From positions 5,910 to 69,909 of the forward strand of contig SHYD01000004.1 in the NCBI GenBank assembly GCA_009692945.1: a DNA stretch of 64,000 nt, given 5' to 3'. Shown here one piece after another: positions 1 to 64,000 of the stretch. Source of the stretch: Dehalococcoidia bacterium. Its GTDB lineage: Bacteria; Chloroflexota; Dehalococcoidia; SHYD01. A program made the translations under genes and the position numbers. How positions within the stretch are numbered: position 1 is the stretch's first letter; each line of letters starts with the position of its first letter. Below the pieces are notes generated by a model. It had not been told where the DNA came from. It searched no databases and saw nothing but the letters and a program-made list of their open reading frames with translations.

Positions 1-785
1 CGGAACTGCAGGAGGCGTGCTTTCGCATTTACAACGATTGGCTGGCCGATTACTGCGCGGTGGACACCGACCGGCTCGTCGGCATCGCTCTCCTCTCAAC
101 CTTCAACATTCAGAACGCAATCAAGGAACTGGAACGCTGCCGGCAGCGCGGCCTGCGGGGCGGTCTGATCTGGCAGGTGCCCCACCCCGACCTGCCCTTC
201 ACCTCGGGCCATTACGACCCGTTGTGGGCGGCGGCCGAAGCCCTCAAAATGCCCATCAGCCTGCACATCCTGACCGGTTTCGGCTACAGCAAGAACCTGT
301 TCACCATGAGCGGGTTGGACATGTACCGCAACAGCGTCAACGTCAAGCTCCTGGAAGCGGCCAACACCATGCTGGAGTTGATCATGAGCGGGGTGTTCGA
401 GCGGTTCCCCGCCCTGAAGTTCGTCATCGTCGAGAATGAAATCGGATGGATGCCCTTTGTCATCGAACAGTGGGACCGCTACTACAAACGGTTCCAGAAG
501 AGCGGCACCAACCCCGTGACCCTATCGAAGCTGCCAAGTGAGTTCTTCGACAGCAACTTCTACGCCACGTTCTTCAACGACCCGGCCGGCGGCCACCTGC
601 TCGCCAAGTTTGGCGAAAACAACTGCATGTGGTCCAACGACTACCCCCACGGCAACTCCACCTGGCCCCATTCCCGTGAGGTCATCGCCCGCGACCTGGG
701 GCACCTGTCTCCCGAGCGGCGGGCCAAGATCGTGGCCACCACTGCCCAGAAGCTCTACGATATGCGCGTCACCCAGATCGCGTAG
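1..785 (+). CDS. Amidohydrolase-2 family metal-dependent hydrolase/decarboxylase (ACMSD/LigW-like), 5' end outside window
   Basis: Frame 3 is open from nt 3 (ELQEACFRIYNDWLADYCAV..) into ORF 60..785. PISLHILTGF, VENEIGWMPF and WSNDYPHG resemble PF04909-type TIM-barrel enzymes. Confidence 0.75.
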   Translation, partial: ELQEACFRIYNDWLADYCAVDTDRLVGIALLSTFNIQNAIKELERCRQRGLRGGLIWQVPHPDLPFTSGHYDPLWAAAEALKMPISLHILTGFGYSKNLFTMSGLDMYRNSVNVKLLEAANTMLELIMSGVFERFPALKFVIVENEIGWMPFVIEQWDRYYKRFQKSGTNPVTLSKLPSEFFDSNFYATFFNDPAGGHLLAKFGENNCMWSNDYPHGNSTWPHSREVIARDLGHLSPERRAKIVATTAQKLYDMRVTQIA

Positions 786-806
786 CATCACTCTAAGGAG
801 GACACT

Positions 807-1259
807 TTGACGACGACTCAAACCCGGGCCAAGGCTCAGTTCTTTTCGATGCGGACCCCGCTGCTGGAGCAGGGCCGCACCACCGACATCGTGGCCAAAA
901 CCGATCTCCTGACAGTAACCACCAAGGCCTACGCCGCCGGCGGCGAGAATGCCCTCCACGCCCATCCCACCGAGGACCACTCCTTCATCGTGCTCCAGGG
1001 CCAAGCCACGTTCCACACCGGAACGGAGGACACGGTGACGGTGGTCAATCAGTTCGAAGGGATCATGCTCCCAATGGGAGCGCTGTACTGGTTCAACAGT
1101 TCGGGCGGCGAGAACCTGGTCATGGTCCGCATCGGCGCGTCCACCGACCCCCGCGGGATGGGCCACCGGGTGCATCCCGACGGGGTCCCCTTCCCCGGCG
1201 ACGCGGTCGAAAACAACCCGGTGGAGCGCATCGAAATCCCCGGCGCCTTCTTCGGATAG
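807..1259 (+). CDS. Single-domain cupin protein
   Basis: ORF 807..1259 with a TTG start 5 nt after AAGGAGG. Cupin motifs are ENALHAHPTEDHSFIVLQGQATF and GIMLPMGALYWF. Confidence 0.75.
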   Translation: MTTTQTRAKAQFFSMRTPLLEQGRTTDIVAKTDLLTVTTKAYAAGGENALHAHPTEDHSFIVLQGQATFHTGTEDTVTVVNQFEGIMLPMGALYWFNSSGGENLVMVRIGASTDPRGMGHRVHPDGVPFPGDAVENNPVERIEIPGAFFG

Positions 1260-1277
1260 CAGCTCTGGATGTGGTGT

Positions 1278-1316
1278 GCTGAGGCCGCTCGATGATCGGG
1301 CGGCCTCAGCTTTTGC
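1278..1316 (+). terminator. Rho-independent terminator after the cupin gene
   Basis: 11-bp stem GCTGAGGCCGC / GCGGCCTCAGC (1278-1288, 1300-1310) followed by TTTTG. Confidence 0.6.
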
Positions 1317-1327
1317 TACAACCAACC

Positions 1328-1678
1328 ATGCATCCTCATAACGTGATTCCATCCACTTTGGTCCGGCTGAAGCGGGAGGAAAACGGACGGCGAGCGGTGT
1401 ACGCTGCGGCGTCGATCGGAGCCGGCGACACCATCGAGATAGCGGCGGTGCTGGTGCTCCCCGCCCGCGATCGTGCGGCGCTCGAAGGCACCGAACTCGA
1501 GGCGTGCATCCGGCCTTGGCCAGAGGAGGGGGCCATCGCACTAGCCCTGGGCTACAGTTGTTTCTACGGGAGGTCAGCAACTCCGAACGCCACGTGGGAG
1601 CCGCTGCCCGAGCCGCGTGCGGTCCGGATCTTCGCCACGCGCCCGATCGCCGATGGAGAACTGATTACGGTATGTTGA
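1328..1678 (+). CDS. Degenerate SET-domain-like paralogue (probably catalytically inactive)
   Basis: ORF 1292..1678 trimmed to ATG 1328 because the upstream part overlaps the terminator. It aligns by eye with the next gene (GDTIEIAAVLVLP vs GETIELASVLLAP; GELITV vs GDEITV). The NHS motif is lost (FYGRSATPNA vs LYNHSFSPNA) and the ORF stops just before the C-terminal Tyr. Confidence 0.55.
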   Translation: MHPHNVIPSTLVRLKREENGRRAVYAAASIGAGDTIEIAAVLVLPARDRAALEGTELEACIRPWPEEGAIALALGYSCFYGRSATPNATWEPLPEPRAVRIFATRPIADGELITVC

Positions 1679-2103
1679 CCCGCGCCACCCAAGCGCCCGG
1701 CCCGCCCGTATGGCCAGAACCGTTCCCAACGCTTCAGGTACGGCACGTCCCAGGGAAGGGCCGGGGGGTCTTTGCCCTGGTCCGCTTCCAGCCCGGCGAA
1801 ACCATCGAACTAGCCTCGGTGCTGCTGGCGCCCGGCTCACGCCGCGCCGCCTTCATGGGGACCGTCCTGAAAGACTACACGTTCCGTTGGAATGAGGATA
1901 ACGGTGAGATCGCGTTCTGCCTGGGGCTGGGCTCCCTCTACAACCACTCGTTCTCCCCAAACGCCCGCTACATCAAATCCCTCAGGGAAAAGGCGATCCG
2001 GTTCCTGGCCCTGACGGACATCTCGCCCGGTGACGAGATCACGGTGAACTACAACGGATCTCCGAGCGACGCCTCCCCGGTGTGGTTCGAGCCACTCCCC
2101 TGA
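1672..2103 (+). CDS. Minimal SET-domain protein (putative lysine methyltransferase)
   Basis: ATG 1672 lies inside ORF 1504..2103. Motifs are GKGRGVFA, LYNHSFSPNA and GDEITVNY (PF00856-like). It overlaps the upstream paralogue by 7 nt (ATGTTGA). Confidence 0.75.
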   Translation: MLTRATQAPGPPVWPEPFPTLQVRHVPGKGRGVFALVRFQPGETIELASVLLAPGSRRAAFMGTVLKDYTFRWNEDNGEIAFCLGLGSLYNHSFSPNARYIKSLREKAIRFLALTDISPGDEITVNYNGSPSDASPVWFEPLP

Positions 2104-2115
2104 AATGCCACTCCC

Positions 2116-4852
2116 ATGACGCAGCCGTTGTCCCCCAACTATCCCGCCCACCGTGAAGTCGATGTCGCTCTCCGGGACGGCGCCACCATCAGCATCCGGC
2201 CAGTGCGCCCCAGCGATGAAGCTGCGTTGACCGCATTCTTCCGGAGTCTCTCGGAGGATTCAAGGGCCCTCCGATTCAACAGCGGCGCCGTTGATTTTGC
2301 CGCGGTGGCACGCCGGGAGTGCCATGTCGACTACCGGCGGCAATTCGGGCTGATGGCAACCTCGGGGCCGTCGGGCGCGGTGGCCGGACAGGCGTACTAC
2401 AGCGCGATCGACGACGAAAGGGCGCAGGCGACCTCCGCCCTTTCGTCGTCGATCAGTTCCAGGGTCTGGGCCTGGGCACCCTGCTCCTGGGGCAACTGGC
2501 GGAAGCCGCCCAGGAATCCGATATCGGCGCCTTTGTTGCCCAGGTGTTGCCCCGCAATCACCGCATGTTGGGGGTATTCCGGGACTCCGGCCTGCCAATC
2601 GAAGTGGAGAGCTATCCCGGCGAATTGCGGGTGACCTTTGCAACCAGCCTCACGCCGGACGCGGTGGAGCGGTTCACCATGCGGGAAATCCAGGCCGCGG
2701 TGGCTGCCATCCGAAAATTCCTGGAGCCCCAATCCGTCGCGGTCATCGGAGCCTCGCGCGAGCGCGGGACCGCGGGCGGGCAGGTCTTCCGCAATCTTTT
2801 GGACGGACCCTTCGCCGGTCCGGTGTACCCGGTGAACCCCTCAGCACCGGTGGCCCAAGGGGTCGTGGCGTACCCTTCCATCGGACGGGTCCCGGGAACG
2901 GTGGACTTGGCCGTGATTGTGGTGCCGGGCGCCCAGGTGAACGCGGTGGCCCGCGAGTGCGCTGCCAAAGGGGTCCGATCCCTCGTCGTCATTTCGGCAT
3001 CCTTTGCCGAGGCAGGCGCCGAGGGCCGGGAGCGGCAGGCGGAACTGCTGCGCATCTGCCGGGACGCTGGCATGCGGCTCATCGGACCCAACTGTCTCGG
3101 CATCGTGAACACGGATCCCGATTTCCGGCTGAACGCAATGTTCAACCCGGTCACTCCGTTGCCTGGCAACGCCGCGTTCGCCTCTCAGAGCGGGGCCTTG
3201 GGGCTGGCGGCGATGGACTACGCCGCAGCCGTCGGGTTGGGTCTGTCCAGCTCCGTCTCCATGGGCAACAAGGCCGATATTTCCGGGAATGACCTGCTGG
3301 GCTTTTGGGAACAGGACCCCCGCACCGATGTTATCCTGCTCTACCTGGAGTCGTTCGGAAACCCCCGGAAGTTCTCGCAGATTGCCCGGAGGGTGGGCCG
3401 GAGCAAGCCGATCGTCGCCGTCAAGAGTGGCCGTTCCGCCGCGGGGCGCGCGCGCGCCGCATCGTCGCATACCGGGGCGCTGCTGGCCGCGTCGGATGTC
3501 ACCGTCGATGCCCTGTTCCGGCAGGCGGGCGTCATCCGCACCGATACCCTCGAAGACCTCTTCGCGGTGGCGACGCTGCTGGCGCACCAGCCCGTGCCCC
3601 TGGGCGCCCGGGTCGGGATCGTGACCAACGCCGGCGGCCCGGGCATTCTGTGCGCCGACACCTGCGAGGCCGAGGGACTGGCCGTTGCGCCCCTGGCCGA
3701 TGCGACCCAGGAGCGGCTGCGGCAATGCCTGCCACCGGCGGCAAGCGTTACCAACCCGGTAGACATGATCGCCACCGCCAGCGCCCAACAGTTCGAAGAG
3801 TGCGTCGCGCTGGTCCTGGGCGACCCCAATATCGATGCTGTGATCGCCATCTTCATCCCGCCGCTGGCCACGCGTCCGGAGGACGTCGCCCTGGCGTTGG
3901 TGGCGGCAGCAGGCCGAGGGCCTGACGGCAAGCCGTTGCTGACCGTGTTCATGACCTCGAAAGGGGCGCCGGCCGAACTGGCCTGGGTTTCCGGGCGGCT
4001 CCCCTGCTATCAATTTCCCGAGAACGCTGCCCGGGCGCTGGCCCATGCGGTCCGCTATGGCGCCTGGCGGTCCCGTCCCCAACGACCGACGCCGCCGTTG
4101 CCTGGGGTGCGGCGGGACCAGGCCAAGGCGGTGGTCGCTGATGCGCTCGGGCGCGGACCGCAGTGGTTGTCGGCGGATGCCGTTGCCGAGGTCTTCGCCT
4201 GCTACGGGATCCCCGCGGCACGGCAGACGCTGGCCGGGACTGCCGGAGAGGTCGCGGCCGCCGCGGCGGCGATGGGCGGGCCGGCCGGTGGCCCTGAAAG
4301 CGGTGGCGATCGGCCTCGTTCATAAGACCGAGGCTAGGGCGGTCGTTCTCGGTCTCGAACGCCCAGATGAGGCGGCATCGGCCGCCACGGCGATGGAACA
4401 ATGGAACAGCGGGTGCGGGCCGCCGGCCACGACGTTACCGGCTTCGTCGGCCAGGAAATGGTGGGCGGCGGCATCGAAATGATGGCCGGGATGACCCACG
4501 ACCCGCTGTTCGGCCCGGTCATCGCGTGTGGGCGGGGGGAACGCTCATCGAACTCCTGAAAGACATCACGGTGGGGCTGAGTCCCCTCACGGCTGCCGAT
4601 GCGCAGGAGATGGTGCAGACCCTCAAAACGGCGCCGCTGCTGGCGGGATACCGGGGCAGCCCATCCCGCGATGCCGCAGCGCTCCAGGACATCCTGCTGC
4701 GGGTGAGCGCCATGGCGGAGGACCTTCCGCAGATCGTCGAAATGGACCTGAACCCGATCATGGTCCGCCAACAGGGCGCCATCGTCATCGATGCCCGCAT
4801 TCGGGTCGAAGTCCCACCACCTCCGCTCCCGCTCAGTGCGCGACGGCGGTGA
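2116..4852 (+). pseudogene. GNAT acetyltransferase fused to NDP-forming acyl-CoA synthetase (Pat-like, GNAT N-terminal), disrupted by at least four frame breaks
   Basis: Homology can only be followed by switching frame four times:
- ORF 2116.. carries the GNAT N-part (..YYSAIDDERAQ).
- ORF 2319..4325 carries FVVDQFQGLGLGTLLL and the CoA-binding VAVIGASRERGTAGG.
- ORF 4045..4482 carries RPVALKAVAIGLVHKTEA.
- An unlisted frame carries QRVRAAGHDVTGFVGQEMVGGGIEMMAGMTHDPLFGPVIACGRGG.
- ORF 4367..4852 carries TLIELLKDITV..EMDLNPIMV.
Lesions lie near 2441, near 4278, at 4393-4408 (8-bp tandem duplication) and at 4534-4539 (G6 run). Confidence 0.8.
2406..2454. repeat. Perfect 19-bp inverted repeat with 11-nt spacer inside the GNAT coding region
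   Basis: GATCGACGACGAAAGGGCG (2406-2424), spacer caggcgacctc, CGCCCTTTCGTCGTCGATC (2436-2454). The arms are exact reverse complements. Confidence 0.95.
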
Positions 4853-4893
4853 TCAAGGTATGATCAAACCCGGTATACGGCGCGGAGGGATCA

Positions 4894-5412
4894 ATGAAAC
4901 GGCGGTTGGTTATCATGGCAGCGGTTGTCATCCTGGGCGCCATGGGGTTCCTCGGATGGCATCTCATCTCGCCGTTGTTCCTCTCGAATCGGGTTGTCGA
5001 GGCGCTGCCGGCGGGGCTCGCCGCCAGTTCAACCCCAGGCGCCGGGGGCACCCAACCGGCGACCGGCGTCCCCGCCATCAAAAAGGGCAACCTCAAAGAT
5101 GCTGACGGGTTCCACAAAGGGAGCGGTGAGGTCGCGGTCTACCGGCTCTCCGGCGGGAAACTGCTGCTCCGGCTCGAGTCGATAAACGTCACCAACGGGC
5201 CGGACCTGCACGTTTATCTGTCGGCACACCCGAATCCGGCGACGAGCGCCGAGGTCCACCAGCCGGGGTATGCCGACCTGGGCAAACTGAAGGCGAACCA
5301 AGGGAGCCAGAACTACGACATCGCTGCCGGCGTTGAGCTCAGCGCGATCCGCAGTGTGGTCATCTACTGCCAACCCTTCAGCGTGATATTCAGCACCGCG
5401 ACTCTTGAATAA
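4894..5412 (+). CDS. DM13-domain protein with N-terminal membrane anchor/signal
   Basis: ORF 4894..5412 with GGAGGG upstream. It has a hydrophobic N-terminus (LVIMAAVVILGAMGFLGW). GSGEVAVYRLSGGKLLLRLESINVTNGPDLHVYL matches the DM13 pattern. Confidence 0.7.
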   Translation: MKRRLVIMAAVVILGAMGFLGWHLISPLFLSNRVVEALPAGLAASSTPGAGGTQPATGVPAIKKGNLKDADGFHKGSGEVAVYRLSGGKLLLRLESINVTNGPDLHVYLSAHPNPATSAEVHQPGYADLGKLKANQGSQNYDIAAGVELSAIRSVVIYCQPFSVIFSTATLE

Positions 5413-5491
5413 AGCACCGTCTGCCGGTCCCACCGGTCGGTAGGGCGGATGACGATCCGAAAGACAACGAGCGAAAACCCAGGAGCGAAAC

Positions 5492-6937
5492 ATGCCCCTT
5501 CGGACAGTTCAGCAATACAAGGCCTCCCTTCAGGACGGCCGGGCGGTCTATTTCGGTGGCGAGCGGGTGGCCGACGTTACGAAACACCCAGTGATAGGCA
5601 TCGCAGTGAACCACGCCTGCCTCGATTATTCGTTGGCGGACGACCCCAGCCACCGCGACCTGGCCGTGTTCAACGACCCGGCCACGGGCGAAACCTACAG
5701 CCGGTTCTTCCGGATCCCCCTGAACAGCGAAGACCTGTTGCTGCGCAGCCGGCTCATTGCCGAGACCACCCGCCAGGGGAAAACCCTGGTGACCCTCATC
5801 AAAGAGATCGGCACCGATTGCCTGTTCGCCCTGCACATGATTGCCGACCACATGGACAAGCACCTGGGTACCGGCTACCTCGGAAAGGTACAGGACTTCT
5901 ACCGCCACTGCCGGGACAACGACCTGGCCATGTCGGTGGCGCAAACCGATGTGAAGGGCGATCGCAGCCTCGGTCCCGCGGGGCAGGAACACCCCGACTA
6001 CTACGTCCGCATCGTGGAGGAACGAGCGGATGGGATTGTGGTCAGGGGAGCCAAGGTGCACACATCGGTGACGCCCAACTCGAATGAACTGTTCGTGATC
6101 CCCACCCGCCAACTCTCGGCCGAAGACCGCGCCTACGCCGTCGCCTTCGCCATCCCGACCAACACCCCCGGCGTCAGGATGATATGCAGTTCCTACGACG
6201 ACAGCGTGCCCAACGCCTTCGACCGTCCCATCACGTCCGAGCACCGGATGATGGAGACCCTGACCATTTTCGACGATGTCTTCGTGCCCAACGAGCGCGT
6301 CTTCCTGAAGGGCGAATGGCAGTATGCCGGACCCCTCGCCCGCGCCTTCGTCGAGTTCCATCGGTTCACGGCCATCTCGTACAAGTTGCCGCTGGTTGAC
6401 CTGTTGTGCGGTTCCGCCCACCTCATCGCCGAGCTCAACGGCATCGACCGGGCCGGCCATGTGCGCGACAAACTGAGCTGGCTCATCAGTTACGCCGAGA
6501 CGCTTCAGGCCATGACGCGTATCGCCGCGATCGAATGTTCCATGGAGGCGCCGGGGATCGCGGTCCCCAGCACCAAACTGGTCAACATCGCTAAGCTCCA
6601 CTTCGCCAGCAACTATCACCAGGCGCTGAGCCACGTCCAGGACCTCACCGGCGGCCTGCTGGTGACCGCTCCGGGTCTGGCCGATCTGGACAACGCCGAT
6701 ACCGGGGCCGACATCGAGCACTATCTCGGCGGCAAGAAAGGCGTGTCAGCTCGCGACCGGCTGCGCGTCATCAACCTCATCTCCGACCTGACCACGGCCA
6801 GCTTTGGAGGCTACCAGGCGGTGCTGGCCATCCACGCAGAGGGATCGATCGAGGCCGAGAAGATCACGATTCTCAGGGAGTACGACTCAGCCGGAGCGAA
6901 GTCGTTCGCTCGTTGGGCCGCCGGGATCGCACCGTGA
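5492..6937 (+). CDS. HpaB/AbfD-family protein (4-hydroxyphenylacetate 3-monooxygenase oxygenase-component family)
   Basis: 481-aa ORF with AGGAG upstream. DVKGDRSLGPAGQEHPDYYVRIVEERADGIVVRGAKVHTS is collinear with 4-hydroxybutyryl-CoA dehydratase/HpaB family sequences as I recall them. The AbfD Fe-S cysteines appear absent. Confidence 0.75.
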   Translation: MPLRTVQQYKASLQDGRAVYFGGERVADVTKHPVIGIAVNHACLDYSLADDPSHRDLAVFNDPATGETYSRFFRIPLNSEDLLLRSRLIAETTRQGKTLVTLIKEIGTDCLFALHMIADHMDKHLGTGYLGKVQDFYRHCRDNDLAMSVAQTDVKGDRSLGPAGQEHPDYYVRIVEERADGIVVRGAKVHTSVTPNSNELFVIPTRQLSAEDRAYAVAFAIPTNTPGVRMICSSYDDSVPNAFDRPITSEHRMMETLTIFDDVFVPNERVFLKGEWQYAGPLARAFVEFHRFTAISYKLPLVDLLCGSAHLIAELNGIDRAGHVRDKLSWLISYAETLQAMTRIAAIECSMEAPGIAVPSTKLVNIAKLHFASNYHQALSHVQDLTGGLLVTAPGLADLDNADTGADIEHYLGGKKGVSARDRLRVINLISDLTTASFGGYQAVLAIHAEGSIEAEKITILREYDSAGAKSFARWAAGIAP

Positions 6938-6969
6938 CCACCCAGGAACGGTCCAGCACCACGTCCGTG

Positions 6970-7731
6970 ATGCAACGGCTCAGGTTGGATGGCAAGGTGG
7001 CGGTGGTCACCGGCAGCAGCCGCGGCATCGGCGCTGCCATCGCCCTCGGGTTCGCAGAAGCCGGCGCCACGGTGGTGGTGAACGGACGCTCGGACGCCAG
7101 CGCGAACGCCGGAGCCGAGGCGATCCGCGCCACGGGGGGAGCGGCATTCCCCATCGCTGCCGACGTGACCAAAAGCGCCGAGGTGGAGCGGCTCTTGAAC
7201 GAGGCCACCGGACGCTTCGGCCGTGTCGACATCATGGTGAACAACGCGGGCATCTCGGAGTTCTACAAACGGGCTGAGGCGATCACCGAAGACGACTGGG
7301 ACTCGGTGATGTCGGGAAACTTGAAGCCGGTGTTCCTGGGGTGCAGCGCGGCCGGCCGGAGGATGAAGGAACAGGGCGGGGGCATCATCCTGAACGTCAC
7401 CTCCATCGGCGGGCTGACGGCGTTGCCCAGACTCCTGGCCTACTGCACCGCCAAGGCCGGAATCGTCCAGATCACCCGTGTCCTGGCGGTGGAGTGGGCT
7501 CAGCACGGTATCAGGGTCAACGCGATAGCGCCGGGCTGGGTGGAGACCGACATGGCCCGAGGGTTGCTGGAGCACCCCGTTTACGGCGCCCAATTAATGC
7601 AGCGGACGCCAATGAACCGGGCTGCCCGCCCCGAGGAGATCGCAGGGGCAGCCGTGTACCTGGCGTCCGCGGCAGCCAGCTTTGTAACGGGCCACATTCT
7701 GGCCATCGACGGCGGTTGGACCGCCGGGTGA
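6970..7731 (+). CDS. Classical short-chain dehydrogenase/reductase
   Basis: ATG 6970 lies inside ORF 6913..7731. Motifs are VVTGSSRGIGAAIA, NNAGI and the YCTAKAG (YxxxK) region. Confidence 0.85.
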   Translation: MQRLRLDGKVAVVTGSSRGIGAAIALGFAEAGATVVVNGRSDASANAGAEAIRATGGAAFPIAADVTKSAEVERLLNEATGRFGRVDIMVNNAGISEFYKRAEAITEDDWDSVMSGNLKPVFLGCSAAGRRMKEQGGGIILNVTSIGGLTALPRLLAYCTAKAGIVQITRVLAVEWAQHGIRVNAIAPGWVETDMARGLLEHPVYGAQLMQRTPMNRAARPEEIAGAAVYLASAAASFVTGHILAIDGGWTAG

Positions 7732-7735
7732 GCCG

Positions 7736-10164
7736 ATGACCGGCGACCCGGAGCACCCTCCACCCCGGCTCATTTTGGCGCTGGGGTTCTCGGAGTTGGC
7801 CGCCCGAACCGAGGGCGTGCTGGGCCGCACCGGCGCAGCCTTCGAGTTCCGGCAGGCCGCATCCGAAGCCGAGGTGGAGCGCCTCTTGGCCACTGAACGT
7901 TGGGACGCGGTGATCGCCGCGGAAGGGCTGCCCGGCATCGACCCAATCCGGCTCTCGTCTCTGATCACCCAGAACGGAACCGATGTGCCGCTGGTTGTGA
8001 TATCACCCGAGCCGACGGAAGCCCGGCTGGCTCAACTGTTGGCCGCCGGCGTGGACGATATCGTATCGCTCGGCAACCTCACTCGCTTGGTCGTGGTGCT
8101 CAATCGAGAGTTCAGGTCTGCGGCAGAGCGCCGGCGCCTGCGGGCGGCCGAAACGGCCCTGAAAGAAAGCGAGGCCCGCTTCCGCCTCCTGGCGCTGAAC
8201 GCCCAGGACATCATCTTCCGTTACCGCTACCTCCCGGACCCCGCCTGGGAGTTCATCAGCGCCTCGGTCAGCTCCATATCCGGCTACGACCCGGAGGTAT
8301 TTTACCGGGACCCCGATATCACTGAACGGTTCGTCCACCCCGACGACCTGCCCTGGGTCAGGGTATTGCTGCGCTCGGGTGACGCCCCATCTGCCCTTTT
8401 GTACCGCTGGATCCGCCGCGATGGACGCACCATCTGGATGGAACAGCGTTGCAGCTATCTTCGGGACGCATCCGGGAGCGCCGTCGCCCTTGAAGGGGTT
8501 ATCAGGGATGTGACCGAGCGCGAGGAACAGGAGCGGGACCGCCGCGAGCGCTCCGCCCGGGTCGCTGCGCTGGACGAGGTGTCTCGATCCCTGGCGGCCG
8601 CATCGCTCGACCTCAGGGTGATCCTGGATATATTGGCGAGGCACACGGCCGAACTCATCGGCGATTCGTGCGTGATACGCCTGCTTTCGGCCGATGGCAG
8701 GCGCCTCGAACCGGCGGCGTTCCACCACGCCGACCCTCTCGAGCTCCCGAAGATGCGAGAAGCGCTCGAACAGATCCCACTCCCGGCCGATACCGGGGTC
8801 CACGGCGAGGTGATGCGGTCCGGCGAAGCGATCCTGTTGACCAAGGGCCTGCCCGACGCGTTCCGGTCGTCCTTCATTCCCGAGCTATCGGCCTATCTGG
8901 AAGGGATGGACGTGCAGAGCCTTGCCCTGGTGTCGATCCGCTCCGATGGCCAACCCGTCGGTCTGTTGGTGGTCGGGCGGCATTTCGGCAAACCCTCCTA
9001 CTCCGAGGAAGACCGCATCTTTTTGCAGGAATTGGCCGACCGCGCCGGTCTCGCCCTGGCAAACGCTAAGCTGTTCGACAACGTTGAAAAACAACTGCAG
9101 CGTGTGGAGGGGCTCCGGAATGTGGGGTTGGCTATCGCGGGCAGCCTGGATATCCACCTGACGCTCGATGTGATCCTGGCTGAGGTGGTGAACCTGCTGC
9201 AGGCTGACGCCGCCGATGTACTGCTGCTGGACAAGACCACTCAGTACCTCGTACCGACCGCATCCAGGGGTTTCCACGGGGGTCGCAACCAGAACACGCG
9301 TGTGCACTTGGGCGAAGGGCTTTCAGGCAGAGTAGCTGCCGAACGGCGCGTCCTGGTGGTGGCCAACCTGCCCAGCCGTGAGGACCATCCGCGTCCGGAA
9401 ACCTTCCGGCGAGAAGGGTTCCTTTCGTATACCGCCGCACCACTTATCGCAAAGGGCCAGGTGCTGGGCGTTCTGGAGACGTTTCATCGCCGGCATTTTG
9501 AGCCCACTCCCGAGTGGCTCGATTCCTGCAGGCGATGTCCAACCAGGCCGCCATCGGCTTGGACAACACCCTGCTGTTCGAGAACCTGCAGCGTGCCAAC
9601 GGAGACCTGACCCTCGCCTATGAGACGACCCTGGAAGGTTGGGTGCGGGCGCTCGACCTCCGGGACAACGAGACTGAAGGGCACAGCCGGCGCGTCACCC
9701 TGGGCACCGTCGATCTCGTCCGCGCCATGGGGATGAACGACGACCAGATCGTGCATATCCGGCGCGGCGCCTTGCTGCACGATATCGGAAAAATCGGCGT
9801 TCCGGACGGTATCCTCTTAAAGCCAGGCCCACTCACCGACGACGAATGGGCCGGCATGCGACGCCACCCCGACTATGCCAGCGAATTCCTCGCTGCCATC
9901 GACTACCTGCGCCCGGCAATGGACATCCCCTACTGCCACCACGAATGGTGGGACGGGGGCGGCTACCCCAGGGGACTCAAAGGGGAATCGATCCCGCTCA
10001 CCGCCCGCGCTTTTGCCGTGGTGGACGTTGCCGATGCCCTCCGCTCCAACCGCCCGTACCGCACCGGTTGGGGCGAGGAGCGCATTCACGACCACCTGCT
10101 ATCATTGGCGGGAACCCATTTGGCCCCGGAGATTGTCCCCGTGTACATCTCTCTCCAAGGCTGA
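7736..10164 (+). pseudogene. REC-like/PAS/GAF/GAF/HD-GYP signalling protein split by a 1-nt frame break
   Basis: ORF 7736..9610 (receiver-like, PAS, two GAF) and ORF 9514..10164 (HD-GYP: LLHDIGKIGV, HHEWWDGGGYPRGL) overlap in different frames. ..HFEPTPEWL joins ..FLQAMSNQAAIGLDN only with a 1-nt correction near 9521-9526 (GATTCC). Confidence 0.7.
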
Positions 10165-10217
10165 CCAGGTCACATACCGATAACCACGGCGGCTGTCCGT
10201 CCCTCCTCTGAGAAACC

Positions 10218-10922
10218 ATGTCTGACAAATCGATTCTGATCGCGGAGGATGAAGAGGGCCTCGCGGCAACCCTTCACTACCGTCTGACTCAGGAAGGGTA
10301 CCGGGCAACGATCGCCACCGATGGCCAGCAGGCCCTGGAACTCGCCCGCAGCATGCGTCCCGACCTGCTGCTGCTCGACCTGATGCTGCCCGTGATGGAC
10401 GGGCTGGAGGTCTGTAGAATCCTTCGCAAAGAGTCCTCTTTCCCCATTCTTATTCTGACAGCCAAAGGCGACGAGGTGGACAAAGTGGTCGGCTTGGAGC
10501 TAGGCGCCGACGATTATGTGACCAAGCCGTTCAGCATGCGGGAGCTGCTGGCCCGGGTCAAAGCGTTGCTCCGCCGTTCGCTCCTTACCGGCCCGGCGCC
10601 CGAGGGGAATGAGGCCCCCCGCAATGTGCTCACCGCAGGGGGGCTGCAACTCGACCTGACCGCCCACCGGGCTTGGCGGGAGGGCCGCGCGGTCGACCTG
10701 AAGCCTCGTGAGTTCGACCTGCTGGCGTTCCTCATGCAGAACCGAAACCGGGCCTTCACCCGGGACCATTTGTTAGACCGGGTGTGGGGCTATGACATCC
10801 CCATCGACGGCAGAACCGTGGACGTGCATGTGCGCTGGTTACGCGAGAAAATCGAAGAAGACGCTTCAAAACCAAGGCTGCTGGTCACGGTGAGAGGCGT
10901 CGGCTACCGGTTCGAGGCGTGA
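10218..10922 (+). CDS. OmpR/PhoB-family response regulator
   Basis: Receiver motifs are ILIAEDEE, DLLLLDLMLPVMDG and TAKGD. The C-terminus is winged-helix (VDVHVRWLREKIE, VRGVGYRF). It lies next to the kinase and pstSCAB-phoU. Confidence 0.9.
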   Translation: MSDKSILIAEDEEGLAATLHYRLTQEGYRATIATDGQQALELARSMRPDLLLLDLMLPVMDGLEVCRILRKESSFPILILTAKGDEVDKVVGLELGADDYVTKPFSMRELLARVKALLRRSLLTGPAPEGNEAPRNVLTAGGLQLDLTAHRAWREGRAVDLKPREFDLLAFLMQNRNRAFTRDHLLDRVWGYDIPIDGRTVDVHVRWLREKIEEDASKPRLLVTVRGVGYRFEA

Positions 10923-10925
10923 CCA

Positions 10926-12404
10926 GTGGATAGGTTGGGGACCACCCGCGGCCTCTTGGTCCGGGTGCTCTTGACCCACCTGATCGCCCTCGCGGCGGGG
11001 ACCGTCACTGCTGCGGGGTTTTGGCTCTATCTGGCACTTCCAGAATGCCTGCCCGGTGAAATGCTCGTCGTCGCCGTCGCCTTTTTTTGCATCGCGGCCC
11101 TTGGCGGTTCGTTGATCCTTTGGTGGCTGCTGCGCCCCACCGTCCGAGATCTGGACCGGGCGTTGGTGGAGGCGCGGGTGCTCGGCGAACTGTCCGCGGA
11201 AGCTACAGAGCCGTTTTCCGGTTCACGAACCGGGATGCAGCCCGGCAAGATCGGCCAATTCCTCCACCTGGGGGCGCTGCGGGTACAGGCCCTGCTGGAC
11301 GAGCAGGCACGCGAGCGTGACGAATTGACGGCGCTCCTGGTCACGATGGCCGAGGGAGTTGTGGTCACCGGAAAAGACGGCCAGATCCTGCTGGCAAACC
11401 CAGCAGCGGGGACGCTGCTTGGGGCTTCGCTCACCACAGGACGTCCGCTCGTGGAAGCGGCGCGTGATTACGAAATCCACCAATTGGTCGAGCGCTGCGT
11501 CGCAACCGGCCAACTCCAGACCGCCGAGCTGTCGGTATCGTCCACCGGCCGCCAGTTGGGCGTGACGTCGATGCCGGTGGCAGGTTCGACGGACGGCCGG
11601 ATTTTACTCGTCATTTACGATCTCACCGAAGCTCGGAGAGTGGAGCGGACCCGCCGCGAGTTCGTTGCAAACGTGTCCCATGAACTGCGTACGCCCCTCA
11701 CCACCATGAAAGCCTCGGCCGACACCCTTCTGGAAGGGGCACTCGACGACCCGGCGGCGGCGCGCACCTTCCTGCACCGGATCACTCACGAAGTCGATCG
11801 CATGACGTTGCTGGTGGCGGACTTGCTGGAATTGTCCCGGCTCGAAAGCGGACACATCCTCCCGCAATTGACCCCGGTCGCCCTGTCTTCGTTGATCGAT
11901 GAGGCCGCCAGCCGCTTCCAGAGCCGGCTGGAAGCCAACGGGCTGACCCTGGTGCGCCAAGCCGAAAGCGATCTCCCCAAGGTCGTGGCGGATACAGAAA
12001 TGGTGCGGCAGGTGCTTTCAAACCTCTTGGACAACGCCATCAAGTACACGCCACGCGGGGGTACGATCGCCATCAACACGACGGCCGAAAGCAACATGGT
12101 CGTTACCGCAGTGGCAGACACGGGGGTCGGCATTCCCCGGGAGCACATCTCCCATGTTTTTGAACGGTTCTACAAGGTGGAACGCTCCAGGCGTGAAGGG
12201 GGTACCGGCCTCGGCCTGGCCATCGTGAAGCACATCGTCCAAGCTCACGGAGGCGAGGTCCGCGTCGAGAGCAGAGAAGGTGAGGGCAGTGTTTTTTCGT
12301 TCTCGCTCCCCGCCGCTCCCACCGCGCGCTCGGGATCACCCGCGTCCGTTAACAATTCGTTAACACAATCCTCAACTAACGATAATGTCGCTCCCTTACG
12401 CTGA
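10926..12404 (+). CDS. PhoR-like sensor histidine kinase
   Basis: Two N-terminal TM segments, a PAS-like region, the H-box FVANVSHELRTPLT and an HATPase domain (LDNAIKYTP, DTGVGIP, GGTGLGLAIV). Confidence 0.85.
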   Translation: MDRLGTTRGLLVRVLLTHLIALAAGTVTAAGFWLYLALPECLPGEMLVVAVAFFCIAALGGSLILWWLLRPTVRDLDRALVEARVLGELSAEATEPFSGSRTGMQPGKIGQFLHLGALRVQALLDEQARERDELTALLVTMAEGVVVTGKDGQILLANPAAGTLLGASLTTGRPLVEAARDYEIHQLVERCVATGQLQTAELSVSSTGRQLGVTSMPVAGSTDGRILLVIYDLTEARRVERTRREFVANVSHELRTPLTTMKASADTLLEGALDDPAAARTFLHRITHEVDRMTLLVADLLELSRLESGHILPQLTPVALSSLIDEAASRFQSRLEANGLTLVRQAESDLPKVVADTEMVRQVLSNLLDNAIKYTPRGGTIAINTTAESNMVVTAVADTGVGIPREHISHVFERFYKVERSRREGGTGLGLAIVKHIVQAHGGEVRVESREGEGSVFSFSLPAAPTARSGSPASVNNSLTQSSTNDNVAPLR

Positions 12405-12451
12405 GGGGGAGTAACCGCAGCGAGATGCAAGAGGAGGAGGGTGGAAACGGT

Positions 12452-13666
12452 ATGGAATCCCCCAATCGCAGGTTGAAAGGCTGCAGATTGAACGGTGCCT
12501 CGGCCTTCGCAACTGCGGCGCTTCTGCTGGTGTCTGCCTGCGGCCCAGCCGCGGCGCCCGCCAACACCGCACCCCCGGCTGCACCGGCGCTGCCCTCCAT
12601 TGCGCCTCCCCCCTCCAGCTTGGTCGCCGCCGGCAGCGGCATCGTGAAAGAGGGCTTTCCCGGCGAGGCGAAGGCGCTCAATGGCGCGGGCGCCACCTTC
12701 CCGGCGGTGCTGTACTCCAAATGGTTCAACGAGTACGAGAAAGTGACCGGCGTCAAGGTCAACTACCAGTCCATCGGCTCCGGGGGCGGCATCAAATCGA
12801 TCTCCGACGCCACCATCGACTTCGGCGCCACCGATAGCCCCATGACTGACGAGCAGCTCAAGGCGGCCAAGAACGGCCCGATCCTGCACATCCCGGCGGC
12901 CCTGGGCGCGGTGGTCCCCACCTACAACATCCCGGAACTGGGTGGACAGCAGCTCAGGTTTTCGGCCGGGAGCCTGACGGGCATTTTCCTGGGCCAGATC
13001 ACCAAGTGGAACGACCCCAAGATTGCTGAAGACAACCCCGGCATGACGCTCCCCAACAAGGAGATCGTGACGGTGCATCGGTCGGATGGCTCCGGGACCA
13101 CCTATATCTGGGTTGACTACCTGAGCAGCGTCAGCAAGGAGTGGAAGGACAAGGCCGGCCTCGGCACCTCGGTCAATTGGCCGGTGGGGCTGGGCGCCAA
13201 GGGCAACGAGGGCGTGGCCGGCGAGGTGAAACAGAACCCCTACGCCATCGGCTATGTGGAGCTGATCTACGCCATCCAGAACAAGCTGGGCGTAGGTCTC
13301 GTCAAGAACAAAGCCGGCCAGTACATTGAACCCAACCTGGCAGCGGTGACTGCCGCGGCGGCGGGCGCCGCTAAGAACGTGGCGCCCGACCTGCGGGTCT
13401 CCATTGTGAACGCGGACGGCGACGCCAGCTATCCCATCTCGGGGTTCACCTGGCTGCTGGCCTACCAGAACCAGAACGACAAGGCCAAGGGCCGGGCGAT
13501 CACCCGTGCCCTGTGGTGGGCCACCCACGACGCCCAGCGCTTCAACGCGGAGCTGGGCTACGCCGCGGTGCCGGACGACATTGTGAGGCGGTCCGAGGAG
13601 CTGATCCTCTCCATCACCACGGCCGGCGGCCAGCGGGCATTCCCGCACCAGCTCCCTGGCCGGTAA
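12452..13666 (+). CDS. pstS: Phosphate ABC transporter substrate-binding lipoprotein
   Basis: ATG 12452 lies inside ORF 12425..13666. Lipobox LLLVSAC; GAGATFPAVLYSKWFNEY..YQSIGSGGGIK; HRSDGSGTT. Confidence 0.9.
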   Translation: MESPNRRLKGCRLNGASAFATAALLLVSACGPAAAPANTAPPAAPALPSIAPPPSSLVAAGSGIVKEGFPGEAKALNGAGATFPAVLYSKWFNEYEKVTGVKVNYQSIGSGGGIKSISDATIDFGATDSPMTDEQLKAAKNGPILHIPAALGAVVPTYNIPELGGQQLRFSAGSLTGIFLGQITKWNDPKIAEDNPGMTLPNKEIVTVHRSDGSGTTYIWVDYLSSVSKEWKDKAGLGTSVNWPVGLGAKGNEGVAGEVKQNPYAIGYVELIYAIQNKLGVGLVKNKAGQYIEPNLAAVTAAAAGAAKNVAPDLRVSIVNADGDASYPISGFTWLLAYQNQNDKAKGRAITRALWWATHDAQRFNAELGYAAVPDDIVRRSEELILSITTAGGQRAFPHQLPGR

Positions 13667-13682
13667 CCGGGAGCCCAAGAAC

Positions 13683-14684
13683 GTGGACCTGGCATCGAGC
13701 GAGGCGACGCGGGTTGCGCAGCGCCAAGGTCCCACTCCGGTCATCGGGGGCGGGACCAATGTGGGCGACCGCATCTTCCACCTGGCGGTGCTGTCAGCCG
13801 CCCAGAGCGTGCTGGTGCTGCTGGCCGCATTGGTGGTGCTGCTGTTCATCGATGCTAAAGAGGCGTTGGGGCGGTTCGGCCTCTCCTTCCTCACCACCAC
13901 CGATTGGGACCCCGTTTTTGAGAAGTTCGGTACCGCCCACTTCGTTTTCGGGACGCTAGTCACCTCGCTGGTGGCGCTGGTGCTGGCGGCGCCGCTGGCC
14001 ATCGGCACCGCCCTGTTCTTAGCGGAGTACGCCCCGCGCTGGTTGCGGGAGCCGGTCGCCTTCGTCATCGAACTGCTGGCGGTGATCCCCAGCATCATCT
14101 TCGGCCTGTGGGGGTTCTTCGTGCTGGCGCCCATCATGCGTGGCTATGTGGAGCCCTTCCTCAAGGCCACGGTGGGGCAGGTGCCGGTGCTGGGGGAACT
14201 GTTCAGCGGCCCAGCCATCGGCAAAGACCTGCTGACGGCGGGCGTGGTGCTGGCCATCATGATCCTGCCCACCGTCATGGCCATCGCCCGCGAGGTGGTG
14301 CGCTCGGTGCCCGACACCCAGCGGGAGGGGATGATCGGCCTGGGCGCCACCAAGTGGGAGACCATCACCGGCGCCGTGTTGCCCTATGCCCGATCCGGCC
14401 TGGTTGGGGCCGTGATGCTGGGGTTTGCTCGGGCCTTCGGCGAAACAATGGCCGTGACCATGGTCATCGGCAACAGCTCCAATGTCATCTCCGCATCTCT
14501 GCTCACGCCAGGCTACACCATGGCCTCGGCCATCGCGAATCAATTCACCGAAGCGGATAAGGAGATCTATTTCAGTGCCGTGGTGGCGGTGGCGCTGGTG
14601 CTGCTGCTGGTTTCGGTCATCATCAACGGCTTGGCCCGGCTGCTGGTGTGGCGGGGAGCGGGCAATGTCGCGACCCGCCGCTAG
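13683..14684 (+). CDS. pstC: Phosphate ABC transporter permease
   Basis: Polytopic membrane ORF. The EAA-like loop is REVVRSVPDTQREGMIGLGATKWETI. Its position is between pstS and pstA. Confidence 0.9.
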   Translation: MDLASSEATRVAQRQGPTPVIGGGTNVGDRIFHLAVLSAAQSVLVLLAALVVLLFIDAKEALGRFGLSFLTTTDWDPVFEKFGTAHFVFGTLVTSLVALVLAAPLAIGTALFLAEYAPRWLREPVAFVIELLAVIPSIIFGLWGFFVLAPIMRGYVEPFLKATVGQVPVLGELFSGPAIGKDLLTAGVVLAIMILPTVMAIAREVVRSVPDTQREGMIGLGATKWETITGAVLPYARSGLVGAVMLGFARAFGETMAVTMVIGNSSNVISASLLTPGYTMASAIANQFTEADKEIYFSAVVAVALVLLLVSVIINGLARLLVWRGAGNVATRR

Positions 14685-15597
14685 CGCGCCACCGATGCGC
14701 GCCGCCTTCGTTCAACCGCCGCGCCCCAGCCCATTCAACCGGAATGCCTCATCCGGCTCGGCCCGCTCCCGCTACCTGGTCGACGGAGTCATGCGCGGAC
14801 TCATCGTATCCGCCGCGGCGGCGGGAGTGTTCCTGCTGCTCGTAATTCTGCTCTACGTGGTGGTCCGCGGCCTGCCCGCCCTGAACCTGGATTTCTTCAC
14901 TCAACGGCCGCTGCCCTACGGGGAGGTGGGCGGTGGCGTGGCCCCGGCGCTGCTGGGAACGCTGGAGATGCTGACCGTTGCCTCGCTGCTGGGGGTGCCC
15001 ATTGGTATCGGCACCGCCATCTACCTCTCGGAGTACGGCCGGGGTCCGTTTGCCTCGATCGTCCGGTTCGTCGTCGATCTGATCGCCGGGCTGCCCTCGA
15101 TTGTGGTGGGCGTCTTCGTGTGGGCGCTAATGGTGCGGCATGTGGTGGGCAACTACAACGGCCTCGCCGGGTCGGTGGCGCTGGCGATCATCATGATTCC
15201 CATCGTCACCCGGACAGTGGAGGAGATGCTGCGGCTGGTGCCGGACACCTACCGGGAGGCCGCACTGGGGCTGGGCCTCCCCCGTTGGAAGACCATCATG
15301 GCGGTGGTGCTGCCCACGGCAAGGGCGGGGCTGATCACGGGGGTGGTGCTCTCCATGGCCAGGGCGGGCGGAGAAACCGCGCCGCTGCTGCTGACGGCCC
15401 TGGGCAATCAGTTCTTCAGTGCGGACCTGCTGGCGCCTATGGCGGCGCTACCGGTCCAGATTTACAACTATGCCGTGGCGCCCTACGACGACTGGCACAC
15501 CAAGGCCTGGGGGAGCGCCCTGGTGCTCATCCTGGTGATCAGCCTGCTGAGCCTGGCCACCCGCCTCTCGACCCGCAACACATTGGGAGAGCGTTGA
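14665..15597 (+). CDS. pstA: Phosphate ABC transporter permease
   Basis: ATG 14665 lies inside ORF 14482..15597. [27 protein letters not shown]. It overlaps the pstC end by 20 nt. Confidence 0.9.
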
Positions 15598-15617
15598 AAC
15601 CTCTCCAGAAGGTGTTT

Positions 15618-16457
15618 ATGAGCAACAACAACAATGACGGGGCCTCTGCCGTGACCTCGGCCGGCACGGTGCACAGTGAGGCAGGACATGGCAGCCTGGT
15701 AGTTGAAGACCTGCAGGCGTGGTACGGACGGTTTCGGGCGGTAGCCAACCTCTCGTTGACCATAACGCCCCGCGCGGTGACCGCGATCATCGGCCCATCG
15801 GGGTGCGGCAAGAGCACCTTCCTGCGCTGCATCAACCGCATGCACGAGGTGGCGAGGGGGGCACGAGCCGCCGGGAAGGTCCTGCTGGACGGGGATGATG
15901 TATACGCGCCCGACGCTGACCCGGTGCAGGTGCGCCGGCACATTGGGATGGTGTTTCAGAAGCCGAACCCCTTCCCCATGATGTCGGTATACGACAACGT
16001 GGTGGCCGGGCTCAAGCTGGCAGGGGTGAAGAACCGGGCGATGCTGGACGAGGTGGCGGAGCGGAGTCTGCGGCGCGCTGCGTTGTGGGATGAGGTGAAT
16101 GATAAGCTGAACAACTCGGGGGCAGCGCTCTCGGGTGGCCAACAACAGCGCCTGTGCATTGCCCGGGCGCTGGCCATGGAGCCCCAGGTGCTGCTCATGG
16201 ACGAACCCTGCTCGGCGCTGGATCCGGTGGCCACCTCGAAGATCGAGGATTTGATCCGCGAGCTGCGTCAGAACTACACTATCGTTATTGTCACCCATAA
16301 CATGCAACAGGCAGCGCGGGTCTCGGACCACACTGCGTTCTTATTGTTGGACGAAGACCGCGCCGGCAGGCTGGTGGAGTACGGGCCAACATCCCAACTG
16401 TTCACCAACCCTCAGGACCGGCGCACCGAAGACTATATCACCGGCCGTTTCGGGTAG
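15618..16457 (+). CDS. pstB: Phosphate ABC transporter ATP-binding protein
   Basis: ATG 15618 lies inside ORF 15120..16457. Walker [41 protein letters not shown] and [11 protein letters not shown]. Confidence 0.95.
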
Positions 16458-16479
16458 GACCGGGGGAAAGGAGCGGAAC

Positions 16480-17145
16480 ATGTCTCCAGTTGAACTCGAC
16501 CGGCGCCTGCGGGAACTTCAGACCGATGTGCTGCTGATGGGCAGCATGGTGGAGAAGGCCATTGAACGTTCGGTGGACGCGCTCAAGCGCCGGGACCTGG
16601 AGACGTCGCGGCAGATCATCGAACAGGATACCCAGATCGATCACAAGCGGTTTGAGATCGAGGAGAAATGCATCGAGGTCATCGCCACCCAGGAGCCGGT
16701 GGCCCGCGACTTGAGACAGATCGTGGCCGTGCTGAATATCATCGTCGATCTCGAGCGGATGGCCGACCACGCCGAGGGCATCGCCAAGATCACCCTCCTG
16801 CTGGGCGACCATCCGCCACTCAAGCCCCTCATCGATATCCCGCGCATGGCGGACCTGGCCTGCGACATGCTGCGACGCAGCTTGGACGCGCTGGTGACGC
16901 TGGATCAGGAAGCGGCGAGGCGGATCTGCGCCGATGACGACGAAGTGGATGCGCTATATGACCAGGTCTACCGGGAGTTGCTGACCTTCATGATCACGGA
17001 TCCCAAGACGATCGACCGCGCTACCTACCTGCTGTGGACGGCCCACAACCTGGAGCGTATCGCCGACCGTTCGACGAACATTGCGGAACGAGTGATCTTC
17101 CTGGTAACCGGGAAGATGGAAAACACCAACGTCTCCCGCTACTGA
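16480..17145 (+). CDS. phoU: Phosphate signalling complex protein PhoU
   Basis: ATG 16480 follows GGAAAGGAG. It has the two-repeat PhoU pattern (DTQIDHKRFEIEEKCIE.. and DDDEVDALYDQVYREL..). Confidence 0.9.
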   Translation: MSPVELDRRLRELQTDVLLMGSMVEKAIERSVDALKRRDLETSRQIIEQDTQIDHKRFEIEEKCIEVIATQEPVARDLRQIVAVLNIIVDLERMADHAEGIAKITLLLGDHPPLKPLIDIPRMADLACDMLRRSLDALVTLDQEAARRICADDDEVDALYDQVYRELLTFMITDPKTIDRATYLLWTAHNLERIADRSTNIAERVIFLVTGKMENTNVSRY

Positions 17146-18365
17146 GCGCTGACCCGCCCGAGGGTACTCCTGCGGAGCACCAGCAGCGTCGCACCCAGCA
17201 GCGCCATGGCCCCGGCATAGGTGAACACCGCGGCGACCCCAAACCGATCGGCCAAGCGGCCGGCGATTAACGGGGAGATGCTGCCCGCCAAAAAGCTGAT
17301 CCCGTAGACCAGCGATACCGTCGTCGCCTGCATCTGCGGTTTCACGTAGTCCATAGCGGCCGCCAGGAACAGCGCGATGGGCGGGAACTGGAACGCCCCG
17401 ACCAGCAGCACCGACAAGGCGAGCAGGATCCCGGGCGGCGCCACCGAAACCAGCAGAATTCCCACGCCCAAGATGCCAATGCTGGGTATCACCACTGCAA
17501 GCCGTCCAAACCGGTCGGATAAGAAGCCCATAACGGGTTGCGAGGCAATCCCCGCCGCCTGGCTGGCGAAAATGAACCATGACGCCAGCGCCGGATCATA
17601 AGATAGATCGATCCTGAGGTAGAGCGGCAGGAAGATGGTGAACCCGCTGGTGGCCATCGAGGTGATGCCCGCCACCAGCATCACCGTTCTCAGGGCCGGA
17701 GTGCCGGCCAGGGTGCGCAGAGAGGCGGTGTACGCCGCCACGGTGAGCCGGCCACCGGTAGCACCCCGGACGTTGCGGGCCAGCAGCCAGACCGCCAGCC
17801 CCGTCACCATCGCGGGTATGAAGCTGAATTGCAGCACCCCCTGCCAGGTCAACGTGAACAACAGCACGCCCACCGCCACCGGACCCAACGCCTCACCGAT
17901 GCTGCCGCCGGTCCCGTGCATTGCTATGGCGAACCCGCGGCGCTCTGCAAACCGCTGCGAAAGCGCTGCGATGGCCGGCGGGTGCCAGAAGGAGATGGCG
18001 GCGCCGACCACGATGATACAGAGGACGATGGCAGCGTAGTCGCCGGTGCTGCCCATGATGTACTGAAACGTGCCCATGACGATCATCGTGAGCCCGAGGA
18101 TCGCCGGCCAGCGGTTGCTCGAACGGTCGGCAAGGAAACCGGCAGGAAAATTGGTGAGCCCGCCAGCGAGCCCGCGGGCAGTCGCAATGTTGCCGATCGC
18201 GGCGTTGGACAGCCCCAGACCGAGGCGGATCTCCGGCAACAGCAGCAGAAAACCGGACGCATAGGCATGTTTCATGGCGTGCCCACCCACCATGATCGCC
18301 ATTAGCAGCCAATTGGGTAGCGCTGGGGATTTCCCGGGTGCCCGCCCGGCGGCGATGGATTCCAT
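17139..18365 (-). CDS. MFS transporter
   Basis: 408-aa polytopic ORF with about 12 predicted hydrophobic helices and the loop motif GFLADRSSNRWP / GFLSDRFGR. It is convergent with phoU and overlaps it by 7 nt. Confidence 0.8.
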   Translation of the reverse strand: MESIAAGRAPGKSPALPNWLLMAIMVGGHAMKHAYASGFLLLLPEIRLGLGLSNAAIGNIATARGLAGGLTNFPAGFLADRSSNRWPAILGLTMIVMGTFQYIMGSTGDYAAIVLCIIVVGAAISFWHPPAIAALSQRFAERRGFAIAMHGTGGSIGEALGPVAVGVLLFTLTWQGVLQFSFIPAMVTGLAVWLLARNVRGATGGRLTVAAYTASLRTLAGTPALRTVMLVAGITSMATSGFTIFLPLYLRIDLSYDPALASWFIFASQAAGIASQPVMGFLSDRFGRLAVVIPSIGILGVGILLVSVAPPGILLALSVLLVGAFQFPPIALFLAAAMDYVKPQMQATTVSLVYGISFLAGSISPLIAGRLADRFGVAAVFTYAGAMALLGATLLVLRRSTLGRVSAQ

Positions 18366-18575
18366 GTAGATTCAAGTCCCCGTTTCAGATACTCGACCGG
18401 CCCGTTGCCTGAGCCATTATACCGGTGGCCGCCGTGGTCCGCTATCGGCGGCGTCCGGCAGTACGAGTTCAGAGTTGGAGGGACGAGTTGTTCCGGGAGA
18501 GCGCCCAGGGAGGCGCAGCCTCCTTGGCGGGGTTCAAGGGGTGTCCCCTTGATTCAACCACCTCTCCCCCTTAAT

Positions 18576-18810
18576 CCCCCTCTCCTGGGAGGCTATTCGT
18601 TACCCACATCTTGGGGATACAGCGGCTCAGGAGTGTTGACTTCCTCCGTTGCGGCAAGACGGGGAGTGCAAGGGGGGCGAAGCCCTCCTGTCGGGGGCTT
18701 GGGGGTGTCCCCCAACAACAAAACCTCTCTTTTTTCTCTCTTTTCGGGGGTGGGGCAACAGAACGGGAGAGCCCGAATTGTGGTAACGAATAGCCTGGGA
18801 GGAGAGGGGG
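18576..18810. repeat. 29-nt inverted repeat pair (26/29 complementary) bracketing a module-A repeat, MITE-like or long-stem architecture
   Basis: CCCCCTCTCCTGGGAGGCTATTCGTTACC (18576-18604) versus GGTAACGAATAGCCTGGGAGGAGAGGGGG (18782-18810). Only the central GGG/CCC triplet is non-complementary. Confidence 0.6.
18624..18760 (+). repeat. GC-hairpin repeat, module A
   Basis: GGCTCAGGAGTG..GGGGAGTGCAAGGGGGGCGAAGCCCTCCTGTCGGGGGCTTGGGGGTGTCCCCCAACAAC..CTCTTTTTTC..CGGGGGTGGGGCAA. It is alignable by eye with the copies at 38504, 43377, 48263, 57172, 59474, 32485(-) and 63217(-). Confidence 0.7.
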
Positions 18811-18824
18811 AAACTGAGAACAAT

Positions 18825-18880
18825 GGTGAGGGGACACCCCTCACGCACCCTGCCTGCGGGGCAACCCCGCTGGACACCCC
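18825..18880 (+). repeat. GC-hairpin repeat, module B
   Basis: GGTGAGGGGACACCCCTCACGCACCC..GGGGCAACCCCGCTGGACACCCC. It forms two adjacent hairpins and is related to 31041, 38444 and 43609. Confidence 0.75.
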
Positions 18881-19038
18881 GACCTACCGGAGTTGGTCAG
18901 GTTATCCTCAAGTCTGAACTCTTGCGTCTGGCAAGCCGTGGCCAGCGAGGGGGGCGCTTGAACTGTTCTGCTATACTATGGGCGCTCTCAGCCAGGGGGC
19001 CTGCAGGAACAGATTCGATTCCCCAGGAGGGTCGCCAA

Positions 19039-20250
19039 ATGGCGGACATCGGGGCCAACGGCCCGCTCACCGGTTACAGGGTGCTGGACCTTGCCCAGCC
19101 CATCGGCTACCACTGCGGCAAGCTGCTGGGAGACATGGGAGCCGAGGTTATCAAGATTGAACGCCCCGGTGGCGACCCCGCCCGCCTGACCCCTCCCTAC
19201 AAAGACCAGGTGCCCGGACCGGAACGGAGCCTGTACTTCCTCCACTACAACACCAACAAACGGGGGATCACTCTCGATATTGCATCTCCCGACGGCCGGG
19301 AATTATTCCTGGAGTTGGTCCGCCATGCCGACGTGGTGCTCGAGACTTCCAAACCGGGAACGATGGAAGCGCTGGGTCTCGGTTACGACACCCTTGCGAG
19401 CATGAACCCGGCCATCATCATAGCTTCGATCACTCCCTTCGGGCAAACCGGGCCCTGGCGGGCATACGAGGCGACCGACATCGCAGGCCTGGCATTGGGG
19501 AACCCCATGGCCATCAGCGGCGAGCCCGGGTTGGAGCCGCTCCAGGCGCCCGGCGAACTGGCCTATGGCATGGCGTCGACCTACGGCGCCTTTGGGATCG
19601 CGGTGGCGCTCTACCACCGGATGGAGTCCGGCGTTGGCCAGTACATCGACGTTTCGATGGATGAATCCGCCGCCCACATCGCCGGGTACGCCATCCCCCA
19701 TTATTCCCATGAAGGCGTGAAGCCCTACCGCTCTTCCCGCAGCGCTGACGTGGTCGACCTGTACGACGCCTACCGGACCAAGAATGGATTCGTCCGCCTG
19801 TTCATCATCCCCGCTGAGCAATGGCGCAACCTCGTCAGATGGATGGGAGACCCGGATCCCCTGACCGACCCAATCTTTGAAAACTTCGAGTTCCGCCGCC
19901 AAAATACCGACGTCGTTCATGGCGCGATCCAGGAATTCTGTCTGCGGTACACCAAAGAAGAACTCTACGAAGAGGGTCAAAAACGGCACATCGGGGTCAG
20001 CCCGGTCAACACGCCCGTGGAGTTCATCAACAGCGCCCACACCAAGTCCCGTGGCGTGTTTGTTGACATGGAGCATCCGGTGGTGGGCAGCTACAAGCAG
20101 TTCGCCCCCGTACCCCGGTTTTCCGGCAGCCCCGGGCGTCTGGTCCGCTCGGCGCCACTGTTGGGCCAGGACAACGAGGCGGTTTTCTGCGGCGAGTTGG
20201 GGCTCTCCAAGCAGGATTTGGCGGCACTCACCGCCGCCCGCGTCATCTAA
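19039..20250 (+). CDS. Family III CoA-transferase (CaiB/BaiF type)
   Basis: ATG 19039 follows AGGAGG, inside ORF 18823..20250. GYRVLDLAQPIGYHCGKLLGDMGAEVIKIERPGGDPAR is the typical PF02515 N-terminus. Confidence 0.85.
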   Translation: MADIGANGPLTGYRVLDLAQPIGYHCGKLLGDMGAEVIKIERPGGDPARLTPPYKDQVPGPERSLYFLHYNTNKRGITLDIASPDGRELFLELVRHADVVLETSKPGTMEALGLGYDTLASMNPAIIIASITPFGQTGPWRAYEATDIAGLALGNPMAISGEPGLEPLQAPGELAYGMASTYGAFGIAVALYHRMESGVGQYIDVSMDESAAHIAGYAIPHYSHEGVKPYRSSRSADVVDLYDAYRTKNGFVRLFIIPAEQWRNLVRWMGDPDPLTDPIFENFEFRRQNTDVVHGAIQEFCLRYTKEELYEEGQKRHIGVSPVNTPVEFINSAHTKSRGVFVDMEHPVVGSYKQFAPVPRFSGSPGRLVRSAPLLGQDNEAVFCGELGLSKQDLAALTAARVI

Positions 20251-20261
20251 CATAGGGAGGC

Positions 20262-21473
20262 ATGATGGCAACGCTTCCATTGACGGGAATTCGGGTGCTC
20301 GAACTGACCACCGGGGCGGCTGGCCCCACGGTCGGGCGCACCCTGGCGGAGTTCGGGGCCGAGGTCATCCGCGTCGAGAGCCGCAAACGGCTGGACAGCC
20401 ACCGGGGCCAGAACGAGGCCAAATGGAACCAGCGGCCCGACTTCGTCAAGCTGAACCGGGGCAAGAAGTCGGTCACCATCAACATGTCGGTCGAAAAAGG
20501 CCGGGCTTTGATGAAACGGCTGGTATCGAAGAGCGATGTGCTGGTCGAAAACTTCGCCATGGGCGTGCTCGAAAACTGGGGCCTGGTCTACGACGAACTG
20601 AAAAAGGTCAAAGAGGACATCATCCTGGTGCGGGTCAAAGGCCTCGGATCCACCGGCCCCCACGCCACCGACGTGACCTGGGGCCCCAACGTGGGCAACA
20701 TCATGGGCAGTACCTACCTGTGGAACTATCCGGAGTCCGATTTTTCGACGGGTGAGGCCCGCTCCCAGCACCCCGACTTCATGGGAGGCGTCACCGCCGC
20801 CTACGCGGTTGTGCTGGCGCTGATCCACCGCAAACGGACCGGCCAGGGGCAGTGGATCGACAGTGCTCAGCTTGAGGTTGGTGCCTCGCTGTTGGGGCCC
20901 AAGTACCTGGAGTACCACGTCAACGGCGAAGAGCCGCGCCCGATGGGGAATTACAGCGTGACGGCCGCTCCCTACGGCGCATTCCGCTGCGCCGGGGAGG
21001 ACCGTTGGTGCGTCATCGGCGTCTACACCCAGGAGGAGTGGCTGGCATTCTGTACCGCCACCGGACGCCCCGCCCTGGCGTCCGACGCGCGCTTCGCCAC
21101 CCACCTCCAGCGCACCCGCAACCCGGTGGCGCTGCGCCAAGCCGTGGAGGAGTGGACCGGCAGCCGTGATCCCTACGAGGTGATGGAGTCGCTCCAAGCG
21201 GCCGGTGTGATGGCGGCGGTGGTCCAGGACGTCGAAGACCAGTTCAAGCGCGATAAGCAGTACGAAGCGCGCGGGTTCCTGGTCTCGGGTGATGAACCGG
21301 AACTTGGCCCCCTGGTGACCGAGGGCGTGCCCGTTAAGCTGTCGCTGACACCGGGAGGGGTGCAGGGCTATTCGCCCCTTGTCGGTGAGCACACCCAGGA
21401 GGTGGCCCGAACCCTACTGGGCCTCTCTCCTTCAGAAATCGAGACGCTGGAACTGGAGCAGGTGCTGTTCTAG
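20262..21473 (+). CDS. Family III CoA-transferase, second divergent paralogue
   Basis: GIRVLELTTGAAGPTVGRTLAEFGAEVIRVESRKRLD. The gene starts 11 nt after the previous one. Confidence 0.85.
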   Translation: MMATLPLTGIRVLELTTGAAGPTVGRTLAEFGAEVIRVESRKRLDSHRGQNEAKWNQRPDFVKLNRGKKSVTINMSVEKGRALMKRLVSKSDVLVENFAMGVLENWGLVYDELKKVKEDIILVRVKGLGSTGPHATDVTWGPNVGNIMGSTYLWNYPESDFSTGEARSQHPDFMGGVTAAYAVVLALIHRKRTGQGQWIDSAQLEVGASLLGPKYLEYHVNGEEPRPMGNYSVTAAPYGAFRCAGEDRWCVIGVYTQEEWLAFCTATGRPALASDARFATHLQRTRNPVALRQAVEEWTGSRDPYEVMESLQAAGVMAAVVQDVEDQFKRDKQYEARGFLVSGDEPELGPLVTEGVPVKLSLTPGGVQGYSPLVGEHTQEVARTLLGLSPSEIETLELEQVLF

Positions 21474-21562
21474 TTGCCTCGCACCCATAGTGGCGGTATG
21501 ATGCGCCACGTTGGGCGAAGATACCTATCCCACGAGCAGATGAAACAATTTAGGAGGCGTTG

Positions 21563-22393
21563 ATGGCAGACCCATTGGTAGTGATCACGCGACCCCAGGC
21601 GCACACTGCGGTGATCCGGCTGAACCGGGCAGAGAAAAAGAACTCCATGAGCCAGGCGCTGCAATACGGGTTGCGCGATGCCTGGAAAGAGATGAAGGAA
21701 GACGACGACATCTGGAGCATCATCCTGACGGGGACGGCTGACTCGTTCTGTTCCGGCGGGGACCTGGGAGAGAACCTGATGCGGGCCCGGGGCGAACTGC
21801 CGCCGATGCCTTCCACCGGCATCGCCGGTGGCGGCGGCTACCCCGACCTCCACAGCCTCAACCTGGACAAGCCGCTCATCGCCGCGGTCAACGGCTACGC
21901 CGTCGGCGGCGGGTTCGGACTGGCCCTCGCCTGCGACATCCGGCTGTGCACCCCCAACGCCAAGTTCGGCGCCTCCGAAGTGCGCTGGTCGCATATGGCC
22001 GCATGGCCCACCTACTTCCGCACCCTACCCCTGGGCTGGGGATTCTGGCTGGCTTTCACCGGCCAGATGATTGACGCCGACACTGCGTTCCGGCTGGGTT
22101 TGGTGCAGAAGGTGAGCAAGCCGGAAGAGTTGATGGATGATGCCCTCGAATTGACGGACACCATCAACAAAAATGGACGGCTCATCGCCGCCCACACCAA
22201 GGAGTACATGTACCGCCACCTCTACGAGATCGAGGGCTGGGGCCCGAGTTTCGCCCTCCACCAGTTGTACTATTACCATCTGCGCCAGAGCAAGGACTAC
22301 GACGAAGGGTCGGCCGCCTTTGTCCAGAAGCGGCGCCCCCAGTACACCTCGGAGTATTACAAGGTGGGCGACAAGCCGCCTGGCGTCGCCTAA
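21563..22393 (+). CDS. Enoyl-CoA hydratase/isomerase (crotonase) family
   Basis: ATG 21563 lies 5 nt after AGGAGG. Motifs: VIRLNRAEKKN, GTADSFCSGGDL, PLIAAVNGYAVGGGFGLALACDIR. Confidence 0.85.
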   Translation: MADPLVVITRPQAHTAVIRLNRAEKKNSMSQALQYGLRDAWKEMKEDDDIWSIILTGTADSFCSGGDLGENLMRARGELPPMPSTGIAGGGGYPDLHSLNLDKPLIAAVNGYAVGGGFGLALACDIRLCTPNAKFGASEVRWSHMAAWPTYFRTLPLGWGFWLAFTGQMIDADTAFRLGLVQKVSKPEELMDDALELTDTINKNGRLIAAHTKEYMYRHLYEIEGWGPSFALHQLYYYHLRQSKDYDEGSAAFVQKRRPQYTSEYYKVGDKPPGVA

Positions 22394-22479
22394 CCGCAGA
22401 CGGTCGCGAAGCCAGTGGCCCATCACACCCCCGTGTGGTGGGCCACCTTCAATCTCACCTTCGAACTATTGGAGGAACA

Positions 22480-23331
22480 ATGGCGCAATTGGTAGAGGTG
22501 ATCGGGGTCACCCACAATCCCATGTACTGCCGCCGCATTATCGACCCCAACGAAACGAACCCGGGGGTGCTGCGGGTCCGGGACGGGTTCGCCGAGATGC
22601 GTCAGACGCTGGCGGAAGCCAGGCCGGATGTCCTGATCAGCATTGGCAACGACCACCTGAACCAACTCTTCATGGATAACATGCCCGCCTTCATGGTGGG
22701 CAAGGCGCCGGTTGCCGCCGGTTCCTTCACCTGGGAGTACGCGAACGGCGTGCCGCCCTACCAAGCTTCGGTGGACGTTCCCCTGGCCAAGGGCATCATC
22801 ACCGGCGGATACGACAATGGGGTTGATTTCTCGTATTCCGACGAGTTCCGGTTCGATCACTCCTTCACCATTCCGCTCGCCTACATCCGGCCCGAAGCCG
22901 ATCTCTCGGTGGTCCCCATCTTTTGCAACGTCATGTGCCCGCCTATTCCTCCCGCCAAGCGGTTCTTCCAAGTCGGTCAGGCGTTGCGCAAAATCATTGC
23001 CGAGTACCCTTCCGACGCGCGCGTCGGTGTGCTGTGCAGCGGCCACCTGTCGGTCGAGTTAGGCGGCCCCCGTGGCATGGGGTCCACCGACCCCGAATTC
23101 GACGACTGGGGCACCGAGATCGTGGGGACGGGTGACGTTGACCGCGCCCTCCGGGAGTTGACCTACGACCGGTTCTGGCAGGCGGGCAACTACACCGCCG
23201 GTTTCCTCACCTTCGTCCTCCTCATGGGCCTGGTGGACGGCCGCCCGGCGAGCCATTGGGAAGTGGTGCACTCGGACACCAACAGCGCACCGTTTTTCAC
23301 CTGGGACCTGCACCAGGGAGGCGGGAAATGA
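22480..23331 (+). CDS. Class III extradiol ring-cleavage dioxygenase, catalytic LigB-type subunit
   Basis: ATG 22480 follows GGAGG. VTHNP, ISIGNDH, FDHSFTIPL and CSGHLS are collinear with the LigB metal/active-site motifs (SSHIP, YNDH, DHGCTVPL, GGMSH) as I recall them. Confidence 0.8.
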   Translation: MAQLVEVIGVTHNPMYCRRIIDPNETNPGVLRVRDGFAEMRQTLAEARPDVLISIGNDHLNQLFMDNMPAFMVGKAPVAAGSFTWEYANGVPPYQASVDVPLAKGIITGGYDNGVDFSYSDEFRFDHSFTIPLAYIRPEADLSVVPIFCNVMCPPIPPAKRFFQVGQALRKIIAEYPSDARVGVLCSGHLSVELGGPRGMGSTDPEFDDWGTEIVGTGDVDRALRELTYDRFWQAGNYTAGFLTFVLLMGLVDGRPASHWEVVHSDTNSAPFFTWDLHQGGGK

Positions 23332-23621
23332 GCCTCTATTACGTCAACAAAGTGGTCAAACTGATCGTACATACCGAGGACACCGTGGCCCGGCGCCGCT
23401 GGCTGGAGCGGCCGGAAGAGGTGCTGGAGGGGATGGACCTCACCCCTGAAGAGCGTCGCGCGCTGCTTTTGCCCGACATCGCCGCTCTCTACAGCATGGG
23501 CGCCCACCCCGCCCTGCTCCCGCCCTTCATGGCGGTGAAGGACAAGGAGGGCCCGGCGACCCTGATGGCGCGCTACCTGAACATCGTGAGCGGCCTCGGT
23601 CACCCCAGCATCGCCACCTGA
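23328..23621 (+). CDS. LigA-type small subunit of extradiol dioxygenase
   Basis: 98 aa with an ATGA overlap onto the LigB stop. GMDLTPEERRALLLPDIAALYSMGAHPALLPPF resembles the LigA domain (PF07746). Confidence 0.65.
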   Translation: MSLYYVNKVVKLIVHTEDTVARRRWLERPEEVLEGMDLTPEERRALLLPDIAALYSMGAHPALLPPFMAVKDKEGPATLMARYLNIVSGLGHPSIAT

Positions 23622-23729
23622 GGTAGGACCGCGTCCGCTTTAGCTGCGTTCAACACGCTGACGGGCGTGGCCCGGCCCCCAGCCCTATGCTAAGCTAGGT
23701 GAACTTGCGGGAGAGGCGCCGCTCTTCCG

Positions 23730-26249
23730 GTGGCGCCCAACCGTTCCTTGAGGTGTTGCGTGCAGGATTCGGTCGAACCCATCGTTCAACGCCGCAGCCG
23801 GCGCGGTTCTAGCGTTGCCCGAGGCGGGAACGAGCCCGGCCGAGCTAAACTGGAGGCGCTTCACCGCATCCAGGAGCGCGTGTTGTGGCTGGCCACCCGC
23901 ATGGTCCACGAAGCCAACAACGTGCGGCACAGCGTGGACAAATCGAAGGTTGGCGGCCACCAGGCGTCCAGCGCGTCGATGGTTGGCATCCTCACCGCCC
24001 TCTATTTTTCCTGGCTTCGCAATGGCGACCGGGTCGCGGTGAAGCCCCATGCCAGCCCCGTTTTCCACGCGATCCAATACCTGCTCGGCAATCTAGACCG
24101 CTCGTATCTGAGCCAGTTGCGTGCCTTCGGAGGACTGCAGTCCTACCCCAGCCGCACCAAAGACCCCGACCCGGTCGACTTCTCCACGGGTTCCGAAGGA
24201 ATGGGGCCGGCCGCGACCCTCTTCGCCGCCATCACCGACCGTTATGTTGAATCCCGTTTTCGGTCCGAAGCGTCGCCACGACGCCGTTTTGTGGCGGTGT
24301 TGGGCGATGCGGAACTGGACGAGGGCAACATTTGGGAAGCGGTGGCGGATGAGACCGTCCGGAACACCAACCTGGGAAACGTGCTCTGGATCATCGACCT
24401 CAACCGCCAGAGCCTCGACCGGGTGATCCCCGGCATCAAGGTTCGGGAGACTGAGGCGCGGTTCGGCGCGGAGGGCTGGCGGGTGCTCGAAGCCAAGTGC
24501 GGACGCCGGCTGCAGGCCGCCTATGCCGGCCCAGGCGGCGTTGCGTTGCAGCATCGCATCGACGATATGAGCAACGAGGAGTACCAAGCGCTGCTGCGGC
24601 TAGCAGGCGGTGAGGCGCGGGAACGGCTCATCTCGGGAGCGCCCACCGGCGTCCGCGATGCCCTGACGCGCTCGATAGCGGCCACGCCTGATGATGGGCT
24701 GGTGGGACTGCTGAGCGATCTGGCGGGCCACGATATTGCCGAACTGTTGAGTTGTTTTGATGCCGCGGGGGAGGACAGCAACCGGCCGGCGGTGGTGTTT
24801 GCGTACACGGTCAAGGGCTGGGGCCTCCCGATAGCCGGTAACCCCTTGAACCATTCGATGCTGTTGTCTCAGGATCAGATTGATCTCCTCCGGCCGAAGC
24901 TGGGTATTGACCCCCACGACGAATGGGCGCCCTTCCCCACTGGCTCACCCGAAGACCGCATCTGCCGTGAGGCTGCGGCGAGGCTGTATGGGCCAGGCCC
25001 CACCGGGAACGCGCGCGATCCGCTCCCCGTCACCGACGCAGACATACCGGAAACGATTCCCGGCCGGGTCGCCGGGGAGATCTCCACCCAAGAAGCGTTT
25101 GGCAACGCCATGGTGTCGCTCTCTCGCATCGAAGGGCCGCTGGCCCAGCGGATTGTGACCACCAGCCCGGACGTGAGCACATCCACGAACCTGGGCGGTT
25201 GGATCAATCGTACCGGGGTATGGGCCGAGCATCCCACCGAGGCCACCGACCCCGAAACCCTCCGCCTGTTGAGGTGGGCGCCCGGACCCAAGGGCCAACA
25301 CGTCGAATTGGGCATCAGCGAGATGAACCTGTTCATGTTACTGGGCCAACTGGGGCTGAGCCGGGAACTGAATGGCGAATTGCTGTTCCCCGTCGGAACG
25401 GTGTACGACTGTTTTGTTTGCCGCGGGTTGGACGCCTTGATCTACTCGGTCTACTCCGGCTCCAAGTTCGTTTTCGCGGGAACGCCTGCCGGGGTGAGCC
25501 TGAGTCCAGAGGGTGGAGCCCACCAGAGCAGCGTGACGGTGAGCCTCGGAATGGAGCTCCCCAACCTCCAGCTGTATGAGCCCGCATTCCAGCGCGAAAC
25601 CGAGTGGACGTTGCTCGAAGGGCTGCGCCGGTGTGCCGACCGGGAAACGGGGCTTTCCACCTACCTGAGGTTGAGCACCAAACCCATCGACCAAGCGCTG
25701 ATGGCCCCTGCACTCAGTCGCCTCGGGGAAGCTGAGGTCAGGCGTCAAACGCTGCTGGGTGGTTATCGCCTGCTGGACGCCCGCCTCGACGCCGGACTCC
25801 CGGAACCCGCACCCTCCGTTCTCCTGGCCACGGCCGGACCGGTGATCCCGGAGACACTGGAGGCCGCCCGGAGACTCCATGGTGAAGGCGTCGGGGCGAC
25901 CGTGCTGAACCTGACCTCGGCCGGCCGCCTGTACAGCGCCTGGCGGGCCTCTCAAAGCGACGCGATCCGATCGGGCGTGGCGGCCGGCGACCCAGGCCAT
26001 CTTTCGGTTCTCATTCCGCCCGAGGATAGGGGCGCCCCCATCGTTCCGGTGCTCGACGGCGCTTCCCATGCTCTGGCGTTCCTGGGGAGCGTGTTCGGGC
26101 AAAGGGTGACCCCCTTGGGAGTCGATGCCTTCGGCCAGAGCGGCACCAGGCCGGACCTTTACCACTACATGGGGATCGATCCGGACCACATCGTCAACGC
26201 AGCGCTGCTGGCGTTGACACTGGCTCGCACCGGGAGCCGGGGCCGATGA
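23730..26249 (+). CDS. 2-oxoacid (pyruvate-type) dehydrogenase E1 component, homodimeric AceE type
   Basis: 839-aa ORF. RIQERVLWLATRMVHEAN..KVGGHQASSASMVGILTALYF, a ThDP-binding region (LGDAELDEGNIWEA) and a transketolase-like C-terminus. The exact start is uncertain. Confidence 0.85.
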   Translation: MAPNRSLRCCVQDSVEPIVQRRSRRGSSVARGGNEPGRAKLEALHRIQERVLWLATRMVHEANNVRHSVDKSKVGGHQASSASMVGILTALYFSWLRNGDRVAVKPHASPVFHAIQYLLGNLDRSYLSQLRAFGGLQSYPSRTKDPDPVDFSTGSEGMGPAATLFAAITDRYVESRFRSEASPRRRFVAVLGDAELDEGNIWEAVADETVRNTNLGNVLWIIDLNRQSLDRVIPGIKVRETEARFGAEGWRVLEAKCGRRLQAAYAGPGGVALQHRIDDMSNEEYQALLRLAGGEARERLISGAPTGVRDALTRSIAATPDDGLVGLLSDLAGHDIAELLSCFDAAGEDSNRPAVVFAYTVKGWGLPIAGNPLNHSMLLSQDQIDLLRPKLGIDPHDEWAPFPTGSPEDRICREAAARLYGPGPTGNARDPLPVTDADIPETIPGRVAGEISTQEAFGNAMVSLSRIEGPLAQRIVTTSPDVSTSTNLGGWINRTGVWAEHPTEATDPETLRLLRWAPGPKGQHVELGISEMNLFMLLGQLGLSRELNGELLFPVGTVYDCFVCRGLDALIYSVYSGSKFVFAGTPAGVSLSPEGGAHQSSVTVSLGMELPNLQLYEPAFQRETEWTLLEGLRRCADRETGLSTYLRLSTKPIDQALMAPALSRLGEAEVRRQTLLGGYRLLDARLDAGLPEPAPSVLLATAGPVIPETLEAARRLHGEGVGATVLNLTSAGRLYSAWRASQSDAIRSGVAAGDPGHLSVLIPPEDRGAPIVPVLDGASHALAFLGSVFGQRVTPLGVDAFGQSGTRPDLYHYMGIDPDHIVNAALLALTLARTGSRGR

Positions 26250-27598
26250 GCGACCGGATGATCACGATCCCCGGCCTGGGGGACAACGTTACCAGTGGGG
26301 TCATCGGCAGGTGGCTGAAGGACGTGGGTGACCGGGTGCGCAAGGGCGAGCCTGTGGTCGAGATCCAGAGCGACAAGGTCAACCTTGAAATCGAAGCCGA
26401 GGCCGATGGCGTCCTCGAAGCGATCCTGATCCCGGAAGGGGAATCCGCCCTCATCGGAACCGAAATCGGCCGCCTGGGTGAGGGCGCCAATATCCAAGCC
26501 CCTCCACCCGAGGTCTCGATTCCTGTCCCTGCCGCAGCGCCGGCACCCGCCTCGCCTGCCGCCACCATGTCGCCCCCCCAAGAGCCTCCACCAACCTCTC
26601 CGTCCCCCGCTATCGCGATCACACCAGTGGTTTTGCCCGGCCGGATGGCGCAGGCATCCCATGGCCATGCGGACATTTCTGGAGCCCGGCTGGTCTCCCC
26701 GGCGGCCCGGCAACTGGCTGAAGAGTACGGACTAGACCCCGAACACGTTGCCGGATCGGGGCTTGGCGGTTCGGTTCAGGTGGCGGACATTCGCGCTGCA
26801 TTGGAACGGGAGCCGCGGGAACGCATCGCTGCGCCCAGGGCGCCGAGCGGTCAGACGGGCAGCGGGCCATCGAAGGCGGCTTTGCAACCGGCCGCCCGTC
26901 CGGCGCCGGCGCAAGTGTCGGGCCTCCGGCCACTCTCGCCGATTCGCCGCGCCATCGCAACGGCGATGACGCGCAGCCGGGCCGAGATCCCAGACGCATG
27001 GACGTCGGTCGAAATCGACATGTCGGGCGTCAGCAGGCGGCGGGACGCCCTCAAGGAGGCCTTCGCCCAACGGACCGGGGCCAACCTGACCTTCGTGGCG
27101 TTCTTCGCCGAAGCAACGGTGGCCGCGCTGACCGAGGTGCCCCAGGTCAACAGTACCTGGACCGAGGAGGGCGTGCGGGTGCACGGCTCCATCAACCTCG
27201 GCATCGCGGTAGCAGGCCCACGAGGTCTGGTGGTGCCGGTGGTCCGGGAGGCGCAGCGCCTGTCGCTGGAGGGACTCGCCGTCGCCATTCATCAGGCCAT
27301 CGGGAAGGCCCGTGCCGACAAACTGACGCCCGAAGACCTGCAGGGAGGCACCTTTACCCTAAATAACACCGGCGCTCTGGGCAGCGTGTTCACCCAGGCG
27401 ATCCCGGTGCCGGGGCAGGCCGGGATCATCACGATGGAGGCGATGATCAAGCGCGTCGTGGTGCTGCCCGACGACAGCATGGCGGTCCGTCCCATGATGA
27501 ACTCCACCCTGAGTTTCGACCACCGGATCATCGATGGCGCCGAGGCGCTCAAGTATCTTGGAGCCATCAAGAGGATCCTTCAGGCGGGACCGGCTTGA
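26246..27598 (+). CDS. Dihydrolipoamide acyltransferase E2 component
   Basis: ATGA overlap with E1. Lipoyl domain (VVEIQSDKVNLEIEAEADGVL), Pro/Ala linkers, a subunit-binding domain (VSPAARQLAEEYGLD) and the catalytic DHRIIDGAEA. Confidence 0.9.
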   Translation: MSDRMITIPGLGDNVTSGVIGRWLKDVGDRVRKGEPVVEIQSDKVNLEIEAEADGVLEAILIPEGESALIGTEIGRLGEGANIQAPPPEVSIPVPAAAPAPASPAATMSPPQEPPPTSPSPAIAITPVVLPGRMAQASHGHADISGARLVSPAARQLAEEYGLDPEHVAGSGLGGSVQVADIRAALEREPRERIAAPRAPSGQTGSGPSKAALQPAARPAPAQVSGLRPLSPIRRAIATAMTRSRAEIPDAWTSVEIDMSGVSRRRDALKEAFAQRTGANLTFVAFFAEATVAALTEVPQVNSTWTEEGVRVHGSINLGIAVAGPRGLVVPVVREAQRLSLEGLAVAIHQAIGKARADKLTPEDLQGGTFTLNNTGALGSVFTQAIPVPGQAGIITMEAMIKRVVVLPDDSMAVRPMMNSTLSFDHRIIDGAEALKYLGAIKRILQAGPA

Positions 27599-27985
27599 CA
27601 CGCCCTTCTCAGCATGCTAGTCTCTCCAAAATGCTCCCTGTAGCCGTCCTATCAAGCAGCCGCTGTGAGAGTATTCAATAATTAACAGCGCATTCCGCAG
27701 CGACCAGGGTATCAACCCAGGTGAGAGTTCCGGGATGCGCTGTTGCGCAATTTGGAGGGCCTAAGAAGCCAACACCAATCCAGGCCTGCCTTTGAATGCG
27801 GGTGGAAAGCCGGCCCTTGGGCCCCTCGGTTTCGCCTTGACATTGAGTTTCATGGCATGCCAAGGATTCAGAATTCTAGTTGAGGGGGGCGACGCTCGGC
27901 TCCGGCTGTGTTGGTGAACACCGCGAGCCGGAACGGGTCAGGCGGGGCGAGGTGACGGGTGGTCAAACAACCTTTGGAGGAGTCT

Positions 27986-29098
27986 ATGGACGACTATATT
28001 CTTCAACTAGAAGGCGTCACAAAAATCTACGGCAAGGCGCGGGCCGTGGACAGTTCAAGTCTCCAAATAAAAAGAGGAGAGGTGTTCACCCTCCTCGGCC
28101 CCAGCGGCTGCGGCAAAACGACCACGCTCCGGATGGTGGCCGGACTGGAGCGGCTGGACGAGGGACGGGTTCTCTACAAGGGTATCCCCGTTGCCGACCC
28201 CGCAAACCGGATTTTTGTTCCACCGCACAAACGAAACATGGGAATGGTGTTTCAGTCCTACGCCATCTGGCCCCATATGACGGTGATGGAAAACGTGGGC
28301 TACCCCCTCCGGCTGCGAGGCGTAGGGGGGTCACAACTGCGGGATCAGGTGGCAAAAGTGCTGGAACTGGTGGGCATGAGCGCTATGATCGACCGGCCGG
28401 CGCCCATGCTCAGCGGCGGCCAGCAGCAGCGGGTGGCGATCTGCCGGGCGATTATATACGAACCAGAGCTGCTGTTGCTGGACGAACCTTTCAGTAATTT
28501 GGACGCCAAACTGCGTAACCAGATGCGGGTCGAGGTCAAGCTGCTGCAGCGCCGGCTGGGCATCACGGTGCTGTTCGTTACCCACGACCAGATAGAAGCG
28601 CTCACCCTGTCCGACCGCATTGCGGTAATGAGCGAAGGGCACATCGAGCAAGTCGGCTCTCCCTCCGAGATGTACGACAATCCGGCGACGCCCTTCGTGC
28701 GCGACTTCCTGGGCCAGACGGTCGTGCTCAAGGGCAAGCTGTCAGCGGGCTCCGACGGCCGGGTAGGGTTCGCCATGACCGATGGCGCATCCAGAGGGAC
28801 GGTGCTCTACAGCAAGAAACATACCCTCAAGGAAGTGACGCAGGATGCGGACGCCTTCCTGTCGATCCGTCCCGAGGATATCCAGGTCCTGCCGATGGCC
28901 GAAGGCGGTTTGGCGGAAAACTCGCTCCCCGGCAAGATCGAGGCCCTGCTGTTTGTCGGCGACCGCTACGAAGCCCGTGTGCTGCTGCCCGATGGCGCCA
29001 GCATCCTGCTGCACCTGTCGCGGACAGGTGGGTGGAAGGAAGACCAGCCGGTGCAACTCGCATTGCCCCCAGAAAGGACGCACGTATGGCCAGCGTAA
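27986..29098 (+). CDS. ABC importer ATP-binding protein (PotA/FbpC type with C-terminal regulatory domain)
   Basis: ATG 27986 follows [41 protein letters not shown] and a TOBE-like tail. Confidence 0.9.
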   Translation: MDDYILQLEGVTKIYGKARAVDSSSLQIKRGEVFTLLGPSGCGKTTTLRMVAGLERLDEGRVLYKGIPVADPANRIFVPPHKRNMGMVFQSYAIWPHMTVMENVGYPLRLRGVGGSQLRDQVAKVLELVGMSAMIDRPAPMLSGGQQQRVAICRAIIYEPELLLLDEPFSNLDAKLRNQMRVEVKLLQRRLGITVLFVTHDQIEALTLSDRIAVMSEGHIEQVGSPSEMYDNPATPFVRDFLGQTVVLKGKLSAGSDGRVGFAMTDGASRGTVLYSKKHTLKEVTQDADAFLSIRPEDIQVLPMAEGGLAENSLPGKIEALLFVGDRYEARVLLPDGASILLHLSRTGGWKEDQPVQLALPPERTHVWPA

Positions 29099-30816
29099 AC
29101 GCTGCTCCAGGTGGGCTTACAGGTTTCATCGACCGGGGCCGCAAGATCGAGCTTCAATTCATCCTGATGACGATCCTGTTCGCCTGTGTGGCGTTCGTTG
29201 TCCTCACCCCCATGTGGCAGATCCTCACCCAGAGCTTCCAGGTCTCCAAGCCGGGTGAGGCGGCCCGTTGGGGATTTGAAGGCTGGAAGGCGGTGTTCAC
29301 CGAAACCTCCCTCCAGAAGGCCGCGTGGAATACGGTGACACTGTCCGTGACCCGCCAGTTGTTTGCCCTCACCGGCGCCATCTTTATCGCCTGGCTGTTG
29401 GCGAGAACGGACGTCCCGGGGCGCAAGATCTTTGAGTTCGTGTTCTGGCTGGCCTTCTTCCTGCCGGCCCTCACGATTACGCTGAGCTGGATCCTCGTCC
29501 TCGATCCGCAGTTCGGTTTGTTGAACCAACTCCTCCGGGGTTTCAAAGACGGCAACGGACCATTCAACATTTACTCCTTCGCGGGCATCGTGTGGGTCCA
29601 TGTGATGGGCACCAGCTTGGCGGTCCAGGTGATGATCCTCACGCCCGCGTTCCGGAACATGAACTCCGCCTTCGAAGAGGCGTCCCGCATCTCGGGCGCC
29701 AGCACCATGGGCACCATGGTGCGCATCTTCATCCCGCTCATGATGCCGGTCATCGTCGCGGTGTTGATGCTGTCATTCCTCCGGTCGCTGGAGGCCTTCG
29801 AGATCGAGCAGATCCTGGGCACGCCCATCGGTCTTTATGTGTTCAGCACCTGGATTTACGACACCCTCTACCAGCACATTCCACGCTATGACGCCGTGTC
29901 GGCGCTGGCGATCGTGATGATCCTGCTCTGCACCGGCCTGATTTTCCTTCAGCGCCGCGTCGTCGGAAAGCGCCAGTACACCACGGTCACGGGTCAATTC
30001 GTGTCAAACCCGATCCGGTTGGGGAAATGGCGAATCCCCACCGCCGTGTTCCTCGGCTTCATGTGCATCATCATCGTCGGCGTTCCCATGGTGTTCTCGG
30101 TGATGGGCACGTTCATGAAGCTGTTCGGCTTCTTCATCCAAGACCCGTGGACCCTGAAACAATGGGAGACGGCGCTGAAGGACCGGCTGCTCGCCAGGGC
30201 AGTCGGCAACACCATCGTCCTGGCGGTGAGCACCGCCATCGTGGCGATCGCGGTGCACTCCCTCATCGCCTACGTCATCGTGCGGACACGCTACGTCGCC
30301 CGCAGCGCGCTGGACTTCCTGACCTGGATGCCCTTCACCATCCCGGGTATCATCCTGAGCTTGGGGCTGCTCACCATGTTCCTGCAACCGCAATTCCGCC
30401 CGCTGTACGGCACCATGCCGACTCTGGTGATCGCACTGGTGATTTCGGGCATGCCGTTCGCTGTCCAGATTATGAAGAGCAACCTGATGCAGATCAGCAA
30501 AGACCTGGAGGAAGCCTCGTTCGTTTCCGGTGGCAATTGGTTCCACACCTATAGACGCGTCGTCTTGCCTCTGATCAGCCCCACGCTGGTGGTGATCGGG
30601 GTGATCAGCTTCATCTCGTCAGCCCGCAACATCTCCCAGGTGGCGTTGTTGTCCAACACCTCGATCCGGCCCATGTCCATCATGCAGTTGGACTACATCG
30701 CCGAGGGCAAGTATGAGGTGGCGGCCGTCATCGCGACCATCCTATTGTTCATGAGCGTCATCCTGGCGCTGGTGGCGCGAGTGTTCGGTTTCCGAGGCGT
30801 CGGCAGCAACCAATAA
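29086..30816 (+). CDS. ABC importer permease, fused double transmembrane domain (FbpB/ThiP-like)
   Basis: ATG 29086 overlaps the ATPase stop by 13 nt. There are two tandem permease modules, each with an EAA-like loop (EEASRISGASTMGTMVRI; EEASFVSGGNWFHTYRRV). Confidence 0.85.
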   Translation: MASVNAAPGGLTGFIDRGRKIELQFILMTILFACVAFVVLTPMWQILTQSFQVSKPGEAARWGFEGWKAVFTETSLQKAAWNTVTLSVTRQLFALTGAIFIAWLLARTDVPGRKIFEFVFWLAFFLPALTITLSWILVLDPQFGLLNQLLRGFKDGNGPFNIYSFAGIVWVHVMGTSLAVQVMILTPAFRNMNSAFEEASRISGASTMGTMVRIFIPLMMPVIVAVLMLSFLRSLEAFEIEQILGTPIGLYVFSTWIYDTLYQHIPRYDAVSALAIVMILLCTGLIFLQRRVVGKRQYTTVTGQFVSNPIRLGKWRIPTAVFLGFMCIIIVGVPMVFSVMGTFMKLFGFFIQDPWTLKQWETALKDRLLARAVGNTIVLAVSTAIVAIAVHSLIAYVIVRTRYVARSALDFLTWMPFTIPGIILSLGLLTMFLQPQFRPLYGTMPTLVIALVISGMPFAVQIMKSNLMQISKDLEEASFVSGGNWFHTYRRVVLPLISPTLVVIGVISFISSARNISQVALLSNTSIRPMSIMQLDYIAEGKYEVAAVIATILLFMSVILALVARVFGFRGVGSNQ

Positions 30817-30842
30817 GCCTTCCGGCGCCGCTCGCACCGGCT

Positions 30843-30877
30843 AAAAAAGGGGGAGGGCTCGACGCCCTCCCCCTTTC
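30843..30877 (+). terminator. Bidirectional-looking rho-independent terminator
   Basis: AAAAAA, then GGGGGAGGGC tcgac GCCCTCCCCC (30849-30873), then TTT. It lies 27 nt after the permease stop. Confidence 0.7.
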
Positions 30878-30903
30878 CATCTCCGGCGCAACGTGTTCGG
30901 ACG

Positions 30904-30940
30904 CCCATGACCATGGGGACACCACCAGGCCATGAAAAGG
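30904..30940 (+). repeat. Repeat module C
   Basis: CCCATGACCATGGGGACACCACCAGGCCATGAAAAGG. Related copies are at 38337 and 43501. Confidence 0.55.
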
Positions 30941-31040
30941 AGGGGTTGTCGTTGGCTGCTGGGAGTTGGGCTTGGGTGGCGTGATCACCACCCCCTTGAT
31001 CCCCCTCCTCGGAGGAGGGGGCCGAAATAACGAAGATCAA

Positions 31041-31100
31041 GGTGAGGGGACGACCCCTCACACTCCCCGCCAGCGGGAGACCCGCTGGACACCCCTTTTC
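31041..31100 (+). repeat. GC-hairpin repeat, module B
   Basis: GGTGAGGGGACGACCCCTCACACTCCCCGCCAGCGGGAGACCCGCTGGACACCCCTTTTC, nearly identical to 43609-43668. Confidence 0.8.
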
Positions 31101-31181
31101 GCAGCAGAGTTGATGGGTCAGCGACCTACTGAGAGTTACTATCCGGCGTGCCGGAATTCCCCGTCGCTCTGGGTATCCGGG

Positions 31182-32420
31182 CTACAGCATCCCGAAACCA
31201 CCGAACGGCGTCTGCCGGGTCAGGGCAACGTCGCGGTGTTCCAGCGACGATGCCAGGATACCCAGGCAGACCTCGGTGGTACCCCGGCCCCAGGCCGCGT
31301 TGTGCAACGTCAGCGGCCGGTCCTGACTCCAGGCTCCATACATGGCATCCAACTCCCAGGACGTGTAGCGCCGCTCGTAGGCGGTTCCAGCAGGGACTGC
31401 GATAGCGGTCTGGGCATCATCGGTATACAGCTTGATCCCTTCGGGCGTTTGCCGCAAATCGCCGCGTTCACAGTTCACCAGCGTGATGCCGAAGTAGGCG
31501 TGATAACGCTCTCCCTCGCCGCTCAGGAGGCCGCCGCTGTTGGCGCGGAGACTGCCGTACCGGGTCGCTTCCTTGTGGGCGTACTCATCGTCACGGCGCG
31601 CAAAGCCCTCGATCTGCCGGCGGGAGTTGAGGTGGGTCGACAGACTCTGTTTGCGCCCCCGCAGCCCGATGTTCCCGGTCAGTTCGGTGCTGTCGAAGTG
31701 GGCATAGCCACTGTAAATGAGCGTGGCTGACGCACCGTTCTCAAACTCGAGGAACGCGGTATAGCTGCCCTCGATGGGGCGGGAAGGGTCGATCGCCGTC
31801 GTCGAGGCTCGCACGCTCCGGGTGACGCCCCCCGCCAGCATGCGGGCAATGTCCACCTGGATCGGCCCTTGCCGCATCACCAGCCCCTCGCCCTGGGATG
31901 AGTCCAACTCGTGCCGGTCCCGGGGGCGGTAGAACCAGTCGCTGTAGAACCAGGTGTTCACCATCAGCGGCCGCCCCAACCGGCCCGAGTGGATGATATC
32001 GGCCATCTTGAGGATGGCCGGGTCCAGGCTCTGGGTGTGCCCCACCAGCACTCTCACTCCCCGGCGTTCCGCGGCAGCCACAATGGCGTCGCAATCCTCC
32101 AGGGTGAGCGCCATCGGCTTGTCGGCAAGCACCTGTTTGCCGTGCTCGATGGCGGCCAGGGCGTGCTGGGCATGGAGCCGGTTGGGGGTGAGGATGTAAA
32201 CCGCATCGACGTTCGGGCTCTTGCAGAGGTCCTCGGCAGCGGCGTGGGTCTCTGCCCCGAATTCCGCAGCGAACCGTTCACGTGCCACCGTCCGGGGGTC
32301 CGCCCCCGCCGTGATCCGGACGTTGGGATGACTGGCAACCTCGGGCAGCAGCACCGTGCTGGCGACGCCGAGACCGATGATGCCGACCCGCATCAGCCGT
32401 TGATTCTCCGCTTGTGCCAT
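31182..32420 (-). CDS. Gfo/Idh/MocA-family NAD(P)-dependent oxidoreductase
   Basis: Rossmann N-terminus MRVGIIGLGVASTV, YILTPNRLHAQHALAAIEHGKQVLADKP, and a long C-terminal alpha/beta domain. Confidence 0.85.
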   Translation of the reverse strand: MAQAENQRLMRVGIIGLGVASTVLLPEVASHPNVRITAGADPRTVARERFAAEFGAETHAAAEDLCKSPNVDAVYILTPNRLHAQHALAAIEHGKQVLADKPMALTLEDCDAIVAAAERRGVRVLVGHTQSLDPAILKMADIIHSGRLGRPLMVNTWFYSDWFYRPRDRHELDSSQGEGLVMRQGPIQVDIARMLAGGVTRSVRASTTAIDPSRPIEGSYTAFLEFENGASATLIYSGYAHFDSTELTGNIGLRGRKQSLSTHLNSRRQIEGFARRDDEYAHKEATRYGSLRANSGGLLSGEGERYHAYFGITLVNCERGDLRQTPEGIKLYTDDAQTAIAVPAGTAYERRYTSWELDAMYGAWSQDRPLTLHNAAWGRGTTEVCLGILASSLEHRDVALTRQTPFGGFGML

Positions 32421-32484
32421 GTGACCCTCGTCAGATCATACTGTCAGAAATATCCCCCGGCCGACCTTCGCCATGGGGCCGGCC

Positions 32485-32644
32485 TATCCATTCAGTTTCA
32501 GGGGTTCAGGCGGCGTCAGCCACTTCCCCCAACCCAGAAAAAAGGGGGATTCTCTGCGGGGGGCACCCCCGCAGCCATGGCAGAGGGCTGCCGCCCTCGT
32601 GCACTCCCGCCCCCGATCCTGGCAAGGCTCGCCTGTGAACTCAT
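32485..32644 (-). repeat. Module A repeat, full-length ~160-bp form
   Basis: It begins TATCCATTCAGTTT and ends GTGAACTCAT, and is collinear over its whole length with 63217-63381. Internal hairpins are GCGGGGGGCACCCCCGC and GAGGGCTGCCGCCCTC. Confidence 0.85.
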
Positions 32645-32657
32645 ACGGACCGGCGTG

Positions 32658-34010
32658 TCAACCCTGCCGGATCACGAGTTCCCGCTGCAGTTCGGGCGCA
32701 CCCTCCAGGTCCCACGGGATCAGCGGTGGCTGGAGCGGCGGCAACAGCGCCTCGCCCGCCCCGGCCCGCCGGACCGCCTCGTCGAACAGATCCCGCACCT
32801 CTTGGAGCCGGGGACTGTAACGCGCCTGGTTCTGGTAGTCGCCGGGCAGGGGGATATGGAGCACGCTGCCCTGGTGATGCTCCTGCGGCATCAGGATGCA
32901 CTGGTTCTCGGCCGGATCCCGATACACCTCGATGGGGTCCTGCCCCCGCTCGACGGCATCAATCTGCTCCCGGAGCAGGTCGCGAAACATGATGATGCCG
33001 ACGTCGCTCTGCCCGAGGTGCTCCTTGTCCCGTTGGGCGATGGCGCCGGGGGTGGACCAGCTCAGCATGTCCTGGCCATCGATATGGTCGGCGATGAACC
33101 TGCCATCGGCTTCGAGCATGGGGACTTCATAATAGGGGACCGAATCTTGGGGCGGCACTGACACTCCGGTCCGGTAGGCGGTGTACCAGATGTGCCAGGT
33201 GTACTCGTCGTCCACCGGGACCCGGATCTGGAACGCCGACACTCCCCGGCCGTTGCCCACCCGGAGGATGTTGGGAAAGATGACCGGGTGCCCGATCCTC
33301 CAAGCGTCGTGTTCCTCGGAGTCGCCCTCCACCACCCGCCGTTTGATGAGACCATGTTCGAAGCGGGTGAAGCCGATCTTCATGTGGCGGCGCTGACGCT
33401 GCCCAAACCGCTCCAACTCGCCGGGACCCTTCCTACCCAGCACGTAGTTAAAGAAATAGCCGTGCAGCCACTCGACGTGGACGGGGTCCATGGAGTTCTC
33501 CATGGGCTGCACCCAATTACACGGCACCAGCGTGGCGCCGATCTGCCGGACCACATTGTCCCAAACGTACAGATCATAGCGGGGCAGCAGCGGGACCGGG
33601 GCAGGGCCAAGGTACGCGAAGATAAGACCACCCAACTCCTGGACCGGATAGGCCTTGGTGCGCACCCGCTCCTTGAAGGTGGAGTTCCACGGCTCCGCGG
33701 GCTGCTCGGTGCACTCGCCCCGATGGTTGAAGAGCCAACCATGGTACGGGCACCGCAGTCCCTGGTCCTCCGGAATGCCATACTCCATTGAGACACGGCG
33801 ATGGGGGCAGGGTTCGTCGATGAGCCCCAGGTTGCCGGACCGGTCCCGGTAGAGCACGAGGTCCTCGCTAAGGAGGCGCACCTTCTTCACGGGGTTGGCG
33901 TCCAGCTCAACACTGGCAGCCACGGGGTACCAGTAGCGGCGCAGCAGCCGCCCGCCAGGGGTGTCCGGGCCCACCCGGACGATCCGTTCGTTGAGTTCCT
34001 TGCTCAGCAT
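32658..34010 (-). CDS. Rieske [2Fe-2S] non-heme-iron oxygenase, alpha-type subunit
   Basis: CPHRRVSMEYG..CPYHGWLF (Rieske CxH..CxxH). The mononuclear iron motif is NWVQPMENSMDPVHVEWLH. Confidence 0.85.
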   Translation of the reverse strand: MLSKELNERIVRVGPDTPGGRLLRRYWYPVAASVELDANPVKKVRLLSEDLVLYRDRSGNLGLIDEPCPHRRVSMEYGIPEDQGLRCPYHGWLFNHRGECTEQPAEPWNSTFKERVRTKAYPVQELGGLIFAYLGPAPVPLLPRYDLYVWDNVVRQIGATLVPCNWVQPMENSMDPVHVEWLHGYFFNYVLGRKGPGELERFGQRQRRHMKIGFTRFEHGLIKRRVVEGDSEEHDAWRIGHPVIFPNILRVGNGRGVSAFQIRVPVDDEYTWHIWYTAYRTGVSVPPQDSVPYYEVPMLEADGRFIADHIDGQDMLSWSTPGAIAQRDKEHLGQSDVGIIMFRDLLREQIDAVERGQDPIEVYRDPAENQCILMPQEHHQGSVLHIPLPGDYQNQARYSPRLQEVRDLFDEAVRRAGAGEALLPPLQPPLIPWDLEGAPELQRELVIRQG

Positions 34011-34133
34011 GACGCCTCCGTCTCGCGCTCTGGGCCGGCGTGCGAAGCCCCTGCCGCAGATGCAGCAGGGGCTTCGTCGTTCATCGAGTGATGAGTGGTC
34101 TGGTTTCCTCGCCGCGTTGGTACGGCAGTTGCA

Positions 34134-35477
34134 TCAGGGAAGCAGCGAGACCTGGCGATGCCATTCGCCCTGCGGCACCTCGGGCGCCCGGTTCTTCTCC
34201 AGCAGGGGCTCTCCCGCCTGGCTCTTGGATTCGGCCTCCAAGAACAGGCCCCGCACGTACTGGGTGATGGGGCTGAACCGGTCCCAACTCTGCGCCAACC
34301 GGACGCCCTGCATCTGTTCGGCCTGACGCCGAGCGACGTTGGCGTCGTAGGAATGCTCCTCCTGGGGCAGGTCGATGCAGACGTTTTTGGCGGCGTCTCG
34401 CACTGTCCCCAACGGATCCTTGCCCGCTTCGACCATCTCGATCTGCTCTTTCACCAATTCCCGCAGCATGATGACGCCGATGTCGCTCTGGCCCAGGTGC
34501 TCCTTGTCGCGCTGGGCAATTCTGCCCTGGCTCGCCCAGGCGAAGAAGTCCTGAACCAAGACCACCTCGGTGAGGAACTTGCCGTGGTCGTCGTACAGCG
34601 GCAGTTGGTAGACCGGGACCGACTCCTGCGGGGGGACCGGGATGCCCGGCCGGTATACGGTGTAGGTGAGATGGAGGGTGTTCTCGTCGTCCACCGGCAC
34701 CCGGTACTGGAAGGTGTAGCTGCCACTGTTCCCTACCCGGAGCACGTTCGGGTACAGGATAGGGTGACCCACCCGCCATGGCTCGTCTTCTTCGGTATTG
34801 CCTTCAACCACGCGCCGTTTGATCAGACCGTAGTCGAACCGGTCGAAACCGATCTTCTTATGGCGCGAGGCGAAACGCTCGGGGTTCGCCACGCCACGCT
34901 TGCCCCAGACATAATTCATGTAGTAGCCGTGGAGCCACTCGACATGGACAGGGTCCAGCGAGTTTTCCATGGCCTGCAGCCAGTTGCAGGGCAGGTTGGT
35001 CACGCCGATCTGACGGGTGACATTATCCCAAACCAAAAGGTCAAAGCGGGGCAGCAGCGGCGCAGGTTGAGGCCCCAAGTACGCGAACACCAGCCCGCCC
35101 AATTCCTGGACCGGGTAGGCCTTGGTGCGGATGCGGTCTTTGAAGGTGCTGTTCCAGGGCTCGGCAGGTTGCTCGGTGCACTGGCCGGAGTTGTTGAATA
35201 ACCACCCGTGATAGGGACAGCGCAGCCCCTCCTCCTCGGGAATGCCGTACTCCATCGAGACACGGCGGTGAGGGCAGGGCTCGTCGATGAGACCAAGGTT
35301 GCCGGAGCGGTCCTTGTAGAGTACGAGGTCCTCGCCCATGAGGCGCACTTTCTTCACCGGGTTCTCGTCGAGCTCGACCACACCCGCGATCGGATGCCAG
35401 TAGCGGCGCATCATCTCGCCACCGGGGGTGCCCGGACCCACCTGCGTGAGGCGCTCGTTCATCTCTTTGGTCAGCAT
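34134..35477 (-). CDS. Rieske [2Fe-2S] non-heme-iron oxygenase, tandem paralogue
   Basis: CPHRRVSMEYG..CPYHGWLF and NWLQAMENSLDPVHVEWLH. It is collinear with the downstream paralogue along its whole length. Confidence 0.85.
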   Translation of the reverse strand: MLTKEMNERLTQVGPGTPGGEMMRRYWHPIAGVVELDENPVKKVRLMGEDLVLYKDRSGNLGLIDEPCPHRRVSMEYGIPEEEGLRCPYHGWLFNNSGQCTEQPAEPWNSTFKDRIRTKAYPVQELGGLVFAYLGPQPAPLLPRFDLLVWDNVTRQIGVTNLPCNWLQAMENSLDPVHVEWLHGYYMNYVWGKRGVANPERFASRHKKIGFDRFDYGLIKRRVVEGNTEEDEPWRVGHPILYPNVLRVGNSGSYTFQYRVPVDDENTLHLTYTVYRPGIPVPPQESVPVYQLPLYDDHGKFLTEVVLVQDFFAWASQGRIAQRDKEHLGQSDIGVIMLRELVKEQIEMVEAGKDPLGTVRDAAKNVCIDLPQEEHSYDANVARRQAEQMQGVRLAQSWDRFSPITQYVRGLFLEAESKSQAGEPLLEKNRAPEVPQGEWHRQVSLLP

Positions 35478-35588
35478 GCGTTCCTCCTGTTAAGGTATCT
35501 GCGATTGTCGCGTGCACTCATTGCCTGTTATTATACGCCGCTTGCCACGCCGCGCAAAATCGGCTCCTCCTGCGGCAAATACCGGCGA

Positions 35589-36608
35589 TCAGATGCTGTA
35601 CAACGCCTTGATGTTGTCGTAAACGATCTTTCGCTTGGCGCTGTCGCTCAGGTCCTCCCGCTCCAGGAACTCCTCCAACACCTCCATCACCTCGTCGTCG
35701 GGTTCATGGGGGAAGTCGGAAGCGTACACGAACCGGTCCTCACCCAACACCGACACGCTGAAGGGGAGCACCTCGCGCTCTGCGAGTTCGGCGTGGAAGT
35801 ACACGGGATGATCGCGCACCTGCTCCGAGGCCAGTTTGCGGCCTTTGCCGGCGGTGTTGCGGTCGATCCGTTCGATGAGATAGGGCACCCAGCCGCAGCC
35901 CGCCTCCAGAAACGCCGACTTCAGGTTCGGAAAGCGTTCGAACACCCGGCCGTAGATCATGTGGGTGAACTGCGACATCTGGGCAAAGGCATGGGCCAGC
36001 ACGAAAGCCTGCCCGCCATCGGCGCCGACATGGTCGAGGTTGATGCCGATGCCGTGGGCACGCGCCGCGCCATGGATCGCCACCGGGACCCCCAACCGTT
36101 GGGCCTCGGCGTAGATCGGGTCGAACCGGGCGTCGCCGTAGCCAACATCGAGCCCCGGCGCCGGCAGCAGGCCCGCCACCATCCCCAGGTCGTTCACGGC
36201 CCGGGTCAACTCCTTGGCTGCGGCCTGCGGGTCCTGCACCGGAATGAGGGCCACCGCTTTGAGCCGGGCGTTCCGTTTTAGGAAGTGGTCGGACACGTAG
36301 TTGTTGTAGGCAGCGGCCAGGTCTGCCGCCCAAATCGGGTCACGGGTGAAGCCGAAACCGAGCCCCATGGTCGGGTAGATCACCGACTGGCTGATTTTAG
36401 CGTGGTCCATGAACTCGGACCACCCGTTGGCATCGTAGCGATGGCCACGGGGAGGTAGCCCCCGGCGCCAGCCGTCCAGCGTGGGAAACAGGTAATACGT
36501 GTCCAGCATCACGTCGGGGTACTTGCCGCGCAGGTAGGGCCGGATATCCTCGTCGCGCTCGTAGATATGCCCGTCGCCGTCGATGACCGGGGTGGTTAGC
36601 GTCGCCAT
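35589..36608 (-). CDS. Amidohydrolase-2 family protein
   Basis: VIDGDGHIYE N-terminal metal motif, VAIHGAARAHG, YASDFPHEPD (PF04909-like). Confidence 0.8.
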   Translation of the reverse strand: MATLTTPVIDGDGHIYERDEDIRPYLRGKYPDVMLDTYYLFPTLDGWRRGLPPRGHRYDANGWSEFMDHAKISQSVIYPTMGLGFGFTRDPIWAADLAAAYNNYVSDHFLKRNARLKAVALIPVQDPQAAAKELTRAVNDLGMVAGLLPAPGLDVGYGDARFDPIYAEAQRLGVPVAIHGAARAHGIGINLDHVGADGGQAFVLAHAFAQMSQFTHMIYGRVFERFPNLKSAFLEAGCGWVPYLIERIDRNTAGKGRKLASEQVRDHPVYFHAELAEREVLPFSVSVLGEDRFVYASDFPHEPDDEVMEVLEEFLEREDLSDSAKRKIVYDNIKALYSI

Positions 36609-36642
36609 GATTCCTCCTCCTCCGTTCTATAGACTCGCGGGG

Positions 36643-37821
36643 TCATTTCAGCAGTTCTTGGAAAAATTGCTCCATCTTTTGCCCCTCCTGCAGCGTCTCC
36701 AGCGTCCCCACGATCCGCTTGTACTCCCTGCTGTTGTCCACGACGTTGTCCTTATCCACGATCGGAACATCCTTGCGGCGGCTGTTTTGGGTCGACGATT
36801 GGGTATAGGAGATCTGGCCTTCCTTGGTGAAGAACCAGTTCAGGAACAGCTTGGCAGCATTGGGGTGGGGCGCTTTGTTCATCTTCCAGATCGGGGTGAT
36901 GACCGGCAGGAAGGCATCCGGTAGATCCAGCACCTGGACCTTGTCGGCCAGCCCCGCCGCCCGGAACTCCTCCAAACTGGCGCCGGTCACGCCGGTGGCG
37001 ACGGCGAACCTCCCCCGGATCAGTTGTTCAGTGATTTGACGAAAGTCCCGGCTGTAGGTGGGCTCCTGCTCAGTGAACAGCCGCTTCACGACATCCTCCC
37101 CTAAGTTCGCCTTGATAGCCGCGGCAGGGTAGAACGTCCCCCCATAAATCCGGGGGTCGCCAAAGATCATCTTACCCTTCCACTTGGGGTCGAGCAGGTC
37201 TCTGGCGCTCTTGATCTCCCCGGGTTTTACCAGGTCCCGGTTGATGTAAAACGCATTCAAGCCGCGCCAGCCGAAGCCGAAACCGTGTTTTTTCTCGGCA
37301 TCCACCCAGCCGAATTCGTAACCCCGGTGCCAGGCATTATCATCCAGCACATCGGGCCGGATCAGGTCAGCCCGTGTCGGGGCGATCATTCCCGCCGGCA
37401 TCAGGGTTTGGACGATGTCGTCGGTCTGGATCTGGGTGATGTCCCAGTTCACTATGCCCGCCTGCCACTCCTGGACCACCCGCGGGGTCCACAACCGCGA
37501 GCTTCCGAAGGTGGTGACCTCGGCGGTGATGCCGGGGAAGGCCGCTTCGAACGCCTCCCCGATCTTGCGCCAAGAGGCGCCGGCGCCGGTGAAATTCACC
37601 ACCACCTTCCCCTCTTGCTTGGCGGCGGCGACCAATTGGTCCCACTCTTTTTCCCAGGCTGGCTGTACGGGGGCCGCAGCCGGCGCAGCGGGGGCTTGGG
37701 CTGCAGGCGCCGCGGCTGGGGCGCAGGCTGCGGCCAGCAGCGCGCCACCGCCGATGGCTCCGGCCCGAAGCGCATCACGTCTCGTCATCGGGTGAGGAGC
37801 CGCCTCTTGAGAGGGTATCAT
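36643..37821 (-). CDS. ABC transporter solute-binding protein (family 1, Fe3+/polyamine-like) with Tat-like lipoprotein signal
   Basis: ATG 37821 follows GGAAGGAG, inside ORF 36643..37875. MTRRDALRAGAIGGGALLAAAC, followed by a periplasmic-binding-protein-like body. Confidence 0.8.
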   Translation of the reverse strand: MIPSQEAAPHPMTRRDALRAGAIGGGALLAAACAPAAAPAAQAPAAPAAAPVQPAWEKEWDQLVAAAKQEGKVVVNFTGAGASWRKIGEAFEAAFPGITAEVTTFGSSRLWTPRVVQEWQAGIVNWDITQIQTDDIVQTLMPAGMIAPTRADLIRPDVLDDNAWHRGYEFGWVDAEKKHGFGFGWRGLNAFYINRDLVKPGEIKSARDLLDPKWKGKMIFGDPRIYGGTFYPAAAIKANLGEDVVKRLFTEQEPTYSRDFRQITEQLIRGRFAVATGVTGASLEEFRAAGLADKVQVLDLPDAFLPVITPIWKMNKAPHPNAAKLFLNWFFTKEGQISYTQSSTQNSRRKDVPIVDKDNVVDNSREYKRIVGTLETLQEGQKMEQFFQELLK

Positions 37822-37895
37822 GCAATCTCCTTCCAACAGCTGCCGTTCTCCCACATCAACGTTGGATGGACGCATGAAACGCCCGGCAGTCGACG

Positions 37896-38204
37896 CTATC
37901 GTATGACCGAGGCAAATGCGGTATCGAAGTCCGCGGATTTGTCGTCGAGTTCCCAGTACATCGGGATGGCTTCAACTTCAGAGAGAGGTTCCACCCAGTA
38001 GCGTTCATTGTGCACGTTCTGGGTCGAGGGATGCGCCCGGTGTTGTGCAAAGAACCGTCCATCTTTGGTGCGGAACAAGAAGGTCCGTTTCTCCTGGGGA
38101 ACCCACTCTGGTCCGCCGATGTAGTCACCTTGGGCCAGCAACGTTGAGGTGTCGGTGGCGTAGCGCTTTCCACCAATCAGGGCCGTCATCCGCAATGGTC
38201 CCAT
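37896..38204 (-). CDS. Small hypothetical protein
   Basis: ORF 37896..38228 trimmed to the ATG preceded by GAAGGGGA. It has coding-like composition, no motif I recognise, and is co-directional with the downstream SBP gene. Confidence 0.45.
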   Translation of the reverse strand: MGPLRMTALIGGKRYATDTSTLLAQGDYIGGPEWVPQEKRTFLFRTKDGRFFAQHRAHPSTQNVHNERYWVEPLSEVEAIPMYWELDDKSADFDTAFASVIR

Positions 38205-38336
38205 GGGCGTTCCCCTTCTTATGTCCACTACCAGTTCGAACTCCGGAAGTTGCCCGCATTATAGAGCGGGGTCAGAGTAGCGTCAATTTTCAATCGGTCC
38301 GGTGTTCAAATCGAGCCGTTACGAGTTCAGACATCA

Positions 38337-38369
38337 ATGCCCAAGGGACACCACCGGGCTATGAAAAGG
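38337..38369 (+). repeat. Repeat module C
   Basis: ATGCCCAAGGGACACCACCGGGCTATGAAAAGG. Confidence 0.5.
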
Positions 38370-38443
38370 CGCGGGAGCAACAGCGCTTGGTCAGGTCATT
38401 CACCGCAGCGACCCACCCACCCGAGGGGAAAAAAGAAGAGGAC

Positions 38444-38494
38444 GATGAGGGGACACCCCTCAAACCCCGCCAGCGGGAAACCCGCTGGTCACCC
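38444..38494 (+). repeat. GC-hairpin repeat, module B
   Basis: GATGAGGGGACACCCCTCAAACCCCGCCAGCGGGAAACCCGCTGGTCACCC. Confidence 0.75.
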
Positions 38495-38503
38495 TTCCCA
38501 GGA

Positions 38504-38614
38504 GAGTTGAGGTTCGGACACGGGGGTGCGGGGGGCCGAAGCCATCCTGCCGGGGGATTGGGGGTGTTTCCCCAGAAATAACACTATTTCTTTTCTCGGG
38601 GGTGTGGGGCAAAC
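38504..38614 (+). repeat. GC-hairpin repeat, module A
   Basis: GAGTTGAGGTTCGGACACGGGGGTGCGGGGGGCCGAAGCCATCCTGCCGGGGGATTGGGGGTGTTTCCCCAGAAATAAC..TTTCTTTTCTCGGGGGTGTGGGGCAAAC. Confidence 0.7.
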
Positions 38615-38748
38615 GATCGAAGGGAAGCCCCTCTCGTGGCTGAATAGATAACCGGTCCGGAGCATTCCATCGGGTATCTTCTGACGTGCAACGCTGGGCC
38701 GTCGTAAAATACCCATCCAAGCTGCCCTATCCAGGAAGGAACAACGCC

Positions 38749-40858
38749 ATGCCGCTGAGCGAAGCCTCTGCCCTCCGCCTGTTGGCCCATGCGTACCGGG
38801 TCCAGACCCGGTACCAGGATGCCAGGGCCGGTGGCAGGATGCGCCACCGGAGCCGCTGCTGGCGGTGCTGCGGGCGCTGGGGGCTCCACTGCATCTGGGC
38901 ATGTCCAGCGTTCGCGAGGCATTGCACGCCCGGCAGCAGGCGCGCTGGCGGCGGATGGTGGAGCCGGTCATCGTGGCGTGGTCCGGAGCACTCCCGCCCG
39001 TGCGCCTGCGCCGAGTGGCCGGGGCCTCGGAGTGGGTGGACTGCACCATAGACCTCGAGGCCGGCGGTTCAACCTCCTGGCGGCTCAGGTGGGAAGACAT
39101 GGCTCTGGAGCGGTCCGTCAGCAGGGACGGCGTTGTGCTTGAAGTTCGAGCTGCGGCCCTCCCACCCAGACTCCCTGACGGTTACCATCGCCTGCGCATC
39201 CAGACGGGGCGGGCGGCGGAGGAAGCACACTGGTTATCGCCGCACCGCCCCGGGCCTGGTTCCCCGAGGCGCGGCCGCGGCCGTCGTGGGGCGTATTCCT
39301 ACCGCTCTACGCGCTCCGGCGTGAGGGCGGGTTCGGCGCCGGCGACCTCGGTGGGCTGCGCCGGTTGGTCGAATGGACGGGCTCGCTGGGAGGCAGCGCG
39401 GTAGGGACGCTGCCCCTCACCGCCGCCTTTCTCGACGAACCCTTCGAGCCGAGTCCCTACGCCCCCGCGAGCCGGCTCTTCTGGAACGAACTGCTCCTCG
39501 ACATCGAGACGATTCCAGAACTGGCCGCGAGCCCGGCCGCTCGGGAGATCTTCGCATCGCCAGCTTTCCGGGAGGAGCGGGAACGGATCGAGCGCTCACC
39601 CCTGGTCGACTACGCCGCGGCGATGTCGCTCAAATGGAGGGTGCTGGAGCCCCTGGACGCCGCGATGACGGCGGCCGATGGCGCGCGGCGCACGGCCTTC
39701 GAAAGCCATCGCAGAGACACCCCCGGGTTTGCAGACTACGCCCACTTCAGGGCGGTGACCGAGCAGCGCCGGCGCCCGTGACCGGACTGGCCCGAACCGC
39801 TGCGATCGGGGCGGCTGCCGAGGGAGGATGGCGCCGCAGCAGCGCGCCACTACCACGAGTACGTGCAGTGGCTCTGCCACGAACAACTGAGCGGGGTAGA
39901 GGAACTTGCCTCCGACCGAGGGGTGCAACTCTATTTGGACCTGCCCCTCGGCGTCCATTACAACAGTTACGACGTCTGGAGGGAACGTGAGTGCTTTGCC
40001 CTGGATGCGGCGGGCGGCGCGCCGCCCGATGCGCTGTTCGCCGGCGGACAGGATTGGGGCTTCCCGCCGCTGCACCCCGAACAGTCCCGCTCCCAGGGCC
40101 ACCGGTACTACATCGGGGCGCTTCGGAACTACATGCGCTATGCCCACATTCTGCGGGTGGAGCACGTGATGGGCATGCACCGGCTGTACTGGGTGCCGAA
40201 CGGCTTCTCAGCCAAACAGGGGGTGCATGTCCACTATCCAGCAGGGGAACTCTACGCCATTCTGTGCCTCGAGTCCCACCGCAACCGCTGCTGGGTGATC
40301 GGAGAAAACCTCGGAACCGTTCCATCTTATGTCAATGTTGCACTCCAGACCCGCGGGTTGCACTCGATGTACGTGGGCCCGTTCTCCCTCACGGGCGATC
40401 CCGCGCAGCCCCTGGCGCCACCGCCGGACGGTTCCCTTGCCGGCATGAACACTCACGATACGCCGACCTTCGCCGGCTATTCGGCAGGGCGCGACATTGA
40501 AGACCTCATCGACCTCGGGCTGCTGGACCGGACGGAGGCTGAGCACCAGATGGAATGGCGGTGGGAAGCCCTCGACACCCTCGCCGGCTACTGCCGGCGG
40601 CAGGGTTGGATCGGCCAAGGCTCACCCGCGCCGGAGGAATTGTTGGCGGCCTGCTTGAAGTATCTTGGCCGGAGCCAAGCGGAGATGGTGCTGGTGAACC
40701 TGGAGGACCTCTGGGGCGAGACGGATCCGCAGAACGTGCCGGGAACTTGGAGGGAGCGGCCGAACTGGCGGCGGCGGGCGCGTCTGACGCTGGAGGAGTT
40801 CACCGCCTCGCCGGAGGTGCGGGATACCCTTCGGGGCATCATTCCTTCCGGCGGTTGA
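38749..40858 (+). pseudogene. malQ: 4-alpha-glucanotransferase (amylomaltase) with two frame breaks and one in-frame TGA
   Basis: ATG 38749 follows AGGAAGGA. Homology runs through three frames: ..RVQTRYQDA | QDAPPEPLLAVLRALGAPL.. | LVIAAPPRAWFPEARPRPSWGVFLPLYALRREGGFGAGDLGGLRRLVEWTGSLGG.. . Breaks lie at the GGG run 38825-38827 and near 39226-39232. TGA 39779-39781 sits where a Trp is expected (RRP*PDWPEPL). The C-terminal part, ORF 39863..40858, is intact. Confidence 0.8.
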
Positions 40859-41059
40859 GCAGCCGTCGCTGTCGGACTGGTCGATCGTGAACTGACCAGC
40901 GGCTGTTTTCGCACGGGCATTGAGTTCACGCCGCGTTTGGTTGACAGGGCAGGAGCCCTCCACTATCCTGCCACCAAGCCGGGCACGGCGCCACACGAGC
41001 CGCCGTCCCATCGCTGCCGCATTTCCGGCATCCATCCATCTACCGTTAGGAGCGCATCT

Positions 41060-42142
41060 ATGCCATCCCGAGCCACCATCGACGCCGACGGGCATGTTTT
41101 CGAGGACCTCGCCCGGATCGGCAAGCTGATGCCGAAGGAGTACTGGACCAACAACGCCCCTCCCTCCAACGCCTTTGCGCCGCTCGACCACATGCACACC
41201 GCGCTGGGCCGCACGCTGCCGGGAGCGTTCGGCGACGGCAAGCCCGTCAACTCCCCCGAATGGTTCCACTTCTTGGAAGACGTGGGGGTCGAGGCGACGG
41301 TGCTGTACCCCACCGCCGGACTGGCCTACGGCCGGATGAACGACGTCGACTGGGCCATCGCCGCCTGCCGGGCTTACAACGACTGGCTGCACGAAGCCTA
41401 CGTGGCCAAGAGCCCCCGCTTTCGGGGGATGGCGCTGATCCCGCTGCAGGATCCCGATGAGGCCGTGGTGGAACTGCGGCGGGCCGTTACCGAACTCAAG
41501 ATGACCGGCGCCATGCTCCCTTCCACCGGGCTGAAGGCGCACCTCGGATCCAAGGAGTACTGGCCGGTGTACGCCGAAGCCGAGCGGCTGGGATGTGCGC
41601 TGGCGCTCCACGGCGGCAGCCACATCAATCTGGGTTTCAACGACCTCAACATGTTCGCCCCGATCCACGCCCTGGGCCACCCCTACGGCATCATGATCGG
41701 CTTCGCCGGAATCATCTTCAACGGCGTGCTGGACCGGTTCCCCGGAGTCCGCGTCGGTTTTCTCGAAGCGGGGGTGGGCTGGCTGGCGTTCACGCTGGAG
41801 CGCTTCGACGGCTCCTACAAGGCGTTCACCCCCATCGACCTCCGGGGCCAGTACATGCAGTTCAAGTCCGGCGAGCGCAAACCGAGCCACGTCATCCGCC
41901 GCCACATCGAAGAGGGGCGGATCTTCGTCGGCGTCGAGGGCGATGAGCCCACCCTGCCCCACGCGGTGAAGACCGTGGGCAACAAACCCTTCATGTTCTC
42001 CACCGACTACCCCCACGAAGTCACGAATGAGACCTGCAAGGAGGAGATCCAGGAACTGCTGGAAAACGAAGAACTGAGCGACGCCGACAAGGAGGCGATC
42101 CTCTACACCAACGCCAAGCGGTTTTACGCCCTCGGCGATTAG
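41060..42142 (+). CDS. Amidohydrolase-2 family protein
   Basis: ATG 41060 lies inside ORF 40937..42142. TIDADGHVFE, LALHGGSH, FSTDYPHE. Confidence 0.8.
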   Translation: MPSRATIDADGHVFEDLARIGKLMPKEYWTNNAPPSNAFAPLDHMHTALGRTLPGAFGDGKPVNSPEWFHFLEDVGVEATVLYPTAGLAYGRMNDVDWAIAACRAYNDWLHEAYVAKSPRFRGMALIPLQDPDEAVVELRRAVTELKMTGAMLPSTGLKAHLGSKEYWPVYAEAERLGCALALHGGSHINLGFNDLNMFAPIHALGHPYGIMIGFAGIIFNGVLDRFPGVRVGFLEAGVGWLAFTLERFDGSYKAFTPIDLRGQYMQFKSGERKPSHVIRRHIEEGRIFVGVEGDEPTLPHAVKTVGNKPFMFSTDYPHEVTNETCKEEIQELLENEELSDADKEAILYTNAKRFYALGD

Positions 42143-42174
42143 ACTGGCCCACATCCCTTCTCAAGGAGAACATC

Positions 42175-43272
42175 ATGCCGAATGAATGCCGTGCGGCGGT
42201 GATCACCGGGTTCAACAAGCCCTTGGAAGTCCAAAAGGTGCCGATTCCCGACCTGGAACCGAAAGCCATGCTTGCGAAGGTGGAGGCGGCGACCTTATGC
42301 GGCACCGATGTCCACCGCTGGCATGGCGCCAACGTCCAACCCGGCATCATGCCCTTCATCCCCGGCCACGAGACCTGCGGGATCATCGAAGAGATGAATG
42401 GCCCCCGCACGGATCTCCTGGGTTCGCCCCTCAAGAAGGGCGACCGGGTGCTGTGGTCCTATCCGTCATGCGGCCGTTGCTATTGGTGCACCATCGCCCG
42501 GCAACCCTCGATCTGCCCCGAGATCATGTATTGGGGGTGCAATCACTCCAACGAATACCCCTACCTGCTGGGCGGATGCGCCGAATACCAGTATGTGCCG
42601 CCCCCCAGCGATGTCATCAAAGTGCCTGACGAGGTACCCTCGCCCCTGGCCGCGGCGGCGGCCTGCGCCTACCGCACCGTGATGCATGGCTTCGAGCGGC
42701 TGGGCGTCATCGCGCCGCATGAGACCGTGCTGGTCCAGGGCAGCGGGCCGCTCGGACTCTTCGCTATCGCGGTCGCCCGCGACAAGAGCGCCTACCGGGT
42801 GTTGAACATCGGGGCGCCGGCCGACCGCGTCAAGGTGGCGAGCGACCTCGGCGCCGACGCAACCCTCAACCTGGACGACGTGCCCGACCCGCAGCACCGC
42901 ATCCAGTGGGTGAAGGACCACACCGACGGCCGCGGCGCCGACATCGTCATCCAGTGCGCCACCCATGATGCGGTGCCCGAGGGGGTTGCGATGGTGCGAA
43001 AGGGCGGCCGCTACCTCTCCATCGGCGCGGGCGGCAGCGGGAAGGCTGCGGTGCCGGTCAACATCATGAGCCAGCACATCAGTTTCATCAGCGTCCTGAT
43101 CGCCGAGCCGCGCCACTGGCTCCAGGCCGTCCGGTTCCTGGCCACCCGGCAGGACCTGAAATGGGAAGGGATGATCTCCAAGAGCTACACCTTGGACCAG
43201 ACCAGCCAGGCCTTTGAGGACATGGCCGCCTTCCGTATCGTGAAGCCCGTCATCTATCCCCACCAACGCTAG
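42175..43272 (+). CDS. Zinc-dependent medium-chain alcohol dehydrogenase family
   Basis: CGTDVHRWHG..PGHETCGII, the structural-Zn cysteines CGRCYWC..C, and the Rossmann motif VQGSGPLG. Confidence 0.85.
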   Translation: MPNECRAAVITGFNKPLEVQKVPIPDLEPKAMLAKVEAATLCGTDVHRWHGANVQPGIMPFIPGHETCGIIEEMNGPRTDLLGSPLKKGDRVLWSYPSCGRCYWCTIARQPSICPEIMYWGCNHSNEYPYLLGGCAEYQYVPPPSDVIKVPDEVPSPLAAAAACAYRTVMHGFERLGVIAPHETVLVQGSGPLGLFAIAVARDKSAYRVLNIGAPADRVKVASDLGADATLNLDDVPDPQHRIQWVKDHTDGRGADIVIQCATHDAVPEGVAMVRKGGRYLSIGAGGSGKAAVPVNIMSQHISFISVLIAEPRHWLQAVRFLATRQDLKWEGMISKSYTLDQTSQAFEDMAAFRIVKPVIYPHQR

Positions 43273-43376
43273 TCTCCCGGAATGGGGAGTCCATGGCCCC
43301 GCTGCGATTTGCCAAGGGGTACGGGGAACATCCCCCTGTAACTGCCCAGGGATGATGTTTTCCTGACCTTCGGGAC

Positions 43377-43463
43377 GGGAGTGCCAGAGGGCTAGCTCTC
43401 TGCCGGGGGAACTTGGGAGTGTCCCCCAAGAACAAATCTTCTCTTTTTTCGGGGGTGGAGCAA
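43377..43463 (+). repeat. GC-hairpin repeat, module A
   Basis: GGGAGTGCCAGAGGGCTAGCTCTCTGCCGGGGGAACTTGGGAGTGTCCCCCAAGAACAAATCTTCTCTTTTTTCGGGGGTGGAGCAA. Confidence 0.7.
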
Positions 43464-43500
43464 ACGGCGCGCACGCGTCCCCATCAAGAGTAGTTAGCCA

Positions 43501-43538
43501 CCCATGACCACGGGCCACCATGAGGCCATGAAAAACGG
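43501..43538 (+). repeat. Repeat module C
   Basis: CCCATGACCACGGGCCACCATGAGGCCATGAAAAACGG. Confidence 0.55.
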
Positions 43539-43608
43539 CTATGTGTTGACCGCCCAATAGCACCTCCGGCGCTGGTCGCCCCCTCCCCGGAGAGAAACAA
43601 AGAGGACA

Positions 43609-43668
43609 GGTGAGGGGGCGACCCCTCACGCTCCCCGCCAGCGGGAGACCCGCTGGACACCCCTTTTC
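43609..43668 (+). repeat. GC-hairpin repeat, module B
   Basis: GGTGAGGGGGCGACCCCTCACGCTCCCCGCCAGCGGGAGACCCGCTGGACACCCCTTTTC. Confidence 0.8.
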
Positions 43669-43734
43669 ATCGCAGGTACACTTCGGAAGGCGTCCATGCC
43701 GGTTCGGGAGCCAGAGATTGCCAGGGAGCGACAG

Positions 43735-44151
43735 ATGAGGTTTCAGATCACCGAGATGGACCACATCGTCCTCAACGTGGCGGACATCGACCGCTCCCTG
43801 GCGTTCTACACCAACGTGCTGGGACTGCCGGCGGAGCGGGAGGACGAGTGGCGGGCTGGGAAGATCGGGTTCCCCTCGGTACGGATCAACGCGGACACCA
43901 TCATCGACCTCATGGCGGGGCCGGTCCTGGGGGCGGCGACCGGGCAGAAGACCCAGGGAAACCTCAACCACTTCTGCATGGTGGTCGCGGGCGCCGACCT
44001 TGCTCCGGCGCTGGGGCACCTCGCGGCGAACGGGGTGGCCGTCCACAACGGTCCGGTGTCCCGCTGGGGCGCCCACGGCCGCGCCACCTCGGTCTACCTG
44101 CTGGACCCGGACGGCAATGAGGTAGAGTTGCGGTGCTACGGCTCGGATTGA
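43735..44151 (+). CDS. Glyoxalase/bleomycin-resistance/dioxygenase (VOC) family protein
   Basis: ATG 43735 follows AGGGAG. MDHIVLNVADIDRSLAFYTNVLGL and LLDPDGNEVEL. Confidence 0.8.
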   Translation: MRFQITEMDHIVLNVADIDRSLAFYTNVLGLPAEREDEWRAGKIGFPSVRINADTIIDLMAGPVLGAATGQKTQGNLNHFCMVVAGADLAPALGHLAANGVAVHNGPVSRWGAHGRATSVYLLDPDGNEVELRCYGSD

Positions 44152-44153
44152 CG

Positions 44154-44190
44154 AACGAGGGCCCAGTCCGGTGACCGGTCCCTCGTTTTC
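44154..44190 (+). terminator. Probable rho-independent terminator between convergent genes
   Basis: AACGAGGG..CCCTCGTT outer stem (44154-44161 / 44180-44187) with inner CCGG/CCGG pairing, followed by TTC. Confidence 0.55.
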
Positions 44191-44224
44191 AAAGCTGATT
44201 CCGCGCTCGCGCCCGGGGCATCGC

Positions 44225-45787
44225 TCACACCGCGGCGACCTCAGCCACCGGCCCGTGGACCTCGGGGAAGACCAATGATTTGACCACCACCGGCACCGCC
44301 TGGGCGGGGTAGATCATCTCGCCGATGTCGATGAAGTCGAGCTCCCGCAGGTGAATGCTGTCGATGGACACCACCTGGTTGCTGATGCCCATATCGTTGC
44401 GGATGATTTCCCCCACCAGTTTGCCGAAGTCGTGGGTGAACACAATGATGATGTTCATCCCATTGGCAATAGTTTTGGGCAGGCCCATACAGATCCCTTC
44501 AGCGAGCGCTCGCAGCAGTTGGTAGCGGGGGGTGCCGCGCCAGCCGATGGCGAGCGCCACCTCCTGTTCGCCCTCCTCCATATCGAAGCGCCGGAAGGCC
44601 CGCTGGATGGCGTCCCGCAACTCAACGGCGTCGATCTCCTCGTTCTCGCCCAGCACCGGGTACAGCACTGGAACATTGCGGATCGGGAGCACGCTCTCGT
44701 CGGAAATCGAGATGGTGTTGCCACTCACCTGAACTGTGAACTGCGACGCCCCCATAACAGTGGCACGGATCCCTTCCTGGGGTTGCTGCACCGGGCCGGG
44801 CAATTCAGCGGTGCGGTCGCGCACCGATTGGGCCAGCGGCAGCGCCAGATCCCCGAAGTTCCGCATCTCCCGCTGGTAAACGTACTCCGAGACACCGCCG
44901 GAAAACACCACCGCGTCCACCGGTTGCCGCGTTGAGAGTTCGGGGGTCACCAACAGGTCCCGCGAGAGTTGGGAGAGCGGCGCAGGGCGGGTCATCTCGA
45001 ACATGCAATCGGCGAACCGCTGCGCCAGAGCTTCCCGATGCGCGGGCGACAGGACCTCACCCATGCGCAGTTCGATGCCGAGCGTATCGGCCACCGTCCG
45101 CGCCGCTGGTTCGATACGGATGATCCGGTCATCCTCATCGGTGGCCACCAACCGGCCGCCAACGCTCATCGCTGCGGTTTCCAACACGTGCCCATCATGC
45201 ACTCGGGCGAACTTGGTGGTGCCGCCCCCGATATCAATATTTAGCACGGTGCTCGGCCCCTGCCGGGAGAGGTGCACCGCCCCAGAACCGTTGGCCGCCA
45301 GCACCGCCTCCATGTTGTGCCCTGCTGAGGCACAGACGAACTTCCCGGCCTCGCCGGCGAACAGGTGGGCGATGGCCCTGGCGTTGTGCCGTTTCACGGC
45401 TTCACCGGTCAGGATGATGGCGCCGGTATCGATGTCGTCGGGCGTGAAACCGGCCTCCCGGTACGCCTGAGCGACGAACTGCTGCAGCGCCTCACCGTTG
45501 ATGGTGTACTCCGGCGTATAGGGCGTTAGCAGGATGGGAGACCGGTGCAGCACCTTCCGTTCCACCACCACGTAGCGGCTCGACAGGTACTGCCCGAGCC
45601 GCTGGAGGTGCAGCTTGGAGAACATCAGATGCGATGTGGAGGAGCCGATGTCGATACCGACGGTGGTCAGTTCGATATTGTCGGCATAGTAGAAGTCGTT
45701 CTTCGGGATGGGCCCATCGAAGGCCTCTGCCGCGTGCTCGTGATCATCGTGAAAATCGTGGTCGTCGTGCAAAGCCTTCTCCCTCAC
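44225..45787 (-). CDS. EutA-family (ASKHA-fold) ATPase with His/Asp-rich N-terminal extension
   Basis: It is collinear with E. coli EutA as I recall it (VGIDIGSSTSHLMFS, GAIILTGEAVKRHNA, VLNIDIGGGTTKF, VVFSGGVSEYVY, VVVKSLVFP). The start is GTG 45787, or TTG 45772 which follows GGGAGAAGG. The N-terminus reads ..HDDHDFHDDHEH.. Confidence 0.8.
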   Translation of the reverse strand: MREKALHDDHDFHDDHEHAAEAFDGPIPKNDFYYADNIELTTVGIDIGSSTSHLMFSKLHLQRLGQYLSSRYVVVERKVLHRSPILLTPYTPEYTINGEALQQFVAQAYREAGFTPDDIDTGAIILTGEAVKRHNARAIAHLFAGEAGKFVCASAGHNMEAVLAANGSGAVHLSRQGPSTVLNIDIGGGTTKFARVHDGHVLETAAMSVGGRLVATDEDDRIIRIEPAARTVADTLGIELRMGEVLSPAHREALAQRFADCMFEMTRPAPLSQLSRDLLVTPELSTRQPVDAVVFSGGVSEYVYQREMRNFGDLALPLAQSVRDRTAELPGPVQQPQEGIRATVMGASQFTVQVSGNTISISDESVLPIRNVPVLYPVLGENEEIDAVELRDAIQRAFRRFDMEEGEQEVALAIGWRGTPRYQLLRALAEGICMGLPKTIANGMNIIIVFTHDFGKLVGEIIRNDMGISNQVVSIDSIHLRELDFIDIGEMIYPAQAVPVVVKSLVFPEVHGPVAEVAAV

Positions 45788-45910
45788 CGCCAGATGGTGG
45801 CCGCAATCCGGCCGGTTGGGGCCGGGCCCGCCCCGTTCATTGTAGCCGGGACATGGCAGCGCCGGGCGTCCCGCATTCGGTCCGCCCGGCGCGCCTGAGA
45901 CGATGGGACG

Positions 45911-47026
45911 TCAGCGGGCAGCCCGTGCGCCGACGAACTCCTGCATGCGCGACTCGATGCCCAGTTTCGCCAATTCACCGCGGAACAGGTCGTGGATGCG
46001 GGGGTCCTCATTCTCGTACTCCACCTGGAACCCACCATCCTCGACCGACTTGTCCATGCCCTCGTAGTTGCGGATCTTGCTCTCCAGCACCGGGTAGCGG
46101 ACGCCGCCGAAACCGAGCGCCAGGTAGCGGGAGGGCGTCGATGCCGTATTGAAGTGCTGGTGGAAGGTGGGGCCGTCGGGCGGCGCGTACAGCATCCCCG
46201 GCTTCCAATCGACCCGTTTGGCGCCCACGGGGTTCTGTCCCTTTTCCCACAGCAACGAGTAACCGTGCCCGCTGACGCAGAAGATGTGGGCGCCGGCGTT
46301 GTGGGCGTGGGCCTTCTTGTAGGTGCCCACGGGGAATTCGGAGATGTGAGCGTGCAGGGCGCTGTCGGCCAGGCAGAACTGGATGTTACGGCCGCCCGCC
46401 CCCCGTGCCTTCCATTCAGGAAGCTGGAAACTCACCAGGTCCGGCACAAAGGAGGTCTCCCAATTGTGGCGGCCCGGTCTGACCGCGCGGAACTCGCCCT
46501 CGCCTTTAAAGTAGCGCTCCTCGGCCAGGCGGTCCCGGAACAGGTAGTTGTTGTTGTAGATGAAATCGGTGTTGTGGAAGATGTTCAGGAGGATGGGCAG
46601 GTTGGTCAGCGCCGCGAAGCGGGCGGGCTCCGACCCGGACCCGTTGAAGTGCTGATGCCCGGCGTTCATCGGGATCCCGAACAGAGAGCCCGGCCCCCAC
46701 TCGAAGGTGTACTTGGCGCCGTCGGCCGCCTGAATCGAGGTGGCGCCGCGGCCCTTCAGCACGTAGATCAACTCGTCGTGCAAATGCTGTTCAGGATTGA
46801 GATGTCCGCCCGGAGCGATCTCCGCCAGGTAGCAACTCAGGTAGTCGCTGCGGCCCACCAGGTGCACGTAGGCGCCCTTGCCGCCGAGGCGGGGCCACGG
46901 CTTCAGTTCGGCATCGAGGCAGTCGATGATGTACCCCTCGATGACCGGAACCCCCTCGGTCTTCAGGAACTCGCTGTAGGCAAACCGCAGGTAATATGGA
47001 TTCTCAATCGCTAATTCGTCGCCCAT
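45911..47026 (-). CDS. Bicupin protein (gentisate-1,2-dioxygenase-like architecture)
   Basis: ATG 47026 follows GAGGAGGAG, inside ORF 45911..47107. N-barrel QHLHDELIYVLKGRG..NAGHQHFN; C-barrel KKAHAHNAGAHIFCVSGHG..PTFHQHFN. Confidence 0.75.
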   Translation of the reverse strand: MGDELAIENPYYLRFAYSEFLKTEGVPVIEGYIIDCLDAELKPWPRLGGKGAYVHLVGRSDYLSCYLAEIAPGGHLNPEQHLHDELIYVLKGRGATSIQAADGAKYTFEWGPGSLFGIPMNAGHQHFNGSGSEPARFAALTNLPILLNIFHNTDFIYNNNYLFRDRLAEERYFKGEGEFRAVRPGRHNWETSFVPDLVSFQLPEWKARGAGGRNIQFCLADSALHAHISEFPVGTYKKAHAHNAGAHIFCVSGHGYSLLWEKGQNPVGAKRVDWKPGMLYAPPDGPTFHQHFNTASTPSRYLALGFGGVRYPVLESKIRNYEGMDKSVEDGGFQVEYENEDPRIHDLFRGELAKLGIESRMQEFVGARAAR

Positions 47027-47066
47027 CACTCCTCCTCTTGCTGAACCGGAACGGCCGCCCGTTCCG

Positions 47067-48143
47067 CTACTTGGCCTGGAGCGCCTGCCATTTGACGCGC
47101 TCTTCATTGAACAACTGCCGTATTTTAGGGTCCTCCTCCTCGTATTCTATCTGGGAGCGTCCCGCGCCGAGGCGTTCGTCCGGCTGGAACAAGCGGGGCA
47201 TCCGGTATTTCTGGCTGCCCCACCGGAAGGCCAAATAGCGGGCCGGGTTGTCGCTGTAGTTGAAGTGCTGATGCCACCAGACATCCGGCGGGGAGAAGAA
47301 CGCGCCCGGCTGCCAGTCGACCCGCACCGCGGGGTCATCGTCGGGCCACATCAGACTGTAGCCCTCTCCCGCCAGGATCACGATGTGGGCGCCCCCGCCG
47401 TGCCGATGACCCTTTTTGTAGTCGCCCGGCTTGAAGTCGGACACGTGGGAGCCGAAGGTGTTGCCACTGATCTCGAAACTGGTGCTGGAGCCGCCACCGC
47501 CCCGTTCGGCCCAGAACTCGAGTTTCAGGTTGCGGGCATCGGGAATAAAGTTGGTTTCGAGGCTGCGCTTGCCGATCAGTTGCCCCTCGTCGGCAAAGAA
47601 CGCCGACTGGCCGTCGAAGCGGTCCCGAAACTCGAAGGGATTGCTGAACAGGAACTCCTCGTTGCGGAAGTACATCATCAGCAGCGGCATGGTGGAGACC
47701 GCAACCAGGCGGACCGGCGCATCGCCCTGCCCATTATGCATCTGATAGCCCGCATTCAACGGCACCGAGAACAAGCTGCCCGCCTGCCATTCAAAGGAGA
47801 TTTTCGGGCCGTCGCCCTGCCACACCGTGGTGGCGCCCCGCCCGGACAGGATGTAGTAGTCGATTTCGAACAGGTGCCGGAGCGGGTTCCAACTCTTCCC
47901 CGCCGGAATTTCCGCCACGAACGCACCGGTGGTCCGCTCGGACCCCACTAGATCGACGAGGGCGCCCGAGCCGCCGGTCCAGTCCCATTGCGCCAGCGAA
48001 ACCTTGTTGAGGTCGTCAATATGATGGCCGGTGAGAATCGGGATGCGCTGACGGTTCATCCACTCCTGATACGCGTCCACCCGCTTGATGGACGTATCAG
48101 TCAGCAGGCGTTGAGATGGGGTCATCTGGGCTTCTTGGGTCAT
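47067..48143 (-). CDS. Bicupin protein, paralogue with degenerate N-terminal metal motif
   Basis: GGAGG lies upstream. N-barrel RHLFEIDYYILSGRG..NAGYQMHN; C-barrel KKGHRHGGGAHIVILAGEG..VWWHQHFN. It is collinear with the downstream paralogue. Confidence 0.75.
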   Translation of the reverse strand: MTQEAQMTPSQRLLTDTSIKRVDAYQEWMNRQRIPILTGHHIDDLNKVSLAQWDWTGGSGALVDLVGSERTTGAFVAEIPAGKSWNPLRHLFEIDYYILSGRGATTVWQGDGPKISFEWQAGSLFSVPLNAGYQMHNGQGDAPVRLVAVSTMPLLMMYFRNEEFLFSNPFEFRDRFDGQSAFFADEGQLIGKRSLETNFIPDARNLKLEFWAERGGGGSSTSFEISGNTFGSHVSDFKPGDYKKGHRHGGGAHIVILAGEGYSLMWPDDDPAVRVDWQPGAFFSPPDVWWHQHFNYSDNPARYLAFRWGSQKYRMPRLFQPDERLGAGRSQIEYEEEDPKIRQLFNEERVKWQALQAK

Positions 48144-48262
48144 GCATCCTCCAGGTGTGGTTCGGAACGGTCGTTGCGGAGGGCGGCTCCCCCCGGGTGG
48201 CGGCCCAACGCGAAGCCTATTCTACTCCGCCCAGACCGCACCGGCCAACCGTTTGGACCGTG

Positions 48263-48335
48263 GTAAGAATTCACTGTTGAGGGGCGGCCGGGCTCAGGAG
48301 TGGGAGTGCACGAGGGCGGCAGTCCTCTGCCGGGG
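48263..48335 (+). repeat. Module A repeat, 3'-truncated copy
   Basis: GAATTCACTGTTGAGGGGCGGCCGGGCTCAGGAGTGGGAGTGCACGAGGGCGGCAGTCCTCTGCCGGGGGTGTGGTGCC. Confidence 0.65.
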
Positions 48336-48450
48336 GTGTGGTGCCAACAACCGGCTACCGTCTTCTTCCCGTCTGCGTGGTTCGGCGTCAATGGCGCCGC
48401 TCGCGCTGGCACACCCGCCCCCAAGGTTTCGGGCCGGCAACTCTGAACCG

Positions 48451-49362
48451 CTAGTGCTTCCCGGCGCCTCGTAGGCGTGGGTCCAGCAGGTCCCGGAGGG
48501 CATCGCCAAAGACGTTGCTGCCGAACACCGCTAGGGTGAGGACCAGTCCGGGCCACAGCATGGTCCATGGGGCATCGTGGAAGTGGCTCAGCGAGTCGCC
48601 GCTGAGCATCTGGCCCCAGGTGGGAAACGGCGGCGGCACGCCGAAGCCGAGGAAACTCAGCGTTGCTTCAGCGAGGATGATGCGGCCAAAATCGATGGAG
48701 GCGAGGATGATCACCGGCGCAAAGGTGTTGGGAACGATATGCCGGAGCATGATCCACGGCGTGGTGGCTCCCATGGCCTGGGCGGCCTCGATGAAAGGAG
48801 CACTCTTGATGGACATTACGGAACTTCGCACCACCCGTGATCCGCTGATGCCGCCGAGCGAGAGAATGAACACCACGGTGAACAGGCCGGGGCCAATGAT
48901 GGACGCCAACGCCAGCAGGATCAGGAGGGCAGGCAGCGCAATCCAGGTGTTGACGAGCAGCTGCTGGATAAGCGCATCCACCCGTCCACCCAGCCATCCG
49001 GACAGAACACCCAACGTGGTGGCGATGGTGACGGAGATGACCACGGTGGTGAGGGCCACGTAGATCGACACCCTGCCTCCGAAGATGATCCGGCTCAGCA
49101 GGTCCCGTCCGAGGAAGTCGGTGCCCAAGAGGTGATCCGCGTTGGGCTCGGTCAGGATGTCGGCGAGGTTGATCGTGTCGTAGGGGTAGGGCGCGAGGAG
49201 GTCGGCCAGCAATGCCATGGCGAGCATCGCCACGACAATGGCGGCGCCGAACGCTCCCAGCGGCTTCTCGCGGACCAGCCGCCGAAGGAATCCCAGGAAC
49301 CTGCCCCGTCCCGTGGCCCAGGTCCGGAGCGGCGCCGCCTCCCAAGCGATTTCGTGTGCCAT
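48451..49362 (-). CDS. Peptide/nickel-type ABC permease (DppC/OppC-like)
   Basis: ORF 48451..49416 trimmed to ATG 49362. ADHLLGTDFLGRDLLSRII, and the EAA-like loop SAPFIEAAQAMGATTPWIMLRHI. Confidence 0.85.
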   Translation of the reverse strand: MAHEIAWEAAPLRTWATGRGRFLGFLRRLVREKPLGAFGAAIVVAMLAMALLADLLAPYPYDTINLADILTEPNADHLLGTDFLGRDLLSRIIFGGRVSIYVALTTVVISVTIATTLGVLSGWLGGRVDALIQQLLVNTWIALPALLILLALASIIGPGLFTVVFILSLGGISGSRVVRSSVMSIKSAPFIEAAQAMGATTPWIMLRHIVPNTFAPVIILASIDFGRIILAEATLSFLGFGVPPPFPTWGQMLSGDSLSHFHDAPWTMLWPGLVLTLAVFGSNVFGDALRDLLDPRLRGAGKH

Positions 49363-49390
49363 CACTATCCCCCAGGCCGCACAGATAGCC

Positions 49391-50341
49391 TCAACTGTAC
49401 CGGACCCGAGGGTCAAGCCAGCGGTAGCTCAGGTCCACCAGCAGGTTGCCCCCTATCACCACCAGTGCGTAGAGGAAGATCACCGACTGCACGGTGGGGT
49501 AGTCCCGGAACCCCAGTGCTCTAAGCGTGTAGCTGCCGATCCCAGGGAGGTCGAAAATCCGTTCGATCACCACCGTCCCCCCCAGCATCGTCATAAATTC
49601 GAGGCCAAGCAGGGTCACCACCGGAATCAACGAGTTCTTGAGGGCGTGGCGGGTGACCACCACTCGCTCCTTCAGTCCTTTGGCCCAGGCGGTCCGGATA
49701 TAGTCTTGCCGCAGCACCTCCAACAACGTGCCCCGCATCATCCGGGCAATCCTTGCGATGTATTGGAGCGCCAGGATGCTGGCGGGCAACAGCAAGATCC
49801 TAAGGTTGGCCAAGGGGTCGTCGAAGAATGCCACGTAATCATAGCGCGGCAGCACACCCAGATAGACCGAGGCAAAGGTGACGACCATGACACCGATCCA
49901 GAAGCCCGGGAGCGAGAGTCCCAGTACCGCCAAAGACCGCAACACATAATCGATGGCCGTCTCCTGCCGTAGTGCCGCAATCACTCCGATGGGGATCCCG
50001 ATCAAGATCACCAGGACCAGCGCGAACAGCGCCAGTCCAATGGTCACCGGCCAACGCCAGAAGATCTCATCTGCAATGGGCGTCCTCGACAGAATGGAGA
50101 TCCCCAAATCGCCCCGGATCAGCCCTCCCAGCCAGGCCAGGTACCCTTCAGGGCCGGACTTGTGCAGCCCCAGGATCTCTGCGATCCGTTCCGGGTCGGC
50201 GTTGGCGGCGCCCCCCATCTCTCCCATCAGGACGGTGATGGTATCGCCCGGAAGAAAGCGGTGCATCGCATACACCAGCACCGACACGATGAACACCGTG
50301 GGGATCATTTCCAGCAATCGCCGGCCGATGTATTGTTGCAT
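49391..50341 (-). CDS. Peptide/nickel-type ABC permease (DppB/OppB-like)
   Basis: MQQYIGRRLLEMIPTVFIVSVLVY.., QDYIRTAWAKGLKERVVVTRHALKN. Confidence 0.9.
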   Translation of the reverse strand: MQQYIGRRLLEMIPTVFIVSVLVYAMHRFLPGDTITVLMGEMGGAANADPERIAEILGLHKSGPEGYLAWLGGLIRGDLGISILSRTPIADEIFWRWPVTIGLALFALVLVILIGIPIGVIAALRQETAIDYVLRSLAVLGLSLPGFWIGVMVVTFASVYLGVLPRYDYVAFFDDPLANLRILLLPASILALQYIARIARMMRGTLLEVLRQDYIRTAWAKGLKERVVVTRHALKNSLIPVVTLLGLEFMTMLGGTVVIERIFDLPGIGSYTLRALGFRDYPTVQSVIFLYALVVIGGNLLVDLSYRWLDPRVRYS

Positions 50342-50391
50342 CTACCCCCCGTTAATGAACCGCGTGGGCGCCCGCGGCCCGACGGCCGGTA

Positions 50392-52077
50392 TCAGTTGCC
50401 CTTCAGCCAGATGTCCTGCAACATCAGGCCCGTTTGCTCCCGGAAGGTGATCTCGTTGAAGCTGAACTTCCCCTTAACCCTGCCCTGCAGCGCGTTGAAG
50501 TTGAAAAACGACGGGGTTGTGCTCACGTACGCTTGATCGATAATCCGCAACTGCGCCTGCTTCGTCAACTCCAGCCGTTTGGCATCGTCTACCGTCTTCA
50601 GGAGTTGATCGACGATCTTATCGTATTCGGGATCGGCGATGTGGCCGCGGTTGTCGGAGAAGTTCTGGCCGCTGCGCAGGTTGCTCAGCGGGTTGGTGTC
50701 GAGGGGCTCGAGGTACGCCATCTTGCTGGCGCTGAGCTTGTCGTAGATGCCAACGGTGTGGGTGGACTGATGCTCAGCCTGCTCCACCACTTTCAGCGAG
50801 ACATTGAACCCGCCGGTTTTCATCATGACCGGCAGCACCTGGAGTATCTCGTTGTAGGGCGAGCCATACGCCAGCGTCCCTTCCAAGGCCACCGAGAGCC
50901 CGTTGGGATAGCCCGCCTCGGCCAGCAGCTTCTTGGCCTCGGTGGGGTTGTATTCCACCCACTTCCGGATGTTCGCCGGGAGATCGGCGGGTTTCAGGGC
51001 GCCCTTTACGTAGAACGGGGACAAGGCAGACACGTTGCCCTCACCCTTCAGGATGCCCTTCACAATCGCCTCGCGGTCGATGGACATCGACAGCGCGCGG
51101 CGCACGTTGACGTTGTTGAAGGGCTCTTTGTCGTTGCGCATGTAAATGCCAAAGGGCGACGACGCTTCACATTTGATCCACTGGAGGTTGGGATTCGCCT
51201 GGGAGAAATTGGCCTTCTCCGAGGCCGTCACCTCGTCAAGCAGGTCGAGTTGCCCGGTGCGGAGCGCTGCGGCGCGGGTCGCATCGTCCCGCATGATCGA
51301 GATCTCCACGCCGTCCAGGTAGGGCTTGCCCGGTTTCCAATAGTCGGGGTTCTTCTCGTAAATCGCCTTCACGCCCGGCGTGTAGCTCTTCAGGATGAAC
51401 GGCCCGGTGCCGATGAGGGTCTCGGGCTTCGAGAAGTCTCCCGAGGCGCCGCCCGCCTCTTTCGGAATGATGACGGCGCTGCGGTAGCTGAGGAATTCGT
51501 ACCCGATGGTGGGCATGGCCTCCCGGAGCTTGATGACCACCGTGTTCTTGTCGGTAGCCTCCATGGAGGTGATGGCCTTCACCATGTTCTTCAATTCGCC
51601 CCGGTCGAACATGCGCTTATAGCTCCACACCACATCCTCGGCGGTGAGCTCACGCCCGTTCACCGGCGGCCGGTTCTGGAACTTCACGCCCTTGCGGATG
51701 TCGAGCTGGAGGGTGGTGTCGTTGGTGAAGCGCCACTTCTCGGCGAGGGAGGGCACCAGGAACTGCTGGCAGTACTCCGTCTCGTTGGCGGCCACCACCG
51801 CGTATTCGTCCACCAACCCGTGCAGGCGGCGGGCATCGCGCCGGCCACCCGGGATGTGGGGCTCAAAGCCGCCCTGAGGGTCGTCCCGGTTGTAGTACTT
51901 GAAGATCCCACCGGGCTGCGGCTTCTCGTCGCTGACCGCGGGGGCAGTCAACGGCGCGGCCGGGCTGCCGCCGGCCGCCGGCTGGTTGGCCCTGCCGCAG
52001 CCCATCGCGGCCAGCGCCGTCAGCGCCGCCGCAGCCCACCACCAACGCGCCTTCGTGGCCAATTTCAGTTGATTCAT
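50392..52077 (-). CDS. Family-5 (peptide/nickel) solute-binding lipoprotein
   Basis: ATG 52077 follows GAAGGAGA, inside ORF 50392..52092. Lipobox LAAMGC. The long periplasmic-binding-protein body has typical family-5 length. Confidence 0.85.
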   Translation of the reverse strand: MNQLKLATKARWWWAAAALTALAAMGCGRANQPAAGGSPAAPLTAPAVSDEKPQPGGIFKYYNRDDPQGGFEPHIPGGRRDARRLHGLVDEYAVVAANETEYCQQFLVPSLAEKWRFTNDTTLQLDIRKGVKFQNRPPVNGRELTAEDVVWSYKRMFDRGELKNMVKAITSMEATDKNTVVIKLREAMPTIGYEFLSYRSAVIIPKEAGGASGDFSKPETLIGTGPFILKSYTPGVKAIYEKNPDYWKPGKPYLDGVEISIMRDDATRAAALRTGQLDLLDEVTASEKANFSQANPNLQWIKCEASSPFGIYMRNDKEPFNNVNVRRALSMSIDREAIVKGILKGEGNVSALSPFYVKGALKPADLPANIRKWVEYNPTEAKKLLAEAGYPNGLSVALEGTLAYGSPYNEILQVLPVMMKTGGFNVSLKVVEQAEHQSTHTVGIYDKLSASKMAYLEPLDTNPLSNLRSGQNFSDNRGHIADPEYDKIVDQLLKTVDDAKRLELTKQAQLRIIDQAYVSTTPSFFNFNALQGRVKGKFSFNEITFREQTGLMLQDIWLKGN

Positions 52078-52190
52078 GGTCTCCTTCTGCACGGCGGCGA
52101 AGCCGCCTGGGCCCGCACCGTCACCAACAGATTAGGGCATTCTATCCAGGATTGGGGACGCCCGTCAATTCGCGTGGGGGATCCGAATTC

Positions 52191-52220
52191 TTATTCACGG
52201 ATTTACACGGATTCACGAGG
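52191..52220 (-). repeat. Phased AATCYGYG decamer cluster
   Basis: The reverse complement reads GAATCCGTG TAAATCCGTG AATAA. Confidence 0.5.
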
Positions 52221-52344
52221 GGTTGAGGTTCGGAGTAGGGGCACGTTGCAACGTGCCCTTCTTGTCTGGGGTCGGAGCCACGCCCGCACCACCCACCGGG
52301 CGGGTTTGAAACCCGCTCCTACGTTATCTCCGCAGCTAATCCTT

Positions 52345-52367
52345 GGAATCCGTGGGAATCTGTGGAC
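52345..52367 (+). repeat. Phased AATCYGYG decamer cluster
   Basis: GGAATCCGTG GGAATCTGTGGAC. Confidence 0.5.
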
Positions 52368-52378
52368 CCCCCTCCCAC

Positions 52379-53078
52379 TCAGTAGTTCAGGAAGAGCCGC
52401 AGCAGCCGGTTCACCATACTGTCGATGAGGCCGGTGCGCACCGGCGCCACCTCGACCGGCCCGGTGGGCGCGCCGGCGGACGGCGCCAGCGACGGAGCCG
52501 GCGTGACCGGACGCCCGGCGGCGCGCGGTTCGAAGGTCGCCCCGCTGGCGTGCGTGGTATCGCCTCCGGCGGCTGGGATCGCCGGCTGGCCAGCGGCGGC
52601 CGCGTTGGGTTTCGTGATCCGGAACAGCACCGTGTACATCTTCTTATCGCCCTGCTGCGCCGCCCCCGCACCGATGCGATCCCAGCGTTGGTCCAACAGG
52701 TTCTTGCGATGGCTGGGGCTGTTCATGAAGTCTTCGCTGGCCGTCGGCGGCGTTGTTCCAGGCGATGTTCTCGCCCGCCGCCAGGAAGATGACGCCGAGG
52801 CTCTCGAGCTGGTCCACCACCGTGTTCCCGGCCGGCGGGATCTGGTGGGCGAAGTAGTTGCGGTCCAGCATGTCCTCGCTGCGGGCCACCGCCACCACCG
52901 CCAGCTGCCCGTCCCGCAGCAGCGCGTTCAGCCCGTTGGTGGTGCGGCTCAGGTTGCTGAGCGCCACCAGTTCTGGCGCCGCGGCGCGCGGTTCGATGGC
53001 GAGGGTGGCGGGGGCGTCCCGCCCGCCCACCACCAGCAGCACCGCCGCGAGGGCGAGGGCCACCGGAAGGTGATCCAC
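52379..53078 (-). pseudogene. Secreted CAP/SCP (YkwD-like) domain protein with a 1-nt frame break
   Basis: ORF 52644..53270 (trimmed to GTG 53078: VDHLPVALALAAVLLVVGG.., MLDRNYFAHQ, GENIAWNN) and ORF 52379..52726 (FMNSPSHRKNLLDQRWDRIGAG..) are in different frames. The junction lies near 52735-52745. Confidence 0.7.
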
Positions 53079-53155
53079 AGATTTGCACAGATTCCCAGCG
53101 ATTACGGAGGGTTTCAGAGGGGTATCCGCAGATGGATATCGATTTCCGAAGATTC
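53071..53155 (-). repeat. Phased AATCYGYG decamer cluster (extended)
   Basis: The reverse complement reads GAATCTTCG GAAATCGAT ATCCATCTGCGG ... GTAATCGCTG GGAATCTGTG CAAATCTGTGGATCA. Confidence 0.5.
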
Positions 53156-53192
53156 TTGAAAGAAGCCTCACAGGACACCCCAACGCGTCGGC

Positions 53193-53224
53193 AACTTCGA
53201 ACTTCGAACTTCGAACTTCGAACT
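53193..53224. repeat. Heptamer tandem repeat (AACTTCG) x 4.6
   Basis: AACTTCG AACTTCG AACTTCG AACTTCG AACT. Each junction creates the palindrome TTCGAA. Confidence 0.9.
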
Positions 53225-53231
53225 GATAATA

Positions 53232-53270
53232 ATGGGCTGCGCCCCGCTTGACCAGCGGGGCGCAGCCCAT
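53232..53270 (-). terminator. Rho-independent terminator downstream of the cNMP-binding gene
   Basis: 16-bp perfect stem ATGGGCTGCGCCCCGC / GCGGGGCGCAGCCCAT with a 7-nt loop. It is followed on the minus strand by TTATTATC and on the plus strand by ACTTTTC. Confidence 0.65.
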
Positions 53271-53277
53271 ACTTTTC

Positions 53278-53313
53278 GGAATCTGCGTTCATCTGCGTTA
53301 TCTGCAGATGATC
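53278..53313 (+). repeat. Phased AATCYGYG decamer cluster
   Basis: GGAATCTGCG TTCATCTGCG TTATCTGCAG ATGATC. Confidence 0.55.
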
Positions 53314-53324
53314 TCTCCCACGGA

Positions 53325-53795
53325 TCACTCCGGTCCCTTCACCGGCGGCGCCCAACGTCCCGTCAGCGCCTGCGCGAGCAGCTCGTCGGTATCCCGGATG
53401 CGGCGGCTCATGATGTGGAGGAGCGCCGTGGCCACGTCGACCGATTCGGCCATCGCCTGGGCCAGTTGAGCAGCGGCCAACTCCACTGCCGTGACGTTCA
53501 CCTCGGCGGTCACGGTGGCCGAGCGGGGTTCGCCGTCCAGCAGCCCCATCTCGCCGACCACCTCACCCCGCCCCAGTACGCTCAGGAGCACCGGGCCGGT
53601 GAGGTCCCGATGCGAACGCTCCACCCGCACCGCACCCTTGACAATGACAAACATCACCCGTGCCGCGTCGCCCTGCTTCATCAGGACCCGCCCGGCCCGG
53701 AACCGCCTCGTGCGGCCCAGCGAGGCCAGCCGGCCGATCGCGGTCAAGGGCAGCCCTTGGAACAGCGCGGTGCGCCGCAGTGCGGCAATGGTCAA
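53325..53795 (-). CDS. Stand-alone cyclic-nucleotide-binding domain protein (no DNA-binding domain)
   Basis: TTG start follows GAGGGGGA. LFQGLP.., GDAARVMFVIVKGAVRV, GEMGLLDGEPRSATVTA. At 156 aa it is too short for a Crp/Fnr HTH. Confidence 0.8.
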   Translation of the reverse strand: MTIAALRRTALFQGLPLTAIGRLASLGRTRRFRAGRVLMKQGDAARVMFVIVKGAVRVERSHRDLTGPVLLSVLGRGEVVGEMGLLDGEPRSATVTAEVNVTAVELAAAQLAQAMAESVDVATALLHIMSRRIRDTDELLAQALTGRWAPPVKGPE

Positions 53796-54044
53796 GTGAT
53801 TCCCCCTCGGCTCGAATCCAGCGATTGGATTCTACCCGGTTGCGCGGTTACAAGTCAGTAACAATCGGGCCAATAAACCGTACAATTTCGTTACAGTTTG
53901 GGGAACGCGCCCTCGGCCCCCGCTCCGCGGCGGCTGATGAGGGCGGTGGTTGCTTCCCACCCGCCCCCTACACTCACCGTTGTTCGAGCGACGGAAAGGT
54001 CCCCAAACGCCGGCCTCGAGCTTTGAACTTCGACCCTTCCCTCC

Positions 54045-54080
54045 CAAATCTGCGGAAATCTGTGCCCATCTGTGGATAAC
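54045..54080 (+). repeat. Phased AATCYGYG decamer cluster
   Basis: CAAATCTGCG GAAATCTGTG CCCATCTGTGGATAAC. Confidence 0.55.
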
Positions 54081-54102
54081 TTCGGGTTCGGATCCCGGCC
54101 AC

Positions 54103-54876
54103 TCACCCCACTAGTTCGATACCCAGCGGGCAGTGGTCGGACCCCTCGACTTCCGGCAGGATGAAGGCGCGTGCCAGTGAGGGGAGCAGGTCGGGACTGA
54201 TGTAGAAGTAGTCGATGCGCCAGCCAACGTTGCGCGCTCGGGCCCGCGACTTCATATCCCAGTAGGTGTAGTTGCCGCCATCTTTGTTGAAGACGCGGAA
54301 GCTGTCCACGTAGCCTCGCGCCTCCAGCTTGTCCATCCAAGCTCGCTCCACGGGGAGGAAACCGGAGGTCTTCTCGTTCTCCTTGGGTCGGGCGAGATCG
54401 ATCTCGGTATGGGCGGTGTTGTAGTCGCCGCAGCAGATCAGCCGCTGCCCCTGAGCCCGCAGCCCCTCCATGAAATCGAGGAAGCGGTCGTAGAAGTCGA
54501 GCTTATATAGAAGCCGGTCCGCCCCCGACTGACCGTTGGGAAAATAGACGTTGAGCAGGGTAAACGTGGGGTATTCGGCGAGGATCACCCGCCCCTCGCT
54601 GTCGAAGCGCTCGACGCCGATCCCCATTCGAACGCTGATGGGCGGCTGCTTCGTGAGGACCGCCACCCCGCTGTATCCCTTACGCTCGCCCCAATTCCAG
54701 TACGCGTGGTAGTCGAGCGGCTGCAACAACGCCGGATCGAGTTGGTCCTCCTGCGCCTTGATCTCCTGCAGCCCCAGCACGTCCGGCGATTCCGCCGCCA
54801 GCCAATCGAGCAGTCCCTTGCGGTGAACGGCCCGCACTCCGTTGACGTTCCAACTGATGAGTTTCATGGGTCGCAT
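54103..54876 (-). CDS. xth: Exodeoxyribonuclease III
   Basis: ATG 54876 lies 6 nt after GGAGGGG. MKLISWNVNGVRA, LGLQEIK, WRIDYFYIS, GSDHCPL. Confidence 0.9.
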   Translation of the reverse strand: MRPMKLISWNVNGVRAVHRKGLLDWLAAESPDVLGLQEIKAQEDQLDPALLQPLDYHAYWNWGERKGYSGVAVLTKQPPISVRMGIGVERFDSEGRVILAEYPTFTLLNVYFPNGQSGADRLLYKLDFYDRFLDFMEGLRAQGQRLICCGDYNTAHTEIDLARPKENEKTSGFLPVERAWMDKLEARGYVDSFRVFNKDGGNYTYWDMKSRARARNVGWRIDYFYISPDLLPSLARAFILPEVEGSDHCPLGIELVG

Positions 54877-54932
54877 TGTACACCCCTCCGGGGGTGGTCT
54901 AAGGTACCCCTTCGGGGTATGGTTTTGAATTA

Positions 54933-55534
54933 ATGAATGAGCCACATGATATGCAGGGCGGAATGGCGACGTGGCAGCACCTCGCCCAGGCGGCCACCAA
55001 TGCCATCAGAACGGTCGATACGACTCACTACGTGCTAATCCCGGGCTACCACTGGCAGACGGCGTCCTCCTGTTGCCTGTACAACGAGACCCTGAACATC
55101 AACGATCCGGCGAGCAAGTCGCTGTACGCAGCCCATCAGTATTTCGATTCCAACATGTCAGGCCGCTACACCGTAAGCTACGCAAGTGACGGGGCATACC
55201 AAACATCGGCGTCGACCGGCTCAAGCCGTTCACTGACCGGCTGGCTTTAAACGGAAAAAAGGGGATCGTTACCGAGTACGGCATCCCCTGGAACGAGGGT
55301 ACCGTCGCCGCCCCCGGATCCACAGATCCCAACCGATAGATGACCGTGCTGCATAACTTCCTCCAGAAGATCGAGGATGACCAGAACCTGGTGGGCGGCG
55401 CCTACTGGGCCACCGGGCCGCGGTGGTTTACCACCGACGACCGGCTCAACGTCGAGCCCATCTGGAACGTCACGAAGACCGTGGCAACGGACCGGCCTCA
55501 AATGGTCAAATTGGAGCAGTTCAAGAGCCATTAG
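54933..55534 (+). pseudogene. Glycoside hydrolase family 5 (cellulase) remnant: N-terminal half missing, plus a frame break and an in-frame stop
   Basis: It starts at the acid/base motif MNEPHDM. YAAHQYFDSNMSGRY follows. Then comes a frame switch to NGKKGIVTEYGIP (nucleophile Glu motif), a TAG, and then NLVGGAYWATGPRW. GC content is visibly lower than in the flanks. Confidence 0.75.
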
Positions 55535-55630
55535 ACCGCGGGTGCAAGCGGATTCAAGCACCACGCGTTGATCCGTTTACGCTATCGGTGCCATAATTAG
55601 GCCTGCTAACCACCCTGAGGAGGCCCACCC

Positions 55631-56959
55631 ATGCTGAGCAAAACCGACAACGAACTGCTGACCCGGGTCGGTCCCGGCACCGCCATGGGCGATACGCTGC
55701 GGCAGTACTGGATGCCAGCGCTGCTCAGCACCGAACTCCCCGACCCCGATGGGGCGCCGCTGCGCCTGCGGCTGCTGGGTGAGGACCTGGTGGCGTTCCG
55801 GGATTCCTCCGGCCGGGTGGGGCTCGTCGCCAACAACTGCCCCCACCGCGGCGCTTCGCTGTTCTTCGGGCGCAATGAGGAGCACGGGCTGCGCTGCGTG
55901 TACCACGGCTGGAAGTTCGACCTGACCGGGGCCTGCGTCGACATGCCGAACGAGCCGGCTGAGAGCAACTTCAAGAGCAAGGTCCGCCTCACCTCCTATC
56001 CCTGCCAGGAGCGCAACGGCCTGGTGTGGGCCTATATGGGCCCGCTGGCCCAGCCACCGGCCCTGCCCGCTCTCGAATGGAACCTGGTGCCGGAGGATCA
56101 GTACTACCTGACCAAGCGGGTGCAGGCCTGCAACTGGGCGCAATCCCTGGAGGGAGGCATCGATTCGAGCCACGGGTCGTTCCTGCACAGCGACCTGCAG
56201 CGCCCCGAGGGCGTCAACGCCCGGGATGGCGTGCGGGTCGGACTGCTGCCCTACATGTACGACGACCGCCACCCCCGCTTCGAGGTGATGGACACGCCCT
56301 ACGGGGCGCACATCGCGGCGCGGCGCAGCGGCGAGCCGGACAGCTACTATTGGCGCATAACCGAGTTCCTGCTGCCGTGGTACACCATGATCCCGCCCTT
56401 CGGGAAGAACCCCACCTTCAGCGGCCACGCTTGGGTGCCCATGGACGACGAGCACACCGTCACCTGGAGCGTCCACTGGCACCCCACCCGCGCCCTGACC
56501 GAACGGGAACTCGATTACTGGCGCTCCGGCAAACAGATCCACAGCGGACCCCACCAGTACGCCCCCAAGACCTCGGCGCCCGCAGGCGCCTGGGTTCCCG
56601 CCGCCAATGTCGCGAACGACTACTTTATCGACTACGAAGCCCAGCGCAACATCCGGTTCACCGGGCTCGCTGGCATTTGGCTTCAGGACCAGGCGATGCA
56701 GGAGAGCATGGGAGCGATCTACGACCGCACCAAAGAGCACCTCGGGGCCAGCGATACGGGCGTGATCAAAGCCCGCCAACTCTGGCTGCGGGCGCTGCGC
56801 AACCTGCGCGATCAGGGCCTCACGCCCAGCGGGGTGATGGAGCCCGAGACCTACCGGGTCCGGCCGGTCTCGGCCCTAGTCCCTCGGAATACCCCGTGGC
56901 TGGAGGCCACCCGCGCCCTGTTTGAGGCCGTCGCGGGCTCGAACTACGACGCCCCTTAG
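55631..56959 (+). CDS. Rieske [2Fe-2S] non-heme-iron oxygenase (phthalate-family-like alpha subunit)
   Basis: GAGGAGG lies upstream. CPHRGASLFFG..CVYHGWKF, and NWAQSLEGGIDSSHGSFLH. Confidence 0.85.
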   Translation: MLSKTDNELLTRVGPGTAMGDTLRQYWMPALLSTELPDPDGAPLRLRLLGEDLVAFRDSSGRVGLVANNCPHRGASLFFGRNEEHGLRCVYHGWKFDLTGACVDMPNEPAESNFKSKVRLTSYPCQERNGLVWAYMGPLAQPPALPALEWNLVPEDQYYLTKRVQACNWAQSLEGGIDSSHGSFLHSDLQRPEGVNARDGVRVGLLPYMYDDRHPRFEVMDTPYGAHIAARRSGEPDSYYWRITEFLLPWYTMIPPFGKNPTFSGHAWVPMDDEHTVTWSVHWHPTRALTERELDYWRSGKQIHSGPHQYAPKTSAPAGAWVPAANVANDYFIDYEAQRNIRFTGLAGIWLQDQAMQESMGAIYDRTKEHLGASDTGVIKARQLWLRALRNLRDQGLTPSGVMEPETYRVRPVSALVPRNTPWLEATRALFEAVAGSNYDAP

Positions 56960-57110
56960 ACGCACCAGGCCGCGCCCACAACCCCCGAACACAGCGGGAC
57001 GGATGGGGGGGGGGAGCGCCCCACACCCGGCGCCTCGGTGCCGGCCGTCGAAGTCCGCTGCGCCCACCGCGGCGACAGGCCCTCCGTCCCCCCTCCGTCC
57101 TCCTCCCTTC

Positions 57111-57144
57111 GGAATCCGTGAAAATCCGCGTGAATCTGTGGACC
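57111..57144 (+). repeat. Phased AATCYGYG decamer cluster
   Basis: GGAATCCGTG AAAATCCGCG TGAATCTGTGGACC. Confidence 0.55.
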
Positions 57145-57171
57145 TTCCGGATTCGGGGAGTCAGGGGGTAA

Positions 57172-57300
57172 GAGTTCACAAATTGAGGCTACTATCGGGC
57201 TCAGGAGTGGGAGGGCACGAGGGCAGCAGCCCTCTGCCGGGGGAGTGGGGGTGCCCCCACATATAATTCACCTCTTTTTCCCTGGGTTGGGGGAGTGGCT
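57172..57300 (+). repeat. Module A repeat (lacks the distal ~35 bp of the full form)
   Basis: GAGTTCACAAATTGAGG..GGCTCAGGAGTGGGAGGGCACGAGGGCAGCAGCCCTCTGCCGGGGGAGTGGGGGTGCCCCCACATATAATTCACCTCTTTTTCCCTGGGTTGGGGGAGTGGCT. It matches the reverse complement of 32485-32644 and 63217-63381. Confidence 0.8.
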
Positions 57301-57349
57301 CATATCCCCCGAACCGCTCACACATAGTAGTTCCGTTGGGGGGTATCGG

Positions 57350-57379
57350 TTGACATTCTCTTCTTAGCCTGAGTATCAT
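57350..57379 (+). promoter_or_regulatory. Candidate sigma70-type promoter for the RidA/SDR cluster
   Basis: TTGACA (57350-57355), an 18-nt spacer, then TATCAT (57374-57379), about 45 nt upstream of the RidA GTG. Confidence 0.35.
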
Positions 57380-57425
57380 CGGCCCGCCGTTGGGCAATCC
57401 ATAACCTAGCTTCAGGGAGGGTATC

Positions 57426-57812
57426 GTGGCCAATCGTCAGGAGTTGGAAATCGCCGGGGTCGGGCATCCCCAGCCGTTCCCCCACGCCGTCAAGATCGGC
57501 AACATGGTCTTCACATCGGGCATCGACCCCATCGACCCTGCCACCGGCAAGGTTCCCGAGGGGATCGAGGAGCAGTCCCGGCTGTTGTTTCAGAACATCC
57601 GCACCATCCTGACCCAGGCCGGCGGTTCACCCGCCAACATCGGCCAGGTGACGCTGTACATGCAGGACCCGGTCCAGCGCCAGGCGGTGAACAAGTACTG
57701 GATCGAGATGTTCCCCAATGAGCACGACCGCCCCGCCCGCAAGACCCTGAAATTCGACTTCGGGGCCGCCTCCGGCATCCTGGTCCAGGCCCAGTTCATC
57801 GCCGTCGTGTAG
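57426..57812 (+). CDS. RidA/YjgF/UK114-family protein
   Basis: GTG start follows GGGAGGG. GNMVFTSGIDPIDPATGKV, IGQVTLYMQD. Confidence 0.85.
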   Translation: MANRQELEIAGVGHPQPFPHAVKIGNMVFTSGIDPIDPATGKVPEGIEEQSRLLFQNIRTILTQAGGSPANIGQVTLYMQDPVQRQAVNKYWIEMFPNEHDRPARKTLKFDFGAASGILVQAQFIAVV

Positions 57813-57848
57813 CCCCAACCAAAACCACTGAGAGTGAGTCAAACTGCC

Positions 57849-58640
57849 ATGGGTGTTGAAGGTAGGGTCGCCGTCATCACCGGCTCGGCCCGCAACATCG
57901 GAAAAGCCTGCGCCGTGGAGTTGGCGCGCCAAGGCGCCAAGGTGGTCATCAACGCCCGCAGCAGGGACAAGGTGGACCAGACGGTCGACGAGATCAGGGC
58001 AATGGGGGGATCGGCCTACCCCAGCTACCAGTCGGTCGCGACCAAAGAGGGCTGCGAGGCGCTGATCCAGGACGCCATCAAGGGCTTCGGCGCGGTGGAC
58101 ATCCTGGTCAACAACGCAGCCATCGTGACCTTTCATTACATTCACGAAATGCCCGATGACGAGTGGGACAACGTCATCAACACCAACCTCACCGCCTACT
58201 TCCGCACCACCAAGGCGGTGCTGCCGATCATGATGGAACGGAAATGGGGACGCATCATCAACATGTCGTCCCATGCCGGCCTCACCGGCACCACGCTGCG
58301 CTGCCACTACGCCGCGGCCAAGGGCGGCATCCACGCGTTCACCAAGGCAACCGCCAAGGAGTACGGGAAGTACAACATCACCGCCAACGCCATCGCCCCG
58401 TTCGTGGGCAAGGATGAGGTGGAGGATGCTCCGGAGCAGTACGGTGCACTCTACCGGCCCCAGCCGGCTGAATTCGCCGCCCAGAACACCGCCGCGTCCG
58501 AAGCCGCTATGGCAGTGGGCGGGGGAAAGCGTTCCAGCCCAGCCACCGTCGCCCCCATGTGCGCCTTCTTCGCCTCCGAGGAGGCGTGGTACATCACCGG
58601 CCAGGTGATATCGGTCGGCGGCGGCCGGTGGATGGGATGA
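57849..58640 (+). CDS. SDR paralogue 1 of 4 (most divergent C-terminus)
   Basis: ATG 57849 was chosen by alignment with the paralogues (MGVEGRVAVITGSARNIGKAC). NNAAI, and NMSSHAGLTGTTLRCHYAAAKGG. Confidence 0.85.
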   Translation: MGVEGRVAVITGSARNIGKACAVELARQGAKVVINARSRDKVDQTVDEIRAMGGSAYPSYQSVATKEGCEALIQDAIKGFGAVDILVNNAAIVTFHYIHEMPDDEWDNVINTNLTAYFRTTKAVLPIMMERKWGRIINMSSHAGLTGTTLRCHYAAAKGGIHAFTKATAKEYGKYNITANAIAPFVGKDEVEDAPEQYGALYRPQPAEFAAQNTAASEAAMAVGGGKRSSPATVAPMCAFFASEEAWYITGQVISVGGGRWMG

Positions 58641-58674
58641 CTGCATCCGTAACTCGAACATCACAGGGGGCTCA

Positions 58675-59460
58675 ATGAGCATCGAAGGACGGGTGGCGGT
58701 GATCACCGGCTCCGCTCGGAACATCGGCAAGGAGTGTGCGCTGGAACTGGCGCGCCGGGGCGCCAAGGTCATCATCAACGCCCGCAGCCGCGAGAAAGTC
58801 GACGAAACCGTCGAGGAGATCCGGGCGATGGGCGGCAAGGCGCTGCCCAGCTACCACTCGGTGGCCACCCGTGAGGGCTGCGAGGGGATCATCGAGGACG
58901 CCGTCAAGGGCTTCGGCACCATCGACATCCTGGTGAACAACGCCGCCATCATCACCTTTGACTACATCCACGAGATGTCCGAGGAAGACTGGCTGAACGT
59001 CATCGAGGTGAACCTCACCGCGAGCTTCCGGACGACCAAGGCGGCTCTACCCTACATGATGGAGAAGAACTGGGGTCGCATCGTCAACATGTCCTCCCAC
59101 GCCGGGCTGACCGGCACCACCATGCGGGCGAGCTACGCCGCGGCCAAGGGCGGCATCAACGCCTTCACCAAAGCGACGGCCAAGGAATACGGCAAGTACC
59201 ACATCACCGCCAACGCCATCGCCCCCTTCGTCGGCCAGAGCGAGAAGGTGGAGCACCCCGAGCACTACGGCGCCAACTATGGCCCGCAGCCCGAGGCGTT
59301 CCGTGCCCAGAATACGGCGGTCTCCATCGGCGCCATGGCCATCCCCGGCCGTTCGGGCCCCGAGACCGTGGCGCCGATGGTGGCGTTCTTCGCATCCGAG
59401 GAGGCCTGGTACATCACCGGCCAGATCATATCGGTCGGCGGGGGCCGCTGGATGGGCTGA
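58675..59460 (+). CDS. SDR paralogue 2 of 4
   Basis: MSIEGRVAVITGSARNIGKEC.., YAAAKGG, IPGRSGPETVAPMVAFFASEEAWYITGQIISVGGGRWMG. Confidence 0.9.
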   Translation: MSIEGRVAVITGSARNIGKECALELARRGAKVIINARSREKVDETVEEIRAMGGKALPSYHSVATREGCEGIIEDAVKGFGTIDILVNNAAIITFDYIHEMSEEDWLNVIEVNLTASFRTTKAALPYMMEKNWGRIVNMSSHAGLTGTTMRASYAAAKGGINAFTKATAKEYGKYHITANAIAPFVGQSEKVEHPEHYGANYGPQPEAFRAQNTAVSIGAMAIPGRSGPETVAPMVAFFASEEAWYITGQIISVGGGRWMG

Positions 59461-59473
59461 TGGACGGCTTCAG

Positions 59474-59600
59474 ACTCGGGATTCGGGTACGGGGGTGTGC
59501 AGGGGGCAAAGCCTGCGTGTCCGAGCTTGTCGAAGGGCCGGGGGACTGGGGGTGTTCCCCCAGAAACAACAATCTCTTCTAGTGGGGCCCGGGGAACGAC
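59474..59600 (+). repeat. Divergent module A repeat inserted between SDR paralogues 2 and 3
   Basis: GACTCGGGATTCGGGTACGGGGGTGTGCAGGGGGCAAAGCCTGC..GGGCCGGGGGACTGGGGGTGTTCCCCCAGAAACAACAATCTCTTC. Confidence 0.55.
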
Positions 59601-59697
59601 CGAGCAGCGGTCCCCGATGTCCGAACAGATACGGGCCGACGGCGCAGGCCGGTTCAACCGGCAGGCGCTTGACACAAACTGGATTCGAGGAGGCCGG

Positions 59698-60477
59698 ATG
59701 AGTATCGAAGGAAGGGTTGCGGTGGTCACCGGATCCGCCCGTAACATCGGGAAAGCCTGTGCGGTCGAACTGGCCCGCCAGGGGGCTAAAGTCATCGTCA
59801 ACGCCCGGAGCCGGGACAAGGTGGAGCAGGTGGTGGAGGAGATCCGGGCCGCGGGCGGGAAGGCGCTGCCCAGCTTTCACTCGGTGGCCACCAAAGAGGG
59901 GTGCGAGGGCCTCATCCAGGACGCGGTACAGGGGTTCGGCAGCGTGGACATCCTGGTCAACAACGCTGCGATCATCACCTACAACTACATTCACGAGATG
60001 CCCGATGAGGACTGGCTGAAGGTGCTGGAGACCGACCTCACCGCCTATTTCCGGACCACCAAAGCCGCCCTCCCGTATATGATGGAGAAGAACTGGGGGC
60101 GCATCATCAACATGTCGTCCCATGCGGGGTTGACCGGCACCAGCATGCGCTGCCACTACGCCGCAGCCAAGGGCGGGACTCAGGCCTTCACCAAGGCCAC
60201 CGCCAAGGAGTACGGCAAGTACCACATCACCGCTAACGCTATCGCCCCGTTCGTGGGCCAGGACGAAGAAGAGAACCCGGAACATTACGGCGCCATGTAC
60301 GGCGGACAGCCGGCCGAATTCACTGCGCTGAACACCGCGGTGTCCGCCGCGGCGATGGCGATCCCGGGCCGGTCAGGCCCCGAGACCGTGGCCCCGATGG
60401 TCGCCTTCTTCGCCTCGGAAGAAGCCTGGTACATCACCGGCCAGATCATCTCAGTGGGCGGCGGCCGCTGGATGTAG
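59698..60477 (+). CDS. SDR paralogue 3 of 4
   Basis: ATG 59698 follows GAGGAGG, inside ORF 59497..60477. MSIEGRVAVVTGSARNIGKAC. Confidence 0.9.
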   Translation: MSIEGRVAVVTGSARNIGKACAVELARQGAKVIVNARSRDKVEQVVEEIRAAGGKALPSFHSVATKEGCEGLIQDAVQGFGSVDILVNNAAIITYNYIHEMPDEDWLKVLETDLTAYFRTTKAALPYMMEKNWGRIINMSSHAGLTGTSMRCHYAAAKGGTQAFTKATAKEYGKYHITANAIAPFVGQDEEENPEHYGAMYGGQPAEFTALNTAVSAAAMAIPGRSGPETVAPMVAFFASEEAWYITGQIISVGGGRWM

Positions 60478-60512
60478 CCGGCCCGATATAAAGAGCACGA
60501 TAAGGAGCAACT

Positions 60513-61298
60513 ATGAGCATAGAGGGTCGGGTGGCCATCATCACGGGGTCGGCCCGCAACATCGGCCGGGCCTGCGCCATCGAACTGGCCAAGCGGGGGG
60601 CAAAGGTGGTCATCAACGCCCGCAGCAGCGCCAAGGTCGATCAGGTGGTCGACGAGATCAAGGCGGCCGGCGGAACGGCGGTCCCGAGTTACCGTTCAAT
60701 CGAGAACCTGGCCGGGTGCCAGGGGCTGGTTGAGGATACGGTGAAGGCCTACGGGACAGTGGACATTCTGGTCAACAATGCCGGCATCACCAGCCACCAC
60801 TACATCCACGAGATGCCGGACGAGGACTGGACTGCGGTGCTGGACGTGAACATCACCGGCTATTTCCGTATGACCAAGCTGGTGCTGCCCCACATGATGG
60901 AGAAGAAGTGGGGACGCATCGTCAACATGTCGTCGCACGCCGGGCTGACCGGGACCACGATCCGCAGCGGCTACGCCGCTTCGAAGGGCGCCATCATCTC
61001 CTTCACCAAAGCCACGGCCAAGGAGTACGGCAAATACGGGGTCACCGCGAACGCCATCGCCCCATTCGTAGGGATGGATGAGCGCGTCGACAACCCCGAG
61101 CATTTCGGCGCCATGTACACGGAGCAGCCGGCCGAATTCGCCGCCCAGAACACCGCCGTTTCCATCGCGGGAATGGCCATCCCCGGCCGCTCCGGCCCGG
61201 AAACAGTGGCGCCCATGGTGGCTTTCTTCGCTTCCGAAGAGGCCTGGTACATCACCGGCCAGGTCATCTCGGTGGGCGGCGGCCGCTGGATGGGTTGA
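60513..61298 (+). CDS. SDR paralogue 4 of 4
   Basis: AAGGAG lies upstream. MSIEGRVAIITGSARNIGRAC. Confidence 0.9.
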   Translation: MSIEGRVAIITGSARNIGRACAIELAKRGAKVVINARSSAKVDQVVDEIKAAGGTAVPSYRSIENLAGCQGLVEDTVKAYGTVDILVNNAGITSHHYIHEMPDEDWTAVLDVNITGYFRMTKLVLPHMMEKKWGRIVNMSSHAGLTGTTIRSGYAASKGAIISFTKATAKEYGKYGVTANAIAPFVGMDERVDNPEHFGAMYTEQPAEFAAQNTAVSIAGMAIPGRSGPETVAPMVAFFASEEAWYITGQVISVGGGRWMG

Positions 61299-61391
61299 TC
61301 CGCAAACTCGCCTGTTTCGACTTCATCGTTTCTGCTACGATCGCACGGCACACCGCACCGGGCGGCAGTTCACTTTGGAACGGGTTCCAGC

Positions 61392-61743
61392 ATGGCAGAG
61401 CTTCCACGTCTGAATGGAGTCATTCGCGCCCTTGAGCAGGGCCAGACCGCATTCGTGACGTTTTCGACCGCCGATCCCGCATCGGCGCAGGCGATCAACG
61501 CCGCCCCCTACGACGGTGTTGTGTTCGAGATGGAACACAATATCTACGACATCAAGACCCTCACCGCCGGAATACTACGCTCGAGCCGACCTGTGGCCCA
61601 TGGACCCGAAGGGTGAGCTCATCGCTATCCTGATGATCGAGAGCCAGCGGGGCATCAAGAACCTGCCCAAGATCCCAGGGGTCGTGACCATGGCCATGTT
61701 TTCCGATCCCGATGGCAACGCCATCGGGATGATCAAGGGTTGA
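61392..61743 (+). pseudogene. Chimeric remnant: HpcH/HpaI-type aldolase fragments with an internal deletion, joined to a VOC-family C-terminal fragment
   Basis: ORF 61392..61616 carries an aldolase N-terminus (NGVIRALEQGQTAFVTF, YDGVVFEMEHN). The overlapping frame carries EYYARADLWPMDPKGELIAILMIESQRGIKNLPKIPGV, followed directly by MFSDPDGNAIGMIKG (a VOC-like end). About 100 aa of an aldolase core are missing. Confidence 0.6.
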
Positions 61744-61817
61744 CCCCTACACGGAACGCCGGCCCCGCCTCACCATCGAACCAGTGCAAAATCACAGAGC
61801 GGAAACAGGAGAACACC

Positions 61818-62072
61818 ATGCCAAAGTTTATCGACTATCACGAAAAAGCCCCCACGCTACCTCCAGAGGTAATGGGGCAGATGGTGGCCGCGATCCAAGC
61901 GGGGAAGCCCAACGAACTCGGCGTCACCCCGATCAACCTGTTCATGGGCGCAGGCGGGCAGGCGTACTGCCTCAGCGAAGCCCCGAATGCCGAGGCCATA
62001 TGTCAGATGCACGCCGCCGTTGGCGTGCCCCTCAGTGCCAAGGACGTGGTTGAGGTTCAGTCGCTGGTCTGA
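61818..62072 (+). CDS. Small DUF4242/SCO4226-like protein
   Basis: ATG 61818 follows AGGAGAA, inside ORF 61740..62072. MPKFIDYHE.., and AYCLSEAPNAEAICQMHAAVG resembles that family as I recall it. Confidence 0.6.
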   Translation: MPKFIDYHEKAPTLPPEVMGQMVAAIQAGKPNELGVTPINLFMGAGGQAYCLSEAPNAEAICQMHAAVGVPLSAKDVVEVQSLV

Positions 62073-62239
62073 CCCCGCCACGGCGGGGGCGGCTCGCCAA
62101 GCTACCACGAAGAGGGAGACCGGCGCAGGTGTCCCTCTTGCATTCCTCCGAGAGCGAAACCTCCCCCGGCCGCCCATGCTATACTTACATTACTATCGAA
62201 TCAATAGTGTGGCATCGTCGCAGTCAGGAGGCTTTCGTC

Positions 62240-63214
62240 ATGCCCGCAGCACAGCCGAAAGATATGCTCGCCATCCCCCGAATCGACCGTCCCGCCCCCG
62301 GCGCCCGGTTTCGCCCGGTGCTGCACGTGGTGCAGGCGGAGCAAAAACTGGAGGGTGCCGGATTCCCCGTGCGCAGGCCCTTCCCGAGTGTCGACCTGAG
62401 CTCCGCCGACCCGTTCCTGATGCTCGATCACCTCGGCGCCATCGAGTATGCTCCGGGCGAGGCCAAGGGCGCGCCATGGCACCCTCACCGCGGCTTCGAA
62501 ACCGTCACCTACATCATGGACGGCGCCTTCCAACACCACGACTCGACCGGTGGCGCCGGCCTCATCGCGAACGGCTCAACCCAATGGATGACGGCCGGCG
62601 CAGGCATCCTCCATGAGGAGATGCCCACAGAGGAACTGGTCGCCACCGGTGGTCTCTTCCACGGCGTGCAATTATGGGTCAACCTTCCCAGTTCCCAGAA
62701 ATGGAACCCACCCCGCTATCAGGACATCCCGGCAGACCAGGTTGCGCTGCTGAGTTCGCACGATGGAAGCTCCTTGGTCCGGCTGATTGCAGGTGAACTG
62801 GGCGGACACAAGGGCCCAGGAGTCACCTGGACTCCCATCACCTACGGCCACGCCACGCTGGCGCCGGGTTCCCGCATGGAACTGCCATGGAGAACCGATT
62901 TCAGCGCCATGGTCTACGTTCTGGCGGGATACGGGACCGTGGGAGAATCGCGCCGGGTAGTGGGGGAAGGCGAATTGGCGGTGTTCGGCGCCGGCGACAC
63001 CATTGTGGTCGAGGCTGCGGAACAGCCCGAAGGCCCGTCAAAGAACCTGGATGTGCTGCTGCTGGGCGGACAGCCCATCGGCGAGCCGGTGGTGTTCTAT
63101 GGCCCCTTTGTCATGAACACCCGGCAGGAGATTCAGCAGGCCATCGACGATTACCGGGCGGGCCGCCTCGGGCGCATCCCCGCCGAGTTTCTGGGGCGGG
63201 CCCGCAACAATTAG
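62240..63214 (+). CDS. Pirin-family bicupin
   Basis: ATG 62240 follows AGGAGG. PFLMLDH, HPHRGFETVTYIMDG, QWMTAGAGILHEE, GPFVMNT. Confidence 0.9.
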   Translation: MPAAQPKDMLAIPRIDRPAPGARFRPVLHVVQAEQKLEGAGFPVRRPFPSVDLSSADPFLMLDHLGAIEYAPGEAKGAPWHPHRGFETVTYIMDGAFQHHDSTGGAGLIANGSTQWMTAGAGILHEEMPTEELVATGGLFHGVQLWVNLPSSQKWNPPRYQDIPADQVALLSSHDGSSLVRLIAGELGGHKGPGVTWTPITYGHATLAPGSRMELPWRTDFSAMVYVLAGYGTVGESRRVVGEGELAVFGAGDTIVVEAAEQPEGPSKNLDVLLLGGQPIGEPVVFYGPFVMNTRQEIQQAIDDYRAGRLGRIPAEFLGRARNN

Positions 63215-63216
63215 CG

Positions 63217-63381
63217 TATCCATTCAGTTTTAGGGCTTCAGGCGGCATCAACCACTCCCCCCAACCCAGAAAAAAAGGGGGGGGAATTCTTTTGCGGGGG
63301 GCACCCCCGCGCCCCTGGCAGAGGGCTGGCGCCCTTGTGCACTCCCGCCCCCGATCCTGCCAGCCTCGAATGTGAACTCAT
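63217..63381 (-). repeat. Module A repeat, full-length ~165-bp form
   Basis: TATCCATTCAGTTTTAGGGCTTCAGGCGGCATCAACCACTCCCCCCAACCCAGAAAAAAAGGGGGGGG..GCGGGGGGCACCCCCGC..GTGCACTCCCGCCCCCGATCCTGCC..GTGAACTCAT. It fills the whole gap between the convergent pirin and folE genes. Confidence 0.85.
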
Positions 63382-63386
63382 GCCGA

Positions 63387-64000
63387 TTAACCCAGGCCCG
63401 CCCCACCCAAGGGCATCCGCAGGTAATCGTGGAAGCGGGCCTCAAAATGAGGGTCGCTGAGGAACACCCCGCGCCGGGCCACGGTCAGCGTGGCGCTGTT
63501 ATGCTGTTCCACGCCCCGGTGCACCATGCAGCTATGCACCGCCTGCGCCGTCACCAGCACCCCCAACGGGCGGAGGTGCTCGTCGATGGCGTTGGCGATC
63601 TGGTGGGTCATCCGTTCCTGGATCTGCAACCGCCGGGCATACACCTCGACCACCCGCGCCAGTTTCGACAGCCCCGCCACCTTCCCCGACTCCGGGTCGG
63701 GGATGTAGGCGATGTGGGCCACTCCGTTAAAGGGGGCGATGTGGTGCTCGCAGGTCGAGGCGAACTGGATGTTGCGCAAAATCACCATCTCATCGGTGGT
63801 TTCGAGGTGCTCGTCCTCATCCAGCCTGAAGGTGATCTGAAGGTGCCGGGCAGCATCCTCTTTCATCCCGCTGGTGTACGTCAGCAACGCCTCGGCCCAG
63901 CGGTCGGGAGTGTCGCGCAGCCCCTCCCGGTCCGGGTCCTCCCCCAGCAGTGCCAGCACCTCCCGCAGCAGAGGGCGAAGCCGAGCCCGGCGGGTGCTGC
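63387..64000 (-). CDS. folE: GTP cyclohydrolase I, N-terminus outside window
   Basis: [50 protein letters not shown]. The frame stays open upstream to nt 64000. Confidence 0.9.

Follow-up and report, generated by a model that had tools for sequence, protein, structure and literature searches.

MITEs, short non-autonomous mobile elements, are well known in several bacterial groups. Correia/NEMIS in Neisseria, ERIC/IRU in Enterobacteria and RUP in Streptococcus measure about 100–200 bp, carry terminal inverted repeats (TIRs) and target-site duplications (TSDs), and are present in hundreds of intergenic copies that have strong predicted structure and can sit inside transcripts; the duplication made by Correia is TA. 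Among insertion sequences (ISs), GTAA-type ends together with an 8-bp direct repeat mark the IS66 family. The repeat studied here, of about 165 bp, is very probably a MITE with ends of the IS66/ISBst12 type. It is like Correia/NEMIS, ERIC/IRU and RUP in size, in its TIRs and TSDs, in its intergenic copies and in its strong predicted structure; however, it has no sequence relation to them, it belongs with another transposase family and another TSD length, and its internal core is phylum-wide and found on several unrelated carriers. The family is thus a further case of a known kind of element and not a new kind. The classical structured bacterial MITEs are treated elsewhere (see also PMC3184786), and our literature search returned neither a description of this MITE family or of its core motif nor any work linking a MITE to the ISBst12 group. 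For IS66 elements, a signature of ends starting with GTAA plus an 8-bp duplication has been published (PMC12898284). A member of the ISBst12 group, ISDge4 from Deinococcus geothermalis, has the TIRs GTGACTACTCAGCA / GTAACTGCTCAGCA, an 8-bp repeat and a 449-aa transposase, and has been observed to transpose, in a copy-and-paste manner (PMC12898284).

The 64-kb stretch of DNA that was analysed (hereafter the window) belongs to a 2.50-Mb MAG (G000; 99 contigs, 81% complete, 64.9% G+C). A preliminary description, made from the letters of the window alone, had stated that 32485-32644 and 63217-63381 are collinear. This was borne out: the two stretches align from TATCCATTCAGTTT to GTGAACTCAT with 87% column identity, the similarity ends exactly at the element ends and the flanks are unalignable. 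The hairpins named at that time were found in both long copies. The differences between the copies had been described as mostly indels in homopolymer runs; indels do occur, but so do substitutions. The exact limits of these two copies (A and B in Table 1) were taken from the family consensus. Copy B occupies the whole gap between the convergent ORFs 62129-63214 (+) and 63387-64040 (-), starting one base after the upstream ORF stops, and its flanking 8-mers, CAATTAGC / CGATTAAC, match at 6/8 positions.

The profile search placed seven family copies inside the window, with copies A and B represented by hits at 32485-32645 (+) and 63216-63381 (+). The copy at 57172-57300, previously thought to lack one end, is nearly full length: its right end, GTAAGAGTTCAC, is intact and its left end is decayed. 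The loss of one end was confirmed for the copy at 48263-48335, of which only the right part is present. The more divergent copies noted at 18624, 38504 and 43377 were all found, on the minus strand, and the one at 38504 is directly adjoined by a second TIR-bearing variant (38319-38498). At 59474 a match is indeed present, but it is limited to the core and lies at slightly different coordinates. It is also the one apparent exception to the earlier statement that all copies are strictly intergenic, which holds for the other window copies under crude gene calls: the match overlaps the predicted ORF 59497-60477, whose true start, we think, lies about 200 nt further downstream than called. The longer variant listed last in Table 1 carries an ATGACC..GGGGACACCACC..CATGAAAAGG module and terminates in ...CTGAGAGTTAC.

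Table 1. Coordinates of the repeat copies and associated features in the window.
Feature	Position	Strand	Evidence and remarks
Full-length MITE copy A, 163 bp	32484..32646	+	nhmmer model positions 2-165, E 8e-36; direct reading
Neighbours of copy A	ORF 31182-32420 (start); ORF 32658-34010 (stop)	-; -	
Left TSD of copy A, GGGCCGGC	32476..32483	.	Direct reading and family-wide 8-bp TSD statistics
Right partner 8-mer of copy A, GGACCGGC	32647-32654		7/8 match to the left 8-mer
Two-hairpin core of copy A: GCGGGGGGCACCCCCGC, linker, GGCAGAGGGCTGCCGCCCTCGTGCAC, TCCC	32556..32610	+	Covariance model R1, 54.2 bits, E 1.3e-9
Full-length MITE copy B, 168 bp	63216..63383	+	nhmmer model positions 1-164, E 1e-36
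Near full-length MITE copy	57169..57329	-	nhmmer model positions 6-165, E 1e-40
Truncated copy (right part)	48264..48344	-	nhmmer model positions 82-165, E 1e-18
Divergent partial copy	43352..43468	-	nhmmer model positions 35-152, E 3e-13; core match 43375-43429, 41 bits
Divergent copy	38499..38649	-	nhmmer model positions 3-150, E 1e-8
Divergent partial copy	18655..18754	-	nhmmer model positions 37-134, E 2e-12; core match 18660-18715, 56 bits
Core-only divergent match	59491..59562	-	Model R1, 31 bits, E 9e-5; nhmmer 59537-59631, E 0.002
Related longer variant ("Module B" of the preliminary description)	30890..31140	+	IS66-type end; diverged two-hairpin core at 31043-31096

Genome-wide, BLASTN with either long copy found 293 places in the MAG. 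An nhmmer profile made from 105 long copies gave 454 matches, which cover 54 kb (2.2% of the MAG) and of which 103 run end to end; the family thus counts hundreds of copies, far more than chance would give, and is not confined to the two long ones. The family consensus is 166 nt long (GTATCTATTCAGTGTCAGGGGTTCGGGGGTATGAGCCACTCCCCCCACCCCAGGAAAAAAGAGGAGAATTCTCTGTGGGGGGCACCCCCACTCCCCCGGCAGAGGGCTGCCGCCCTCGTGCACTCCCGCTCCTGAGCCCGGCAGCCCCTCAACTGTGAACTCTTAC). Based on gene calls from our own crude codon-usage caller, 85% of the copies are intergenic, compared with 15% for random 130-nt segments, and their distribution over divergent, tandem and convergent gaps roughly tracks the available intergenic base pairs. 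Full copies share a mean pairwise identity of 80% and no pair exceeds 95.5%, indicating that the family is not freshly expanded. For seventeen copies the nearest contig end is no more than 200 bp away. Two similar 160-bp stretches 30 kb apart might also have arisen by a simple segmental duplication, or be an artefact of assembly. However, the copies are spread over nearly all contigs, with different flanks and with 8-bp duplications of their own, similarity between the two long ones stops at the element ends, and related copies are present in another genus (G002), so that we give this explanation practically no credence. G002 is not syntenic with the source genome: a tblastx comparison of its contig C29 (G002:C29) with G000 yielded almost only MITE-to-MITE matches.

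The ends of the element carry the hallmarks of a transposon. The consensus is bounded by imperfect TIRs (GTATCTATTCAG… / …GTGAACTCTTAC), and in the alignment of the 105 long copies the ends are sharp and common (left, GTATCTATTCAGTGTCAGGGG...; right, ...CCTCAACTGTGAACTCTTAC). The left end reads GTATCTATTCAGTGT-CAGGGG, and the right end, when reverse-complemented, reads GTAAGAGTTCACAGTTGAGGGG. Left ends begin with GTAT or GTAA, mostly GTAT, and the right end with GTAAGAG; a minority of copies start with GTAAGAGTTCAGA or GTATGAGTTCAGA, which inverts the right end exactly. Over all copies, Watson-Crick pairing of the first 12 end positions amounts to 51%, compared with 18% in shifted controls. 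The target-site duplication is exactly 8 bp long: the eight bases just upstream of the element recur just downstream, with a mean identity of 5.2/8 in that register versus about 2.1 in other registers, and with a per-position identity of 0.58–0.71 within the eight bases versus 0.19–0.40 outside. Matches of at least 7/8 were found in 43 of 103 copies, as against 0–1 copies in most shifted registers, with up to 6 in the adjacent, partly overlapping ones; 24 copies have perfect 8-bp duplications, and 40 of the 103 full-length copies match at 5/8 or fewer positions. As the 8-mers vary from site to site, they represent duplications and not a target motif. The element is small and non-coding as well as multi-copy. 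Together, the TIRs, the 8-bp TSD, the high copy number and the match of the ends to an IS66 clade (see below) support the MITE-type non-autonomous mobile element proposed in the preliminary description.

The window had been noted to contain no transposase gene, and a Pfam search agreed in that it detected no IS66-type (PF03050) match there. Over the whole source genome the same search returned exactly one DDE_Tnp_IS66 (PF03050) match, located on another contig in an intact 1408-bp single-ORF IS (G000:C55:219-1626). This IS encodes a 443-aa protein (L038:227-1558, minus strand) with zf-IS66 and DDE_Tnp_IS66 domains and has the TIR GTAACTACTCAG and a perfect 8-bp TSD, GGGGAAGT; it adjoins tRNA-Lys and tRNA-Leu genes. 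The closest relatives of its transposase are found in Dehalococcoidia MAGs, and relatives with 55–63% identity are multi-copy in many other Dehalococcoidia MAGs. The relative ISs are 1.43–1.48 kb long, with termini GTAAC(A/T)GTTCAGAGTTG.GGGGAAA and perfect 8-bp TSDs; relatives of the GTAACAGTTCAGAGTTG type are among them, and the TIR of ISDge4 is nearly the same. The right end of the MITE agrees with the TIR of this Dehalococcoidia IS clade at 20/22 bases and the left end at about 17/22, and the similarity between MITE and IS is limited to these ~22 nt. The TIRs of the C55 IS itself differ from those of the MITE at 4–5 of 22 positions, so the resident IS may not be the true mobiliser. A related MITE, with the ends GTAACAGTTCA... 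and ...TGAACAGTTAC, is carried by another genome, G008; PF03050 gave no match in G002 or G008, which are 57% and 74% complete, respectively.

The MITE shares with ISBst12-group ISs such as ISDge4 the ends, GTAA or GTAT followed by ..TTCAG, and the 8-bp target duplication, and its genome encodes a transposase of about 445 aa with zf-IS66 and DDE_Tnp_IS66 domains. Unlike these ISs, it lacks its own transposase gene, its interior is an unrelated, host-type structured repeat, most of its left ends are GTAT and not GTAA, and its mobilisation is one that we infer. We propose that the MITE keeps ends that would be recognised by an IS66-family DDE transposase of the single-ORF ISBst12 group. Supplied in trans, the transposase would bind the imperfect TIRs, the element would be inserted at a staggered 8-bp cut, and repair would duplicate 8 bp of the target; copies would then build up between genes, where insertion may be tolerated. 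The cargo is a version of a two-hairpin repeat module that is multi-copy across Chloroflexota. An IS66-family transposase probably moves the MITE in trans; we further infer that the C55 transposase or a close relative is the actual mobiliser and that movement is of the copy-and-paste type. Derivation of the interior from a parent IS was considered and rejected: the core motif is missing in or beside 30 full-length IS66 loci, which identifies the core as cargo and not as an IS relic. The element is thus a TIR-capture MITE and not a simple internal deletion, and it most likely originated by IS66-type ends coming to flank a resident repeat unit.

The best-conserved block of the family is internal. 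Model positions 75–127 reach 0.90–1.00 per column, whereas the left TIR (positions 1–9) reaches only 0.46–0.8. The core of about 55 nt consists of a first hairpin, G(T/C)GGGGGGCACCCCC(A/G)C, a TCCCCC link, a second hairpin, GGCAGAGGGC-TGCC-GCCCTCGTGCAC, and TCCC. That the core is better conserved than the ends is not predicted by simple selfish decay. RNAalifold on the match columns of the 103 copies was foiled by homopolymer indels that shift the pairs, and pairs were counted on hand-defined columns and in a cross-genome alignment. Within the source genome, compensatory changes from T-A to C-G were found in 7 copies and from A-T to G-C in 5. The cross-genome set comprises 42 cores from about 30 genomes, with the common motif NN-G5-ACA-C5-N'N', (N)CCCCCGG, CAG-variable stem-CTG, CACTCCC. 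In this alignment 90% of the cells are paired, and the covariation score of both helices is 0.195 versus 0.076 in shuffles (reached in 0 of 500) and at most 0.09 in slid controls. In eight pairs both sides have changed; related sequences are included in these counts. As the outer pair of hairpin 1, G-C (16), C-G (10) and U-A (3) occur, with others as well. The G/C runs and the CAG/CTG base were fixed by the seed pattern, whereas the covarying positions were left free. The hairpins of the preliminary description thus show compensatory changes, that is, covariation support is present.

The core and the MITE are distributed differently. In a class-level BLAST search the full MITE was limited to G000 and to G002, a genome from another genus of the same family, whereas 49 of 401 Dehalococcoidia genomes (39 of 222 genera), other families included, had the ~55-nt core at 80–89% identity and in multiple copies. 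A covariance model of the core, R1, detected it in 14 of 150 genomes of a phylum sample, other classes included, often in many copies: at least 38 each in G428 and G533, 33 in G441 and 25 in G417. R1 had no match in five genomes of other phyla and one weak single match in 100 further genomes that were sampled through other-phyla loci and whose taxonomy was not given. The carriers differ. The complete genome G286 has at least 45 copies of a unit of about 87 nt, composed of GTAGTTCTTCCCACCCACCCGCCC, a spacer and the core; the unit has no TIRs, and the genome no PF03050 or PF01797 matches. The carrier in G428 is a palindromic element of about 250 nt with two inverted cores. The source genome itself has a second core-bearing family (CTGTACTTCCCACCCACCCACCC, core, GTGTTCGAACAGCTCGCCCAGGCA...), as well as longer variants that combine the same IS66-type ends with a ATGACCAGGGGACACCACCGGGCCATGAAAAGG module and include the window's "Module B". 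A C-rich tract of the (CCCA)n type often precedes the core, and its complement, (GGGT)n / GGGCGGGTGGGTGGG, is G-rich. These data show that the two-hairpin module is conserved across the phylum Chloroflexota, on different carriers.

GC-rich, intergenic, hairpin-forming repeats of high copy number could also be REP or REPIN palindromes spread by a domesticated Y1/RAYT transposase, and "REP-like" was part of the first wording. The 87-nt unit of G286 starts with GTAG, and the source genome has one weak Y1_Tnp-like match (21 bits as a single stretch, 32 bits when joined with neighbouring in-frame matches). However, PF01797 gave no match in G000 at a cut-off of E 1e-5, and the search for a RAYT gene elsewhere in this genome, suggested at the outset, produced no credible gene. 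G286 and G323, which are complete, and G383, a near-complete draft in 90 contigs, carry dozens of cores and zero PF01797 matches; in the phylum sample, PF01797 is as frequent with the motif as without it, being present in 6 of the 14 genomes that have the motif and in 59 of the 136 that do not (43% either way). Moreover, TIRs and 8-bp TSDs are not produced by REP/RAYT mobilisation. We therefore consider this origin highly improbable and the REP-like wording unsupported. The resemblance to REP/BIME and REPIN systems lies in the short GC-rich intergenic hairpins, the high copy number, the mosaics with other repeat modules and, for the TIR-less core units, the location; unlike in those systems, the MITE form is bounded by TIRs, there is no RAYT association, and the core is made of two different hairpins with conserved single-stranded linkers and not of one GTAG-tagged palindrome.

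We then return to the MITE reading and to the way in which intact MITEs and bare cores lie relative to genes. Orientation was counted in gaps between co-directional genes, as defined by our own crude gene caller. For all profile matches in the source genome, the C-rich strand is antisense to the flanking genes in a ratio of 122:66 (p 5e-5). Copies with both TIR ends have no orientation bias (35:29), a balance expected for a DDE transposon. Separation by TSD quality into younger and older copies gave 14:10 and 14:14, respectively, which did not tell insertion bias from selection. In copies with neither TIR end, the ratio in favour of an antisense C-rich strand is 51:21 (p 5e-4); this class is set by the MITE profile, and some of its members may belong to other variants that do bear TIRs. 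The same direction is seen for cores outside the MITE profile (11:3) and for the cores of G286 (16:3, p 0.004), the latter with no replichore pattern. The type of gap differs as well: divergent, convergent and tandem gaps hold 25, 28 and 72 TIR-less units versus 39, 8 and 64 intact MITEs (chi-square p 0.001), TIR-less units being commoner in convergent and rarer in divergent gaps. Hence the behaviour of intact MITEs is that of a neutral DDE transposon, whereas bare cores look as though they were either filtered by orientation or functional at the 3' sides of genes.

Alternatively, the core with its adjacent C-rich tract might be a selected structured nucleic acid for which the MITE is only one vehicle. 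The core might serve as an intercistronic or 3'-end element of RNAs, block antisense or read-through transcription in a strand-specific way, or present a hairpin to a binding protein. The conservation of the core above that of the left TIR, the covariation of both helices across genomes, its multi-copy presence on different carriers in many Chloroflexota with nearly none in the ~105 genomes sampled through other-phyla loci, its absence in or beside the 30 full-length IS66 copies, and the strand bias and convergent-gap preference of TIR-less copies all point in this direction. On the other side, a gathering-score scan of the window against Rfam 15 gave 0 matches, and when the element itself was scanned permissively only chance-level scores appeared (at most 16 bits, E >1); no Rfam family matches the element even at E up to 10. 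No stem stands directly before a T-run, the rates of G-T and A-C mismatches have no asymmetry indicating one RNA strand, and intact MITEs are free of orientation bias and common in divergent gaps. The strand bias, which depends on crude gene calls, is equally explicable by purging of copies harmful in one orientation, and the covariation counts are subject to the relatedness and the fixed seed runs mentioned above. On this evidence we regard the reading as doubtful.

Two specific functions were rejected. An intrinsic terminator was discarded, as no terminator-like site exists inside 57169-57329 or 63216-63383; in the minus orientation of the consensus, a T6 run lies 12 nt past the hairpin. A small peptide (SD-like GAGGAG, a GTG start and a 27-codon frame) was discarded as well, since the G/C run lengths vary among copies and the stems covary. 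The preliminary description had offered, next to the mobile element, a family of structured RNAs acting at 3' ends or on transcript stability. For intact copies this finds no support, given their balanced orientation, their frequency in divergent, promoter-side gaps and the lack of a terminator-like stem plus T-run; it is left standing solely for the core in copies without ends. As a tentative possibility, the core may be a Chloroflexota-wide structured element that selection keeps for its own sake. It would act strand-specifically as RNA or single-stranded DNA, for instance where genes end or to counter antisense transcription; its G-rich complement could form G-quadruplexes, and different mobile carriers, this IS66-type MITE among them, would have picked it up and spread it repeatedly.

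For the genome itself, the repeat makes up about 2% of the sequence, and copies near contig ends may contribute to short-read assembly breaks. Because it fills whole intergenic gaps and yields spurious ORFs, masking is advised before regulatory or RNA-motif prediction in Dehalococcoidia MAGs. The MITE would be a natural substrate for the little-studied ISBst12 transposase clade. Should the core prove functional, it would be a regulatory or structural element at phylum level that has not been described before, in uncultured bacteria for which experimental genetics is almost lacking.

The assembly holds one intact IS66-family insertion sequence, which accounts for its single match to the IS66 transposase family (PF03050) and lies ~90 nt upstream of the genes for tRNA-Lys(ctt) and tRNA-Leu(tag). 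IS66-type ends also bound the MITE, a ~165-bp repeat, and its longer variants in the window and elsewhere in the genome. These variants carry a conserved ATGACCAGGGGACACCACCGGGCCATGAAAAGG module together with a diverged version of the two-hairpin core, the internal module of the MITE, and the repeats called 'Module B' in the preliminary description are the cores of these longer variants.

Features of the MITE-bearing assembly (G000; C, contig; L, locus) and of a Chloroflexota genome of another class (G428)
Feature	Location	Strand	Details
IS66-family IS, intact, single-ORF	G000 C55:219-1626 (L038)		443-aa transposase; TIR GTAACTACTCAG; TSD GGGGAAGT
Longer MITE variants	window 30890-31140 and 38319-38498; 20 places genome-wide		IS66-type ends as in MITE
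MITE copies adjoining head-to-tail	G000 C56:22137-22470; C18:1829-2208; C9:17968-18343		
Near-consensus sigma-70-type promoter, predicted	window 57350-57379	+	TTGACA, 18-nt spacer, TATCAT; 11/12
Second core-bearing repeat family, (CCCA)3-4 tract	G000, e.g. C56:8186-8235, C52:30536-30585		about 25 copies
Palindromic repeat, ~250 nt	G428 L154 and L168, about 1480-1720		another Chloroflexota class

Among the adjoining MITE copies, the C56 pair is separated by one common 8-mer (TGGAAATG), and the same 8-mer flanks the pair. This arrangement suggests that the copies formed a dimer or that the element inserted more than once at one site.

The core is also found on other repeats. In the second core-bearing family, the (CCCA)3-4 tract reads (TGGG)n on the complementary strand, a canonical motif for G-quadruplexes. 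The equivalent of this tract in G286, a complete genome with core copies, is GGGCGGGTGGGTGGG. At loci L170-L189 of G286, GTAG-tagged REP-like palindromes (e.g. GGGCACCCACGAGGGATGCCCCTAC) lie beside core units, downstream of many of them; despite these palindromes, the complete genome has no match to the RAYT family (PF01797). The palindromic repeat of G428 has a GCCGCCTGCGGCGGC centre with two inverted core copies around it. On its G-rich strand, the hairpin is followed by a pyrimidine tract, CACCTCCTTCTTTT, which resembles the 3' end of 16S rRNA.

With regard to neighbouring and internal reading frames, the predicted promoter is located 20 nt past the MITE copy at 57169-57329 and upstream of the ORF at 57426-57812. 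Within the MITE consensus, positions 61-160 contain a Shine-Dalgarno-like GAGGAG followed, 8 nt on, by a GTG and a 27-codon open frame, the TGA stop of which is within the right TIR. This frame is broken among the copies, since the lengths of the G and C runs vary. Mechanical ORF lists include frames of at least 100 aa that begin within MITE copies (window 32473-32820, + strand, and similar); false genes that originate from the MITE are likely to be present in the automatic annotation of this genome.

Follow-up and report, generated by a model that had tools for sequence, protein, structure and literature searches.

The window considered here is the whole 64-kb stretch of DNA that was analyzed. 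Within it, two bicupin genes and a EutA-like gene follow one another on the minus strand, downstream of a transporter unit. The features of this region, in the order in which they would be transcribed, are as follows:

48451..52092, minus strand: Nik/Opp/Dpp-type ABC importer (SBP_bac_5 plus two permeases), directly upstream of bicupin A
50392-52092, minus strand: SBP_bac_5 gene of the importer (Pfam match)
49391-50341 and 48451-49416, minus strand: the two BPD_transp_1 permeases (Pfam matches)
48219..48248, minus strand: sigma-70-like promoter match, TTGGCC-18-TAGAAT (consensus match only)
47067-48143, minus strand: bicupin A, 358 aa
45911-47026, minus strand: bicupin B, 371 aa
45817..45835, minus strand: G+C-rich hairpin between bicupin B and the EutA-like gene (sequence scan; no T-run on the coding strand)
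44225..45787, minus strand: EutA-like ASKHA ATPase, 520 aa from GTG or 515 aa from the likelier TTG at 45772
45734..45772, minus strand: codons of the N-terminal peptide, MHDDHDFHDDHEH, conserved His/Asp motif of the EutA-like clade

The spacers are 40 nt between bicupins A and B, and 123 nt between bicupin B and the GTG at 45787 of the EutA homolog; gene order, strand and spacing given in a preliminary description of this DNA were all borne out on re-examination. GAGGAGG precedes the ATG of bicupin B, and a longer open reading frame starting at 47107 was rejected as the gene. The promoter match falls within the 307 nt of intergenic DNA preceding bicupin A, and we infer that the two bicupin genes and the EutA-like gene form one operon, in which the hairpin may be an intercistronic stability or attenuation element. 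The arrangement of the importer recurs in two close relatives (loci L003 and L005). Its best NCBIfam matches were nickel-transporter models (Opp2B at 287 bits, Opp4C/Opp2C/NikC and Opp5A_nikA), all below their cut-offs, and it could instead carry peptides or the substrate. No ABC ATPase gene was found near the importer, the only ones in the window being located at 14.7–16.5 kb and 28.0–29.1 kb.

Profile searches proposed in the preliminary description (PF06277 and Cupin_2) returned matches for all three proteins. The EutA homolog matched the Pfam EutA family with E=8.7e-131 (residues 39-507 against model positions 2-474 of 475), and shares 33% identity with E. coli EutA along its full length. 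It missed the equivalog cut-offs of all four NCBIfam EutA models, the best score being 378 bits vs 598, and the remaining three 224–279 bits vs cut-offs of 769–952. Public annotations call the proteins of this clade EutA. The phosphate motifs previously quoted for the homolog, GIDIGSSTSH and NIDIGGGTT, are both present, and the phosphate-1, phosphate-2 and adenosine motifs were invariant in an alignment of 42 homologs. As the DxG (D46/G48), DxGGGT (D185/G187-T190) and GG (G297/G298) motifs of the ASKHA superfamily are all invariant, the ATPase is probably active. Its AlphaFold2 (AF2) model (pLDDT 85.5) has a two-lobed ASKHA fold, with Foldseek matches to Ppx/GppA, HgdC/HadI, PilM, MreB and EutJ. 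Four residues are invariant and specific to the EutA-like clade (H53, C152, E226 and W416).

Searches by tblastn with E. coli EutB, EutC, EutL, EutM, EutT and EutH gave zero matches in the 64-kb window, which confirmed the reported absence of eutB/eutC and microcompartment shell genes, and zero matches within ±10 kb in 84 related loci. The genomic association with eutB/eutC, and usually with further eut genes, that is expected of EutA was therefore found neither in the window nor at the related loci.

A stretch rich in His and acidic residues had been described at the N-terminus of the EutA homolog, and HDDHDFHDDHEH, with five His, six acidic residues and one Phe, is indeed present there. The N-terminus of EutA-like proteins follows a conserved motif, M-H-[D/E]-x-x-F-x-H-x-H. 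The His/Asp motif was found in essentially all of 209 clade members, with H7 and H16 conserved in at least 95% of these sequences, whereas canonical EutA has none (102 enterobacterial sequences and four curated NCBIfam EutA models). On this comparison, the His/Asp tail of the clade is a conserved motif and not a compositional accident, and the His-rich N-terminus stands as a real feature conserved at the protein level. MH[DE] lies 26–42 aa ahead of the phosphate-1 loop in 104 of the 209 sequences, and [V/L/I]H[DE] occupies that position in a further 26; in many Chloroflexota members the His/Asp stretch is internal to a longer N-terminus and not at residue 2. In the window, the presence of MH[D/E] at the very N-terminus hinges on the choice of start codon. 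No Shine-Dalgarno sequence precedes the GTG at 45787, whereas the in-frame TTG at 45772 is preceded by a good one, AGGGAG, with its end 6 nt upstream. The TTG is thus the more likely start, in which case the predicted protein begins MHDDHDFHDDHEH, fitting the MH[D/E] start that is usual in the clade. The concern that the His-rich stretch might lie upstream of the true start falls away, as it is translated from either codon. Residues 1-33 are predicted to be disordered (AF2, pLDDT <50). In sequence, MH[D/E] resembles the invariant Ni-binding MHE motif at the N-terminus of HypA, where Ni is bound by the Met1 amine, His2 and Glu3 (PMC5557546).

The two bicupins share 40% identity, and both match Cupin_2 in Pfam (in two stretches for bicupin B). 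The AF2 model of bicupin B (pLDDT 91.4) consists of two beta-barrels, as in two-barrel cupins. Motifs quoted earlier for the paralogs were all recovered, namely AHAHNAGAH and GHRHGGGAH, each with HQHFN, in the C-terminal barrels, and QHLHDE..HQHFN vs RHLFEID..YQMHN in the N-terminal barrels. In bicupin B, the C-terminal site comprises H240/H242/H247/H291, and a second full His site is found in the N-terminal barrel; bicupin A has an intact C-terminal site, and its N-terminal barrel lacks three of the His. Across 222 family members the C-terminal site is invariant and the N-terminal site variable. Invariant residues are H227, K238, H240, H242, H289, Q290, H291 and N293, and the family signature, H-x10-K-x-H-x-H-x4-H ... 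H-Q-H-F-N, lies in the C-terminal barrel. A full N-terminal-barrel HxH..H, as in bicupin B, is a peculiarity of Chloroflexota (48/222).

The best Foldseek matches of bicupin B were OxdC, vicilins, MncA and GDO (TM about 0.47, 12–16% identity, E about 1e-16). Identity as a gentisate 1,2-dioxygenase was rejected: bicupin A scored 18.6 bits against TIGR02272 (cut-off 442), bicupin B gave no match, and a match to PDB 3bu7 covered one barrel only (E=4.6e-7). An oxalate decarboxylase or MncA-type identity was likewise rejected (phmmer E 3e-4 to 0.02; TM about 0.47 with 14% identity). Both OxdC and MncA are bicupins that hold a buried, kinetically trapped metal. The window bicupins are members of an uncharacterized new family with its predicted catalytic metal site in the C-terminal barrel. 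They are probably dioxygenases or decarboxylases acting on oxidized aromatics or carboxylates.

Conservation of the pairing was assessed in 80 loci obtained by a EutA-like profile search, with one genome per species. Family bicupins were present in 62 of these loci, and in 60 they were direct, co-directional neighbors of the EutA-like gene (upstream in 52, downstream in 8). The flanking run consisted of a single bicupin in 47 loci, two in 8, three in 2 and four in 3. Between the bicupin stop and the EutA-like start the median distance was 49 nt, with 20 nt or less in 20 of 48 cases and overlaps in 4. EutA-like loci span seven phyla (Chloroflexota, Pseudomonadota, Gemmatimonadota, Acidobacteriota, Actinomycetota, Bacillota and Desulfobacterota), and the pair also occurs on one Phyllobacterium plasmid and on Sinorhizobium plasmids. 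The adjacency of EutA-like and bicupin genes, first noticed in the window, is hence conserved well beyond it. No paper on this pairing was found in the open-access literature searched.

Sampling from the bicupin side gave a weaker link, with four of six homologs on long contigs having no EutA-like gene within 8 kb, which suggests that the ATPase acts in trans or is not obligatory. The position immediately upstream of the EutA-like gene is taken by a UbiD decarboxylase instead of a bicupin in 8–10 loci. The preliminary description had proposed a heteromer of one active and one degenerate bicupin. This does not hold in general, because only the C-terminal site is invariant (and is kept by both window paralogs), loci with a single bicupin dominate (47 of 60 runs), and bicupins are often found apart from any EutA-like gene.

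A link between the EutA-like clade and metal gains support from NicO/NiCoT transporter genes that immediately follow the EutA-like gene in 7 of the 80 loci, in two phyla. One is a bona fide NiCoT in Alicyclobacillus herbarius (PF03824, E=8.5e-93) and six are NicO-like genes in alphaproteobacterial loci; together the seven amount to some two independent lineages. Among 276 neighboring genes, none encodes a classical metallochaperone partner (CobW, HypB or UreE). The bicupin family appears to be set in aromatic-catabolism islands, with neighbors that include UbiD (18 of 84 loci, sometimes in the order UbiD-bicupin-EutA), LigXa-type Rieske oxygenases, Amidohydro_2, RraA-like proteins, IclR regulators and TTT/MFS transporters. 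UbiD is absent from the window. UbiD-type loci carry monocupins and NicO just downstream.

We tentatively favor, at somewhat under even likelihood, the explanation that the new bicupin family has a dedicated factor, the EutA-like protein, for ATP-dependent maturation or reactivation, and that this protein handles metal, probably Ni or Co. The ATPase, an offshoot of the EutA reactivase lineage that is accessory to the bicupins, would bind its target enzyme and transiently open it through the ASKHA ATPase cycle, as EutA does on ethanolamine ammonia-lyase, and would deliver or exchange the metal buried in the cupin barrel instead of exchanging cobalamin. The flexible N-terminal M-H-[D/E]-x-x-F-x-H-x-H peptide would hold this metal, most likely Ni(II) or Co(II). 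A single ATPase would serve one to several bicupin paralogs or, in one lineage, small monocupins instead. Physical interaction of the ATPase with the bicupins, dependence on ATP, the binding, identity and insertion of the metal, and the oxygenase or other chemistry of the bicupins are suppositions of this account. The overall interpretation offered in the preliminary description, of a EutA scaffold recruited as an ATP-driven metal-insertion or reactivation chaperone for a bicupin oxygenase, is thus partly supported, and it survived each of the three refuting conditions set there (adjacency not conserved, eutBC just outside the cluster in relatives, His-rich N-terminus ahead of the real start).

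The protein might alternatively be a folding, assembly or reactivation chaperone for cupins that carries no metal and, for example, frees them of a dead-end ligand or of a metal that is oxidized or incorrectly bound, its acidic His-rich tip serving only to dock. EutA and DdrAB, the analogs for such a role, eject damaged cofactor and do not deliver it; the conserved Phe in the His motif suggests a docking element, and most loci have no metal transporters. We nonetheless consider this unlikely, because at least three His are conserved and, like the MH[D/E] N-terminus, are of a kind that typically ligates metal, and because NicO/NiCoT neighbors occur in two phyla. It is improbable that the EutA-like protein is instead a catalytic ASKHA kinase subunit that uses ATP to phosphorylate a substrate, or activate it in another way, for conversion by the bicupin or UbiD, in parallel with the ASKHA subunits of acetone or acetophenone carboxylase. 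The clade can be aligned over its entire length with EutA, a reactivase whose target is a protein, rather than with kinases of small molecules; one to five divergent bicupins per ATPase, and many bicupins without an adjacent one, misfit a fixed stoichiometry; and a kinase would have no evident use for the conserved, disordered His motif. These points weigh against the ASKHA fold with intact ATP motifs, the UbiD (de)carboxylases in 18/84 loci, sometimes ordered UbiD-bicupin-EutA, and the tight operon coupling, all of which would be consistent with such a subunit.

Reactivation of another neighboring cofactor enzyme, such as exchange of damaged prFMN in UbiD with the bicupins as bystanders, would resemble the exchange of a damaged organic cofactor by EutA and would suit the 8–10 loci in which UbiD is immediately upstream and family bicupins are missing. 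It is very improbable, with UbiD in only 18/84 loci vs bicupins in 62/80, monocupins and NicO still downstream in UbiD-type loci, and a window that lacks UbiD. Despite the full-length Pfam EutA match and the public annotations as EutA, an ordinary reactivase of ethanolamine ammonia-lyase or another B12 enzyme encoded elsewhere in the genome is hardly credible, given the missing EutB/EutC (64-kb window and ±10 kb of 84 loci), the missed curated cut-offs, the clade-specific invariant residues, an N-terminal motif that canonical EutA does not have, and the conserved operon with bicupins.

The pairing of a putative metal-handling ATPase with bicupins across at least seven phyla suggests, without proving, that some metal enzymes have ATP-driven helpers of a new kind, and four groups of known systems are the closest to it. 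OxdC, MncA and gentisate 1,2-dioxygenase share the two-barrel cupin fold and an HxH...H inside the barrel, whereas the conserved site of the window bicupins is in the C-terminal barrel and has a family-specific signature; we know of no report that any of the three needs an ATPase partner. DdrAB and GdrAB are likewise ASKHA/Hsp70-like ATPases that reactivate a specific neighboring enzyme by ATP-driven cofactor exchange, but belong to another subfamily, have two subunits and target B12 enzymes. The HypA/HypB and UreE/UreG systems similarly have a short N-terminal metal-binding peptide (putative here) on, or working with, an NTPase, and a Ni/Co transporter sometimes adjoins the EutA-like gene; the His-rich stretches of some HypB, UreE and SlyD proteins resemble those of the clade. 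These systems differ in having no sequence or fold relationship to it (G3E GTPase vs the ASKHA ATPase here), and in targeting hydrogenase or urease and not, as proposed here, a cupin. EutA itself (PF06277) shares full-length homology, the ASKHA ATP-binding motifs and a gene position adjoining that of the presumed client enzyme. The window protein differs in its vicinity, which is without eutBC or shell genes, in its bicupin partner, and in the N-terminal extension of 35–40 aa, bearing the conserved His motif, that characterizes its clade.

The window carries a run of six co-directional minus-strand genes that extends from ABC importer genes through two bicupins (40% identical to each other) to the EutA homologue, as follows:

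50392-52092, minus strand: SBP_bac_5 binding protein
49391-50341, minus strand: BPD_transp_1 permease 1
48451-49416, minus strand: BPD_transp_1 permease 2
Gap of 307 nt upstream of bicupin A, containing a sigma-70-like match
47067-48143, minus strand: bicupin A, 358 aa
Gap of 40 nt between bicupins A and B
45911-47026, minus strand: bicupin B, 371 aa, its ATG behind GAGGAGG
Spacer of 123-138 nt between bicupin B and the EutA homologue, with a G+C-rich hairpin inside
Ending at 44225, minus strand: EutA homologue

The EutA homologue matches Pfam family PF06277 end to end (E=8.7e-131) and shares 33% identity with E. coli EutA along its full length, and it scores well under all four curated NCBIfam EutA cut-offs. 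Public records list the nearest homologues under Chloroflexota/Dehalococcoidia names, and the source is a bacterium of this type. The motifs quoted in the preliminary description for this protein and for both bicupins were all found in the window sequence. A GTG at 45787 is without a ribosome-binding site; at the in-frame TTG at 45772, an AGGGAG sequence ends 6 nt ahead of the codon. The EutA-like product therefore likely starts MHDDHDFHDDHEH. The spacer hairpin (45817-45835, GGGGCGGGCCCGGCCCC on the coding strand) might set the ratio in which enzyme and helper are expressed. The adjoining Nik/Opp-type ABC importer (48451-52092) obtained its top scores with nickel-transporter models, yet under their cut-offs; no ATPase genes lie nearby, and ABC ATPase signatures occur in the window only at 14685-16454 and 27956-29095.

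We searched one genome per GTDB species with a profile built from the EutA-like clade and obtained at least 551 confirmed matches, and the best 80 of these were the loci studied. They come from Chloroflexota (Dehalococcoidia, SAR202, and Chloroflexia) as well as from Alpha-, Beta-, and Gammaproteobacteria, Gemmatimonas, Vicinamibacteria, Actinomycetota, Alicyclobacillus herbarius, and Syntrophales. Homologues of bicupins A and B (family bicupins) are present in 62 of the 80 best loci, as determined with tblastn and a family HMM, and in 60 a co-directional bicupin run directly flanks the EutA-like gene (52 upstream, 8 downstream). The pairing first noted in the window is hence conserved beyond it, and the genes are coupled in an operon: the distance from bicupin stop to EutA-like start has a median of 49 nt and is ≤20 nt in 20 of 48 gaps, with four overlaps. 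The runs consist of one (47 loci), two (8), three (2), or four (3) bicupins, and Gemmatimonas has five copies. The pair is also present on Phyllobacterium and Sinorhizobium plasmids; culturable carriers include P. zundukense (plasmid NZ_CP104971), S. terangae, S. mexicanum, and Alicyclobacillus herbarius DSM 13609. The reverse association is weaker, as only two of six bicupin homologues on long contigs have an EutA-like gene within 8-10 kb; therefore, there are more bicupins than ATPases, and many are encoded at a distance from any EutA-like gene. One locus (L089:5707-9104) has three tandem family bicupins set between genes for cytochrome-c maturation, CcmB/CcmC-like ones upstream and CcmE downstream, and no EutA-like gene within 8 kb of them. 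In another (L087:2080-3337), a solitary family bicupin (P0220) lies roughly 5 kb away from a NicO gene paired with a Fur-family regulator; this may be coincidence. Ten SAR202/Dehalococcoidia loci (L009-L012, L014-L016, L019-L021) encode two divergent EutA-like paralogues, ~40% identical and ~8 kb apart, with a gamma-glutamyltranspeptidase and a TctA transporter nearby. Where the contig is long enough (L011, L012, L015, L019, L020), each paralogue has its own upstream bicupin, and the bicupins of these two-paralogue loci have lost all His from the N-terminal barrel.

The His/Asp-rich N-terminus described for the window protein likewise proved to be conserved, being present without exception among the top 120 homologues (58-89% identity) and in nearly all EutA-like ORFs of the 80 loci. 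Outside Chloroflexota the consensus is M-H-[D/E]-[L/E]-x-F-[D/E]-H-x-H (e.g., MHDLEFEHLH, MHELGFDHGH, and MHDFDLDHEH). Two N-terminal His are ≥95% conserved among the 209 clade sequences; 104 of these have MH[DE] 26-42 residues ahead of the phosphate-1 loop, and a further 26 have [V/L/I]H[DE] at the same position, compatible with GTG/TTG start codons. Canonical EutA is without this extension, as indicated by two controls: in 102 canonical enterobacterial EutA sequences the phosphate-1 loop is preceded by <10 residues, none of them His, and the Pfam model, like each of the four from NCBIfam for EutA, starts at residue 39-41 of the window protein. In the AF2 model, residues 1-33 are disordered. 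What these proteins share at the N-terminus is a motif rather than an accident of composition. The two loci whose EutA-like gene has no motif (L059 and L066) are also without bicupins. In one Chloroflexota locus (L047:9704-12239), the N-terminus is exceptionally His-rich (…HSGHTHSSDTPYHSHDE…FHHHHGDHTHDDE). The N-terminal MH[D/E] of the clade resembles, at the level of sequence, the nickel site of HypA, where the N-terminal Met-His-Glu is invariant and nickel is bound by the Met1 amine, His2, and Glu3 (PMC5557546).

Sequence searches of PDB and NCBIfam gave no family assignment and no close PDB relative for the bicupins. AF2 modeled bicupin B with confidence (pLDDT 91.4), and Foldseek matched the model to generic bicupins only (OxdC, vicilins, MncA, and GDO; TM ~0.47, 12-16% identity). 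The family comprises ~338 clusters at 50% identity (E ≤1e-30) and abounds in Chloroflexota, marine SAR202 genomes among them. Across 222 members, H227, K238, H240, H242, H289, Q290, H291, and N293 of the C-terminal barrel are invariant and H247 is kept in 83%; the N-terminal barrel retains H81 in 87% of members and H83 in just 32%, with H124 at 62% and H126 at 66%. This pattern identifies the C-terminal barrel as the predicted conserved metal and active site, which both bicupins A and B keep. Bicupin A is like the family majority in having lost the N-terminal site, and the "complete" N-terminal site of bicupin B is a peculiarity of its clade (48/222). The preliminary description had envisaged a heteromer of an active and a degenerate bicupin as the client of the ATPase. 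Because the C-terminal site is shared by both paralogues, the full N-terminal site is peculiar to one clade, and single-bicupin loci predominate (47 of 60 runs), there is no basis for such a heteromer in general.

Nickel/cobalt transporters recur beside the EutA-like gene. The cluster of Alicyclobacillus herbarius reads, in order, Zn-ADH, IclR, Rieske/LigXa, bicupin, EutA-like, and NiCoT (PF03824, E=8.5e-93). Neighboring genes were called with a GC3-based caller seeded on known genes, the genomes being high in G+C with antisense shadow ORFs. First neighbors (n=146) include MFS_1 (14), UbiD (11), GGT (10), NicO (7), Haem_oxygenas_2 (5), and TctC (4); second neighbors (n=130) add NMT1-type binding proteins, TctA, SDRs, class II aldolases, and FmdA/AmdA. 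CobW, HypB, and UreE were found among neither the 146 first nor the 130 second neighbors. A chaperone or reactivase that carries no metal remains an alternative here, to be weighed against the recurrent transporters and the N-terminal motif.

A second operon type was seen in Rhodospirillaceae-like Alphaproteobacteria (L025:8444-13114; also L026, L028, L044, L046, L049, L058, and L063), with the order UbiD-family decarboxylase, EutA-like (N-terminus MDVHDLGFEHLH), NicO-like (~242 aa), two small monocupins, RidA, and an OCD/mu-crystallin protein. Family bicupins are missing from these loci, and no specific similarity was found between the small monocupins of UbiD-type loci and the bicupin barrels. 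In L047, a heme-oxygenase-like "iron-containing redox enzyme" (PF14518) directly follows the EutA-like gene in place of a cupin; the five Haem_oxygenas_2 genes counted among first neighbors are of this family. UbiD decarboxylases are present in 18 of the 84 related loci, and a reactivase for UbiD/prFMN remains a further alternative, to be set beside the loci in which bicupins flank the EutA-like gene.

The window, like many of the related loci, is a catabolic island; besides the genes listed here, it holds a VOC protein and a Zn-ADH:

32658-34010: LigXa-type Rieske oxygenase
34134-35477: LigXa-type Rieske oxygenase
55631-56959: LigXa-type Rieske oxygenase
35589-36608: Amidohydro_2 protein
40937-42142: Amidohydro_2 protein
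57834-58640, plus strand: short-chain dehydrogenase, first of four tandem paralogues
58675-59460, plus strand: second paralogue
59497-60477, plus strand: third paralogue
60513-61298, plus strand: fourth paralogue
6913-7731: fifth short-chain dehydrogenase
62129-63214: pirin (Pirin + Pirin_C), a bicupin of a different family ~14 kb from the cluster

The Rieske oxygenase encoded at 55631-56959 shares 45% identity with the Rieske gene adjoining the bicupin cluster of Alicyclobacillus herbarius. The Zn-ADH was rejected as a conserved partner, as the window and Alicyclobacillus-cluster copies share only 29% identity. Related loci also contain LigXa-type Rieske oxygenases, RraA-like proteins, IclR and LysR regulators, and TTT and MFS transporters. 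These catabolic genes point to oxidized aromatic or carboxylate substrates, and the context does not specify the reaction itself. Elsewhere in the window (38865-40858), three plus-strand ORFs follow one another in different frames (179, 138, and 331 aa), and the close relative L003 has one intact 706-aa gene at the syntenic position; the third ORF resembles, by eye, the C-terminal part of 4-alpha-glucanotransferase (MalQ, GH77), and frameshifts, a pseudogene, or assembly errors are possible.

The best-supported reading of these homologies and gene contexts is that the EutA-like protein would be an accessory ATPase of EutA ancestry, dedicated to maturing or reactivating family bicupins. It would most likely act through its N-terminal His motif on the buried bicupin metal, with nickel or cobalt as the favored candidates. 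We infer that the ATPase and bicupin interact physically and that maturation depends on ATP; metal binding by the EutA-like protein, the identity of the metal, and the chemistry of the bicupins are likewise predictions. A catalytic, kinase-like subunit remains an alternative. The ASKHA body of the AF2 model is confident (pLDDT 85.5), and H53, C152, E226, and W416 are ≥95% conserved in the 209 clade sequences, unlike in E. coli EutA. A sequence search of the PDB found no solved EutA-family structure. Public records call clade proteins "ethanolamine ammonia-lyase reactivating factor EutA." Such a canonical reactivase is very unlikely, since tblastn with E. coli EutB, EutC, EutL, EutM, EutT, and EutH found no match in the 64-kb window or in 84 related loci with flanks of up to 10 kb on each side. 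An HgdC-type Fe-S activase was ruled out by the single invariant Cys of the clade.

The accessory ATPase can be taken further in a joint reading that is tentative and, in our estimation, rather doubtful, namely that the clade may be the first ASKHA (actin/Hsp70-like) ATP-dependent metallochaperone. The EutA-derived ATPase would capture Ni(II)/Co(II) on its HypA-like N-terminal M-H-D/E...H-x-H peptide, and the reactivase mechanism would then load or exchange the buried metal of the new bicupin family. In some lineages, the clients could be monocupins or heme-oxygenase-like oxidases, and client enzymes might serve aromatic and carboxylate breakdown in Chloroflexota (SAR202 included), Alphaproteobacteria, and other phyla. 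If true, this would explain how cytoplasmic cupins with buried, kinetically trapped metal are supplied with the correct ion. It would also put right a widespread EutA annotation error (at least 551 genome stretches encode a relative of the query) and provide a handle on an uncharacterized bicupin family whose neighbors in the loci studied include Rieske, UbiD, and amidohydrolase genes of the kind usual in the degradation of aromatics. Even if the link is merely chaperone-like or catalytic, the conserved operon would still be a new two-component enzyme system worth characterizing.

In the open-access literature searched, we found no paper that connects homologues of EutA with cupins, with nickel, or with a role as metallochaperone; matches for EutA and cupin concerned only the EutQ cupin or the ectoine EutA, an unrelated protein. 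The system is best described as an ATPase of the reactivase family that has a new client and carries a new appendage, and would become a new metallochaperone class if metal delivery were confirmed. To our knowledge, the well-studied nucleotide-dependent metallochaperones (HypB, UreG, CooC, MeaB, and the COG0523 family) are all G3E GTPases, and an ASKHA ATPase with this function would mean that the task has been solved a second time, independently.
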